Source: Methanothrix sp.
Lineage (GTDB): Archaea; Halobacteriota; Methanosarcinia; Methanotrichales; Methanotrichaceae
Assembly (NCBI GenBank): GCA_037128175.1
Contig: JBAXWY010000018.1
Span: forward strand, 1 to 49,751
Direction of reading: 5' to 3'
Length of the DNA: 49,751 nt
This document shows, piece by piece, positions 1 through 49,751 of the stretch (positions are counted from its first letter, which is position 1; every line of letters starts with the position of its first letter). Under the pieces are notes generated by a model. It ran no database searches, had not been told where the DNA came from, and saw only the letters and a list, made by a program, of their open reading frames with translations. A program made the translations under genes and the position numbers.

Positions 1-49
1 CAATTCTCGCGGTCTGCAGCCGCGCACTTAGCCGGTCAGTCACCCCGGC
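1..49 (-). tRNA. tRNA-Cys(GCA), 5' part; 3' end cut by window edge
   Basis: Reverse complement reads GCCGGGG-TG-ACTGACCGGCTAAGT-G-CGCGG-CTGCAGA-CCGCG-AGAATTG: acceptor 5' strand, D-arm, perfect 5-bp anticodon stem, GCA anticodon (15-17) followed by G37. Confidence 0.85.
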
Positions 50-140
50 ACCTCTACCACCCAACTAAGGCACAGGATGCACTAATACTCGCGGATAGCG
101 GCAAATTATGACAGAAGACCAAACCTCGCATCCATTCCCT

Positions 141-725
141 TTAGTCCAAACACTTCACCTCAATATCGCCGGTAATTTTGGGGAGCACGCTATGCGAGGC
201 TCCAATGAAGAGCAGGCCCGTCTCGCCATCCTTTAAAGAGGCATCAATGGCCCTGGCGATGAATAGATCTCTCTCCTCCAGAAGATTATCTTTGACCTGG
301 TTGTATCGCTCTTCCGCAGTCCGTCTCTCCTCATCCGTTTTGGCTTCCAGAAGCGCCTTGATGTAACCGTACTCTTGCCGGAGCAGATCGGCGCTTTCCG
401 TCGCTTCAATCTTGGCGCCCCTGTCCATGAGCTTTTGCACAATCTGGTAGTTCTTGCTGCCTCTTGCTGCCGTCTCCCGCACAATTCTCTCGCCCAATGC
501 CCCGGCGCAGGGCAGGCCGTCCTGGTAGATACGTAGCTTTCCTACGTCCAGGCCCAGATCGTCCACCTCTTTTTCCAGCTCCTGCCAGAAGCTCTCAATC
601 TTCTTTTGGTTTTCCTGCCAGCGCACCCTTCCCAAAGTTGATATGCCGGCTTTTTCCAGACCAGCGCTTGCCGAGCCCATGTCAGAAGGAGCATGCACGA
701 TTCTGATTACTATGAGCTTTCTCAT
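141..725 (-). CDS. Conserved hypothetical protein, possible TraB/GumN(Tiki)-like fold
   Basis: 194-aa ORF 3 nt downstream of the CoA hydrolase gene. Motifs IVHxxxD, YQDG, ERD and FIGxxH resemble the TraB/GumN pattern (inference). Confidence 0.6.
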   Translation of the reverse strand: MRKLIVIRIVHAPSDMGSASAGLEKAGISTLGRVRWQENQKKIESFWQELEKEVDDLGLDVGKLRIYQDGLPCAGALGERIVRETAARGSKNYQIVQKLMDRGAKIEATESADLLRQEYGYIKALLEAKTDEERRTAEERYNQVKDNLLEERDLFIARAIDASLKDGETGLLFIGASHSVLPKITGDIEVKCLD

Positions 726-728
726 ATT

Positions 729-2630
729 CTACTCCCCGCTCCCAACAACCCGAAACCACATGCGCATCTCATAAACCCCTTCTTCGCTTCTCTTCTCAGT
801 ATCAAATCCCATCTTCTCAAAGAGCCGCACCATGAATTTATTCTCCACCAGTACCTCTCCCGTAAATCCGAGCAAGCCCTGCCTTTTCGCCAGATAGATT
901 AGATAAGAGAGGAGCTCTCTACCTACGCCCAGTCCCTGGAATTTGTCGCTTACCACCAGGGCGACCTCTGCCAGGTGCATGTCCGAATTGAGTTCATATT
1001 GACCAAGACCGATAATGATCTCCTTTTCCTTCTCCACAATCGTGGCCAGGATCTCCATCTTTTTGCTGTAGTCTACAGCCACAAAATCTTGTAGTCTTCT
1101 ATGCGGCATGTCTTTTCGAACCGAGAAGAAGCGCTTGTAAAGGCTCTCCTCAGATAGACCATAAAAGAAGTCCTTTAGCACTTGCTCATCGGTGATCTTG
1201 GCCGGCCGCAGGAACAGATTGAGTCCTTTTCTGGTGGTCCTGTAGATCTCCAGTTCCTCGGGATACATGCCTTTCTCTCCCGGAATGAAGACCTGATCTT
1301 TGTAGATGAGAGCCCTCTTCCGGGCCGTTTCCATCAGCCAGGGCCGGAATTTGGGATGAGCAATGGCGATGAGATCCATCGCTCTCTCCCGAATGTTCTT
1401 GCCGTGCAAATAGGCAATTCCATACTCAGTTACCACATAGCGAACATCGCCCCGGTTCAAAGTGACTCCAGCACCCTCCTGAAGTGTGGGAACAATTCGA
1501 GAGACGCTCTCATTTAGAGCCGTGGAGGGTAGAGCTAATATGGTCTTTCCCCCCGGCGCCAGCACTGCCCCGCGCATGAAATCCGCCTGTCCACCGATGC
1601 CGCTGTAGAAGGTGCCGCCCAGAGACTCCGCCGTGGCCTGGCCGGTAAGATCCACTTCCATGGCGCTGTTGATGGCAGTCATGAGCCGGTTTCTGGCGAT
1701 TATGAGGGGGTGGTTGGTGTAATCGATCCTTTTGAATTCCACGGCAGGGTTCTCGTCCAGGAAATCATAGGTCTCCCGGCTCCCCATACAAAAGGAGGCG
1801 ATGGTCTTGCCGGGATTGTGGGTCTTCTTCTTATTGGTGACCACCCCTTTTTTCATGAGATTGACAATACCGTCGCTGAGCAGTTCCGTATGAACTCCCA
1901 GATCCTTTTTATCCACCAAATTAGGCACTACTGCATCCGGGATCAGCCCGTAGCCCACCTGAATGGTCGAGCCGTCTTCGATGATGCGCGCCACGTATCT
2001 TCCGATACTCTGCACAATATCGTTAGGCGCTTTGACGGAATACTCCAGCAGCGGCTCGTCATGGGGCAAAAGGAAATCTATGTCTTTTATATTTATGAAT
2101 CCATCACCCTGGGTGCGGGGCATGTTCATATTGACCTGAGCCACCACGATTTGAGCCATTTCTACTGCAGATTCGACCACATCCACGCTTATTCCCAGGC
2201 TAAAATAGCCGTGTTTGTCGGGAAGAGAGGTCTGGATGAGAGCCACATCCACGGGTATCAGCTCGGAGCGGAAGAGATCGGGAACCTGCGAAAGGAAGAC
2301 GGGCGTGTAGTCCGCTGCGCCGCGGTTGACGGAATTTCTGGTGCTGTCGCCCACAAAGAAGGAGTCAAGCCGGAAGTTCCCCTGCAGCTTTTCATCGTTG
2401 TAAGGCGCTACCCCCAGCGTCCAGACGTGGATCAGCTCGGCATCAAAGAATGCCTTGGGATGGTTCTTGACGTAGTTGACCAGAGCAAGAACCAGATACT
2501 GGGGCTCGCCGCAGCCCGTGCCGATGAAAATGCGGTCGCCTGCATGGATATGTGAGAAGATCTCATCTTCGGATGCGAACTTCTCAGGATGTGTCTTCCT
2601 AAACTCTTCCAGGAGCCTTTTGTCTTTCAT
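729..2630 (-). CDS. Acetyl-CoA hydrolase/transferase fused to a C-terminal GNAT acetyltransferase
   Basis: LGVHTE, SGIGGQADF and VVTEYGIA CoA-transferase motifs. C-terminal AEVALVVSDKFQGLGVG GNAT acetyl-CoA-binding motif. Confidence 0.9.
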   Translation of the reverse strand: MKDKRLLEEFRKTHPEKFASEDEIFSHIHAGDRIFIGTGCGEPQYLVLALVNYVKNHPKAFFDAELIHVWTLGVAPYNDEKLQGNFRLDSFFVGDSTRNSVNRGAADYTPVFLSQVPDLFRSELIPVDVALIQTSLPDKHGYFSLGISVDVVESAVEMAQIVVAQVNMNMPRTQGDGFINIKDIDFLLPHDEPLLEYSVKAPNDIVQSIGRYVARIIEDGSTIQVGYGLIPDAVVPNLVDKKDLGVHTELLSDGIVNLMKKGVVTNKKKTHNPGKTIASFCMGSRETYDFLDENPAVEFKRIDYTNHPLIIARNRLMTAINSAMEVDLTGQATAESLGGTFYSGIGGQADFMRGAVLAPGGKTILALPSTALNESVSRIVPTLQEGAGVTLNRGDVRYVVTEYGIAYLHGKNIRERAMDLIAIAHPKFRPWLMETARKRALIYKDQVFIPGEKGMYPEELEIYRTTRKGLNLFLRPAKITDEQVLKDFFYGLSEESLYKRFFSVRKDMPHRRLQDFVAVDYSKKMEILATIVEKEKEIIIGLGQYELNSDMHLAEVALVVSDKFQGLGVGRELLSYLIYLAKRQGLLGFTGEVLVENKFMVRLFEKMGFDTEKRSEEGVYEMRMWFRVVGSGE

Positions 2631-2897
2631 CTCAATTAAACCATATCATAGTCAGCTGATAAATGATTTCCTTTGCCGCCATCTACATAGATCTTGAAGA
2701 ATAGGATACTATTCTATTATCATAAAACTATCGGTAGTGTGTGAGGTACTAAGATCATTTGATTTCAGCGGCATTTTCCCATAATCCTGCACCCACGAGC
2801 CGATACAAGCCAAGCCCCAATCTAGCCGTCCATTAAGCAATGGAATCTTTAAAGAATCTGCAGATCATCATGAGCTAATAGCAAAGGTCGATTCTGC

Positions 2898-3116
2898 ATG
2901 GATGCCAAAGATGCCGCATTGATAGCCAAGGGATACTTCGAGGAGACTAAAAACACCAGGTACTTTCTATTCGACGCGCCCGAGGTTCGAAGACTAAACG
3001 GCCAGTGGAAGGTCATCTGCGAGATCAGAGAACTCTTCGAAGAGAGCACAAAAAAGTTTGAGATAACTGTGGACAATCAAGACGGGATCATCCTGGATGT
3101 TAAGAAGTTGGATTAG
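2898..3116 (+). CDS. Small protein upstream of PIN gene (putative antitoxin/partner)
   Basis: 72-aa ORF overlapping the PIN ORF; ends in a PepSY-like ITVDxxxGxILDV pattern. Confidence 0.6.
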   Translation: MDAKDAALIAKGYFEETKNTRYFLFDAPEVRRLNGQWKVICEIRELFEESTKKFEITVDNQDGIILDVKKLD

Positions 3117-3582
3117 GGCACCCAGACACTTGGTCATGGACACAATCCCGCTAATGCTATTATTAGTGGGCGCTTACGACCGATCCTATCTGCTCAAATT
3201 CAAGCGGCTTAAGTCCTACGGTTATGTGGAAGAGGACTTTGAAGTCCTTAGAAAATTCCTCCTCAGCACGAAGACCATAACCGTCACTTCCGGCGTTCTA
3301 GCTGAGGCAGCCAATTTCCTGGAAAACGATTCTCATTTTTCCGAAATCATTGTGAGGAACATGAGTCTCTTGGCAAAGCTGAAGGAGGTTTACATTGAGA
3401 AAGCTAGGATCTTGAACTGCGAGCTGGTTTTCCAATTGGCCTTCACGGATACATCGCTCCTCCTGCTGGCCCAAAATAGCGGAGACTCCGTTCTTACACG
3501 CGACAGAAAATTGTGGGCTGCCTGCAAGAAGAGCGGAGTTGATGTATTCATCTCGATCAGGTCTTATCGGCAGGCGATCTGA
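3097..3582 (+). CDS. PIN domain ribonuclease (VapC-like)
   Basis: Acidic PIN residues in the expected order: VMDT, VLAE, FTD, LTRD. Confidence 0.75.
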   Translation: MLRSWIRAPRHLVMDTIPLMLLLVGAYDRSYLLKFKRLKSYGYVEEDFEVLRKFLLSTKTITVTSGVLAEAANFLENDSHFSEIIVRNMSLLAKLKEVYIEKARILNCELVFQLAFTDTSLLLLAQNSGDSVLTRDRKLWAACKKSGVDVFISIRSYRQAI

Positions 3583-3635
3583 TTTCCCTGCGCGGATGAT
3601 ATGCAATGAATAAGAACTACTCAGAGGTGAAAGAA

Positions 3636-3863
3636 ATGAAGAAGACTCTGGCAATTCTGCTCGCTGCCATCTTGATGATCCTGGCATGCGCGGCATCGGT
3701 TTATGCCGATGACGATGAAGGCAATGAGGCTAATGAGAATGAAGCAGGCGAAAGCAATTCAGACGATGACGAAAAGGAAAATAGCGTGCCCGGCTTCGAG
3801 TTCGCATTTGCTGTCGGCGCGGCAATAGCTGCGGCGCGATTCCTCAGGGCCCGGCTGACATAA
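3636..3863 (+). CDS. Small secreted acidic protein with PGF-CTERM archaeosortase signal
   Basis: RBS GAGGTGA at 3624-3630, signal peptide MKKTLAILLAAIL..., D/E/N-rich core, then VPGF + hydrophobic helix + basic tail. Confidence 0.8.
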   Translation: MKKTLAILLAAILMILACAASVYADDDEGNEANENEAGESNSDDDEKENSVPGFEFAFAVGAAIAAARFLRARLT

Positions 3864-3974
3864 CTGCCTGACTTGATAATCTGAAATCCGCAAAACGCAA
3901 GTCTGAAATCCTTGCCCTCTTTTTGCCCGGAAGAATCGAAACTGTTAAGGTCTATTTGCTGCAATGCAATAGGC

Positions 3975-4706
3975 ATGACTTTTGCATTCTTTCCCGCGGT
4001 GGACCTTCGAGGCGGCAAGTGCGTGCAGCTCATCGGCGGCGTGCCGGGCACTGAGGTTGTGGCCCTGGACGATCCCCTGGCCCAGGCGGAGCGCTGGGTA
4101 GCACAAGGCGCGGACCATCTGCATATCATCGATCTGGATGGGGCCATCTTAGGAAGAAGGGTCAACGCCTCCATCTTGAGCCAGATCGTGAAAAAGCTGA
4201 ACCTGTTCATTCAAGTAGGGGGAGGCATCAGGACGGAGGAGGATGTATCGACTATCCTGGATCTGGGTGTGGACCGAGCCATACTTGGGACGGCAGCCCT
4301 GAAAGATCCTGATATGGTTTCACGTCTCTCGAATCGTCACGGCCCGGAGAAGATTATGGTGGCTCTGGATGTAAGAAGGGGGGACGTGACCACGGAGGGC
4401 TGGCAGAGGACGCTGGGAAAGAAGGCGGTGGAGCTGGGAAGGCTCTTTGAGGAGAAGGGAGCAGGCTCCATTCTCTTCACCAATATTGATGTAGAAGGAC
4501 AGCAAAGGGGCATCGACCTGGGACCGACGCGCGACCTCGTGCAGTCGCTCAAAATTCCCGTAGTGGCCGCGGGCGGCGTTACAACCGTTGAAGATGTCCT
4601 GGCTCTGCGGGAAGCAGGAACGTCCGGAGCGGTGGCGGGAACGGCAATTTACACCGGCAAGCTCTCCGTGCCCCGCACTCTGGAGTCCCTCCGTGGGGCG
4701 AGATGA
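3975..4706 (+). CDS. hisA: ProFAR isomerase HisA
   Basis: FPAVDLRGGKCVQL, LHIIDLDGA, QVGGGIR and AAGGV motifs; start placed at ATG 3975. Confidence 0.95.
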   Translation: MTFAFFPAVDLRGGKCVQLIGGVPGTEVVALDDPLAQAERWVAQGADHLHIIDLDGAILGRRVNASILSQIVKKLNLFIQVGGGIRTEEDVSTILDLGVDRAILGTAALKDPDMVSRLSNRHGPEKIMVALDVRRGDVTTEGWQRTLGKKAVELGRLFEEKGAGSILFTNIDVEGQQRGIDLGPTRDLVQSLKIPVVAAGGVTTVEDVLALREAGTSGAVAGTAIYTGKLSVPRTLESLRGAR

Positions 4707-4716
4707 GGTGAAAATC

Positions 4717-5277
4717 ATGAGGAAAGGTGAAGCGGAAGGACTGTTTCGAGAGTGCAGGGCCAGAGTAGCTCTGGACCTGGATGGCTCAGGAAATGCCGTC
4801 GTAAGCTGCGGATCGGGATTTTTGGATCACATGCTTACCGCTCTGGCCCGGACGGCTCTGCTGGACTTGACGGCGCAGGCGGAGCTGGGCTTTTACAGAA
4901 CACAGGCTCTGGGGGCAGCCATTGGCCTGGCATTAAACGAGAGCCTGGGGGATCGCAGCGGAATTCGCCGCTATGGCTCCTCCTCTGTGCCCATGGACGA
5001 GGCCCTGGCAGATGTGGCGCTTGATTTCAGCGGTCGGCCCTATCTGGTCGTGGCCGGAGAGTTTCGCGGAGAAAGGATCGGAGACTTCGAGGTACAGCTC
5101 TTGCAGCCCTTCCTGGAAGCGCTCTGTGTCGGCGCGCGGCTCACTTTGCATGTGCGCTTCTACGGCGAGAACGACCATCACAAAATGGAGAGCGTTTTCA
5201 AGGCCCTGGGCTTTGCCCTTCGCCAGGCTGTGGCAAAAGAGGGAACGGGGGTACCCAGCACCAAGGGCGTGATTTAG
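4717..5277 (+). CDS. hisB: Imidazoleglycerol-phosphate dehydratase HisB (first HH motif degenerate)
   Basis: GFLDHML, GIRRYG, PMDEAL, DFSGRPY, NDHHKMESVFKA and VPSTKG motifs; RBS GAGGTG before ATG 4717. Confidence 0.85.
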   Translation: MRKGEAEGLFRECRARVALDLDGSGNAVVSCGSGFLDHMLTALARTALLDLTAQAELGFYRTQALGAAIGLALNESLGDRSGIRRYGSSSVPMDEALADVALDFSGRPYLVVAGEFRGERIGDFEVQLLQPFLEALCVGARLTLHVRFYGENDHHKMESVFKALGFALRQAVAKEGTGVPSTKGVI

Positions 5278-5292
5278 AAAAATATTTTTAAC

Positions 5293-6081
5293 CTAAAAGA
5301 GGCCTTCAATCTGCCGAAAGTCAATCCTTGATGTCGAGTCCAGCGTGAGGGGCGTCAGGGAGATCTTTCGGTCCTGGTAGATCGTCTGCACATCGGTGCC
5401 CTCTTCATCGCAGCAGATCAGATCGCCGTCTATCCAGTAGTAGGGCCTGCCCCGCGGATCAAAGCGCTCCTGCACCGTGGTCTTGAAGATCTTGCGGGCC
5501 AGGCGGGTAACGACGATATCCGTGTCCTCAGTAGCATCAGCCGGCACATTCAAATTCAAGACATCGACGCCTTGGGGAAGGCCGTGCTCCAGCACCTTGC
5601 TGGCCACGCGGCGCAGGACTTTGGTGGCTACCTCAAAATTGTGCTTCTCGCCGTGGTGCATATCGAATTTGTCGCCCTGGTCTACCACCTGAATGGATGC
5701 GGCGATAGAGGGAATGCCGTAACTGGCCGCCTCCAGAGCAGCGCCGATGGTCCCGCTGGTGGTGACCGTGTCGGTGCTGATGTTTTCCCCAACATTGATT
5801 CCTGATACGACAAGGTCAGGTAGCTCGCCTTTCATAATGGCGAAGATGCCGATGATGACGGAGTCAACGGGCGTTCCTGTGACGGCATAGGCCTGAAAAC
5901 CGTTCAAGTTCACATGGGCGTAGCGCAGCGGCTCAAAGACGGAAACCGATCTTCCTACGCCACTCATCTGCCCGGAGGGCGCAGCTACTACTACCTGACC
6001 CAGGCCCTGCACGCTTCTAGCGGCAGCCTGAAGCCCAGAGGCGTAAACGCCGTCGTCATTGCTCACCAGTATGCGATGCAT
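5293..6081 (-). CDS. surE: 5'/3'-nucleotidase SurE
   Basis: ILVSNDDG, GTPVD, VVSGINxGxN, SGT and DPRGRPYYW motifs. Confidence 0.95.
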   Translation of the reverse strand: MHRILVSNDDGVYASGLQAAARSVQGLGQVVVAAPSGQMSGVGRSVSVFEPLRYAHVNLNGFQAYAVTGTPVDSVIIGIFAIMKGELPDLVVSGINVGENISTDTVTTSGTIGAALEAASYGIPSIAASIQVVDQGDKFDMHHGEKHNFEVATKVLRRVASKVLEHGLPQGVDVLNLNVPADATEDTDIVVTRLARKIFKTTVQERFDPRGRPYYWIDGDLICCDEEGTDVQTIYQDRKISLTPLTLDSTSRIDFRQIEGLF

Positions 6082-6118
6082 CGCTCTTAACCCAGGGCGC
6101 CTCGGATATTAAAAGGCT

Positions 6119-6985
6119 CTATCTGAACATCTCCAGCAGCCTCTCCACGATCTTGTTGAAGCTCCCCCCCGCTCTCGTCCCGCTCTCAACGAATGTCTGC
6201 CCGCGATCGCCCAGGGCGCAGACACCCGGATCGATGGGAATTGCCCCCAGGAAGGGCACATTCATCTCCTCTGCCATTCTTAGTCCACCGCCGGCGCCAA
6301 AGATGCTGATGCCCTCATTGCAATGCGGGCAGATCAGGCCGGACATATTCTCCACTATGCCCAGCACGGGAATCTTCATGGCCTTGACCATGTTCACCGC
6401 TTTGCGGCTGTCCAGGAGCGCGACCTCCTGAGGTGTGGTTACTATTATCGCCCCGGCCAGCTCGGGAATGAGCTGCACCACGGAAAGTGGCTCGTCACTG
6501 GTGCCGGGCGGCAGGTCGATGAGCAGAAAATCAAGATCTCCCCAGTTCACATCCTGGATGAACTGCTTGATGGCGGCCATCTTCATGGGCCCGCGCCAGA
6601 CCACAGGTGTCTCGCGGCTGCTGAGAATGAGAGCCATGGAGGCAACCATAATGCCGTCGGCCTTCGCGGGCTCAATTCCATCCGTCCCCTGCTTCAGCTT
6701 TGCTTCCTCGATTCCCAGAAGCTTGGGAATATCCGGGCCAGTGATATCGGCATCCAGTATGCCGACCTGGAGGCCCTTCATCTGCAGAGCACGGGCCAGG
6801 TTGACGGAGACGGTGCTCTTGCCCACGCCACCCTTGCCGCTGGCGATGATGATCTTGTGATTGATTTTGGCCATGCGATCGACTTTGCAGGTGCAATCGC
6901 TTTGATCCTTGCAGGAGCCCTTCTGGGCACATGAATCGCAATTGTTGTCTTGTTTTGTCATGGGAGTCATTCCGCTAGTTAGCAT
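6119..6985 (-). CDS. Mrp/NBP35 Fe-S cluster carrier ATPase
   Basis: SGKGGVGKST, DLPPGTSD and ENMS..CPHC motifs plus an N-terminal Cys cluster; start may be 6961. Confidence 0.93.
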   Translation of the reverse strand: MLTSGMTPMTKQDNNCDSCAQKGSCKDQSDCTCKVDRMAKINHKIIIASGKGGVGKSTVSVNLARALQMKGLQVGILDADITGPDIPKLLGIEEAKLKQGTDGIEPAKADGIMVASMALILSSRETPVVWRGPMKMAAIKQFIQDVNWGDLDFLLIDLPPGTSDEPLSVVQLIPELAGAIIVTTPQEVALLDSRKAVNMVKAMKIPVLGIVENMSGLICPHCNEGISIFGAGGGLRMAEEMNVPFLGAIPIDPGVCALGDRGQTFVESGTRAGGSFNKIVERLLEMFR

Positions 6986-7019
6986 GCAATTGTTTATTTT
7001 GATTATAATTTAATTAATA

Positions 7020-7934
7020 TTAATAGTAATCATTATTGGCTTTTCCGACGGCATGAAAATAGAGCTTGCCGCTCTGCAGCCTCCTGGATATCAGGCCGTC
7101 CTTCTCCATGATCTTGCAGTATTTGATGGCATCGCTTCCGTCTAAACTCAGGTGGCGGCTTATCTCTTCCAGAGTGCTGGGACTGCCCGAGAGCAGGTCT
7201 ATCAGTCTGTCCCGGATACGGGAGGGAACGCTCCAGTCCCAGTCCGGTATCAGCTCGGCACCGGGGAAAATCTCCAGCATCCTTTGCATCTCCTCCTCGC
7301 TCAGAGCCTCCACCGGCTCCGCGGGCGTGCGGACCACCGTGTTGAGCTGAATTCGGTCCGGCTCGGTAGATTCTGCGGCCCGGGCGATCAATTCTGCCTC
7401 CTGATCGTTTATGCCCCTCACCAGCATCACCTCCAGCCAGATCTCGCCGGAAAATTCCTTCCGAAAGTCCTTTAAGCCCGCAATCATATCCGCGGCCAAA
7501 AGGCCCGGCGCCGGCCTGTTGATGGCCAAAAAAGCCCTTTCGCTCGCTGCATCCAAAGAGGGAAGGACCACATCGGCAGCAGCAACCTCTTTTCGAACCG
7601 CAGGGCTGGAGAGTAGCGTGCTATTGGTGATCACTGCTACGGGAGAATCGACGATCTCCTTGGCCTGAGCCACGATCTCGCCCAGATCAAGGCTTAACGT
7701 CGGCTCTCCAGATCCGGCAAAGGTGAGGTGGTCAAAAGGCTCGCCCCGTCTAAGTTCGATCTCTTTCAAAACCTTCTGGCGGGGCACGAAACGATCCCTG
7801 CAGGTGGTTTTGCAGGCAGTGCGGCCCAGCTCACAGTAGACGCAATCCAGGTTGCAGGTCTTGTATTTGAGCAGGTCCACGCCCATGGACAGGCCCAGGC
7901 GACGAGAGAGCACCGGCCCAAAGAGATATCCCAT
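7020..7934 (-). CDS. Radical SAM protein with C-terminal winged-helix-like segment
   Basis: FGPVxSRRLG, CNLDCVYC (CxxxCxxC) and GSGEPTL motifs. Confidence 0.9.
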   Translation of the reverse strand: MGYLFGPVLSRRLGLSMGVDLLKYKTCNLDCVYCELGRTACKTTCRDRFVPRQKVLKEIELRRGEPFDHLTFAGSGEPTLSLDLGEIVAQAKEIVDSPVAVITNSTLLSSPAVRKEVAAADVVLPSLDAASERAFLAINRPAPGLLAADMIAGLKDFRKEFSGEIWLEVMLVRGINDQEAELIARAAESTEPDRIQLNTVVRTPAEPVEALSEEEMQRMLEIFPGAELIPDWDWSVPSRIRDRLIDLLSGSPSTLEEISRHLSLDGSDAIKYCKIMEKDGLISRRLQSGKLYFHAVGKANNDYY

Positions 7935-8057
7935 AATTCATTCCCGATCTGCCTTTTTCTTTTACTATTTAGCCGTTCCAGTTGATGGCTAACCCACACA
8001 CAGATTTAACCTTATTTATTGATAAAGCTTAAATGACTGCATGCCCGAACAATCAGC

Positions 8058-9002
8058 ATGGATAAGGCTCGTGAACTGATCGAAATACTCGGCAAGAGTG
8101 ATGACTACTTCGAACGCCAGAAGGCGGCATGGGCCCTGGTAAATCTGGGGGAGGCCTCCGTAGACCACACGGCCAAAGCCCTGGAGACCGGCGAATTCTC
8201 CGATCTGCGGTATAAATCCGCCTGGATTTTGGGAAAAATCGGCAGCCACAGTGCAGTAGAGCCGCTCTGCCGGGCCATGCTCAATGATCCTGATCACGTG
8301 GTTCGCGAATGGTGCGCCGCCGCCCTGGAAGCTGTCAGGAGCCAGGAGGCTGTCCCCGCACTGGTTTTGGCTATGAAACGGGAAAGCTCTAACGATGTGC
8401 GTCTGCGAGCGGCAATGGCGCTGCGCAAGCTAGGGGCAGCAGAGGCTCTTCGTGATCTTTTGGGCTATGCCGAGCCCGAGATCAGGGGTATGGCAGTGAC
8501 GGGTCTTGCCAAGATCGGACACCGGGAATCTCTGCCGGACGTGGCAAGGCTGATGCAGGATGAGGAGATGGAGGTTAGGCGCAGAGCTGCAGCCTTCATG
8601 GGAGAGGTGGCCTGCGATGAGGCTTTGAGCTGTCTGGCCCAGGCTTTGCAGGATAGCGAGAGTGCCGTCCGGTGCGAGGCATTAAAGTCTCTGGGCAAGA
8701 TTAAGGGGGAAGGTGCCTGTGATCTGGCTTTGCGCTCCTTGCAGGACCAGGACCCTCAGGTTCGCTTCACTGCCGTCACAACCCTTGGTGAGATCGGCCA
8801 TAACAAAGCATTGGTGCCGCTGGTGGAGATCATGTTCGCACAGGAGGACGAGGAGATGCGATCCTGGGCGGCCTGGAGCCTGGGAGAGATTGCAGATGAG
8901 AGGGCGATAGAGCCGCTGCAGCGTGCCTACAAGACCTGTCCCACACAAGTGATGAAGATGGCCCGAGACTCACTGGTAGAGGTCTTCAAGACACAGGTAT
9001 AG
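8058..9002 (+). CDS. HEAT repeat (PBS lyase-like) protein
   Basis: Repeated VRxxAAxALGxIG units of about 31 aa. Confidence 0.9.
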   Translation: MDKARELIEILGKSDDYFERQKAAWALVNLGEASVDHTAKALETGEFSDLRYKSAWILGKIGSHSAVEPLCRAMLNDPDHVVREWCAAALEAVRSQEAVPALVLAMKRESSNDVRLRAAMALRKLGAAEALRDLLGYAEPEIRGMAVTGLAKIGHRESLPDVARLMQDEEMEVRRRAAAFMGEVACDEALSCLAQALQDSESAVRCEALKSLGKIKGEGACDLALRSLQDQDPQVRFTAVTTLGEIGHNKALVPLVEIMFAQEDEEMRSWAAWSLGEIADERAIEPLQRAYKTCPTQVMKMARDSLVEVFKTQV

Positions 9003-9046
9003 AAACTGCTGCGCTAAATTCAATGTGCAGTCACAAGCCCCATCCT

Positions 9047-9955
9047 TTAGGGTGGGGTAGTTGACGAAACCAGATATACTCCCACTATTATCAAGAGAAT
9101 GGCGAGCGTCTTCTGAGCAATCGTCTTTCTATCCAGCACCTCCTGCACAATTCCCGGAACAAACAGTCCCAGTAGGACGACATAGATCAGGGTGATGAAG
9201 GGCTGCAACGCAGCTACGCTGGAGACCAGGGCCACGGAGCCGGCGGCATAGGCGAAGATGAAGGCCCCTCTGCCCAGGAAGTCAAAGATCTCATCGGCAA
9301 GGAGTGCAAAAAGCAGAAACGGACCGCCGCAAAAATATGCAGCAAGCTCTCTACGTACCGTCTTATGCCCCAAAAGCGGCAAGACCGCCAGAAGGCTGCC
9401 CAGAGATGACCAGAGGATCAAATGCCATTCGTTCATGAAAGCGAGAAGGTATTTGGCAGCCAGGGCATAAGCTGCAGTAAAGATCCAGAAGACGGCCATA
9501 TACTTTAAAGCAGGTGAGAGGATAGCAGGCTTGCCTCCTTGCGCTGGCCGGTAGGATACTAATAAGGCGCTGCATACCAGCAAAGCGCCCCCTAAGTAAT
9601 CTTTGGCGGCAAGAGTCTCTCCTAAGAAAAGAAATGCACCCAAAAAGACGAAGACGGGAAAGACGTAGACCAAGGCTGCCACCCGGCTGGTCTCCTCCTG
9701 CTGAAGGGCTAGCAAGTAGGCCGCCCAGAGTACTACCTGGCAGCTGCCTGCCGCCAGGGCATAAATCGACTGGGGGAAGATATATCCCCATCCCAAATAG
9801 ACCGGGATGGCGACGATTAGGAACTGCTGCATTATAACCAGGGCGGCCAGGTAGGCAATAGGGTCTCGCACGTACCTGTCCAGGATGAACTTATCGATAA
9901 CCCCGGTAACTGCAAGAGCAGATGCGCCCAGAAGAGAGAGGGAAAACCAGTCCAC
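9047..9955 (-). CDS. EamA/DMT family transporter
   Basis: About 10 hydrophobic helices in two repeats; FLFLGE motif. Confidence 0.85.
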   Translation of the reverse strand: MDWFSLSLLGASALAVTGVIDKFILDRYVRDPIAYLAALVIMQQFLIVAIPVYLGWGYIFPQSIYALAAGSCQVVLWAAYLLALQQEETSRVAALVYVFPVFVFLGAFLFLGETLAAKDYLGGALLVCSALLVSYRPAQGGKPAILSPALKYMAVFWIFTAAYALAAKYLLAFMNEWHLILWSSLGSLLAVLPLLGHKTVRRELAAYFCGGPFLLFALLADEIFDFLGRGAFIFAYAAGSVALVSSVAALQPFITLIYVVLLGLFVPGIVQEVLDRKTIAQKTLAILLIIVGVYLVSSTTPP

Positions 9956-10085
9956 AATTCTACTTGGGATGCAGGAAAGTTATAGCTTTCGTATTTGGAT
10001 CAGTTCACATTCTGAATCTGGGCAAAGATACTTATCTTTTAGCATGATAATGCATTACCAATACTTTCAAAAGGCGGGTTGGACA

Positions 10086-10751
10086 ATGGATTGCAGAAAA
10101 TTGATTCAGGCATGTCTGATTGCAGCCGTCTTAGTCTGCAATTTATCTGTGTCGCTGGCACAAGATGCAAGACACAATGATGATCTTAAGGGTGAATTGC
10201 TCTACCAAGAGAACTTTTCCACCAGCAAAGGCAGCCTTTGGGCGGCCTCTTCTGATGGTAATTGGACTTACTATTTCGACAGTGGAAGATACAACATGAT
10301 CGTCTATCGTATGAATAGCTGGAAGAGCTATGCCATAAAAAATAGCTACAGCAACTTCATAATGGACGTACAGGCGAGGCAAGAAGGCGGCACCAGTGAC
10401 AACGTCTACGGTGTGATAATCAGAAAGATCGACTGGAGCAACTACTATAATTTCCTGATATCGGGGGATGGCTATTATCAAATGGCCAAAATGGAGAACG
10501 GCAAATGGTCTCCGGTTAATTGGAAGATATCGGATGCTATAAACGTTGGAAATGCAACCAATCTTATCCGGATTATATGCAAAGGGGACGCGTTCTCCTT
10601 TTATGTAAATGATGTACTGCTGGAAGAATATAAGGATAGCAGCTTCTCATCGGGGAATATCGGTCTGACGGCAGGCACAAATTATGCAATAGGTCCGGCC
10701 AGAGTTAGCTTTGACGATCTCTCCATCTGGCAGATAAAAAGCAGCCCGTGA
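10086..10751 (+). CDS. Secreted protein, concanavalin-like/DUF1080-type beta-sandwich
   Basis: Signal peptide after ATG 10086; LYQENF, YGVIIR, FYVND and GNIGL...FDDL motifs. Confidence 0.7.
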   Translation: MDCRKLIQACLIAAVLVCNLSVSLAQDARHNDDLKGELLYQENFSTSKGSLWAASSDGNWTYYFDSGRYNMIVYRMNSWKSYAIKNSYSNFIMDVQARQEGGTSDNVYGVIIRKIDWSNYYNFLISGDGYYQMAKMENGKWSPVNWKISDAINVGNATNLIRIICKGDAFSFYVNDVLLEEYKDSSFSSGNIGLTAGTNYAIGPARVSFDDLSIWQIKSSP

Positions 10752-10835
10752 GTGGTCAACAATCCGACTCGATCAGTGAAACCGCATGGGAAAAGGAAAT
10801 AAATGCTATTGGCCTTAGTTTCGGGCTGCCCAGCC

Positions 10836-11330
10836 CTAAACTAAGGCATTTTCATTAATTGTCGAATCGATCCTAACCCGGACCACGGGTATGTCTCTTG
10901 TCTTCTCCTGGACTATTTCATCCGCTGCAGCCTCTGGATCAAATCCATACATGGAGCGATTTAGGCCGCTGCCTAGAAGGATCAGCCTCATTGCCTGCAG
11001 CTTTTCTGCGGAGTCATGGACCTCCTCCCCACGCCCGGAAAAGCGGCCGCCAGGCAGGATCACCTCAACCTCTGGATTGGCCAGCAGGTTCAGATACCAC
11101 TGTCCTTTCGTCTCTTTTCCCTGATAGCAGTAGATATTCTGCCCGATCCTGGCATAGCTCACCGGAGTATAGCGAATCTTTCCCGTCTTTCTGCCCGCTA
11201 TCCCCAGCACCATAATATCTCCTGTGAGGGAATTGGATATGATTAGCCCCCAGCCTCTTCGAAATGCCGGGACTACAATAAATCTATTGACAAACCGAAA
11301 AACCGCTCTTAAAACCGATTTCTTGTCCAT
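10836..11330 (-). CDS. Deazaflavin (F420)-dependent nitroreductase family protein (Ddn/DUF385-like)
   Basis: GRKTGKIRYTPV, WYLNLLANPEVEV and IPVVR motifs. Confidence 0.85.
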   Translation of the reverse strand: MDKKSVLRAVFRFVNRFIVVPAFRRGWGLIISNSLTGDIMVLGIAGRKTGKIRYTPVSYARIGQNIYCYQGKETKGQWYLNLLANPEVEVILPGGRFSGRGEEVHDSAEKLQAMRLILLGSGLNRSMYGFDPEAAADEIVQEKTRDIPVVRVRIDSTINENALV

Positions 11331-11417
11331 TCATCTCTTCCTTTTGCACCGATGCTTTTTTCTGTTTATGCCGATACTATTATTTCAGTTTAGCCTTTAA
11401 GGATAGCTATATTTGGG

Positions 11418-12536
11418 ATGATAATCAATTATGATTTGATGATCCAGAGGAGACTTATGCAACTTATCTGCGACAGGCGTAATGCATTATTGATAGCAAT
11501 AGTCGCGCTCTTTTTGTCGGGCATGGGTTGTGCGATCGATGCCTCTCCCAAGGACGATGCCTACCACTACATGGCCAATGGCGTGGATGACCAGCTCTAC
11601 AATGAGTGGTGGTACTTCGATGTAGCGGATAATGACACTCAGTTCCAGGTGGTATATCTCCTCAGCGACCCGGACAATATTTCCTCTGAAAGAAAGATTC
11701 AGGTGCAGGCTGTGGCCATGCAGGATGGCCTGCCTAATATCATAGGCCAGCACCAAAGCCTTGGATATGGAGGAGATCGAAAATCTCCCATGTTTGACAT
11801 TGACAAGAGCGGCTTTTCCACAGAGGAAGAGCCGAACCTGCAGGTCTGGGGTGAGGTCCTGGACAATGCCACCGGTGACCCTATCCGCTGGGATCTAGTT
11901 TATCAGCCCACGGCTCGCCCCTGGTTTGCCATCCCGGTTCAGGAGCATATCGGCCACCTCAAGGGTGATTGGATTAAATGGCTGGTTTACATGCCCTCCG
12001 CCCAGGTAACCGGCACTCTTACCATCGGCAACAGGACAAAAAGCCTGCAAGGAATAGGCTTTCACGAGCATGCCTGGGGCCGCTTTGCCTTAAGCGATCC
12101 TCAAATCACCAGGGCCTCGGTTTCAGTTCCCCTCGAAGGATTCAGCCTGGCATTCGCTGAGATATTGGGCGAGCAAAGAGTGGCATTTCTGGGAATAGAG
12201 AAAGACGGCAAGAGCATCGTTTTCTCGGATAAGCAGATCAAACTGAATTATTCAAATGCATTTTACAATATGACGGCTGAAATCTACCCGGCCGCCTATC
12301 ATGTAGAGGCAGATAACGGGGACTACACCCTGGATCTGGCAGTAGATGTGCAAAAGAGCGCGGCTACTGCTCTCGACTACCAGCCTCCTTTGCCAAGCGT
12401 TCTAATCTTCCACCAGGTCTCAATTTTGCAGGGGACACTTGAATCAAAGTCCGGCGAGAAGTTCTCCTTCCAAAAACAGGGCTTTTCCGGATTTACAGCG
12501 GCAAGGCAAAATAAGAAAAAATCAGGCGGCAGCTAG
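11418..12536 (+). CDS. Secreted CrtC/AttH-like (lipocalin-like) protein
   Basis: Signal peptide, EWWYFD and GFHEHAWG motifs; true start probably downstream (11457). Confidence 0.6.
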   Translation: MIINYDLMIQRRLMQLICDRRNALLIAIVALFLSGMGCAIDASPKDDAYHYMANGVDDQLYNEWWYFDVADNDTQFQVVYLLSDPDNISSERKIQVQAVAMQDGLPNIIGQHQSLGYGGDRKSPMFDIDKSGFSTEEEPNLQVWGEVLDNATGDPIRWDLVYQPTARPWFAIPVQEHIGHLKGDWIKWLVYMPSAQVTGTLTIGNRTKSLQGIGFHEHAWGRFALSDPQITRASVSVPLEGFSLAFAEILGEQRVAFLGIEKDGKSIVFSDKQIKLNYSNAFYNMTAEIYPAAYHVEADNGDYTLDLAVDVQKSAATALDYQPPLPSVLIFHQVSILQGTLESKSGEKFSFQKQGFSGFTAARQNKKKSGGS

Positions 12537-12851
12537 AGCCGGCTCAGCAGCGATCCGATCGCAGAAAGCTTTGACCTGTGCCTCATCCATGCTGTTCTTG
12601 GGAATGACCATGACTTGATACCCATCGCTTTCCAGCCTGTTAATCAGATCCCGAAACTGGCTCATGGCTACTTTGACCTGTTTAGTCAGATCCGGCATCT
12701 TTAGAATGACTATCTTTATTGAAGGAATGACCGCGTCCACGACATAACCCCAACGGGTGGGACGATGCATCAGCACAACTATCCCTCTTCTTCCTAGCTC
12801 GGAGATTATGCCGTCAAATTTCGCTATGTCTTGCCTCTCAGGTTGTTTCAT
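12522..12851 (-). CDS. Hypothetical protein, possible degenerate Vsr/DUF559-like fold
   Basis: GYVVDAVIPSIKIVI...LESDGYQVMVI resembles the DUF559 pattern without its catalytic residues. Confidence 0.5.
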   Translation of the reverse strand: MKQPERQDIAKFDGIISELGRRGIVVLMHRPTRWGYVVDAVIPSIKIVILKMPDLTKQVKVAMSQFRDLINRLESDGYQVMVIPKNSMDEAQVKAFCDRIAAEPALAAA

Positions 12852-12990
12852 TTCGACTCTACCCCATGCCCAATTTCTAATTTATTCTAATCAACATTCA
12901 TTATTTCGTCCATCATAGCAAAAATTGCGAGGGCATTATATACGAAACCAAGGCCCTCTTATAAATAGATCATTAAGAAATATTGAAGGT

Positions 12991-13200
12991 TTAGTATCTA
13001 CCGGGTGATCGGGCAGGTCTGTGCTTCTGATAGCATTCGCTGCAGTATACCGGCCTGGACCCATCCGGTTTGAAGGGGACTTGTGTCTGCTTGCCGCATT
13101 CTGAACAAGTAACATCTGTCATTTCTCTAGGACCGCTATTGTAGCCACTTCTGCCGCCGCTACCACTGCTACCGCTGTTTTCATATTTTCGCTCAAACAT
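12991..13200 (-). CDS. CxxC-x17-CxxC zinc-ribbon domain protein
   Basis: PREMTDVTCSECGKQTQVPFKPDGSRPVYCSECY. Confidence 0.9.
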   Translation of the reverse strand: MFERKYENSGSSGSGGRSGYNSGPREMTDVTCSECGKQTQVPFKPDGSRPVYCSECYQKHRPARSPGRY

Positions 13201-13358
13201 TTATATTCACTTGCCTTTTGAATCGATTTAAGGAATCGAAACGGTTTCTGAAAACATCTCAACAAATCTCTTTGAATCGACGAATCCAGCATCACTTAAA
13301 GAACCGCTCAGGTTATATACTTACCGGTTAAAACGAAATATAATTTATTCTTGCTTTC

Positions 13359-14462
13359 CTACCTTCTCTTGGTAATTATGGAGAGTATATCACTGTCTTT
13401 GAGCTCATGATCCAGCCCCACCGATTGACCGGGGAATTTGGCGCTCTTGCCCCAGACCAGAGCATAGCGGAAGAGGTTCACAAAGTCGCGATGAAGATGC
13501 TCGCAAACCGATCTGACGCTGCTTCCGTCCAGTAGTACCAAAGGCTCTTCCAGGTCTGCTTTGCCCCCTTTCGGCTTGAGATAGACGCGAATGAAACCCA
13601 GCCGGTCGTAAATAAGTTCCTTTAGCTCCTCCAGGCCCTGAGTAGTGGCGCAAGAGAGTGGCAGATAGTCCCTGTTCAGCTCTTCATTGATCCTGGTCTC
13701 TACGTCTCCGAATCGAAGGTCGAACTTATTTATGGCCACCACTGCCGGAATGTAAACTCTGTTTCCGGCCAAAAAATCCACCAGGCTGTCGGTATCTATG
13801 TCTTCGCGAATCGTGATATTGGCATTGACAATTCCGTAGGCGCGAATGATATCCGCGATCTGAAACTCCGTCATGTGGGTGAGCGGCACAGTGCTGCGTA
13901 TGATTATGCCGCCCTTCTTGTCCTGTGTGATGTGAATATTGGGGGGCTGTTTGTCCAGCCGGATTCCTGCATCGTAAAGCTCGCGCTCCAGAATATTCAG
14001 CTTGTAGTTGAAGACGTCCCCCAATAGTAATATTATGTCCGCGGCGCGAGCTGCCGTTATGACCTCTCTGCCCCGGCCCTTGCCTTTGGCGGCACCTTTG
14101 ATGATGCCCGGCATATCCAGTATCTGGATCTCAGCGCCTTTGTATTTCATGACCCCCGGAATGACCTCCAGGGTAGTGAATTGGTATGCGGCAACCTCTG
14201 ATTTGGAGGCGGTCAGGTGGTTGAGCAGACTTGACTTTCCTACCGATGGAAAGCCCACCAGGGCCACCGTTGCATCTCCCGACTTCTTGATGTAGTATCT
14301 TCTACCCCCGCCGCCGCCCTTGATCTTCTGAAGCTCTTGCTGCGCTTTCAGCTTCGCGATCTTGGCCTTGATCTTGCCCAGATGGTGCTCAGTAGCCTTG
14401 TTCTTCTGAGTGTTAAAGATCTCCTCTTCCAGTGCCTTGATCTGTTCCTCGATGGTTGCCAT
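13359..14462 (-). CDS. DRG/Rbg1-family (OBG) GTPase with TGS domain
   Basis: NKATEHH, GFPSVGKS, YQFTT, DMPG and NKFD motifs; C-terminal TGS (VWGKSAKFPGQSVGLDH). Confidence 0.95.
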   Translation of the reverse strand: MATIEEQIKALEEEIFNTQKNKATEHHLGKIKAKIAKLKAQQELQKIKGGGGGRRYYIKKSGDATVALVGFPSVGKSSLLNHLTASKSEVAAYQFTTLEVIPGVMKYKGAEIQILDMPGIIKGAAKGKGRGREVITAARAADIILLLGDVFNYKLNILERELYDAGIRLDKQPPNIHITQDKKGGIIIRSTVPLTHMTEFQIADIIRAYGIVNANITIREDIDTDSLVDFLAGNRVYIPAVVAINKFDLRFGDVETRINEELNRDYLPLSCATTQGLEELKELIYDRLGFIRVYLKPKGGKADLEEPLVLLDGSSVRSVCEHLHRDFVNLFRYALVWGKSAKFPGQSVGLDHELKDSDILSIITKRR

Positions 14463-14934
14463 TTATTGTCCTCTTAATCCGCCAAGAACAGCGCGCTTTG
14501 TCGTCGGATTAGAAATGTTCTTGGTTTCGTAGCAGCAAATGAGGCTTCCCCTTTATAAGGTATGGGTTTGCACGCCTATATAAAAAAATCTTAACGCCAG
14601 ACTATGCCCGGGTCTCGCAAATCTCCCTGCCCAATTCTTCTCGAAAACGATCTGCTTGAACTTCTCCAACTCATCCGGCGTCATCATTTCCCACCATTCA
14701 AGTGGCCTCACTAATGATTTCACGCGGCTGCCAGCAACGACCAGTTCCACTCTTAGATCGCTTTATCGATTTGGCAACATGCGTCGATGAGATAAGATTA
14801 ATAAAATGATTGGTATACCAGGCGGCCAACATAATGGTGTTGTTTAAAGGGACAATCATAATATGCCCTACCGCCCGTTTAGTTGTTATTAGCAGCAATG
14901 TACTCAGTCTTGATATTTATAGGTTTCTGCATAT

Positions 14935-15030
14935 TCAACTCATTTCTGGAATGATCCAATTCTTAATCGCGTCTTCAATAGCGATCTTGATATTTCCTTT
15001 CTTCATCCCCAACCGTTTCGCTACCCCGTC
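14935..15030 (-). pseudogene. 3' remnant of a small ribbon-helix-helix DNA-binding protein
   Basis: Manual translation DGVAKRLGMKKGNIKIAIEDAIKNWIIPEMS*, with an in-frame TAA just upstream and no start covering the N-terminal strand. Confidence 0.45.
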
Positions 15031-15423
15031 TCCAAATGCAAATTAGATTAAAGGCGACAAGCCGAATGAGGGTGTTTATCCTTCTGCTATCCGCGGCTTG
15101 GTCCTCTGCAATTCACTCTTGAAATAGCTCAAAATCAGCTCGCAGGCTCCTTACCTCTTGCAGGATCGCCGCCAGGTCCTGGGCGGGGGCGCGCGCGGCT
15201 TCGCTCGGCTGGGATGCACACGGGGCTGGAGCGGAGGGGCATGCCAGGAGCCGACGCGAGATAGGTAGGACCAGGGTAAGCTGATCCAATAATTAGATCT
15301 GGTTGGATCGGAGGTAGCAAAAGTTAAGCTGGATTTTAGAAAAAATTTAAATTGTAATAACTAATAGTAGTATATTAGCAGCACCTAGCCGGTTAATTTG
15401 GCTTTTCAAATGAGGTAATTGAC

Positions 15424-15840
15424 ATGAGGAAGATATTCGCTTTGATGCTATTGCTGGCCCTTTGCATTCCAGCGATGGCAACTGATTTGCCTGATATGAC
15501 AGGCAACTGGTCCGGAGTTATGGATTTTGTGGGATTTGACAAGAATACAGCGTGGCTGCCGAATGAGACGGTCTCCTACTGGCCAGGTGAAGAATATAGC
15601 CTGACCATCTCAGAGCAACAAGGACGAACATTTTCGGGGACGATGGTTCCAGGCTTGAGCCCCCTGACTGTGCAAGTTGTGCTGGGTGTCTTGTGCAGCG
15701 AAAACGAGTCCATATCAATGGTGGACGAGAACGCCTACTGGTGGGGCGATGTGATCTCGCCGACTGAGATTGAGTTGAACTACCAGAAAGTAAATATGGA
15801 AGGGATGGTTGTAGGAGGAGGGACATTCAAGAAAGTATGA
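15424..15840 (+). CDS. Secreted hypothetical protein
   Basis: RBS GAGGT at 15412, signal peptide, PDMTGNWSG start of a beta-rich domain; T-run at 15869-15874 downstream. Confidence 0.8.
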   Translation: MRKIFALMLLLALCIPAMATDLPDMTGNWSGVMDFVGFDKNTAWLPNETVSYWPGEEYSLTISEQQGRTFSGTMVPGLSPLTVQVVLGVLCSENESISMVDENAYWWGDVISPTEIELNYQKVNMEGMVVGGGTFKKV

Positions 15841-16100
15841 TGGCGACTTCATATTCGGCATATATCACTTTTTTCCAATAATTTTTATAACCTTGAAAAA
15901 GTGTCATAGGACCTAGATGCTGCGTTCACATAGCTCAGCCATTCTGCCAGATCCTTGAGGGCTTGCGAGGTCCCATCCTGCTCATTTTAATACCCACACA
16001 CGAACAGCGGAGGGCATTTTTCCCCTCTAATCTAGGATAAGTTTTTAAGGATACCTTCGAAAGGTTAACCATTCCAGGTCCATCTCCAGAGGCTCATAAG

Positions 16101-19100
16101 ATGACAAAGCATGCGATCATCACCCTTTCCATAAACGAGGCAGGAACTCAACATCAGGGCACTTTCCTCTTTTACGTCAAGGTGGACGGCGAGGTCGTCT
16201 ACAGCAACCGGAACCTCTCGCCAGAAAATTACAAAACGGTGCGAGAGATCTCCAGACGCTACAACAGCATGTTCGAAGGTGGCTTTGCGCCTCGATTGGC
16301 CGCTGAGAAGCTGAACGCCTTCGGCGCGGAGCTTTTCTCCATCTGGCTTGCCGGGTCCTGGGAGAATGTTAAGGCAAAAGTAACATCTGGATCTCTGCGC
16401 CTTATAGTGATCGCCTCGGATGTTCCGGATATATTGAACCTGCCATGGGAGCTTCTTCGCCCACCCTTGGGGGATTTTCTGGGTGTGGATTCAAAGTTCA
16501 GCATACGCCGATTTCCACGATCAGGGCAAGAAATCCCCACCTTCAAAGGAGACCTGCGCCCCCGCCCCCTCCGACTCCTCTTGGCAGTCTCTTCTCCGAT
16601 AGATCTCCTAACCCTGGACTTCGAGCGGGAAGAGGAGTACCTCCTCAGGGCGATCTCTGGGCTTGATGTCGCCTTCGATTCCTGCGACCTCGGTAGCTTC
16701 CAGGATCTCCGCGATCATGTCGAGCAGTTTCAGCCTCACATCGTCCATTTAACGGGCCACGGAGCGGTCATCAAAAAGTGCCCCCTTTGCGAATGGCTTA
16801 ACGAACTCAACGAGGCCGTTTGCAGGAAGTGCTCGGCCTCCTTAATGGACGTTTCTGCCTTGGGCTACTTCGCCTTCGAGGACGAGAGTGGCAATGCCGA
16901 TATGAGATCTTCCAAGGAGCTTCGAAGAATGTTGGCTGCAAGCGATGTTCAGTGCGTCTTCGTAAGCGGCTGCCAGACCGGCAAAGCCCCGCCAACCGAG
17001 GCCTTGGGTGGCATCTGTCAGGGGTTGGTGGACGATGAGGTGCCCCTCTCCATAGGCTGGGCGGCCTCGATATCAGATGATGTTGCCAACCAGTTCGCCC
17101 GCTCTTTCTACAGGACCCTGGCTGCTGGTAGGCCTGTGGACCGGGCATTAGTCCAGGCCCGCCAGGCCGTTCGGGAGACGTGCGAGAAGAGAGGAGATCC
17201 GTCGTGGACCCTCCCCGTTCTCTACTCAGCCACCGACCAGGGACTTGTCTTCGATCCAGACCCCCGACGGCCAAAGGAGGTGCCTCCGCGCAAAATTGGC
17301 CCGCAGCGACCACTTCCCGGGATGATCGAGGGGTACGCTGAACACTTCGTCGGCAGGAGGCGCGAGCAGCAGAGTCTCATCACAGCGCTCCGCGACGGCT
17401 CCATTCAGACGGTTATCATAACTGGCCTAGGCGGAAGCGGAAAAAGCTCTCTTGCGACGCGTCTTGCCTGGAAGCTGGAAGGCGACGGCTTTACGCCCAT
17501 AGCTGTTCCTAGCTCTCAGGAGAAACCGTTGAGCGCGGCCCGTCTCATCCAGACCCTCAGCGAGGCATTTCTCGCCGCCGATCTCGACGACGCCTACCAG
17601 AAGCTCTCGAATCCACATATTCCAGCCGATGTGCGTTTGAGATATTCAATCGAGATTCTTAACAAGAACCGCTTCCTCCTCGTCCTTGACAACTTTGAGT
17701 CGAATATGGACGAGGCCAAAAGAAGCATACTGGACCAGGAGCTTGCTGAGTTCTACGAGCACCTCCTCGCAAACCTAACCGGAAGTTCGAGGGCAATCGT
17801 TAGCTCGCGATACACCCCGGCGGGAAAGCTCCCTCCAAAGGTCAGAGAGATGCCCTTGGGTGACTTCAGCGATGCATCCTTCTTCAAGTTCCTTAGACGA
17901 GACGATGTGGTGGACGCGCGCCTCCGTTCGGGCGAACTATCTCATGATCTTCTGCATGAGATCCACCATCTCTTCGGAGGCACGCCTAGGTTCCTCGGCC
18001 AAATACGAACCGTGCTCAGGGGCATATCCGTCGAAGAGCTGAAAAAAGAACTGGAGGCTGTAAAGTTTCCCACCGACATTGAAAATGGCGATATGCAGAA
18101 GAACCTGGACGAGTATTGTGAGCAGATCTTCACTTCAAGGCTCTACAGCTACCTCAGCCCTGAATCCCAGAGGGCGCTCAGCCGTGCTGCGGTCTACGGC
18201 GTTGCCATAAACTTCGAGGGACTGGAGGCGGTTACAGGCGAGATTTCTGAGAACCTGCTCGGATTCGTCCGGGCGTGGCAAGATCACGCTTTCGCTTACC
18301 CCAATGCCGAGAGAGGGGGCGGAGAGCTTTGGGTCATCTACGGGCTCCTGCGAAGCTGGCTACTGGCGCAGCTCAGCCCCGTTGATCGGAAGGCGGCGCA
18401 CAGAGCGGCGGGTGATTTTCTCAGCGGGCTAGTAAATCAAAAGCGATCAAGCGATCTAAATCTTTTTTGGGCAGATTGTCTGCTTTTGGCAAGAATGGAG
18501 TATCTTCAAGCTGAAGAATACGAATCGACACGAAAAGTTACAGATAGTATTTCTGTATCATTCATGCAAAGCGGTCTATATGAAGGAGTAAAACAACTGA
18601 ACAGAGAGCTTCTTGGCAAGTACAACGAACATCCGTCTCCTATGATGTGGATAGGTCAGGCATACTATTATCAAGGAAATTACGAAGCAGCGTATGAATG
18701 GACCCAAAGTGCGCTGGCAATATCTCAAAGTATTTGTGATAAGACCGAAGAGGGCTTAGCCTGGCATAACTTGGCCACAATCGATATGGCGAAGGGAGAT
18801 TACAAATCCGCCAGAGAGAAGTTCCAAAAAGCGTTAAAGATAAGAAAGCATATCGGTAAAAAAGCTTACGTGGCTGAAACACTGAACAACTTAGCATCTA
18901 TCGATTTGAAAGAAGGCAATTACAAAACAGCCCAGAGGACATTCAAAAAAGCGTTGAAAATCGTGCAGCAGACCGAAAATGATGTGTTGCAGGCTGCAAT
19001 CAGGCAGAATCTAGCATCAAATTATATAAATATCGGAAAATACGAACAATCGCTTGATCATTTACAGAAAACTATGGTATTATTAAAGAAACAAAAGCAT

Positions 19101-19517
19101 AGGTATGGTGAAGCAACATGTTGGCATGAAATGGCCATGGTAAATTATCATCAAAATAATTATAAAAAATCGCTTGAAATGTTCAAAGAATCGCTTAAAA
19201 TAAGACAGCAAATTGGTGACACAGCAGGTGAGGCTTTTACTTTATCTAATCTCGGTATGATGGCTGCAAATGGTGGCTGTGCCAAAGAAGGTCTTCATTT
19301 AATAATTCTAAGCTCAATGATTTTCGGAAGAATCGGCCATGCAGAACAAAAAAGGATCGAATCATTGGTTAATGGATTGGCATCACATCTCAAATTAACC
19401 CAAGAGCAGTTTGACGACATGCGCCAGGAAGTTGCAGAATCCTACCGGCGTTACGGCGGTTGGAGCCTGATCGAAGCGGCTTTCGTCGATGTAGAGTCGC
19501 CATCGGCGCAGGAGTGA
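16101..19517 (+). CDS. CHAT (caspase-like) protease - STAND/NB-ARC NTPase - TPR protein
   Basis: LPWELL, IVHLTGHG (His, 16758) and FVSGCQTG (Cys, 16971); Walker A GLGGSGKS (17424), Walker B LLVLDNFE, GGTPR; 40-aa TPR repeats at the C-terminus. Confidence 0.9.
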   Translation: MTKHAIITLSINEAGTQHQGTFLFYVKVDGEVVYSNRNLSPENYKTVREISRRYNSMFEGGFAPRLAAEKLNAFGAELFSIWLAGSWENVKAKVTSGSLRLIVIASDVPDILNLPWELLRPPLGDFLGVDSKFSIRRFPRSGQEIPTFKGDLRPRPLRLLLAVSSPIDLLTLDFEREEEYLLRAISGLDVAFDSCDLGSFQDLRDHVEQFQPHIVHLTGHGAVIKKCPLCEWLNELNEAVCRKCSASLMDVSALGYFAFEDESGNADMRSSKELRRMLAASDVQCVFVSGCQTGKAPPTEALGGICQGLVDDEVPLSIGWAASISDDVANQFARSFYRTLAAGRPVDRALVQARQAVRETCEKRGDPSWTLPVLYSATDQGLVFDPDPRRPKEVPPRKIGPQRPLPGMIEGYAEHFVGRRREQQSLITALRDGSIQTVIITGLGGSGKSSLATRLAWKLEGDGFTPIAVPSSQEKPLSAARLIQTLSEAFLAADLDDAYQKLSNPHIPADVRLRYSIEILNKNRFLLVLDNFESNMDEAKRSILDQELAEFYEHLLANLTGSSRAIVSSRYTPAGKLPPKVREMPLGDFSDASFFKFLRRDDVVDARLRSGELSHDLLHEIHHLFGGTPRFLGQIRTVLRGISVEELKKELEAVKFPTDIENGDMQKNLDEYCEQIFTSRLYSYLSPESQRALSRAAVYGVAINFEGLEAVTGEISENLLGFVRAWQDHAFAYPNAERGGGELWVIYGLLRSWLLAQLSPVDRKAAHRAAGDFLSGLVNQKRSSDLNLFWADCLLLARMEYLQAEEYESTRKVTDSISVSFMQSGLYEGVKQLNRELLGKYNEHPSPMMWIGQAYYYQGNYEAAYEWTQSALAISQSICDKTEEGLAWHNLATIDMAKGDYKSAREKFQKALKIRKHIGKKAYVAETLNNLASIDLKEGNYKTAQRTFKKALKIVQQTENDVLQAAIRQNLASNYINIGKYEQSLDHLQKTMVLLKKQKHRYGEATCWHEMAMVNYHQNNYKKSLEMFKESLKIRQQIGDTAGEAFTLSNLGMMAANGGCAKEGLHLIILSSMIFGRIGHAEQKRIESLVNGLASHLKLTQEQFDDMRQEVAESYRRYGGWSLIEAAFVDVESPSAQE

Positions 19518-19650
19518 GTAGTGCCATTGAACAGGCGCAGAGCCTTGTTATTCCCATCCGGTTTTTTGGGATTTCAGAAATCCCCTTAATCAGCGAATGG
19601 ACCAAGAACAGCGCGCTCTGCCGTCAGCTTCGGAGCATAATAGAATATGC

Positions 19651-20367
19651 CTAAAAGAATCTCGACGCCAGGCTGTGCCTCGTCTCGCAAATCTCCGTGG
19701 CCCAACAGGACGGGCAGGGTGCATCCTCGGGCCGGTCGGGAAGCTGCCCTTCCTTTATCAGCCTTATTCTATCTCGAATGCGCAGCACTCGCGCTCTATC
19801 TACGCCATGAATCTCAGCGGCTCGCACCAGGGCCTGACGCGGATACTCCACCAGTCCTTGATTTATATGCGTCCTGTTCTTTTCTCCCAAGAGCAGGGCA
19901 TAGCCTGCCAGCATCAGCCTGTCCTTTTTCCAGATGCCGTCCTCTGGGGCTTTGCCGGTGCGAATGAGGGAAGGAGTGCTGCCCGGCGCCAGACGGTCCA
20001 GCCGGCCCGAAAGGCCTAACCGATCAGAATAGAGGTCAACCTCAGCCAAGCAGGGAAGCAGATGATCCAGGTGCCCGGCCAGGCCCTGAGCAATACCGGC
20101 AATCTCTCCTTCCAGCTCCCGGCAGGCCGGCTCCATCTCCTCTGGCTCGATCTCATAAACCAAAGGCAGTTCCGCTTCCAACCTGGTCAGGTTCTCTTTT
20201 AGCTGTCCTTCCAGATCGTTTTTTTGGGAAAAAGAGAGCATGAGGCTACGCAAAAGGAGGTGCTTGGTATCGATCTTTTGGGGCGTCCTTCTTAGATTTT
20301 CAAAGTAAATCAGCCGGGGGCAACGCAGATAGAGGCCTATTTCAGAGATCCTGACGAGTGTTGGCAT
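19651..20367 (-). CDS. Stand-alone Cas4/Dna2-like Fe-S PD-(D/E)xK protein (degenerate)
   Basis: N-terminal YLRCPR, C-terminal CPSCxxxxxC, LSGRLDRL; no CRISPR array or other cas genes in the window. Confidence 0.75.
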   Translation of the reverse strand: MPTLVRISEIGLYLRCPRLIYFENLRRTPQKIDTKHLLLRSLMLSFSQKNDLEGQLKENLTRLEAELPLVYEIEPEEMEPACRELEGEIAGIAQGLAGHLDHLLPCLAEVDLYSDRLGLSGRLDRLAPGSTPSLIRTGKAPEDGIWKKDRLMLAGYALLLGEKNRTHINQGLVEYPRQALVRAAEIHGVDRARVLRIRDRIRLIKEGQLPDRPEDAPCPSCWATEICETRHSLASRFF

Positions 20368-20458
20368 CAGTGAATATATGTATCTCATCTTTTAAAAATT
20401 TTTTCTTCCTTAGACTAATTTTGGTTCCTAGCTGTTTCGCGCGGATAATAGAATAATC

Positions 20459-20588
<130 letters not shown>

Positions 20589-20654
20589 TAACTAAAAACA
20601 GGAAAAACATAGTAACCTGGGGTTAGCAACTGGAAATAGCGAAGAGCCCTAATC

Positions 20655-21866
20655 CTAATTTTCGGGAGCATCAGAATTTGAAAATACCAAATTCTGCGAT
20701 TGTGTCTCATTTTGATCCTCTCTAAGTTTGACCAGCCAGACGTCCTCCCTTCCCTGGCCATAAGAGCTGGTTATGCCGGCTAGCTTATAGCCATCTCTGC
20801 TATGAATTACATAGGTGCCGATATCGTCAAAGCTACCTCCCAAGGTCATCGACCACTCTTGTCGGCCTGTGGAATCGGTCTTAATGATGAGCGCATCTCT
20901 CCCGGTTTTTTTATTGTCTATTCTTCCTGCAATGATATAGCCGTCTTCCTTAGTCGATTGCAGGGAAGAGGCTGAGCTGCCCCGGTAAGTTTTCTCCCAC
21001 AGCTTTTGGCCATTAGGGTCCACTTTAATGAGAATAATCTTATTCTTATCCGAGCCGGATTCCGTCCTGCCTACCACTGCATAGCCGTCTTTTAGCTCTA
21101 CAACCTGAAAGCCGGCATCATCCTGTTTACCGCCAAAGGTTCTGTTCCATAGCTCTTCTCCCTGGGAATCGGTTTTAAGGAGCCAGATGTCGTCTCCACC
21201 TTTGCCGAAGGATGCCGTACGTCCTGCCACAATAAACCCGCCGTCTCGGCTCTGCAAGACGGACATGCCCACATCATCTTCCCTTCCGCCAAAGGTTTTA
21301 TCCCAGATTTTGCTTCCTATGGCATCGGTCTTCAGCAGCCAGAGATCCTTTCTGCCGCTTCCCAGTGATTGGGTGTATCCGGCGGTGATGTAGCCACCGT
21401 CATCAGTCTCATTCACAGACCACCCGCCATCCCCGGAAGAAGATACAAATCCGCCAAAGGTTTTGTCCCAGCTCAGGCTCCCGTTGCCGTCCGTCTTGAC
21501 AAGCCATAAAAGCTCCTCGCCCATGGTGAAGGATTTTGTGCTTCCCGTGACAATGAATCCGCCATCTTCCGTCTCTTGCACGAAGTATCCCACATCCTCT
21601 CCCGATCCTCCCCAAATCCGGCTCCAGATGCATTTTCCCAATTTATCGGTTCTGATCAGGAGCAGGTCGCTTCCTTCTCCCCTGGAAGCAGAATTTCCTA
21701 CCAGGATATTGCCGCCATCCTTTGTCTCCTGTAAACACCAGGCCCCATCAGCGTACCGCCCCCCAAAGGTTAAATTCCACTCTTCCTCAGGCTCGGCCGC
21801 CAGAGCCGAAAAACTACTGGAGAGGACCGTGAAAATAAGAATAAAGATAAAAGCAATGCATTTCAT
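20655..21866 (-). CDS. Secreted beta-propeller-like repeat protein
   Basis: Signal peptide; about 7 repeats of WxKTFGG..D.G.SV..T.DGG.I..G.T.S....D.WL.KTD..G. Confidence 0.85.
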   Translation of the reverse strand: MKCIAFIFILIFTVLSSSFSALAAEPEEEWNLTFGGRYADGAWCLQETKDGGNILVGNSASRGEGSDLLLIRTDKLGKCIWSRIWGGSGEDVGYFVQETEDGGFIVTGSTKSFTMGEELLWLVKTDGNGSLSWDKTFGGFVSSSGDGGWSVNETDDGGYITAGYTQSLGSGRKDLWLLKTDAIGSKIWDKTFGGREDDVGMSVLQSRDGGFIVAGRTASFGKGGDDIWLLKTDSQGEELWNRTFGGKQDDAGFQVVELKDGYAVVGRTESGSDKNKIILIKVDPNGQKLWEKTYRGSSASSLQSTKEDGYIIAGRIDNKKTGRDALIIKTDSTGRQEWSMTLGGSFDDIGTYVIHSRDGYKLAGITSSYGQGREDVWLVKLREDQNETQSQNLVFSNSDAPEN

Positions 21867-21881
21867 TCTCTGCCTCGCGAA

Positions 21882-22511
21882 CTAATCGGCGCCCTGGTCC
21901 TGGAATTTGACGGTCTTGTCCATCTCAAAGTTCCCGCTCAAAAACATTTTGGATTTTATACCGCTCTTGCCCATCTCATGCCTGGTGGCGGTCATGCCGT
22001 AGTAGCCATTGAAGAGCGCTTTGGAGCTGGACCCTACATTCTGCCTGCCTGCCGGGCTATTCGCATCATTTGCATCAATTCTGCCTGCATCAGCCCTTTG
22101 ATCATCCGAGTTGAGAATGGGAGAATTGCCGGGAGGGCTGATGATGCTATTATTATCTAAGGTCGAATTGCCTGACGTTGAATTGGCTTCAGTTGAATTA
22201 GCTTGAGTCGAATTAGCTTCAGTTGAATTGAGAGGTGGTCTGGAGGGCAATTCGGTTTGGTCTGTGTTGCCGACAACCGGTTCTATCTTCTCTTCTGCCC
22301 GGGCCTTCTTCCAGGAATCAAGTCTGGCCAAAGCCTCAGCCATTTTATCCTCAACCTTCTTGGTATCTGTTCCAGGTATTGAGACAACAGCTCCATCCGG
22401 CCCGAGGATACCTGCAAAGCCGGATTCACTCGACAATGCCGCCGCCAATAGAAGATCTGCCGCTGCCAAGAACATTAATAAGATTACTATGATCCGCTTC
22501 ATAATCCCCAC
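21882..22511 (-). CDS. Secreted hypothetical glycoprotein
   Basis: Signal peptide and tandem N-S-T sequons. Confidence 0.7.
   Translation of the reverse strand: MGIMKRIIVILLMFLAAADLLLAAALSSESGFAGILGPDGAVVSIPGTDTKKVEDKMAEALARLDSWKKARAEEKIEPVVGNTDQTELPSRPPLNSTEANSTQANSTEANSTSGNSTLDNNSIISPPGNSPILNSDDQRADAGRIDANDANSPAGRQNVGSSSKALFNGYYGMTATRHEMGKSGIKSKMFLSGNFEMDKTVKFQDQGAD
22155..22229 (-). repeat. 5 x 15-bp in-frame tandem repeat encoding NST-x-x
   Basis: Units encode NSTEA, NSTQA, NSTEA, NSTSG and NSTLD. Confidence 0.8.
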
Positions 22512-22625
22512 CTCATGTGCTCCCTTAATTAATCAAGTCTCCAATACAATTTTAACTTTTCCATAACAAGTTTCATTTTCACCCCGTGGAGAGCATTTAT
22601 CTCTTCTTAGTATTATCCTTCTCAC

Positions 22626-24932
22626 GTGTACCTGGACTATTTCCCTTATGAGTCCCTCCGGCCCTACCAGGATAGGATGTTGGACGCGGTCTATGATGTT
22701 GTGAGCAAAGGCGATCATGGTGTGCTGATGATAGACGCGCCCACCGGCACGGGAAAGACGAGCTGCATTTGCTCGGTTTTAGCTGCTGCTACTGGGAAGA
22801 CCGTAGTTGCTGTGCGAACGGTATCTCAGATTGATATCTACATCGACGAGGTAAACAAGATCTGGTCAAAAACCCGGCACAGGCCGGAAATAGCCTATAT
22901 GGTAGGCAAGCAGAAGATCTGTCCCCTGGAAGATGAGTTTCGCGGGGAGAGCGTTTATGCCGGATGCTCCAGGCTTCGAGAGTGGACAAAAAATTATGTC
23001 TCCTCAAGGATCGGTAAAAGCAGTGGGAGCATCTATGATCCTGCCTCCGACAGTATTCCAGAGGAGGAGCCCGGCTATCGTACCTTCTGTCCATATTACC
23101 TGAGAAGTAGAGAGGGCTTCGAGTTGAACGGAACGGTCCATTTCCGGCGTTCAAGTCGTGCCCTGGATGTAGTGGAGGGCTTAAAAAAGAACATCACACC
23201 GCCATCCCGACTAACTCAATCCTGCCAGGGAATCTGTCCTTACGAGATCATGAGCCTCTATGCCAAAAATTGCGACATGGTGATCATGAACTATTCCCAC
23301 CTCTTTTCCCCGGACTTTCAAGATATCATATTTCAGTGGCTGGAGATGGAATCAGAAAAGGTTACCCTGATCATTGATGAGGCGCATAACCTGGGTGATG
23401 CCGTACGGGCCATGAACTCGCGCCTTCTTTCCATGCGCATGGTAGATCAAGCGGAAAAAGAGGTAGAGAGGTTCGAAGGAAGCCTTGGCCAGGCCCGGCT
23501 GGAAGAGACGCGAGAAAAGGCTTCCTGGAGACGGGAGGGAATCGGAGTTATACGCCTTCTTCTTCCCCGGCTGAAGAGATTTTTGCAGAGCAAGCAGGAG
23601 AGGATGCAAGAAGGGGAGGCGCTCTTGGACGCAGATTTATTCCGCACCTTCCTTTACGATGGTGTCGAAGATATTGATGATGCGCTATCTAATTTCTCAG
23701 ATGTTGCCGTGGCTGTAGCCGACCTGAATCTGGCGGAAGGCGATCGCGAGAACCTGCAGGGCGACATCCAGCCTAGTTTAGCACTGGTGCTGCTTTACCT
23801 CAGGGATGTGGAGAATGCAGAAAAGGATCCATCATACCAGAGAAAGATTGCAGTAACGAGTTCGGGCGGCAGGAAATTTGCGCGTCTGGAGGTCAACAAT
23901 ATTGATCCCGCCGCCAATATTCGTCGCATCACCGACAACATCAACGCTACTATTATGCTCTCCGGCACCTTCTCCCCTCTCGAGGCCTATGAGCTGTACT
24001 GTCTCGGCGAGGAGGGCAGGGCACAAAAGCTCAGCCTGCCCAATCCCTTTCCCAAAGAGAACCGCTTGCTAATGGCTGCAAAAAAGGCAACTACTCAACT
24101 GGAGATCAGGGAAGATGCGGACAACAGGGAGGAGATATCCGGGCACATAAGATCGATAATAGAATGCGTTCCCGGCAGTGTGGCTATCTTTTTTACTTCC
24201 TACCCGATGATGAACAATTACAGGGAGGTATGTCTCTCCTCTTGCCAAAAGGCGGGAAAGAAGCTGTGCGTTGAGCCCCGAAGTAGCGATGATGTGCCCT
24301 CTATTTTGCAGGAATTCTTCCGGCTGGCCGGGCGGGGCGGAGGCGTTTTGACGGGTGTATGCGGCGGAAAGCTGGCCGAGGGAATTGATTACAAAGGCGA
24401 GGCTTTAAACGGGGTGGCCGTGGTGGGCCTACCCCTGGCTGCATACGATGAGATTCAAAAAGAGATCAACGGCTACTATACCCGAAAGTATGGCCGGGCC
24501 AAGGGAATGCTCATCGCCTATACCCTGCCGGCCGTTAACCGGGGACTGCAGGCAGCCGGAAGAGTCATTCGCGCTGAATCGGAAAGGGGGGTGCTCCTGT
24601 TCTGCGATCGCCGGTTTGGGGATGATAGCCTGGGCGGTGTCAATGGATTTTTGCCAGATTGGGTGAGAGAGGATTTGATATTAGTAGACGCAAAAGAGGG
24701 CAGAGAAATAATTATAAAAAAGATCGCGGAGTGGAAGATGGTGAAACCACCCGAGAATAATACCCGTCATGAGGAGCAGCAAATGCCCAGGAGAGCAAAA
24801 GCGGCAAAGCCGGGCAAAAGAGATCTCAGGGAGCTGGCCAGGTCGCTGGGGCTCGGGGTAGCCTCTGCCAAGAGCCCTGCCCTAAAATCGGCAGCAAAAC
24901 CTGGCCCCAAAGTCTTCGGCGAGAAAAATTAG
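22626..24932 (+). CDS. XPD/Rad3/DinG-family ATP-dependent DNA helicase
   Basis: Q motif RPYQ, APTGTGKT, Fe-S cysteines (ICP, CPY), IIDEAHN, SGT, EGIDY and QAAGRVIR. Confidence 0.93.
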   Translation: MYLDYFPYESLRPYQDRMLDAVYDVVSKGDHGVLMIDAPTGTGKTSCICSVLAAATGKTVVAVRTVSQIDIYIDEVNKIWSKTRHRPEIAYMVGKQKICPLEDEFRGESVYAGCSRLREWTKNYVSSRIGKSSGSIYDPASDSIPEEEPGYRTFCPYYLRSREGFELNGTVHFRRSSRALDVVEGLKKNITPPSRLTQSCQGICPYEIMSLYAKNCDMVIMNYSHLFSPDFQDIIFQWLEMESEKVTLIIDEAHNLGDAVRAMNSRLLSMRMVDQAEKEVERFEGSLGQARLEETREKASWRREGIGVIRLLLPRLKRFLQSKQERMQEGEALLDADLFRTFLYDGVEDIDDALSNFSDVAVAVADLNLAEGDRENLQGDIQPSLALVLLYLRDVENAEKDPSYQRKIAVTSSGGRKFARLEVNNIDPAANIRRITDNINATIMLSGTFSPLEAYELYCLGEEGRAQKLSLPNPFPKENRLLMAAKKATTQLEIREDADNREEISGHIRSIIECVPGSVAIFFTSYPMMNNYREVCLSSCQKAGKKLCVEPRSSDDVPSILQEFFRLAGRGGGVLTGVCGGKLAEGIDYKGEALNGVAVVGLPLAAYDEIQKEINGYYTRKYGRAKGMLIAYTLPAVNRGLQAAGRVIRAESERGVLLFCDRRFGDDSLGGVNGFLPDWVREDLILVDAKEGREIIIKKIAEWKMVKPPENNTRHEEQQMPRRAKAAKPGKRDLRELARSLGLGVASAKSPALKSAAKPGPKVFGEKN

Positions 24933-24951
24933 GGATTTTTCTAAAAAAAGG

Positions 24952-25296
24952 CTAATTGATCAGGTCCGTCTCCAGAACGTTCAGGGGTATGGCACCCAGG
25001 GCTTTTCCAATAGAAGATTTGGCTATGCGCCCGGCATGCTCCTCACTTTCTGCGTTGAATATCTTCATCTCAAAGAGCAACGCCACCAGGGCCGTGCTGG
25101 CGACGAGAAATACGCCAGGCAAAGGCTCGCTGCACTCCGGGCAGTCCCATTGACCCATCTCCACCTCGACGAAGTCCATCTTTCTCTGATTCAACCGCTT
25201 GCCGGCTTCCGAGATGGCCACACCGATGGCGTCATCCTCAGTCTTGACATCTCTTACCAGCCAGGCACCTTCCAGAAGGACATTGAAATTCGGCAT
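24952..25296 (-). CDS. DUF555/UPF0212 family protein
   Basis: AWLVRDV...DAIGVAISEAGKRLN, CPEC and NAESEEHA.RIAKS motifs. Confidence 0.9.
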   Translation of the reverse strand: MPNFNVLLEGAWLVRDVKTEDDAIGVAISEAGKRLNQRKMDFVEVEMGQWDCPECSEPLPGVFLVASTALVALLFEMKIFNAESEEHAGRIAKSSIGKALGAIPLNVLETDLIN

Positions 25297-25351
25297 TCAA
25301 CTAGTGCTTGGAGGACTTATCATATAGTCCTTGTGATGATCAAATGATAAT

Positions 25352-26116
25352 GTGTTAATAGTATACAGCAGAAAATATGAGCAACGATATCCGGCAAACC
25401 CAGTGGAAAATCCGGATCGTGTGCGACTGCCGGCCGTTGAGCTGCAAAAGCTTGGCTATATGTTCATAGAGCCGTCACCCTGCGGCCTGGATCAAATCGG
25501 CAAAGTGCACGGCAGAGAGCATATTGATCGCGTAAGACAGAGCGGTCACTTTGAGGCGGCGTCTCTTGCGGCTGGCGGTGCCATAGCCGCAGCCGAGCTG
25601 GCCATGCAAGGCGAGCCCGCCTTCGCCCTGGTGCGCCCGCCCGGGCACCACGCCGCAGCCAACCGGGCCTGGGGAATGTGCTACTTCAATAACATGGCCA
25701 TCGCCATAAAAAATATCAGACCCAGGGCGAAGAAAGCGCTGATCATCGATATCGACCTGCACTATGGAGACGGCACCGTCAGCATCTTTCGGGGTGACTG
25801 CAACGTAAAGATTGTCAACCCCTGGTCGGTAGATGAGAACTTCGAGTATCTCAACATGGATGAGAGCCGTTATTTAGGCCAGGTGGAAGACGCCTTCCAC
25901 AACTTTGATTACGATATTGTAGGCGTCTGTGCGGGCTTTGACACCTACCTGGAGGACTGGGGCAAGCTGCTGAAAAAGGAGGACTACCGGAAGATAGGCG
26001 AAGCCATACGGAAAGGGTCGGAGAGGTGCGGCGGGCACAGGTTCGCCGTGCTGGAAGGCGGATACCACCCGGATCTGAAGTGGTGCATAAAGAGTTTCCT
26101 GGAAGGATTTGGATGA
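25352..26116 (+). CDS. Histone deacetylase family protein
   Basis: RPPGHHA, CYFNN, DIDLHYGDGT, AGFD and LEGGY motifs. Confidence 0.93.
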   Translation: MLIVYSRKYEQRYPANPVENPDRVRLPAVELQKLGYMFIEPSPCGLDQIGKVHGREHIDRVRQSGHFEAASLAAGGAIAAAELAMQGEPAFALVRPPGHHAAANRAWGMCYFNNMAIAIKNIRPRAKKALIIDIDLHYGDGTVSIFRGDCNVKIVNPWSVDENFEYLNMDESRYLGQVEDAFHNFDYDIVGVCAGFDTYLEDWGKLLKKEDYRKIGEAIRKGSERCGGHRFAVLEGGYHPDLKWCIKSFLEGFG

Positions 26117-26154
26117 GTTTGCAGTAGATATCCCGTGCTCATCCCCTTGGCCTC

Positions 26155-26502
26155 TCATACCCCAGCCGGAGAAATCCTCCCCTGGACAGTTTTGTGGGCG
26201 GCAATGAGGATGTCAATGTCGCAGATGTTGCCCCGAGACTTCAAACGATCCACCTCAAGCAGGAAAAGGCACACAAATTCGTTCTCCATCTTGTTCATCT
26301 CTGCAAATCTCATGGCTATGCCCTTTAGCTGTATGCGCGTCGAGAAACTTTTGGGAAGGTTTCCGTCCACGAGGTTGAATATCAGCCCGCAGCCCGAGTG
26401 GCCGAAGGTGGAGGTGGAGGGGCTGATTGTGGTCGGAATGTAATCCTTGAATGTGTGACCCTGGACGAACTCGCCGCACTCGCATAGTATCGTTCTCTTC
26501 AT
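26155..26502 (-). CDS. Hypothetical protein with CxC...HxxC motif
   Basis: ORF from ATG 26502 (MKRTILCECGE) preceded by AGGAG. Confidence 0.6.
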   Translation of the reverse strand: MKRTILCECGEFVQGHTFKDYIPTTISPSTSTFGHSGCGLIFNLVDGNLPKSFSTRIQLKGIAMRFAEMNKMENEFVCLFLLEVDRLKSRGNICDIDILIAAHKTVQGRISPAGV

Positions 26503-26865
26503 GATAACGATTTCTCCTTTTGAGCTTGATGAATGTCGTAGCCTCTCAGAGCTAAAGGGCAGGTTCGTGATTTTGCATCCCGAGCGCTTGCTCCTTCGCC
26601 CTAGCCTTTCAGGTCTGCGAAGCATATTATTTCAGCTGTATACTCCGCTTAAGGGGCTTCTTTCTTTAAAAACTTTCTTACTTAAGGAAATTTCGGAATC
26701 AATTTTCGCTAATTGTCGAGCTGGTTACATCTACCTTTTAAGCGCGATGCCGAGGAAGTGAAAAATGAAAAAGCCAGTTCTTGAGTACAAAGGCTATCAT
26801 TTCTATTTGGTTCCACTTACAAGATGAACAATGGCAAAGATTTATGGTTACTTAGGCTTCTGGGT

Positions 26866-29800
26866 TTACATCGTAGCCCTCTCGAGGACTATCTTATAAT
26901 ACTCGGCTTTATCTGCCTCATATCTCATAGCCTTTTCTGAGGAGAAAAGCACATTCCCTTTTGCATCCTTCACCGTTAAATATAGGTCAGGCAATTCGCC
27001 CTCAATCGGTGGGGAATAAGGATAGATGATCGAAAAGTTGCCATTTTCATCAGTGCCGGCATTTCTCAGCAGATCACCACGTTTCTTTTCACGATCAAAG
27101 ACCTGAACTTCCAAGCCCTTTGCCGGCTTACCATCCTGCTTAAGGACTCTTCCGAAGACAAGCCAGTCCTTTGGATGAAGCATGGGAATTGTTGGGACTA
27201 ATAAGTCATTCATCTTGCGCAAGGATCGAGCTAACTTTTCAGCAGCAATAGAGTCTTTTTGTGCGGAAATAGAATTGGGGTGTGTTTCTCCATAGGCTAC
27301 ATTCATCCTAGAAGCCTTGTATGCTTTTCGCGATGCACGAATGTCCTGGGCATCAGAAAATTTGCTGAGCGGACCTGTAACCATAGCCACCAATCCATTT
27401 AAATCATTTTCGAACAAACTTGTTACCATTTTGACCAAAGCTGATTTAATATTATCACATAATATTGGATAAGCTATTTGGTTATGACTTTGAATATTTT
27501 TTAGGCCGAAAACCAAAAGGCATCTGGTTGCCTGATTATCTGTAGCTATATTCATGTATCCGAGCGATAAATAGGAAATCAAAGATCCCCTGAGGGGGCT
27601 TTTAATTGAAGGAATTAGCTCAGAGAAACGATTACAAGAAGCCCGAACGGTTGGGGCAAGAGTTGTAACGCTGCTTATGACAAATTCACCAATAGATTCA
27701 ATTAAGATCTGATTATCCTGGAATGATACATCATCTCCTGAGGCAATTATTATCGGTGAGCCAATTGAATCTTTTACGATCCCATCAAGGCCCCTAATAA
27801 AAACACCTTCATCAGTTACGTTTTCAGCTGGAGGGTCATCGATTTTACCCATTTCTTCTGTCTGAAAGGTCACCTGGTTTCCGTGGAAGAGCACTTGGCC
27901 ATTGACGGCCATATCCGTTAGTACTTCTCTAAGTTTAACGAATGGGACGGCACCTAATGCAATGCTCTTTGGCGTATAATTTTCGCCTACATATTTCTCG
28001 CCAGGTCCAATCAAATCAAATGCTGCCAGTTCAAGGGCTATACCGTAGTTGATGATGCACACGCACTGATTTATCTTGGAATTAAGAATTTTATAAACTG
28101 GCTGGCTCCATTTGCCAAGAGTTGTGAGAGAATTATCAGCTATCCGCATTGGGCCCAGTCCAACGATGATCAAAGCATGGCCGCGGGGGGTTACTACTAC
28201 GTTGTCGGTGATCGTTGCAGACGAAACTCCTGCCCGAAGGCCGCTCAGTCCCGCTTCAGCAAGATCATGCAGATATCCCGCAGGCAAACTGCCTCCGGTT
28301 ACGTGCAGCGCTACTATGCCTGCCTGATATGCTTCTTCAGGCTCTGTATAGTCATTTTTAACTCCATTATCTGTTATGAGGTTATCTTTTATTTCGAGTC
28401 CCTGGCACATCGATACGAAAACCCCGCACGCAGGCTCGTGGGGGACATTAAAAAACCCATAACCATTCTTGGCGATATAATTTCCACTTATTCGAAGACC
28501 CGAAATATCTCTCAACACAATGCCGCCAACAGCTTCATTATCGAATCTCTCATCGATCCCTTTTTTAGCGCATCTAAATATCCTGTTGCGATCTATGATA
28601 AGATCAGCAATGTCGCTTCCTAGCGCCTCTTGGCATTCTTCGACTGTGCCCTTGTCGCCCATAACGCGTACCTTCATGCCATCCTTCAGGTCTAACGTCG
28701 CGGTATTTGTTCTCACCACAACGCCGGGACGGGGTGAATCAAATTCGCGGCTCACAGTGGCTGCGTGGCAGTTACAGTCACCATCATCAGTGACGATAGC
28801 CCCGGCGCGCTTCATGGCTGGAAGCATGTCGTTCGCGGTCATCTTGGTGACCATGATGTCTCCCTGCTTAACCTTGTCCAGATCGTCCGCGCTGGTGATT
28901 ATCCGAACGATCCCTATAGTAGTACCCTCTACGGCCCCTATTCCTATAAGAAAGACGGGATCACCATGAATAGCTTTCATCATAGTGCAAATGCCGCTAT
29001 TATCCATTTCGACTATGAAGTTGTCTGTAATGGTAATTCCAGCTACTTGGCTATCGTCTGAGGTGCTGGTCTTGTCACCCAGGATAATGCCGGCCGACGC
29101 TCCAGATATCGAGTTATCTCTAATAATAATATTTTTGGAACCGTCATGCACCCATATTCCCACACTGGATAATTTATTTCCAGAAAATTGTATTACTTTA
29201 GATCCAGTTATAGCTATTGCAGCATATTTATAGGTACTTGGGCAAATAAAAAAGTTATTCTCTATAATTATGTCTTTGCTATCCGAGATCATCAGAGGAG
29301 ATATGTCATCCTCACCTTCAATCTGATCTATTTTCGCTATATTTACTATGCAATCCGAGATTTTTATCAGAAAACAATGATTTTTTAAAAATACAGCATT
29401 TTGAGTCGGCTTAACTTCAAAGGTCAGTGAGTCAAACTGTACAAGTGCAGATTTATCTAACTGGAATGCCGGATCTAGGTTTTCAGGCCCAAATATCTGC
29501 GTTTGAGGACCGCATCCGTATATGGTTAATACAGCCTTGTACGGTTGATAACCCATCTCTTCGTACTTTGGCCGGAAATCGTTGATTGTGATGGTTTTGA
29601 GGAGCTTGTGGCTTCCCGGGAGAATACAGACTCTTCCTGCACCCTTCCCTATCACAAAATCGATACCCTCTTGAATGTTATCAAAGTCGCCATGGCTGGT
29701 CACACCATCCCCCACCGTAGCTGTGCAGCAGCAGGAACCGTTGGAGCCCAGTTCCGTTAGAGGCTTGAACTTCTTGCGGCAGTCCGTAACATCTGCAGTG

Positions 29801-31170
29801 ATAACTCCATTGTCATTGCTAGTCCACTTAATCAGAGCCAATTTGCAGTAGTGGTGCTCGATGCCCCTGGGAGGCGCATTTACCAGCGTCTCCACCTCGC
29901 CGGTAGTACGAGCAGCGAAGACCCAGTAGTCGCCGGTCGTGAAATTGCTGCCCGAGAACTGGATCCTGATCCCGTCCTCCAGATATATCGGGTTGTCCGT
30001 GTTTACAGCAATGGCATCGCTCTTCTGGTCCCATCTGCGGACCTTGGCATGATATTTTACCTGATAGATTGATGGGATCTCCTGGCTCAGGGATATGGTG
30101 AACGCGGCCTGGTTTGGCTCACCGACGATCTGTGCCAAGGTCCCCGGACTTCCTGAGAGCTCGGACACATCATCGAGCACCTCAACCCAATCACCATTGT
30201 GCAGGGTGAGCACCTGATCTCTACCCAGGCGCTTCAACGTGATTATCTTTCGATCATCTTCACCAAACTCCTCGATTGGGAAGACGACTGAGCCGTTATC
30301 TCGGGACCATTTGAAAGTAGCACCTTTCTCCACATCCTTTCCCGACGCCGACATTCGGCCTTGCGTCGCCCACCCTTCGGCCTTTACCGTCAATTCATTC
30401 GCGCCATTAATCGTTTCCACAGAATGAAGACCGAAATGCGTTCCAGGAGATACAGAATTTGACAATGCTTGTGTATCGCCGCCATTATGAATCTCGACAC
30501 GATAAAGGCGGTTCTCCAGCCCGATGTATCCTCCCTCTGCAATCAAGGTACAGGGATTGACGGTATCTCCAGATGGGCTGAGCGAGGTGGTCAGGTGCCC
30601 TTTGCTGGGCATGGTAGGAGAAAGCTGGCCCCAGGGTTTGACATCTGCACATTCCTTGACATCTTCGCCAACTTTCTCCACCTTCACCTGCCAGACCGTC
30701 TTGATGCGGGTCGTCGTGTCAGGTCCGCCCAGGGCAGTCTCCCTAATTTCGGGATCCTCGATAGCAGTAATATGACGTATCCATACATCCAAATAGACCA
30801 GATAGGTTCCGCTTTTACCAAGCTTTGGCCTGCCAGGATAGTCTTTCTGACCGAGGTAGGTTGTGGAATCTTCAAGCTGACAGAGGATGCCATCAACATA
30901 AATATTACCTGGCGAGATCTTGAGGTCTTCGTTCTGCTCATCAACTGTTATTTTAAACCCACCGGATTCTTCATCAGCTTTGCCATTGACGGGCACGCCA
31001 CAAGGACCGATGATATCTCGGGTCCTGATCCGATCAATATGCCTCTGCATCTCTACATACTCATTCCAGTCCGCATCCAGGTCTACCCTGCCCTGCTGCT
31101 TGAATACTCCTGAGTAATGCTTCTTGGGATAAAATGGAAATCTAGTAAAATCGCCCTTCATTTTCTTCAC
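26866..31170 (-). CDS. eCIS tail fibre: DUF6519 + parallel beta-helix with inserted PEP-utiliser swivel domain + C-terminal transthyretin-like domain
   Basis: MKGDFTR...QQGRVDLDADWNE, YVDGILC, ENRLYRVEIH, FKWSRDNGS, GDYWVFAART and HHYCKLA; beta-helix I.DN.I repeats. Confidence 0.85.
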   Translation of the reverse strand: MKKMKGDFTRFPFYPKKHYSGVFKQQGRVDLDADWNEYVEMQRHIDRIRTRDIIGPCGVPVNGKADEESGGFKITVDEQNEDLKISPGNIYVDGILCQLEDSTTYLGQKDYPGRPKLGKSGTYLVYLDVWIRHITAIEDPEIRETALGGPDTTTRIKTVWQVKVEKVGEDVKECADVKPWGQLSPTMPSKGHLTTSLSPSGDTVNPCTLIAEGGYIGLENRLYRVEIHNGGDTQALSNSVSPGTHFGLHSVETINGANELTVKAEGWATQGRMSASGKDVEKGATFKWSRDNGSVVFPIEEFGEDDRKIITLKRLGRDQVLTLHNGDWVEVLDDVSELSGSPGTLAQIVGEPNQAAFTISLSQEIPSIYQVKYHAKVRRWDQKSDAIAVNTDNPIYLEDGIRIQFSGSNFTTGDYWVFAARTTGEVETLVNAPPRGIEHHYCKLALIKWTSNDNGVITADVTDCRKKFKPLTELGSNGSCCCTATVGDGVTSHGDFDNIQEGIDFVIGKGAGRVCILPGSHKLLKTITINDFRPKYEEMGYQPYKAVLTIYGCGPQTQIFGPENLDPAFQLDKSALVQFDSLTFEVKPTQNAVFLKNHCFLIKISDCIVNIAKIDQIEGEDDISPLMISDSKDIIIENNFFICPSTYKYAAIAITGSKVIQFSGNKLSSVGIWVHDGSKNIIIRDNSISGASAGIILGDKTSTSDDSQVAGITITDNFIVEMDNSGICTMMKAIHGDPVFLIGIGAVEGTTIGIVRIITSADDLDKVKQGDIMVTKMTANDMLPAMKRAGAIVTDDGDCNCHAATVSREFDSPRPGVVVRTNTATLDLKDGMKVRVMGDKGTVEECQEALGSDIADLIIDRNRIFRCAKKGIDERFDNEAVGGIVLRDISGLRISGNYIAKNGYGFFNVPHEPACGVFVSMCQGLEIKDNLITDNGVKNDYTEPEEAYQAGIVALHVTGGSLPAGYLHDLAEAGLSGLRAGVSSATITDNVVVTPRGHALIIVGLGPMRIADNSLTTLGKWSQPVYKILNSKINQCVCIINYGIALELAAFDLIGPGEKYVGENYTPKSIALGAVPFVKLREVLTDMAVNGQVLFHGNQVTFQTEEMGKIDDPPAENVTDEGVFIRGLDGIVKDSIGSPIIIASGDDVSFQDNQILIESIGEFVISSVTTLAPTVRASCNRFSELIPSIKSPLRGSLISYLSLGYMNIATDNQATRCLLVFGLKNIQSHNQIAYPILCDNIKSALVKMVTSLFENDLNGLVAMVTGPLSKFSDAQDIRASRKAYKASRMNVAYGETHPNSISAQKDSIAAEKLARSLRKMNDLLVPTIPMLHPKDWLVFGRVLKQDGKPAKGLEVQVFDREKKRGDLLRNAGTDENGNFSIIYPYSPPIEGELPDLYLTVKDAKGNVLFSSEKAMRYEADKAEYYKIVLERATM

Positions 31171-31176
31171 ATCCTT

Positions 31177-33396
31177 TTAAGTAACGTAAATGAATCCTGC
31201 TTCCAGTCCGAATGGCAGGTACTCTTCCAGCCTGATTCGCAAATTGTCCTCTCGCTGGGGCTGCTTCAGGCTGCAAAAAGCCCCCATCTCCGAGCCGTCT
31301 TCTGCTCCGGTTCGTATCTCTTTTGCACAGTTAAGGCTAAGCTGAGCATAACCCGGATCCCCGTAATGAACCGAGGTAAAGGATGGCCGCATCTGCTCTT
31401 TTATCTCCTCACTTTCTCTATGGCTCTGGTCTTTGCCAAGGTCTTTTGCCCTTTTTTCCAGAGCGAGATCCGACTGACACCTGTACCTGCGAGGAGTCTT
31501 GGACCCCTCTGGCAGATAGCTGAAGCGAACACATCCTGCTTGCTGCTTGTCGGCAACAGTCGGCTCCATGAAGATTGTATCAGAAGCCAATTTAAGCTCC
31601 TTCACATGAACAGAACCAAATATTGTAGCACGTTCGAGCTTAGTAGATGGCCCAGGACCATGATCCTGGGGATTGGAATGAAGAGTGCTTTCTGCGAAAT
31701 ATATGGCATACCTATCATGATCGCAGGCATCAATAATACTGTCTTTGACGGTCAAGCAGGTCACGCTTGCAGGAAGGTTTAGAGCCCCACTAATGCAGTG
31801 ATCGATCTCAATAGAGAGCTTGAGGTTATCTTTGTGCACGGATACACTCGGGCTTTCCGGGTGAAGGGGCTTACCTCCCTCGCCGAGGCTTAAGCCAGGG
31901 ACTAATGTGCAGTGTTCTATAGTTACATATTCGATATTCTCATTCAGATTAATGCCGCCTTCGATCAGCAGCCCGTTTAGAGCCAGCTTTGATCCAGACT
32001 TACCATTTATCTTAAAGATGCCAGGCAGGTTATTATCTCCTTTCAGCCTTATATGGGGACGCATCTGATTGGCAGCTCGAATTACCAGGCTCTTGCCTTC
32101 CGGAATCACAGTGTTAGAGATAGCCTCCTCATAAGTGGAGCTGTCAGCAATAGTAATAATAGCGCTGCGAAAATTCCCTTTTGCAGAATCTGCCCAATCC
32201 TTCAACGCCTGCTTCAGGGTGGAGGCCCTGCATTTTATTGTTTTATCAGAAGCATCTACATTTTTGCAGACTGTTATCTCCCATTCATATTTCTCTGCCT
32301 CTGCCAGGCTGTTTCTTCGCTCATAAGAACCTCCTCCGATGTCGGCGCTAAATCCATAACTATAGCAGACGAATACTTCTCCAGGATCTTTCGCAAAGGT
32401 GATCCGACCCAGGCGCAGATCGACTGCTACAGTCATGCCTTGGGGCGGGAGCGCCCAGTTGCTCAGATCCTTGCATGCAACTTTATCGATCGTTACCAGC
32501 TTGGCGGATTTGATATCATGGCCGCAATAGATCGCAATGCTCTTTTGGGATTTGAGGTGGTCTTCCCCATCTTGCGATACGTAATAATCCTCGTTGTCAA
32601 AATAGAACGCCAGGGGGCGTATCGGTCCAGGCGTGTTGATCTCGCGACAAAGCCCATCCTCACCAAATTCCGGACGGGGTTTGGTAAACAAAGGCGATGG
32701 ATTGCCGAGAGGGCTGAAATGAAAGCCATAATATTTGCATGAGGAGGACTTTCTTGCCTTAACGCCTATCATCGGATAGCTCCTCAGCCGCCAGAGAAAG
32801 AAGCCTATCTTGCGAATGTTGTACCATCCCTCCGAGCGGCTGATAGCTCGAACATCCACAGTATGGCTGATTATATCGAGGGGACCATTGAGGAGGTCCA
32901 GTGCGTTTCTGTTGCGCAGGTTAACAGATCCAACTCTATCCACTGCAAAAGGATCATGGACCGGTTCCAACTGGACCGGGTCGGAAGTGAAGCTATACCG
33001 CAAGTTATTGAGGTTTTGCGTCCAGCCCAATAGCTCGAAAAATGGCACCACATGCACTCCCCAGCCGGTAACATCTCTGGCCAACTCCTCAAGCATGGAT
33101 AGAGTTCCCTTTCGCCTGCGGTAGTAAATGGTTTTGGCTACATCTGCCCTTCTGCGAGCTGCCACCTCATTTAATGGATTATTTGCTACCAGATCGGCAA
33201 TATAGGGTATGACCCAATCTCTGCAGGTCTCTATAAAAAGGTCATCCCAGAGCCCATCTATGTCACGCTTAAGGATATCGGCCTGTTCGCTGATGATCTC
33301 CAGGAGGGAGCGAAGCTTATAACCCTGCTCGGCATCCCTGATACGATATATTGAAGGCAAAAGCTCGTAAAGATCCATGATTCTCTTTTCGCTCAT
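31177..33396 (-). CDS. eCIS baseplate wedge / phage tail protein I-like
   Basis: LYELLPSIYRIRD, WVIPYIADLV, RRRKGT...LE.LA and LEEYLPFGL motifs. Confidence 0.8.
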   Translation of the reverse strand: MSEKRIMDLYELLPSIYRIRDAEQGYKLRSLLEIISEQADILKRDIDGLWDDLFIETCRDWVIPYIADLVANNPLNEVAARRRADVAKTIYYRRRKGTLSMLEELARDVTGWGVHVVPFFELLGWTQNLNNLRYSFTSDPVQLEPVHDPFAVDRVGSVNLRNRNALDLLNGPLDIISHTVDVRAISRSEGWYNIRKIGFFLWRLRSYPMIGVKARKSSSCKYYGFHFSPLGNPSPLFTKPRPEFGEDGLCREINTPGPIRPLAFYFDNEDYYVSQDGEDHLKSQKSIAIYCGHDIKSAKLVTIDKVACKDLSNWALPPQGMTVAVDLRLGRITFAKDPGEVFVCYSYGFSADIGGGSYERRNSLAEAEKYEWEITVCKNVDASDKTIKCRASTLKQALKDWADSAKGNFRSAIITIADSSTYEEAISNTVIPEGKSLVIRAANQMRPHIRLKGDNNLPGIFKINGKSGSKLALNGLLIEGGINLNENIEYVTIEHCTLVPGLSLGEGGKPLHPESPSVSVHKDNLKLSIEIDHCISGALNLPASVTCLTVKDSIIDACDHDRYAIYFAESTLHSNPQDHGPGPSTKLERATIFGSVHVKELKLASDTIFMEPTVADKQQAGCVRFSYLPEGSKTPRRYRCQSDLALEKRAKDLGKDQSHRESEEIKEQMRPSFTSVHYGDPGYAQLSLNCAKEIRTGAEDGSEMGAFCSLKQPQREDNLRIRLEEYLPFGLEAGFIYVT

Positions 33397-35918
33397 TACT
33401 GACCACTCCAGAGATTCACTATGATATCTGTTTCAGGATTTTCAACGGCTATCAGTTCCTCAGAAGAAATGTAAAGGTGGCTTTGCACGCTGTCCGGAAT
33501 ACCGACGCCGTTTGCTGTGTGAAAGGTAGCCAGCCTTTTCTTTTGCTCAGAATATGAAAGGTCCTTGAATTGAAGCATGATAATGCGTGCCGCGACAACG
33601 CCGGCAACGCACTGGATAGCCAGGTAGAGGTCGCTCAAATGAATTGACTGTCCCAGGTTTAAATTTTCAAACGCCAGATGCTCCTTCAGGGCATTGGTCA
33701 CAGCCGTTTGCACATCTTTATGCAAAAAATCTGAACCCGATTTGATCTCTACCATCATTTGTAAGGGCATTTTCCTGCGAACTTTAACTCTCAATTTTCG
33801 GTTACGGTCTCGACGGACATTTAGATATCCAACCAGTTCTTGAAGGATTGGGTCCATATCTGCATCATCTACACCGGCCACGGTCAGAATGACTGCCTGC
33901 TCTTCGCCGTCCCAGTACGAGTTCGATCTTGCCTTGGCCACGCCTTTGAACTCGCGGGCTGCGTCTTCGAAGTCCCTCAAAGACACTATGCGCTCGAAGG
34001 TGCGCACAGTATTTGGAGCATTTTTCCTGGCATCCTCCAATCCCTCCTGATTATCACCACCTTCGGCAGCAATAGGATTGATTACGCTCTTGAGTCCTAA
34101 AGGACGGTCTAGAAGCGTCTTGAGGGTGTTGGCTTTTACGTTGCCTTCCCGCCCCGATCCCTTACGATATGTGGCGGTTACATTTCCGTTGCCGCTGGAC
34201 AGACGAGCCCCGTTTTGCCCGTCTCCGAACCGGATCTGTGTCTTGCCTTCGCTATTGATTTCGGATGTATAAATCCGCTCATTTCCAAAGTGGCCATAGA
34301 GGTTGTTTGCTTCATGCCACAATATTCCGTCCACCCGGATCAGCAGAGTATTTGCAGCACCATGTGGGGATTTAGCCTGATGGACGAACGTCACCGGTGA
34401 ATTGCTTATCGGAAATGATTGCAGACCAATTGATGCATCCCCATCGCCCAGAACCTCATCTTTAACAGTCTCGCCGTGAGTTGCCTGGGCAACGTTCCCA
34501 TAGATGAAAGCGGTTTTGCTGTCCAGAGGCGGGCTCAGCTCCTCATCGATGGTAATAGACTTGAGGCCATGATTGGCAATGGAACCTACTCCAGTAACCG
34601 TGGCCAATTGGGGCATTCCATTTTCGTCCCCGATTATCAGAGCACGGTTGAGCTCGATTTTTTCGGCCTGATTTGTTGGAAGGTAGAAGGAATTTCCGGC
34701 AATATTATCTGGATAGCAATAGTTGAAGAAAGATATTTTCCCATCAAGCTTATAGATTTCCGCCTCGCGCAAATTAATTTTATCGGTTATTGGTGATTTA
34801 ATGGTAATCTCACTAACTGTTGCACTCATCGGGCCGTAACTCTCAGAAACCTGGCGAACTTCAGTGATAATGGTTACCAAAGCGAAGGACCGGTTCGGGC
34901 AAATCAGAATTTCTGTACCTTTTTTCAGGTCGTCATAGACAGCATCCAGATTTAGTCTCTTAGCATTATCAGGGGGTATTTCGAAGGTATATTCTGGCCG
35001 GCCAATTTCTTCATCAGCCGATTCGCCTTCATTAACCCAAATCCATTTCATTTCACCGTTCTTGTCAGGATAAGAGTGAAGATATCTCTTGGGAGCATTA
35101 TGGCCGAATAGTCTATATTTTTGCACGAACTTGTAAGCATAAGAATTTTCTAAATTCATGTCGGACGATTGAATTTCTGGCTTCCAGACTAAGGCGGTAA
35201 GCCCCCCATATTGCTTGAATCCTATAACCTCTTTATCTTCCGTGGAAAAGATGCCGGAAACTGATTTGGAAAAAATCACAAACTGATCTCCCGGAGATAA
35301 CGCCGCAAAGGCTTTTAGATCTAGATAGCCACTGGTGCCGTTTCCCACAGGATTGCCCTTCTCCAATGGATTGTGACTTTGTGGTTGGGGATAAATCTTC
35401 AATCTGTTAATGTCCGCCCTCGCGGCAATGTCTTGCACAGTCTCGAACTTCTGGGGCTTCTCGCTTTGGCCGGGCACACTCTGGACGCGAATGCCTAACG
35501 GTATCTGAACTTCTTTGTCTTTCTCCAGAGTGAATGCCAGATAGGTCGAAGCGGCAACTCCGGGCACCAGTCTGTAGTCCAGCAATGCGGCCAGCCGTGT
35601 TACAGACTCAGGAAGAAGGGCAGTTCTTAGGTATGCCTCGTTGGCTATCCTCTCCTGGTAGAAAGTCAGAATATCGGCAAGATATGCCCACATCTCGATC
35701 AAGGCGATGCCATAGTCATCGCTTGTACGAACCATCCAACTCTCAAGATCAGGACGTTGGGAGATGGCATGAAACATTGCCTGACGAAAGGCGTCATAAG
35801 TTCCCACCCGGTAGCTCAGGGAGGACATTCCCGGACGGTTCTCTACCACAGCAGGTGTTGCCGGCGTTGGCAACTTACAGCAGCTGCAAGGGCTCTTACC
35901 GGTATCATTACAGCTCAT
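33396..35918 (-). CDS. eCIS baseplate J-like protein (second copy)
   Basis: ADILTFYQERIANEAYLRTA, GNVAQATHGET, IRFGDG and RIVSLRDFED motifs. Confidence 0.88.
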   Translation of the reverse strand: MSCNDTGKSPCSCCKLPTPATPAVVENRPGMSSLSYRVGTYDAFRQAMFHAISQRPDLESWMVRTSDDYGIALIEMWAYLADILTFYQERIANEAYLRTALLPESVTRLAALLDYRLVPGVAASTYLAFTLEKDKEVQIPLGIRVQSVPGQSEKPQKFETVQDIAARADINRLKIYPQPQSHNPLEKGNPVGNGTSGYLDLKAFAALSPGDQFVIFSKSVSGIFSTEDKEVIGFKQYGGLTALVWKPEIQSSDMNLENSYAYKFVQKYRLFGHNAPKRYLHSYPDKNGEMKWIWVNEGESADEEIGRPEYTFEIPPDNAKRLNLDAVYDDLKKGTEILICPNRSFALVTIITEVRQVSESYGPMSATVSEITIKSPITDKINLREAEIYKLDGKISFFNYCYPDNIAGNSFYLPTNQAEKIELNRALIIGDENGMPQLATVTGVGSIANHGLKSITIDEELSPPLDSKTAFIYGNVAQATHGETVKDEVLGDGDASIGLQSFPISNSPVTFVHQAKSPHGAANTLLIRVDGILWHEANNLYGHFGNERIYTSEINSEGKTQIRFGDGQNGARLSSGNGNVTATYRKGSGREGNVKANTLKTLLDRPLGLKSVINPIAAEGGDNQEGLEDARKNAPNTVRTFERIVSLRDFEDAAREFKGVAKARSNSYWDGEEQAVILTVAGVDDADMDPILQELVGYLNVRRDRNRKLRVKVRRKMPLQMMVEIKSGSDFLHKDVQTAVTNALKEHLAFENLNLGQSIHLSDLYLAIQCVAGVVAARIIMLQFKDLSYSEQKKRLATFHTANGVGIPDSVQSHLYISSEELIAVENPETDIIVNLWSGQ

Positions 35919-38380
35919 TTCCCACCCCTCATGACCAATCGCAAAGCACCGTTCTCAGGGAAGTTCAGGTCGTTATCCAGCCGGGCAACCTCCAAACGGC
36001 CCATGGAGATGTAGCCCATCTCTAACTCGTAGTTGGCTATTATGCCGAATTTCTTAAAAACAGTAACATTCGACGATCTTACACCTTCGACAGTGTCGAT
36101 TGCCGCATAGATCTGGCTGAGGAAAAGAGACTGGCCAAAGGTGAAGTTATCAGGATGGAAGAAACCTCGTTGCTCATCGGGGAGAGACATGTTGCTTAGA
36201 GCTGTTATCAATGCCTTCTCCACATCTCCTCTGAAGTGATACGAGTCAACGCAGATTTCTGCCTCTATCTCCAGCGGCACATAGATGGGCCCATTGATCT
36301 TCAGATCGTATCCCGCTTGAGTAAAACGAGAGATCCAATTCTTGACTCTAAGCTTTAGCTCTGGAGTCACGTCGACACCACCGGACGGGTCAACGGTTAC
36401 AAAGACCGTATGCCAGCTACCTGTCCACCGGAAGGTAGCTACGGCCTTTGAAACCTCTGGACACTTTTCAGCAGCGAGGGCATAATCTTCTTCGGTAACT
36501 GCTCTGAGCTGCTCGGCATGAAAAGCTGCAGGAGCTATCTGCTTGACCTTTTCTATGGGCTCCGGGTCCGTGCCGCCATAAGCTGGCAAAGGATTTCGGA
36601 CAGGTTTTACAGTTGAGGAAGCGATATCGATCTTCGGCCATTTGTCCTTAACCTCAGGCTCTACGATATGGACCAGTGATTCAGAGCCCACGTTTCCGGC
36701 CGCGCCTACTCCTACCCTGTAGGAGACATTAATCAGGATCTCATTGCCTCCAGAATCACTTCCAGGCTCATAGTTCGGAGGCGCCATGCCATATTCCCCA
36801 TCACCAAAACGGATCATGGCACGGCCTTCATTATCCGGTTCGACCGCAAAATGCCGATCAAATGGGCCGCTGTTCATCAGATTTGGCTTTGCGGGTTCCC
36901 AGGATTCAGGTATAGAGGTGACTGTGAGCTGCAGTATTTGGGGGCTGGCCAGGTGAGGATCTGTAGCCTGCAGATCTGCGGCAGGGCTATCGCCGTCAGG
37001 TTCCTGCCGAAAACTTAAAGGCCCCTGATTGAGGTGAATGCGGTGAGGAAGAAACTGGCTTGGATACTTTGGCTTCTCTGGCCCCAGGTGACTCTCGCCC
37101 TCAATGCTACGACCGTGATCTGCGATTGCCATATTTCCTCTGGCTACGCTCATATTTTTCATCAGTTTGCCGTCATCACGAACTGAGGAAATACACAGCG
37201 GAAAGGTCAGAGCATCTTTCTTATCCCACTTGACTCTGGTTATTGCCTGGGGCAGTTTTGTGACGGGATCATGGATTGGATCATAAGTGAGCTTTACATC
37301 CGTTAGCCTGACCACCTGCCTGTGGTTTCTGTCTGCATCAGCTGCCAGCCCGGTATCAGGACCCATGACCTCTTCGAAGAGGATCGGGTCGCCTCGATGC
37401 AGGTCTTCGGTTAGATCTCCCAACAGATCCGTATTTGTGGTGCCACGAGGCAGGCAGCACTTCTCGTTGAACCATGTATAGATCGTGATATCATTAAGAT
37501 TATCACTAACTGCAAGATCATAAAGTGTCTCGAATACAACGTCTGCTGCAGCCACTGCCAGATCCTTCATCTCAGCCGGAATAACTGTCCCAGGAGGGCT
37601 GGATTCCCCGCCAAGGGGGACATCGATTCTAGTGAGGACCTGTGTTCCTTTTGGAATTTTGCCCTTTGATGTCACACGGAAATGAACAAATGTCCGGGCG
37701 CTGACTCCGTCATGCATGCAGTAATCGATGAGACCGGCATGCCTTCTAACGGAGACACGCTGTCGAGCCGTCTCAAGATACGCCTCGTTGGCCACAGCAT
37801 CCTGATAGTAGCTGAGCTGGTCACCGGCATAGGCCAGAAGCTCCAGGAGAGTTATACCCAGGTCTGCCTCGTGCCTTTCCTTCCAATCGGGCACGAGAGT
37901 AGGTATCAGATCAAGCAGAGCCTGGCGGAAGCTGGCATAATCCTTGGCCATGTAGTCTATGTTAGGCCTGGGTCCGGTTTTGGCAGGACAATCCTGTCGA
38001 GGCTTGCAGTCGAACCGGCTGGGGCAACCGGCCTTGAAACTGAAGTCGCACTGAGAATAGACCGGGTCCAGAAGATGGCTATCGATGACAAGCGAATAAT
38101 TGGAGAAATCCCCCGCCCGGTCCACCTCTACTTTCAGATGACCGTCAATCTCTTTCTTGACGCCAAGAACCTTAATGTCACGAATACGAACTCCGCCAAC
38201 AATACGCAAAGCCCCTGGATTTTCCTCTAGATGAAGAGCCGAAGGGTCCTTGAGAAAATATACATGGATAAATCGTTGAGCATCCAGGCTATCCGAAGAC
38301 ACTTCGATGAAATCGATCCCGTTAATATCCAGGGATCGTCGCCGCTCTTTGTTGCAGAATAGGTCTTTGTAAACCGCCAT
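35915..38380 (-). CDS. eCIS baseplate J-like protein (first copy)
   Basis: IDYMAKDYASFRQ, LSYYQDAVANEAYLETA, IRFGDG and RAVTEEDY motifs. Confidence 0.88.
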   Translation of the reverse strand: MAVYKDLFCNKERRRSLDINGIDFIEVSSDSLDAQRFIHVYFLKDPSALHLEENPGALRIVGGVRIRDIKVLGVKKEIDGHLKVEVDRAGDFSNYSLVIDSHLLDPVYSQCDFSFKAGCPSRFDCKPRQDCPAKTGPRPNIDYMAKDYASFRQALLDLIPTLVPDWKERHEADLGITLLELLAYAGDQLSYYQDAVANEAYLETARQRVSVRRHAGLIDYCMHDGVSARTFVHFRVTSKGKIPKGTQVLTRIDVPLGGESSPPGTVIPAEMKDLAVAAADVVFETLYDLAVSDNLNDITIYTWFNEKCCLPRGTTNTDLLGDLTEDLHRGDPILFEEVMGPDTGLAADADRNHRQVVRLTDVKLTYDPIHDPVTKLPQAITRVKWDKKDALTFPLCISSVRDDGKLMKNMSVARGNMAIADHGRSIEGESHLGPEKPKYPSQFLPHRIHLNQGPLSFRQEPDGDSPAADLQATDPHLASPQILQLTVTSIPESWEPAKPNLMNSGPFDRHFAVEPDNEGRAMIRFGDGEYGMAPPNYEPGSDSGGNEILINVSYRVGVGAAGNVGSESLVHIVEPEVKDKWPKIDIASSTVKPVRNPLPAYGGTDPEPIEKVKQIAPAAFHAEQLRAVTEEDYALAAEKCPEVSKAVATFRWTGSWHTVFVTVDPSGGVDVTPELKLRVKNWISRFTQAGYDLKINGPIYVPLEIEAEICVDSYHFRGDVEKALITALSNMSLPDEQRGFFHPDNFTFGQSLFLSQIYAAIDTVEGVRSSNVTVFKKFGIIANYELEMGYISMGRLEVARLDNDLNFPENGALRLVMRGGK

Positions 38381-38389
38381 ACTTTTCCC

Positions 38390-38764
38390 CTATTTTCCAA
38401 ACGCAGGTAAACTGAAACTATCCTTCATTTTCTGACCATTGTCTAGTCTAGTGTAGACCACTTCCACTGCCAGGCGCTCTTCCTGATTTGATATCTCTAC
38501 CTTCTCCACCTCTATCACATCTGAGAGCCAATGCTGCAGCGAACCCTGCACCAGGAATTGAGTGGCCGTGGCGAGAAGGTCGCTGTTGGGCATGAAGACC
38601 ATTTGCAGAAGGCCGCATCCGAAGTCCGGTCGGTTCACACGCTCTCCGGAACTGGTGAATAGAACCTGGTAGATCATGTCCCGGATGTGGTCGTCGGCAT
38701 CGGTTGTGGCTGCCTTACCTTTCACATCAACGCGAAAGGGAAAATCGAGATTAGATGATGACAT
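38390..38764 (-). CDS. GPW/gp25 family baseplate protein
   Basis: FPFR and VLFTSSGERVNRPDFGCGL motifs. Confidence 0.92.
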   Translation of the reverse strand: MSSSNLDFPFRVDVKGKAATTDADDHIRDMIYQVLFTSSGERVNRPDFGCGLLQMVFMPNSDLLATATQFLVQGSLQHWLSDVIEVEKVEISNQEERLAVEVVYTRLDNGQKMKDSFSLPAFGK

Positions 38765-38768
38765 GAGT

Positions 38769-39107
38769 TTACTCACTTTTGTCCATATCAATATTTAGAT
38801 TGACGTTGGCGGAAATTTCAGTCACTTGATTAGTTATAGGATCTTTAAAATTAAATGTAATCTTAATCAAGTTTTGATTATCTCTAAGATATCTGAGGAC
38901 ACCACGTGATATGGCCATGAACAGAAGACTGCGATCTTCTTTTCCCATATCGGAAAAAGGCGATGCTTTAACCTTTTCGAATACATATTTCATCTCTTCT
39001 TCGATAGCCAGGGCCATGCTTTCATCCATGGCTACGTTGTCGTCCAGACGAAATTTGCCCGGTTCATATTCATATGGTTTTCCTGGGTAAAGGTAAAGAT
39101 TCGTCAT
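38769..39107 (-). CDS. Hypothetical eCIS protein between spike and gp25
   Basis: 112-aa ORF with GGAGG RBS, tightly packed in the operon; no PAAR motif. Confidence 0.7.
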   Translation of the reverse strand: MTNLYLYPGKPYEYEPGKFRLDDNVAMDESMALAIEEEMKYVFEKVKASPFSDMGKEDRSLLFMAISRGVLRYLRDNQNLIKITFNFKDPITNQVTEISANVNLNIDMDKSE

Positions 39108-39120
39108 TCAATCCTCCAAA

Positions 39121-39789
39121 TTATCCCGTCCTGACTTTCATGGAGAGAAGTTCGGGCGTAGCAGGCGGCATGGGAGGCACCGGCGGCGCAGGAGTAACCG
39201 GAAAAACTCCCAGAGCCATCTCTCCAGGGTGCATATGAGTTTGGTAAATTATCACCATCTGGTTAAGATACCGTAAAAGCTGGTCGCCGAACACCAGAGG
39301 ATGGACGGCGTTTTCCACCAGCTCTATCTGAGGGGCATGCATCACCACTTTGAAGCCGGCCTTGATCTTGATCAGCTTCTCTTGCGCTTTTATTGTTATG
39401 ATGTTACTTCCATCCCCATCGCTCAAAGTGATCGTCTGGCCGGCGTCGTCCAGGTAGACCATCAATCCCTTTTCGCTGCGAAGGATCTTGATCTCGGGCG
39501 TGGTATCAGATTGTTTTTCATCTCGTGGCAACTGATTCTCGCCCCACCAGCAGCCGCTCCAGATGGGCCTGGAAACGTCGCCTGCCTCGAACTCTATCCA
39601 GACGCCAGCACCAGGCGGCGGAACTGTGAAGATGCCTGACCCGTTTCCGGCATAAGTAGCACATGGAAGCGCAAATCCTGATTCCAGGTCTCCTAACACT
39701 TCAGGGACCCTGGCCTTGATGCGCCCCAGATTTTGAGGATCATTGTTATCGGTGACAATGCCCCGGTATTTCCCGTAGAATGGCGGCAT
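39121..39789 (-). CDS. Baseplate assembly protein V / gp5 OB-fold spike
   Basis: FYGKYRGIV..N.DP..LGRI, VWIEFEAGD..RPIW.G; C-terminal HMH and Pro-rich tail. Confidence 0.88.
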   Translation of the reverse strand: MPPFYGKYRGIVTDNNDPQNLGRIKARVPEVLGDLESGFALPCATYAGNGSGIFTVPPPGAGVWIEFEAGDVSRPIWSGCWWGENQLPRDEKQSDTTPEIKILRSEKGLMVYLDDAGQTITLSDGDGSNIITIKAQEKLIKIKAGFKVVMHAPQIELVENAVHPLVFGDQLLRYLNQMVIIYQTHMHPGEMALGVFPVTPAPPVPPMPPATPELLSMKVRTG

Positions 39790-39845
39790 GCGAATTTCTT
39801 GTCTCCCTTGTCAATTGAAATAGTCGAAAGTGTTTCCCGAATAGA

Positions 39846-40982
39846 TCAGAGCCGAATTTGGGCATCCTCAGAGAAGTCTTCCCTTTTTGTCAGGCCCAGG
39901 GCATTTCGTCGCAGGGCGAAGCGCTGGACATATCCTTGTCCCTCTCCGGCAAAGACGTGCAGCACCTTTTCCACGTAATAGAGGCCGCTGAATTGTTTTC
40001 CTGCCCCTCTGACCAGGACCGGGCTCTTGGCGCGAAGAATTCCGCCGTAGGCAGCGGTGTTCAGCTCCCCCTCGGCGGTGATGGCCCAGGAGGACTCATC
40101 GACCACAGCCTGGGCATAGGTCTGAAGCTCGCCTGTACCTGCCAGACCCGTGCCGCTGAGAAGGACACGGCGCGGCCGGTCGCTCATGGCGGCAGGGCTT
40201 TTGCCCAGGTCTTTCAATGATGCCCCTTCGGCCATGGCCGGCTGGTCGGATTGGCTCTCAATCTCCAGGCCGGTGGCCTTTGCGATGACGGGCTTTAGCA
40301 TATCATATCTTGCCTTGAAGGAGTTGATGTTCGTCGCTTCGCCCATGTTTACAGTAAGAACACCTTGCGGCCGCTCATCTACTTTTGGCTTGTGGAAGTG
40401 GCCTGTAGCCCTGGCTGATCCGCCCGACAGGCTGGTCTCCACGTAGCATTCGTAGCCGTTTCGTTTTGCCAGCATTTGGAGAAACTGGATGTCGGTTCCA
40501 CGCTGAATGGTCTTGGTCTGGATCTCCTGATGCGAGATCGAAGTCGTCTCCACCTCTGCCTCAAAACCGTACTCGCTGAAGAGGGCCGAGGCGATGTCGC
40601 TGTCTGCCATGTCCGGCCAGGCTCTGACCTGCTCGTCCAGGTTCATGAGCACGGTGGGGTCCATGGCCACCACTTTCAGTACTGAGTTACCGGGATTATT
40701 GGAGAACTCGACATGGGCATCGATGACGTAGGAACTGATGAGCGTCATGGCCTGGCCTTTATCGAGGAATACCTCGACAGTGATGTTAGTCAGGCGGCGG
40801 AAGACGTCCTCGTCGAGGATGGTCCATTTCTCGCCGTTCTCGTGGATGGCTACAGACATCTGCAGCCGCAGCATATCCGCCATGCGGGCATGGTCCTCCA
40901 CCTCCAGCTGCTGGACGGCTGCCAGCAACTCTGTCGAGAGCGGCTTTCCATCGATCAGCAACCGGTAGGATATGCCAGCCAA
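39846..40982 (-). CDS. Phage late control D / gp27-like hub (VgrG N-terminal half)
   Basis: QRGTDIQFLQMLAKRNGY and G.G..FSGLYYV.KV.H motifs. Confidence 0.85.
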   Translation of the reverse strand: MAGISYRLLIDGKPLSTELLAAVQQLEVEDHARMADMLRLQMSVAIHENGEKWTILDEDVFRRLTNITVEVFLDKGQAMTLISSYVIDAHVEFSNNPGNSVLKVVAMDPTVLMNLDEQVRAWPDMADSDIASALFSEYGFEAEVETTSISHQEIQTKTIQRGTDIQFLQMLAKRNGYECYVETSLSGGSARATGHFHKPKVDERPQGVLTVNMGEATNINSFKARYDMLKPVIAKATGLEIESQSDQPAMAEGASLKDLGKSPAAMSDRPRRVLLSGTGLAGTGELQTYAQAVVDESSWAITAEGELNTAAYGGILRAKSPVLVRGAGKQFSGLYYVEKVLHVFAGEGQGYVQRFALRRNALGLTKREDFSEDAQIRL

Positions 40983-40988
40983 GGCTTT

Positions 40989-41270
40989 TCAGTCCTCTGA
41001 AGGCGGGATTAGGATCTTCTTTCCGGGATCTTTCACCAGGTTTTGGGGCCAGAGGTCCAAGTTGGCATCGCAGATGCGCCAGAACCGCTCCGGATCACGG
41101 AAATATCGATAAGCCAGGTTATCCAGCCGGTCCCCCTGGATTACAGTGTGAGACCTGTCCGCCGGAGTGTCAGCGATGAAGCGTACTTTCTTGTAGAGGA
41201 CCTCACGGCCTTCGCTGTCCTTGATTATATTGGATTCAACACGCTCGTAGCGACTTCCTTTGAAAAACAT
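40989..41270 (-). CDS. LysM domain baseplate protein
   Basis: MFFKGSRY...HTVIQGDRLDNLAYRYFRDPERFWRICDAN; start placed at ATG 41270. Confidence 0.88.
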   Translation of the reverse strand: MFFKGSRYERVESNIIKDSEGREVLYKKVRFIADTPADRSHTVIQGDRLDNLAYRYFRDPERFWRICDANLDLWPQNLVKDPGKKILIPPSED

Positions 41271-41341
41271 AATAGGCACCACTTCTAAGAGAAAATAACC
41301 GCAGCCTAAATCCATCATGAACCCAGGTCTCAACTCTGGCC

Positions 41342-41974
41342 TCACGGGTACTTCTTGGCCAGCCCCTCCTTCAAAGTCTGGTAGGTGATGAAGGTGTCTC
41401 TGGCCAGGCAGGGCTGGGGATATTCCATGAAGGTCAGCACCTTCATCCCCAGCTCCACCTTGGCCCGGATGGGGTTGAGCATCTGGTCGAACATCTCCTC
41501 GGTGACCGAGAAGCTGGTGAGCTGGATGGGGACGACGCGTGACATGCCCAGGAGGAGCAGGGTTGTGGGCAGCTCGTAAGAATTTATCTGAGATTTATTC
41601 TGCTTGGCCAGGTTGGCAATCTGCGTCTCCGCAGATACAGGAGGATACATAAGCAGCTCCAGTGCGGCGAGAGCCGGCTGGATACCGCTCTCCATTGCTC
41701 TGGGATTGGCATCTGGCTCGGCGAGCTGATCGGTTGCGTCCAGGATCACAGTCATGTTGATGGTCTCCACTGGAGGGCCTGCAACCTTCATCACATCCTC
41801 CTTGGCTCCGCCTGAGCTGCCCTGTTTTGCAGGCGGGGCGCGGGAGGCCAGCGTGCGCTTGAGCTGCTCCGGGTTATACTGGAAGGGTATCAGCCTGGTT
41901 GGCTGAGACTGGGCGTCATAGGTTGCAATCCCGCCTTTAATCATGGCGGGCCGGCCGGGGAAATCGGATGGCAT
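41342..41974 (-). CDS. CIS tube-initiator-like protein (Afp7/Pvc7 N-terminal type)
   Basis: FQYNPEQL.R and SFSVTEE.FD..LNPIRAKV.L motifs; start ATG 41974 or 41995. Confidence 0.8.
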   Translation of the reverse strand: MPSDFPGRPAMIKGGIATYDAQSQPTRLIPFQYNPEQLKRTLASRAPPAKQGSSGGAKEDVMKVAGPPVETINMTVILDATDQLAEPDANPRAMESGIQPALAALELLMYPPVSAETQIANLAKQNKSQINSYELPTTLLLLGMSRVVPIQLTSFSVTEEMFDQMLNPIRAKVELGMKVLTFMEYPQPCLARDTFITYQTLKEGLAKKYP

Positions 41975-41995
41975 GATTATTTCTACCATTTCCAT

Positions 41996-42125
41996 TTAAT
42001 TGAAAGCAAATAGATATCCTGCTGACAATTATCTTCTAAAATCAATACAATAATAAACTTTTAATTATTATATTGTTTATAGATATTATCACATTAATTA
42101 GCTCTTATCTACTATCCTAGACATG
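41996..42125 (-). promoter_or_regulatory. AT-rich intergenic region, probable terminator plus internal promoter for the baseplate genes
   Basis: Very AT-rich 130 bp with TATA-like CTATAAA and TTTATTA on the minus strand. Confidence 0.4.
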
Positions 42126-45100
42126 CTATTTTTTTGGAGGTAGTGATATTGGTGGCAAAACAGGTGAGTTAGGAAGCGGATTTGGCGCCATTTTCTTTAA
42201 GGATTCTATATATCGATCAATACATTCGTAATGAAATCTATATGCATTTGAATATTCAAAGGGCGCAATATTTTTATCAGGAATTTTTAATACCGTTTGG
42301 AAATCATACGGGCGCCAATTACCTAAATCATCAATAAGACCTTGAATATCCCCTTGAATAAAATGTCCTTCTTTCCATAACTCGTCTGCATATCTTCGGA
42401 TATCCATAATTGTTTTTTTGTTTATCCTTAAGGCATTCTTAGCGGTCAAGGCTTCCGCTCTAATAATTTGCTCGGCGGTTAATAATGCATCATCAAGTTC
42501 TTGGACACTACCTCCTTCTAGCTTTTCCATAGCAAAAGCTTTTCTTCCAGGTCCAACATCGACTTCGCCGTAAAACTTCGGCCCGACGCTTGTTTTACTA
42601 GCTGCCTCAGCTCCTTCAACCTCACGATAGAAAAGATCCAATAAATTCCTATCGTCAGCAGGGTATACTTTGATTACAACTGGTTCCTTGACGCCAGGAA
42701 TATTACCTTCATAAGCACCAAATCCTTTCCCTTTTTGGGCCAATGTACCTGCATGCTCAAGACCAGACAAAGGCCTTTCGGGATTAATTTTAAAGTTCTT
42801 ATATCCTTCAACAAATTGCTCTTCGGGTAACACTCCATCTAAACCAGAATTTATGAATACATTTCTGGCTATATCTTCCGTTTCGCCTGTCTGTTCCACG
42901 GCGCGAATCGCTTGTGCTGCCCTCACAAAAGAAGCGGCTGCAAGGACGATATCAGTCACCGACATCACGATCATAAGTGCCAGCCAGAATAGGCTCGGAT
43001 CCTGTTGCGAAATTGCCTTTGCCTTATCAAAAGTGTTACCCGTAGCTGCCTTTTGGATCTCGTAGTCCCGAATTCCCTCCAAAATACTGAGCCCACCAGT
43101 GCCAGCAAGTAGGCCAGCACCGAAGCTCCCAGCAAATGTCGCAACACTGCTTCCACCGCTAGGAATAGCAGCTAAGAGCGCACCAATGAGGCTAGCAAAG
43201 CCTAGTGTTAGCCTTCTTAACATCTCGCTATCTGCAACATCTTGTACCTTAGTGTCAACCACCTTATCCTCAACAGAACCAGGCTTAACTCCTAATTCTC
43301 TTTTGGCTCCGCTGATAATCGATCCTTGCTTCCAAATAAATTTATCATCATCTGCGACCCCGTATATTTCTTCTATGTTCCTGAGTTTCTGATCCATATC
43401 CACGCCAACTACTTGGCTCCTAGCTTCCTTGGATCCCTCGGCGATTACTTTAAGCTGATTAAGGCCTTCAGGAGGCCTAAATGAAGCCAAAATCGGATGC
43501 TGTGCTTCATGTCGTGTCTGCAGCACCACATATTCCTGTTGGGTCTTTTCAATATCCTCAGTGACCTGTTTATGGGCGGCTGGGTCTTTGATATGCACTA
43601 AGTTTTCATTGCACCTGAGTCGCATACCGCTTTCCTCGACATCAGTGCATGCGCTAGTCTTCTCTTCAAAACTCTCGCGCTTATTATTCAGATTCGTTAA
43701 ATCATTATATTTATTAATAATATCATTAGCAGCAGTTACCATATCTCCAGTATCTTTATTCCCATTTAAGCTATAAGTTGTAGAGGAAATGGTTATTCCG
43801 CCACCATATACCATATGGCTTGACCTTGTGATCTTCTGGCTTAGACCATATTTCTCCGCCTCTTTTTCAACAACTTTCTTGCTATCCGCCAAGACTGTTT
43901 TCAGGTAGTCAATCGCCTTAGGTCTGAATTTGCTTTTAATATATTCTTTGGCATAATTTTCTAAGCTTTCCAATAATCTGTTAAGAATAGGTATTATCCG
44001 TCCTCGCAGCCTAAACTGCTCAGGGGACCAACCATCATTGAATCTATAAGACATAATGAAATTTGAAGCCCCTCTAAAGCCATCCTTTCCAATAACTTTT
44101 TTAAGCACTGTTTCAAGCACTTGTTCATCGGGGGACATTGCAAATCCCCCATAATACTCGGTATCGCCTTCAATCCTTGTTTGGACGGTAGCTCTAGCTG
44201 CGGGGTATTCTCTAGGGTCCCATCTGCCACCATCTACACGTTGAACCACCGATTTGCGTCCATAAAGCATGCTTTCTTGCTGTATGACGTGTGTAAGTTC
44301 ATGAGCCAATAGTTGTCGCCCTTCTTTTGTATCAGGAGCATACCACTGATTTCCAAAGACGATGTTATTCCCAAATGCAAATGCTTTCGCATTCACCTTC
44401 CTCGCCGCCTCTGCCGCCTCTGAACCCACATACACCTTGACACCACTGAAATCATGCTTAAAGCGTGGCTCAAAGAAAGCACGTGAAGCACTGTCAAGAG
44501 GCTGTTCTGATCGAAGATTACTAATAAGGCGATCAGTTACTGATTCGCTTGCTCGATTGGATCTAGTTCTGCGCTGCAAAAGCCTTTTCTCTTCATCTTT
44601 TGGGCATACGGCACATTTTTGCTTAAATTTATATTCTACTATCTGCTCAGCTATCCTATCTGCCTTTCTATCCTCAGAACTGCTTTGGATAATGGTACTG
44701 TGTCCAGAAAGTAATTTGGTTTGCAGATGCTTCTCTTCTTCCTTTTTTAACTCATCCTCTTCGAAAGTGCCTCTCTCTCTCTGGATCAGGAGAGTACTCT
44801 GGCCTGGAAGCAGTTTAGCTTGAATGTGCTTTTCCTCATCTTCTTTTTTCTCTTCTTTTGCCTCAGCATCTGTTTCTCTTTGGATCAGTAATTCACTTTG
44901 GCCAGAAATAAATTTGGTTTGAAGAAGCTTCTTCTCATAATCGTCCTTTTTATCTGTATCTTCTCGATTCTCTGACAGCACTAAAGATGCTGTTTGAATC
45001 GAGATCGGTTTAATCTGAAGGCGTTTTTCTTCATCGTCCTTTTCCTTCTCTGATGCTAACCCTTGGGCCTCAGGATCGGGCATCCGCATTACTGCATCCG

Positions 45101-45353
45101 CAACCTGATCCGCTTCCTTCTCGTACTCATCATCAGGAGGATTAACGACGAGCTTGGCCTGGATTTGCTTTGACTGGAGAATGCCCTGAACTAACTGATT
45201 GCCAAAAGCTTGCTGCTGCGCCAGTATCGAATTTGGCGAGTACTCAGCCAAGACTAGCTTACTCTCACTCGTTGCTGGCCTGATTAGACGGCTTTCATGC
45301 GCTTTATTTTGATGCATTACATGATCAGGCATTTTATCACAATTCCCAGGCAT
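42126..45353 (-). CDS. DUF4157 (eCIS core domain) protein with hydrophobic segment and C-terminal kinase-like domain; candidate effector
   Basis: IQAKL.V..P.D.YE.EAD, FFEPRF..DFSGV, A.AFAFGNNIVF and LLAHELTHVIQQ; C-terminal VVIKVY / REVE / AMEKLEG / QGD / YDF. Confidence 0.85.
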   Translation of the reverse strand: MPGNCDKMPDHVMHQNKAHESRLIRPATSESKLVLAEYSPNSILAQQQAFGNQLVQGILQSKQIQAKLVVNPPDDEYEKEADQVADAVMRMPDPEAQGLASEKEKDDEEKRLQIKPISIQTASLVLSENREDTDKKDDYEKKLLQTKFISGQSELLIQRETDAEAKEEKKEDEEKHIQAKLLPGQSTLLIQRERGTFEEDELKKEEEKHLQTKLLSGHSTIIQSSSEDRKADRIAEQIVEYKFKQKCAVCPKDEEKRLLQRRTRSNRASESVTDRLISNLRSEQPLDSASRAFFEPRFKHDFSGVKVYVGSEAAEAARKVNAKAFAFGNNIVFGNQWYAPDTKEGRQLLAHELTHVIQQESMLYGRKSVVQRVDGGRWDPREYPAARATVQTRIEGDTEYYGGFAMSPDEQVLETVLKKVIGKDGFRGASNFIMSYRFNDGWSPEQFRLRGRIIPILNRLLESLENYAKEYIKSKFRPKAIDYLKTVLADSKKVVEKEAEKYGLSQKITRSSHMVYGGGITISSTTYSLNGNKDTGDMVTAANDIINKYNDLTNLNNKRESFEEKTSACTDVEESGMRLRCNENLVHIKDPAAHKQVTEDIEKTQQEYVVLQTRHEAQHPILASFRPPEGLNQLKVIAEGSKEARSQVVGVDMDQKLRNIEEIYGVADDDKFIWKQGSIISGAKRELGVKPGSVEDKVVDTKVQDVADSEMLRRLTLGFASLIGALLAAIPSGGSSVATFAGSFGAGLLAGTGGLSILEGIRDYEIQKAATGNTFDKAKAISQQDPSLFWLALMIVMSVTDIVLAAASFVRAAQAIRAVEQTGETEDIARNVFINSGLDGVLPEEQFVEGYKNFKINPERPLSGLEHAGTLAQKGKGFGAYEGNIPGVKEPVVIKVYPADDRNLLDLFYREVEGAEAASKTSVGPKFYGEVDVGPGRKAFAMEKLEGGSVQELDDALLTAEQIIRAEALTAKNALRINKKTIMDIRRYADELWKEGHFIQGDIQGLIDDLGNWRPYDFQTVLKIPDKNIAPFEYSNAYRFHYECIDRYIESLKKMAPNPLPNSPVLPPISLPPKK

Positions 45354-45481
45354 TACTTAAGAATCATAAGCAATCAACAGTCCAAACGGATGATGGCTCA
45401 TTTGGATGATTTTGTCAAACCCAATTCTTTAGAGGCTATTGACTTCGATACAAACGGCTCTATCAGTTATTACAATCACTA

Positions 45482-45751
45482 TCATCTTCGACCTCCGAGC
45501 GCGCTATGCACGCTCTTAGCCACCCTTCCCGCGATCTGCCCCTCGCTCCCTAGATCGGATGCCTTCACGGCAGGTATGGATATTCGGGAAACCGCCCCCG
45601 CAGTCATGCCCTCGGCCTGCCCTCCCTCAGCCAGAACCCTTTGTAGCTCTAGTCCAATCGACGAGCGCAGGCTATCAGCCCTACCGGGATCGATATCCAA
45701 TCCGCTGAGCACGATCCTGTCGATGTGCACGTTCAGAACGGTCTTGCTCAA
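45482..45751 (-). CDS. Small eCIS-associated protein
   Basis: LNVHIDRIVLSG...GRVAKSV pattern; overlaps the ATPase stop codon. Confidence 0.7.
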   Translation of the reverse strand: MSKTVLNVHIDRIVLSGLDIDPGRADSLRSSIGLELQRVLAEGGQAEGMTAGAVSRISIPAVKASDLGSEGQIAGRVAKSVHSALGGRR

Positions 45752-47994
45752 GTTCTCACCTTTGCATAGTATTTGCCGAACTCCGATTCTGTGATCATCT
45801 TGTTGATCTTCGAGTACTCCCTCCGGGCTGCAGGCACGACGTGGCTCATGCCAATGGGCGAACTTTCAGAAGCTGCCAGAAAGGCGGCATTCAGAGCGAT
45901 ATTCCTGATATTGCCGCCGGAGATCTCCATCCTGGCCAGGAGGTCATACTCCATTTCGTCCACGCTTGCCTCTTCAGGAAAGACCTTCTGCCAGATCATC
46001 TTGCGGTTGCGGATATCGGGGAATGGCAGATCCACCAGGAAGCGCAGGCGGCGCAGGAAGGCCTGGTCCAGAGCCGACTTCTTGTTGGTGGCCAGGATCG
46101 CCAGCCCCCGGTAGTCCTCCATGCGCTGCAGCAAATAGTTGACCTCAATATTGGCATACCTGTCGTGGCTGTCCTTGACCTCTGAGCGCTTGCCAAAAAG
46201 GGCATCCGCCTCGTCAAAGAAGAGGATGGCCCCGCTCTCCTCGGCAGCGTCGAATACCTTGCGAAGGTTCTTCTCTGTCTCGCCGATGTACTTGCTCACC
46301 ACTCCTGCCAGGTCGACCCGGTAGAGATCGAGCTTCAGGTGGTTGGCCAGAACCTCGGCAGCCATGGTCTTTCCCGTGCCGCTCGGACCTGAGAAGAGTG
46401 CGTTGATGCCTTTACCCTTAGAAAGCTTCTTGCCAAAGCCCCACTCCTCGTAGACCTTCTGCCTTCCCGCCACCTGGGCGGCGATCTCCTTCAATTGCTT
46501 CAAAGCATCTTCAGGCAGGACTATATCATCCCAGGTGGCCACAGGAACCACCCTTTGAGCCAGCTCGCCCATCTCCTGTCCTGCCAGCTCCCGGCAGGCC
46601 TGCCAGATGTTGCCCATATCGGGGGCAGAATTTTTTCCTGCCGATAGCCTCGCTTTGTCTTTCGCATACCGTGCCGCCAGTGCAATCTCCTCCGAGCCGA
46701 ACTCGAACTGCTGCACCACCGCTTGCAGATACTCGCCTGAGATGCCACTTGAGTCCGATTCTGATTTTGATTCAAATTCAGATTCGCGTGGCTCTGATAG
46801 GGCATCCTTCCATAAAGCGTATCTTGCGCCGGCATCCGGCTTTGGCACCTGTGCACAGATCATTCCTTCATCAGAATGCCGCCGATCTCTGCTCCCCAGG
46901 ATGAAGAAGGCTCCCAGACGCTCTATTATCTCCTCGACGAACGTTGCTGCCTCATTGCCGGGCACATCATCCTCATTTGCATCAATAAAAAAAGCCGCCT
47001 GGAAGAGAACCGCATCCCGCTCCATGAGTCGATAGATCTCCTGTCGCTCTGGACCTGCGGGCGGAAGCCTCCTCCAGTTGAAGGCAAAGAGCTGTAGCCC
47101 CAGGCGCTCGCATAACGCACAGGCCACGGCCTTCCTGCCCGCGCCCTTGCGACCGAAGAGATTCAAAGACAGCCTTCTCCTCGGACCATTCTCTTGATCC
47201 CTATTTATCTCCGACAAAATCCAATGCTGCAGAAGATCGACCAGCTCTCTTTGGGGCGAGGAAAGCGGGGCAGATGTGACCGGTTTAACCAAACCGGCAA
47301 TCTTCTCGTCCATTCTCCCCTCACCTAAAAGGTAGTCAGCGATGCTCTCCTCCAGCCTTAGCGGCCTATCGCCCAACGGCAGAGCAGGCAGATGACCGGG
47401 CTCCAGGACCAGCAATCTGGATCGGCGGAGTGCTGCCTCGGGCATGAGACTTAACCTGGCATTGGCCAGATACTGGCCCCGCCCTCCAAACAGGGACAGA
47501 GCCAGATGAGGTGTCGGATACTTGCGATTCACATCGTCCTGAATATAAGCGTAAATCCTGACGAAGGCCGAATCCAGCTCGGGAGCCAGGCAGAGCAGCA
47601 GCACATCTCTTTCAAAGGAGTTCAGACCGAAGAGCTGGGCAAGCACATCCAGAGGGGCCTGAAATCCAACCTTTGCGATCGCATCTCTACGAACATCATT
47701 CTCAGCTTGCGCCTCCGTCAGCAAATTACTTATGTGCGCCGCCTCTTGGTCTCCTTTATAGAACTGCTTCTCAGCTTTTAGGTCTTCGCCCGCCATCAGC
47801 CAGTCGGCCTTGACGTCACTGATCACCATTCCCTGATAGCTCTGCAAAGGATCGTTCTTCCACTGCCGGCGGAGCCATAATGCTTTCAGCTGCACAAGCA
47901 GTCGCAACCGTCTGATCTCACTCTTGAGATAAGCCTGGTTCAATTCGCTTCTCTTGGCTGCCAAATCGTTCGGCTTTCCATCAGAAGACATCAT
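45748..47994 (-). CDS. eCIS AAA+ ATPase (Afp15/Pvc15-like)
   Basis: GPSGTGKT, VVSKYIGETEKNL, LFFDEADALFGKRSEVKDSHDRYAN and YLLQRME; N-terminal LAPELD...Y.QDD motif. Confidence 0.93.
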   Translation of the reverse strand: MMSSDGKPNDLAAKRSELNQAYLKSEIRRLRLLVQLKALWLRRQWKNDPLQSYQGMVISDVKADWLMAGEDLKAEKQFYKGDQEAAHISNLLTEAQAENDVRRDAIAKVGFQAPLDVLAQLFGLNSFERDVLLLCLAPELDSAFVRIYAYIQDDVNRKYPTPHLALSLFGGRGQYLANARLSLMPEAALRRSRLLVLEPGHLPALPLGDRPLRLEESIADYLLGEGRMDEKIAGLVKPVTSAPLSSPQRELVDLLQHWILSEINRDQENGPRRRLSLNLFGRKGAGRKAVACALCERLGLQLFAFNWRRLPPAGPERQEIYRLMERDAVLFQAAFFIDANEDDVPGNEAATFVEEIIERLGAFFILGSRDRRHSDEGMICAQVPKPDAGARYALWKDALSEPRESEFESKSESDSSGISGEYLQAVVQQFEFGSEEIALAARYAKDKARLSAGKNSAPDMGNIWQACRELAGQEMGELAQRVVPVATWDDIVLPEDALKQLKEIAAQVAGRQKVYEEWGFGKKLSKGKGINALFSGPSGTGKTMAAEVLANHLKLDLYRVDLAGVVSKYIGETEKNLRKVFDAAEESGAILFFDEADALFGKRSEVKDSHDRYANIEVNYLLQRMEDYRGLAILATNKKSALDQAFLRRLRFLVDLPFPDIRNRKMIWQKVFPEEASVDEMEYDLLARMEISGGNIRNIALNAAFLAASESSPIGMSHVVPAARREYSKINKMITESEFGKYYAKVRT

Positions 47995-47996
47995 GG

Positions 47997-49196
47997 CTAT
48001 TGAACTAAAAGCATTTTTTCTTCGACATTCTCAACACCGTTTACCCTCACTCTCAGTGGGTAAGATCCGGTTTTCAGTTTATCACTATCAAATATATTGA
48101 AGCTAACAGTGCAAGAGGTTTGATTGACATGATTCGATTCAGGTATTTCCGTGTCTCCAACCAACGTCATGCAGCTCGCCTGAGGATTGTAAATCCTTGA
48201 CCCTGTAATTGTGTACATGGCCCCTTGAACCGCAACATTGTTGATCTTCGGCACCAGCATAAAGACTGCCTGGTTGGAATGGCTCAGGGTATGCTTGACA
48301 CCAGGATCTCCCATAATAACGTCGAATGCGAGGCTGATGGTCTGGGGGCCCGGTTGAAGAGCCTCATTATCAGGCAGCAAAAATTCTATCCGGCTGTCTC
48401 CTTTGATTGCCAGTATACTGTCTGTGACATCAACGCTTCCCAGTATTAATCTGTTATCGCTTGCGAAGTTGCGCCCAAGGATAATCAAGGTGTCACCGAT
48501 GGCTGCATAAGAAATCAATCGTTCTTTCGATTCGCCTTTTCGAACCATGTGAACCTCATCGATCTGGGGGCGGCGAATTGGCAAAGCATAGACCTTTGCA
48601 CCACCTTGGGGGCCGACTCCGACCAGCTTAGGCAGGCTTCTAGGTTTGCTTTTCTCAATCTGTACCACGCTGACGGTATAGGCAGCAGATGTTCTGTAAG
48701 GCTTGGTAATTGCTGTCCATACCTTTGTTAGGTCTTCCAGGCCTAAAGGATCAAGGGAAATCCTCAGATTCTCAAAGGGATTCTGCAGGCTTAGGTCCTC
48801 ATTGTTCTCATCCAAATTCTTGATATCCTCTTCTGATATTATTGGATGGTCATGAAATACCCTCATGGCCTCTCCTAGGATCTTGTGAGCATCCAGCTCA
48901 TCAATTTCTCCTTCTTCGCCTCCCCCCTTGCTGCCATAGGCTGTTAAGAAGTAATGCAGATCCAGGGAAAGAGGGGGATGACCATAGCGGCCGGAGCTTC
49001 CCATACCCTGAATCTCTTGATTTTTTAGATAAGCATTTTCGGATACTTTATATAAAAATATATTCACACGTTGTTTTGATTCATTAGATATACTAATAGG
49101 CGAAGATACGGTAACATCAATCTTAGGGTCCATTTCTTTTTGCAGAAGGTTTCTAAGAGTAGAGCTTGCTACGAAGATCGCTGTAGAATTGCTCAT
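47997..49196 (-). CDS. DUF4255 / Pvc16-like cap (tail terminator) protein with C-terminal IPT/TIG-like domains
   Basis: MSNSTAI, NIFLYKV.EN, PPLSLDLHYFLTAY and YRTSAAY.VSVVQI motifs. Confidence 0.88.
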   Translation of the reverse strand: MSNSTAIFVASSTLRNLLQKEMDPKIDVTVSSPISISNESKQRVNIFLYKVSENAYLKNQEIQGMGSSGRYGHPPLSLDLHYFLTAYGSKGGGEEGEIDELDAHKILGEAMRVFHDHPIISEEDIKNLDENNEDLSLQNPFENLRISLDPLGLEDLTKVWTAITKPYRTSAAYTVSVVQIEKSKPRSLPKLVGVGPQGGAKVYALPIRRPQIDEVHMVRKGESKERLISYAAIGDTLIILGRNFASDNRLILGSVDVTDSILAIKGDSRIEFLLPDNEALQPGPQTISLAFDVIMGDPGVKHTLSHSNQAVFMLVPKINNVAVQGAMYTITGSRIYNPQASCMTLVGDTEIPESNHVNQTSCTVSFNIFDSDKLKTGSYPLRVRVNGVENVEEKMLLVQ

Positions 49197-49201
49197 ATTA
49201 T

Positions 49202-49612
49202 CTATCTCTCCCAGCCTTGATATCTCCTGACCATCGCAAATTCATCAAAGCCGTAGGTTCTGGCTTGGGGTACAGGCTCCACCGCTGGCTGCGTTTCGGC
49301 GCGGATCTCTATGGCTCCAATATTTACGTGAATCTCTCTCGTCTCAACATCACCCTGCTTATTATTAGCAGCCGACCTCTTTTCCCTCATCGGGACGGGA
49401 GAGGGTCTATTGGTGGCCGGTTTTATTACAGGCAATCCTTCGCTTAATTCGTTATCCACCATTTTTTGAAGAACAACTTTTCTTGTCTTTCCAGTCAATG
49501 TCTGAGGAAATACGTTGGTCTTCAGATTTTCTGCACCAATCTCCTCTGTCTCTCGGCGGGCCAGCGCTTGCATTCCGTCTCCTTCTACCGGGAGTTGGGA
49601 TAATTTATGCAC
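49202..49612 (-). CDS. eCIS-associated hypothetical protein (start uncertain)
   Basis: C-terminal IHVNIGAIEIRA motif of the kind seen upstream of DUF4255 genes. The frame is open up to 49699, bounded by TAG at 49700-49702. Confidence 0.55.
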   Translation of the reverse strand: MHKLSQLPVEGDGMQALARRETEEIGAENLKTNVFPQTLTGKTRKVVLQKMVDNELSEGLPVIKPATNRPSPVPMREKRSAANNKQGDVETREIHVNIGAIEIRAETQPAVEPVPQARTYGFDEFAMVRRYQGWER

Positions 49613-49751
49613 TGGATAATAGGGTACAGCAACCGGCTGATTTTTTGGAGGGTCATATGGCTCCGAGCGCTTCTCAGCACCTGTACCGGGGTCCAGATCC
49701 TACATTCCGCACTTTCAATCCATCCTGTAATAATTTTCGCATTCTCGGCCC

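Follow-up and report, generated by a model that had tools for sequence, protein, structure and literature searches.

An injection-system operon with a DUF4157 cargo gene

The window, which is the whole stretch of 49,751 nt that was analysed, contains a block of contractile injection system genes on the minus strand, and a gene for a cargo protein of 1075 aa is located inside this operon, with the gene of an AAA+ ATPase on one side and those of the tube and baseplate on the other (Table 1). Sheath and tube genes were found at the end of contig C35. The cargo protein is composed, in this order, of an N-terminal motif, five repeats, a DUF4157 zincin, a helical and hydrophobic middle module and a kinase-like domain. 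A search of the 2.96-Mb genome yielded this protein as the sole match for DUF4157 (PF13699, now named eCIS_core; E 1.7e-29) as well as the sole match for the kinase-like domain. The DUF4157 domain in the protein and the place of its gene within the operon are both as found for DUF4157-type injection-system cargo.

Table 1. Positions (window coordinates) of the injection-system genes and of the features of the cargo protein.
Feature	Position	Strand	Basis or remark
Protein with Pvc16 N-terminal domain	47997..49196	minus	PF14065, 1.6e-40
AAA+ ATPase with winged-helix domain (Cis15/Pvc15-like), directly upstream of cargo	45748..47994	minus	Pfam WHD 2.3e-36, AAA 1.7e-29
Whole cargo gene, 1075 aa	42126..45353	minus	ORF; Pfam eCIS_core
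N-terminal motif QQQAFGNQLVQGIL, aa 46-59	45177..45218	minus	Family consensus QRxxGNxAVQRLL
Five EEK[RH]LQxK...LLIQRE-like motif copies, ~33 aa spacing, aa 108-265	44559..45032	minus	Regex
DUF4157/eCIS_core zincin-like domain, aa 285-361	44271..44501	minus	PF13699, Pfam E 2.7e-28
HELTH, aa 351-355, inside DUF4157 domain	44289-44303	minus	
Two hydrophobic segments flanking the DKAKAISQQDPSLFW motif, 5′ of kinase-like domain	42915..43220	minus	Hydropathy
Minimal protein-kinase-like domain, aa 856-1057	42183..42788	minus	BLAST extents against 124 relatives
Gly-rich loop QKGKGFGAY, aa 873-881 (G875-x-G877-x-G879)	42711-42737	minus	
Lys895 in VVIKVY (aa 892-897), predicted ATP-phosphate-binding beta3 lysine	42669..42671	minus	
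Glu911 in REVE (aa 910-913), predicted alphaC glutamate	42621..42623	minus	
GPKFYG, aa 924-929		minus	
Hinge AFAMEKLEG, aa 939-947		minus	
Catalytic-loop string GHFIQGDIQGLID, aa 996-1008	42330-42368	minus	
Asp1002-Ile-Gln1004, shortened catalytic loop	42342..42350	minus	Family consensus G-[DE]-x-Q-G
YDFQ, aa 1016-1019	42297-42308	minus	
Asp1017 of YDFQ, predicted DFG-type metal-binding aspartate	42303..42305	minus	
His1041, last long helix, nearly invariant	42231..42233	minus	
Downstream injection-system genes, whole block	26866..41995	minus	Pfam
Tube-like gene	41342-41995	minus	CIS_tube match barely above curated cut-off
LysM-like gene	40989-41345	minus	LysM and Tail_X matches only E 0.01-0.03
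GPD hub gene	39846-40982	minus	Phage_GPD match under curated cut-off
Spike OB domain gene	39121-39789	minus	Pfam
gp25	38390-38791	minus	Pfam
Two large baseplate proteins	33396-38380	minus	Pfam
739-aa protein	within 26866..41995	minus	In downstream block
DUF6519/beta-helix fibre-like protein	26866-31170	minus	Pfam

The N-terminal motif QQQAFGNQLVQGIL is a candidate loading signal. Of 126 family proteins, 32 carry its family consensus, almost always inside the first 80 residues; shuffled sequences gave 2.5 on average and at most 6. The regex matches of the repeat motif begin at aa 108, 139, 173, 206 and 254. Pfam gave no family for either the middle module (aa 370-855) or the first 284 aa, the only hint being a holin-like one (E 0.095). 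The two hydrophobic segments comprise aa 712-745, which are glycine-zipper-like, and aa 786-813, and the same module precedes the kinase-like domain in the relatives P0004-P0012, P0024 and P0026.

Predicted fold and conserved residues of the C-terminal domain

The first-pass annotation had placed an atypical kinase-like domain at 42190..42760, and the BLAST extents agree with this placement, being slightly wider. The seven motif strings on which that proposal was based are all found in the 1075-aa ORF, in the order expected for a kinase. As a single-sequence AF2 model was unusable (pLDDT 39.1), an alignment-based AF2 model of aa 850-1075, built on 58 sequences, was used instead. This model reached a pLDDT of 93.4 and a pTM of 0.87, with 192 of 226 residues at a pLDDT of at least 90. 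It predicts a two-lobed kinase fold with a beta-sheet N-lobe including an alphaC helix and a helical C-lobe whose catalytic and metal-binding loop is set between short strands, and its secondary structure contains neither an activation loop nor a substrate-docking lobe. In a Foldseek search of the PDB the number of matches with E ≤ 1e-3 was at least 500, and among the matches listed all were kinase or pseudokinase domains (best match: CurKC, the kinase domain of a lanthipeptide synthetase, E 9e-7; TMq 0.43-0.55). The matches listed by VIA-align were likewise all kinase or pseudokinase domains, with the RNase L pseudokinase as the single best one and Rio2 and Rio1 within the four best rows. The small effector kinases OspG (162 of 169 residues), NleH1 (155 of 160) and HopBF1 (166 of 176) were covered almost end to end. 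As modelled, aa 856-1057 have a kinase fold, which bears out the earlier claim. The resemblance to RIO, Bud32 and Kdo-like kinases that had also been proposed holds for the RIO part, whereas Bud32 and Kdo were absent among the 50 matches listed.

At the level of sequence, no link between the domain and any known kinase family was found with Pfam, NCBIfam, a PDB sequence profile or hhalign. Pfam returned nothing for the domain even at E ≤ 10, NCBIfam yielded no match, and a Pfam search with 58 rows (57 homologues and the domain itself, E ≤ 1) gave one weak match to ABC1 (E 0.0077). The only kinase-type match of the PDB sequence profile was the N-lobe of a fructosamine-3-kinase, which is not significant (E 0.56; aligned: VVVKV...E...A..TG...AFAME). 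The best match of this profile was spectrin (E 2.5e-4, two stretches of 37 columns in the alphaE helix); because no spectrin appeared among the fold matches listed, it was read as a chance helix motif.

Conservation was assessed across 102 homologous segments aligned with the query. The motif pattern is not a product of chance, because its positions form the best conserved columns of this alignment. Within the Gly-rich loop G879, where the first main strand of the N-lobe begins in the model, is kept in 101/101 rows and G877 in 69/99. Residue 895 is a lysine in 96 of 102 rows and a threonine in the other six, and residue 911 is a glutamate in 69 and an aspartate in 28 of 103 rows (E/D 97/103); both lie where the beta3 lysine and the alphaC glutamate are expected, i.e., in a model strand (aa 892-898) and a model helix (aa 902-919), respectively. 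G929 (101/103), M942 (99/103) and G947 (103/103) are similarly well kept. Position 1002 is occupied by aspartate in 40 and by glutamate in 56 of 103 rows (D/E 96/103), followed by Gln1004 in 98/103. An aspartate of the DFG type is present at position 1017 in 97 of 102 rows, with asparagine in five, and its surroundings fit the pattern [IVMY]D[FLIV]x in 94/103. Finally, His1041 is found in 96/101 rows, inside a model helix (aa 1031-1055). The complete set K/[ED]/[DE]/Q/D/H (895, 911, 1002, 1004, 1017, 1041) is kept in 88/103 rows, and all six signature residues are present in the Methanothrix cargo. The six rows without Lys895 also lack the acid at position 1002, and five of those six have Asn1017; this joint loss is the behaviour of functionally linked residues. 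Judged by sequence conservation, the family keeps an ATP- and metal-binding set consisting of the Gly-rich loop, Lys895, Glu911, Asp/Glu1002-x-Gln1004 and Asp1017.

The catalytic loop deviates from that of canonical kinases, and the first-pass annotation had already described it as shortened and lacking the usual Asn. This description fits a weak hhalign alignment with 24 archaeal Rio1 sequences (E 0.032, probability 1.6%), in which residue 1002 pairs with the catalytic Asp of Rio1, a gap of three residues lies over the Rio1 Asn, and Asp1017 pairs with the Asp of IDMGQ. Single-sequence hhalign comparisons with the Rio1 and the Bud32-like protein of the same genome did not reach significance (E 0.45 and 0.7). 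While G[DE].QG is present in 83/103 rows, [HY]xDxxxxN is found in only 3/103, i.e., the acid is present and the metal-binding Asn of the canonical HxDxxxxN loop is missing. An alternation of Asp and Glu at the catalytic acid is unusual for an active kinase. Together with the missing Asn and with RNase L, Rio2 and Rio1 as the best VIA-align rows, this would fit a nucleotide-binding pseudokinase or a slow ATPase, similar to RNase L or to RIO proteins, which act mainly as ATPases; such a domain would bind and hold its target or operate as a switch without phosphorylating it. We regard this as unlikely, as the retention of the whole phosphotransfer set in 88/103 rows and its joint loss in a subclade of six rows argue for a chemistry beyond binding, and Gln1004 is present in 98/103 rows. 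In alpha-kinases a Gln two residues past the catalytic Asp binds metal. The accessible text of PMC2831825 names Asp1765 as a catalytic residue and places Gln1767 at the active site. Gln1004, which is likewise located two residues past the catalytic acid, probably fills the metal-binding role of the absent Asn.

The kinase fold is used for other reactions as well. SelO and SidJ transfer AMP or another nucleotide-derived group, and aminoglycoside, choline and fructosamine kinases phosphorylate small molecules. That the present domain transfers a nucleotide-derived group such as AMP, or phosphorylates a small molecule or lipid, would agree with its unusual active-site loop, with a model devoid of activation loop and substrate-docking lobe, and with the non-significant fructosamine-3-kinase N-lobe match being the sole sequence hint. 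Such a chemistry seems slightly less likely still than a pseudokinase. Phosphorylation of a protein, which is the reading preferred here, could proceed without an activation loop and without the helices on which ordinary kinases dock their substrates, as it does in RIO, OspG/NleH and HopBF1.

Family, carriers and delivery

The domain family comprises 112 clusters at 50% identity, for which no Pfam or NCBIfam model exists. Members were found in Chloroflexota, Acidobacteriota, Bacteroidota, Actinomycetota and a single archaeon. The domain resides mostly on DUF4157/eCIS_core proteins of injection-system loci, chiefly in Chloroflexota. DUF4157 was present on the same protein in 14 of 22 and in 17 of 33 relatives and in six of ten genome loci, the latter obtained by a profile search of genome contigs with a 7-row alignment. 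In Anaerolineales and Bacteroidota loci these DUF4157 proteins are encoded beside AAA, Pvc16_N or sheath genes. The domain may stand before or after DUF4157, and it was also recovered from DUF922, SH3 and WXG100-type proteins. The idea of an effector family is upheld by these numbers.

Some aspects of the genomic context would also be compatible with a kinase that is not delivered at all and acts inside the producer, for instance by regulating assembly, loading or firing of the system, or lysis. The gene is situated mid-operon and adjoins the AAA+ ATPase gene, and in four of the ten named genome loci with the domain no injection-system genes were visible within 6 kb. Furthermore, neither a comparison of seven loci nor one of the ORFs of at least 100 aa in ten loci revealed an immunity-like downstream ORF that is conserved; toxicity to relatives of the producer is therefore not independently indicated by the context. 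Of the alternatives considered, a function inside the producer nevertheless appears the least probable. The domain is one of many interchangeable ends on DUF4157 carriers, DUF4157 being encoded in 39 of 104 other genomes of the same taxonomic family and the kinase-like domain in none of them. This interchangeability, the variable position and the varied carriers form a pattern of swappable cargo and not of a core regulator. In addition, five DUF4157 proteins are secreted in a sheath-dependent manner by the archaeon Halogeometricum borinquense, according to the accessible text of PMC11566945.

Our preferred explanation, to which we give a slightly better than even chance, is that aa 856-1057 are a minimal protein-kinase-like enzyme of an unnamed family usually carried by contractile-injection cargo, and that it is loaded, injected and phosphorylates a target. 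The domain is probably an injected enzyme which phosphorylates something in the target cell. The cargo would be loaded into the particle via its N-terminal motif and the DUF4157 part and would then be expelled into another cell, where the upstream hydrophobic module may aid the membrane crossing of the domain. There, the kinase-like domain would bind Mg-ATP and transfer phosphate to its target, most likely a protein.

Relation to known systems and origin

Zhang et al. (2012; PMC3482391) had already predicted a kinase toxin for carriers of this type, with other motifs. As described in the accessible text of that study, Tox-Peptide Kinase (signature DxH, YKP[KR], DxHxEN, DxE) is limited to Firmicutes and is a kinase-fold toxin domain on PVC-metallopeptidase carriers (now DUF4157/eCIS_core) with a predicted PVC-type export and without an adjacent immunity gene. 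The present domain shares the missing immunity gene and the fusion to a PVC-metallopeptidase in PVC-type loci, and its best Foldseek match, a lanthipeptide-synthetase kinase, is a parallel to Tox-Peptide Kinase. Nevertheless, both differ in the published motifs, as D.H.EN and YKP[KR] occur in 0/103 rows each, and the present family is spread over four bacterial phyla and one archaeon instead of Firmicutes. Unlike the RIO kinases Rio1 and Rio2 (PDB 1zp9, 1tqi), the domain has no match to PF01163 (E ≤ 10; E ≤ 1 in 58 rows), an hhalign probability of only 1.6% and a catalytic loop that is three residues shorter and lacks the Asn. It is moreover part of a cargo protein and not of ribosome biogenesis, and the organism has its own ordinary Rio1 and Rio2. 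OspG, NleH1 and HopBF1 (PDB 4q5h, 4lrj, 6pwd) belong to type III secretion of animal and plant pathogens, whereas the present domain is injection-system cargo, showed no detectable sequence similarity to them in the searches made and differs in its catalytic-loop motif.

With its DUF4157 domain, long linker and toxin-type end domain, and with a gene within the injection-system operon, the protein resembles the DUF4157 EATs described in the accessible text of Geller et al., 2021 (PMC8213781) and Danov et al., 2024 (PMC11297309), whose genes lie in or next to such operons and often lack immunity genes. The EATs named there are ADP-ribosyltransferases, nucleases, deaminases, peptidases and others; a kinase-fold EAT is not mentioned in the accessible text of these two studies. 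A paper on this kinase-like domain was likewise not found by literature searches on DUF4157 and kinases, on eCIS and contractile injection and on polymorphic-toxin kinases. Most DUF4157 cargo of contractile injection systems carries no recognisable toxin domain, and a survey of 1130 predicted DUF4157 toxins left 983 of them without any other annotated domain (PMC11297309, accessible text). The present analysis provides one recurrent end domain with a predicted fold and a testable active site, and extends the kinases by a clade whose catalytic loop is unusual. A concrete candidate for the cargo of a methanogen injection system is offered as well, and to our knowledge almost nothing is known about what these systems deliver. 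If active, the domain would be a compact kinase of ~200 aa, and injection systems of this type are currently being engineered for protein delivery.

The system had been termed an archaeal eCIS by the first-pass annotation. The archaeal host is supported by genes for Rio1 and Rio2 (found by the RIO1 model at 8e-60 and 1e-45), a Bud32-like protein and, in the window itself, DUF555 and a DRG-type GTPase, whose 90% cluster includes a member with the source name Methanothrix sp. SSU rRNA was not found in the genome, and the taxonomy is based on these protein markers and the name of that one cluster member. The attribute extracellular, on the other hand, is not established for the Methanothrix system, as a haloarchaeal system of such kind acts as a cell-bound T6SS (PMC11566945, accessible text).

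Among archaea the domain was absent from all other genomes searched (0/104 of the same family, 0/400 sampled from the phylum), and its family is otherwise bacterial. The nearest named relatives are from Anaerolineales, with 41-46% identity (clade support in the tree 88/94), and the GC3 of the kinase-like domain is 0.287, while the ATPase, tube and hub genes that flank it have values of 0.66-0.74. A native Methanothrix-type injection system has probably gained the cargo gene horizontally. A further-reaching version, which we put forward only tentatively, is that this would be the first injected archaeal kinase: a lake-dwelling Methanothrix-type methanogen may have captured a kinase of an undescribed clade from Chloroflexota-like bacteria as its sole cargo, with a shortened [D/E]-x-Q loop in which Gln takes the place of Asn. 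Neighbouring bacteria or grazing protists might hold the conserved target that this kinase phosphorylates, and toxins of its clade could be widespread in environmental injection systems and have been overlooked there. No RNA run was listed for the sequence; the DNA runs in which it is listed are from lake-water, freshwater and sediment metagenomes.

Kinase fold and active-site loop

All seven kinase motif strings which the first-pass annotation had read at the C-terminus of the 1075-aa DUF4157 protein (the window protein) were found between aa 873 and 1019, in the order stated. No kinase family was matched on this domain by Pfam (E ≤ 10) or NCBIfam, phmmer found no kinase among PDB sequences, and the only hits of a family profile against the latter were N-lobe matches short of significance (fructosamine-3-kinase E 0.56, TkArkI 0.92, Raf 1-2). 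HMMER, run exhaustively on 1.84 billion representatives, revealed 112 relatives at E ≤ 1e-3, including 83 at E ≤ 1e-10. An alignment of 57 of them with the window's own domain gave an AlphaFold2 model with a pLDDT of 93.4 and a pTM of 0.87 (all five models 91-93); the single-sequence model was useless (pLDDT 39). Foldseek returned at least 500 PDB matches of the model at E ≤ 1e-3, and those listed were all kinase or pseudokinase domains, which bears out the proposed kinase-like fold. Top of the list was the kinase domain of CurKC, a class III lanthipeptide synthetase (E 9e-7, TMq 0.43-0.55). The VIA-align comparison paired the model with RNase L (13.4; 176), A. fulgidus Rio2 (13.2; 169), Rad53 (13.1; 187) and A. 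fulgidus Rio1 (12.8; 169), and it covered the minimal effector kinases OspG (11.8; 162 of 169), NleH1 (11.6; 155 of 160) and HopBF1 (10.7; 166 of 176) nearly completely.

Going by the model, the kinase fold can be regarded as settled, and the structural matches single out no parent kinase clade. The domain shares its fold with the PKL superfamily but lacks one canonical feature, the loop Asn, and by profile it is not a member of the RIO family. An activation segment and additional C-lobe helices are absent from the secondary structure of the model (Table).

The six-residue signature K/[ED]/[DE]/Q/D/H is whole in 88 of the 103 rows (102 homologous segments plus the query). Six rows carry Thr in place of Lys895; the acid at 1002 is also gone in all six and Asn stands at 1017 in five, a joint loss as would be expected of residues working together. 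Asp versus Glu at 1002 splits the family in two, with neighbouring residues that vary in step (Y[VAC][KRH]GDLQG versus YY[SD]GEVQG). The suggestion of a shortened catalytic loop without its Asn held: the canonical [HY]xDxxxxN occurs in just 3/103 rows, and a weak profile-profile alignment to 24 archaeal Rio1 sequences (E 0.032, probability 1.6%) sets the Rio1 Asn in a gap of three residues, with residue 1002 opposite the catalytic Asp and Asp1017 opposite the Asp of IDMGQ. By analogy, Gln1004 is probably a substitute metal ligand for the absent Asn. The Asp-x-Gln of alpha-kinases is a precedent for a Gln metal ligand. This precedent finds partial backing in PMC2831825.

Beside the missing Asn, a pseudokinase or ATPase that only binds has to be considered; with the signature whole in most rows, we deem it unlikely. 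The kinase fold might also serve a different chemistry or act on a small molecule, to which the insignificant profile match to fructosamine-3-kinase is the only sequence-level pointer; this appears quite unlikely. An ATP-dependent phosphotransferase, delivered as cargo, is the favoured reading, held with slightly better than even confidence.

Table. Features of the window, the window protein, contig C35 of the same genome and locus L008 (element limits from the model; residues numbered in the window protein; counts in rows with the residue)
Feature	Position	Remarks
Pvc16_N protein	47997-49196	upstream of cargo ORF; Pfam
AAA+ ATPase	45748-47994	upstream of cargo ORF; Pfam
Cargo ORF	42126-45353	minus strand, 1075 codons; kinase-like domain at 3' end
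Tube-like protein, GPD hub, spike OB-domain protein, gp25, Baseplate_J		downstream of cargo ORF; Pfam
DUF6519/beta-helix fibre-like protein	26866-31170	minus strand; downstream of cargo ORF; Pfam
CHAT/STAND/TPR protein	16101-19517	plus strand
Cas4-like ORF	19651-20388	
Sheath (767 aa), gp19-type tube, T4_baseplate-like protein, 199-aa ORF	C35 24873-29203 (L061 8874-13174)	reach contig end
Kinase-domain match	L008 6001-6576	carrier ORF stops at 6432
QRxxGNxAVQRLL-like motif	aa 46-59 (45177-45218)	
EEK[RH]LQxK...LLIQRE repeats	aa 108-265 (44559-45032)	
eCIS_core (PF13699, formerly DUF4157)	aa 285-361	E 2.7e-28; Pfam
Portable unit	aa 856-1057	BLAST extents against 124 relatives
Short N-terminal extension		first element of domain
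Strand	from G879	after G875-x-G877-x-G879; G879 101/101
Strand	aa 892-898	K895 96/102
Helix	aa 902-919	E/D911 97/103
Strands, then hinge AFAMEKLEG	aa 927-931, 937-943	M942 99/103; G947 103/103
Two helices	second aa 979-994	up to invariant G996; T981 98/103; G996 99/103
Three very short strands, then W-R-P and Y-D1017-F-Q	around G1001-D1002-I-Q1004-G	D/E1002 96/103 (40 D, 56 E); Q1004 98/103; G1011 102/102; D1017 97/102
Single long final helix		H1041 96/101

Carriers and known kinase cargo

The kinase-like domain is modular. It recurs among the relatives on carriers with eCIS_core and on carriers with several other domains. eCIS_core is present on the carrier in 14/22 length-matched relatives, 6/14 rescanned relatives and 17/33 long representatives, and in 4/58 rows among shorter, often fragmentary sequences. 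The alternatives comprise DUF922, SH3_3 with DUF6861, a pre-toxin TG domain, and WXG100_2 with SecA-like domains; RHS, PAAR and LXG were on none of the scanned carriers. The domain follows DUF4157 in the window protein and precedes it in the relatives P0004 and P0010, while P0103 (4996 aa) holds two tandem copies (aa 1475-1685 and 1832-1988). In P0117 (2198 aa) it lies behind WXG100_2 and SecA-like domains, an architecture that may point to a separate export pathway. Some of the relatives match the window protein along all of aa ~409-1074; within this stretch lie the motif DKAKAISQxDPSLFW and a pair of hydrophobic segments, and no Pfam family matches it; that it serves membrane crossing is speculation.

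Named genomes hold the domain in 13 loci (Anaerolineales 4, Dehalococcoidia 2, Vicinamibacterales 1, Bacteroidota 1, unclassified Actinomycetota 1, Mycobacteriales 1, fragments 3). Among the ten substantial loci, the carrier contains eCIS_core in six, and an AAA, Pvc16_N or sheath gene adjoins in four. The other four carriers are without eCIS_core, and the 6 kb around each showed no injection-system genes. The domain might instead stay in the producer as an internal regulator, which is the least likely of the readings weighed. The copy in the Vicinamibacterales MAG (L008) has one in-frame stop and may be a broken gene or an assembly error.

Kinase cargo is already known as a concept. Type III and IV secretion systems have well-known kinase effectors (PMC9950578), and a 'Tox-Peptide Kinase' fused to PVC-metallopeptidase was predicted in Firmicutes in 2012 (PMC3482391). 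Compared by published motifs, the signature of the latter (DxHxEN, YKP[KR]) is missing from all 103 rows, and the two families are therefore kept apart. The two main eCIS toxin surveys (PMC8213781, PMC11297309), in the passages covered, and the wider literature, as far as it was covered, do not mention the domain. Based on the model, the predicted enzyme assignment for this recurrent 'dark' cargo domain, with its unusual active-site loop and archaeal host, appears solid and testable.

Operon and proposed delivery

The cargo ORF is embedded in a co-oriented series of injection-system genes (Table). Sheath and gp19-type tube genes lie on C35, which terminates shortly past them, and this block is probably the absent 5' part of the operon, which would thus be complete and merely split by the assembly. 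As the genome encodes one sheath gene and the window protein is its sole DUF4157 protein, the latter is the sole recognisable cargo. Delivery as cargo is suggested by this context and backed by experiments on other DUF4157 proteins: in Halogeometricum they are reported to be secreted in a sheath-dependent manner (PMC11566945), and toxicity has been demonstrated for several DUF4157 toxins (PMC8213781, PMC11297309). Because the haloarchaeal system is described as cell-bound (PMC11566945), the window's system may be either released or anchored. No downstream ORF was conserved between the loci compared, and hence toxicity has no independent support from the context; the result fits with PVC-type toxins, which according to PMC3482391 are usually without immunity genes and probably aimed at distant organisms.

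A QRxxGNxAVQRLL-like motif occurs in 32/126 family proteins (shuffled-sequence mean 2.5), nearly always inside the first 80 residues and in some bearers without DUF4157, and judged by sequence it may be a loading signal. Between this motif and DUF4157, an EEK[RH]LQxK...LLIQRE motif, acidic and basic in character, stands five times in the window protein at a spacing of ~33 aa. The 1434-aa fibre-like protein combines DUF6519 and NosD/beta-helix repeats with a PEP-utilising-enzyme mobile domain (E 5e-14), which is odd for a tail fibre. Elsewhere in the window, a 1138-aa protein that combines TPR repeats, a STAND-type NTPase and a CHAT protease-like domain resembles proteins of defence or cell death; a Cas4-like ORF lies nearby.

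Host and probable foreign origin

Rio1, Rio2 and a Bud32-like protein are encoded in the genome, which is 99.8% complete at 2.96 Mb in 98 contigs; its assembly contains no SSU rRNA. The window also encodes DUF555, an XPD-like helicase and a DRG-type GTPase, whose 90% cluster has one member labelled Methanothrix sp. by its source. DUF4157 is common in other genomes of this archaeal family (39/104; 26/58 in the genus), often with several per genome, but none of the 104 yielded the kinase domain, nor did 400 further genomes sampled from the phylum. P0003, the one close relative, is metagenomic and matches the window protein at 89% in the C-terminal region and 83% along the full length. In a 12-row tree with long branches and only a midpoint root, the window protein and P0003 cluster with the four sequences from Anaerolineales (support 88/94). 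The cargo gene stands out as foreign in its composition: it has 43.1% GC (kinase domain 39.6%, GC3 0.287), whereas the ATPase, tube and hub genes on either side have 55-58% (0.555-0.58) and a GC3 of 0.66-0.74 (42126-45353 against 39846-41995 and 45748-47994; window mean 0.503). Together, the distribution, the Anaerolineales grouping and the GC contrast point to a foreign cargo module inserted in a native injection system.

Many genomes of the family carry DUF4157 genes in arrays of 3-10, their frames measuring ~230-1330 aa (G075, contig C6; G015, contig C77; G037), which suggests large and varied cargo repertoires in this archaeal family.
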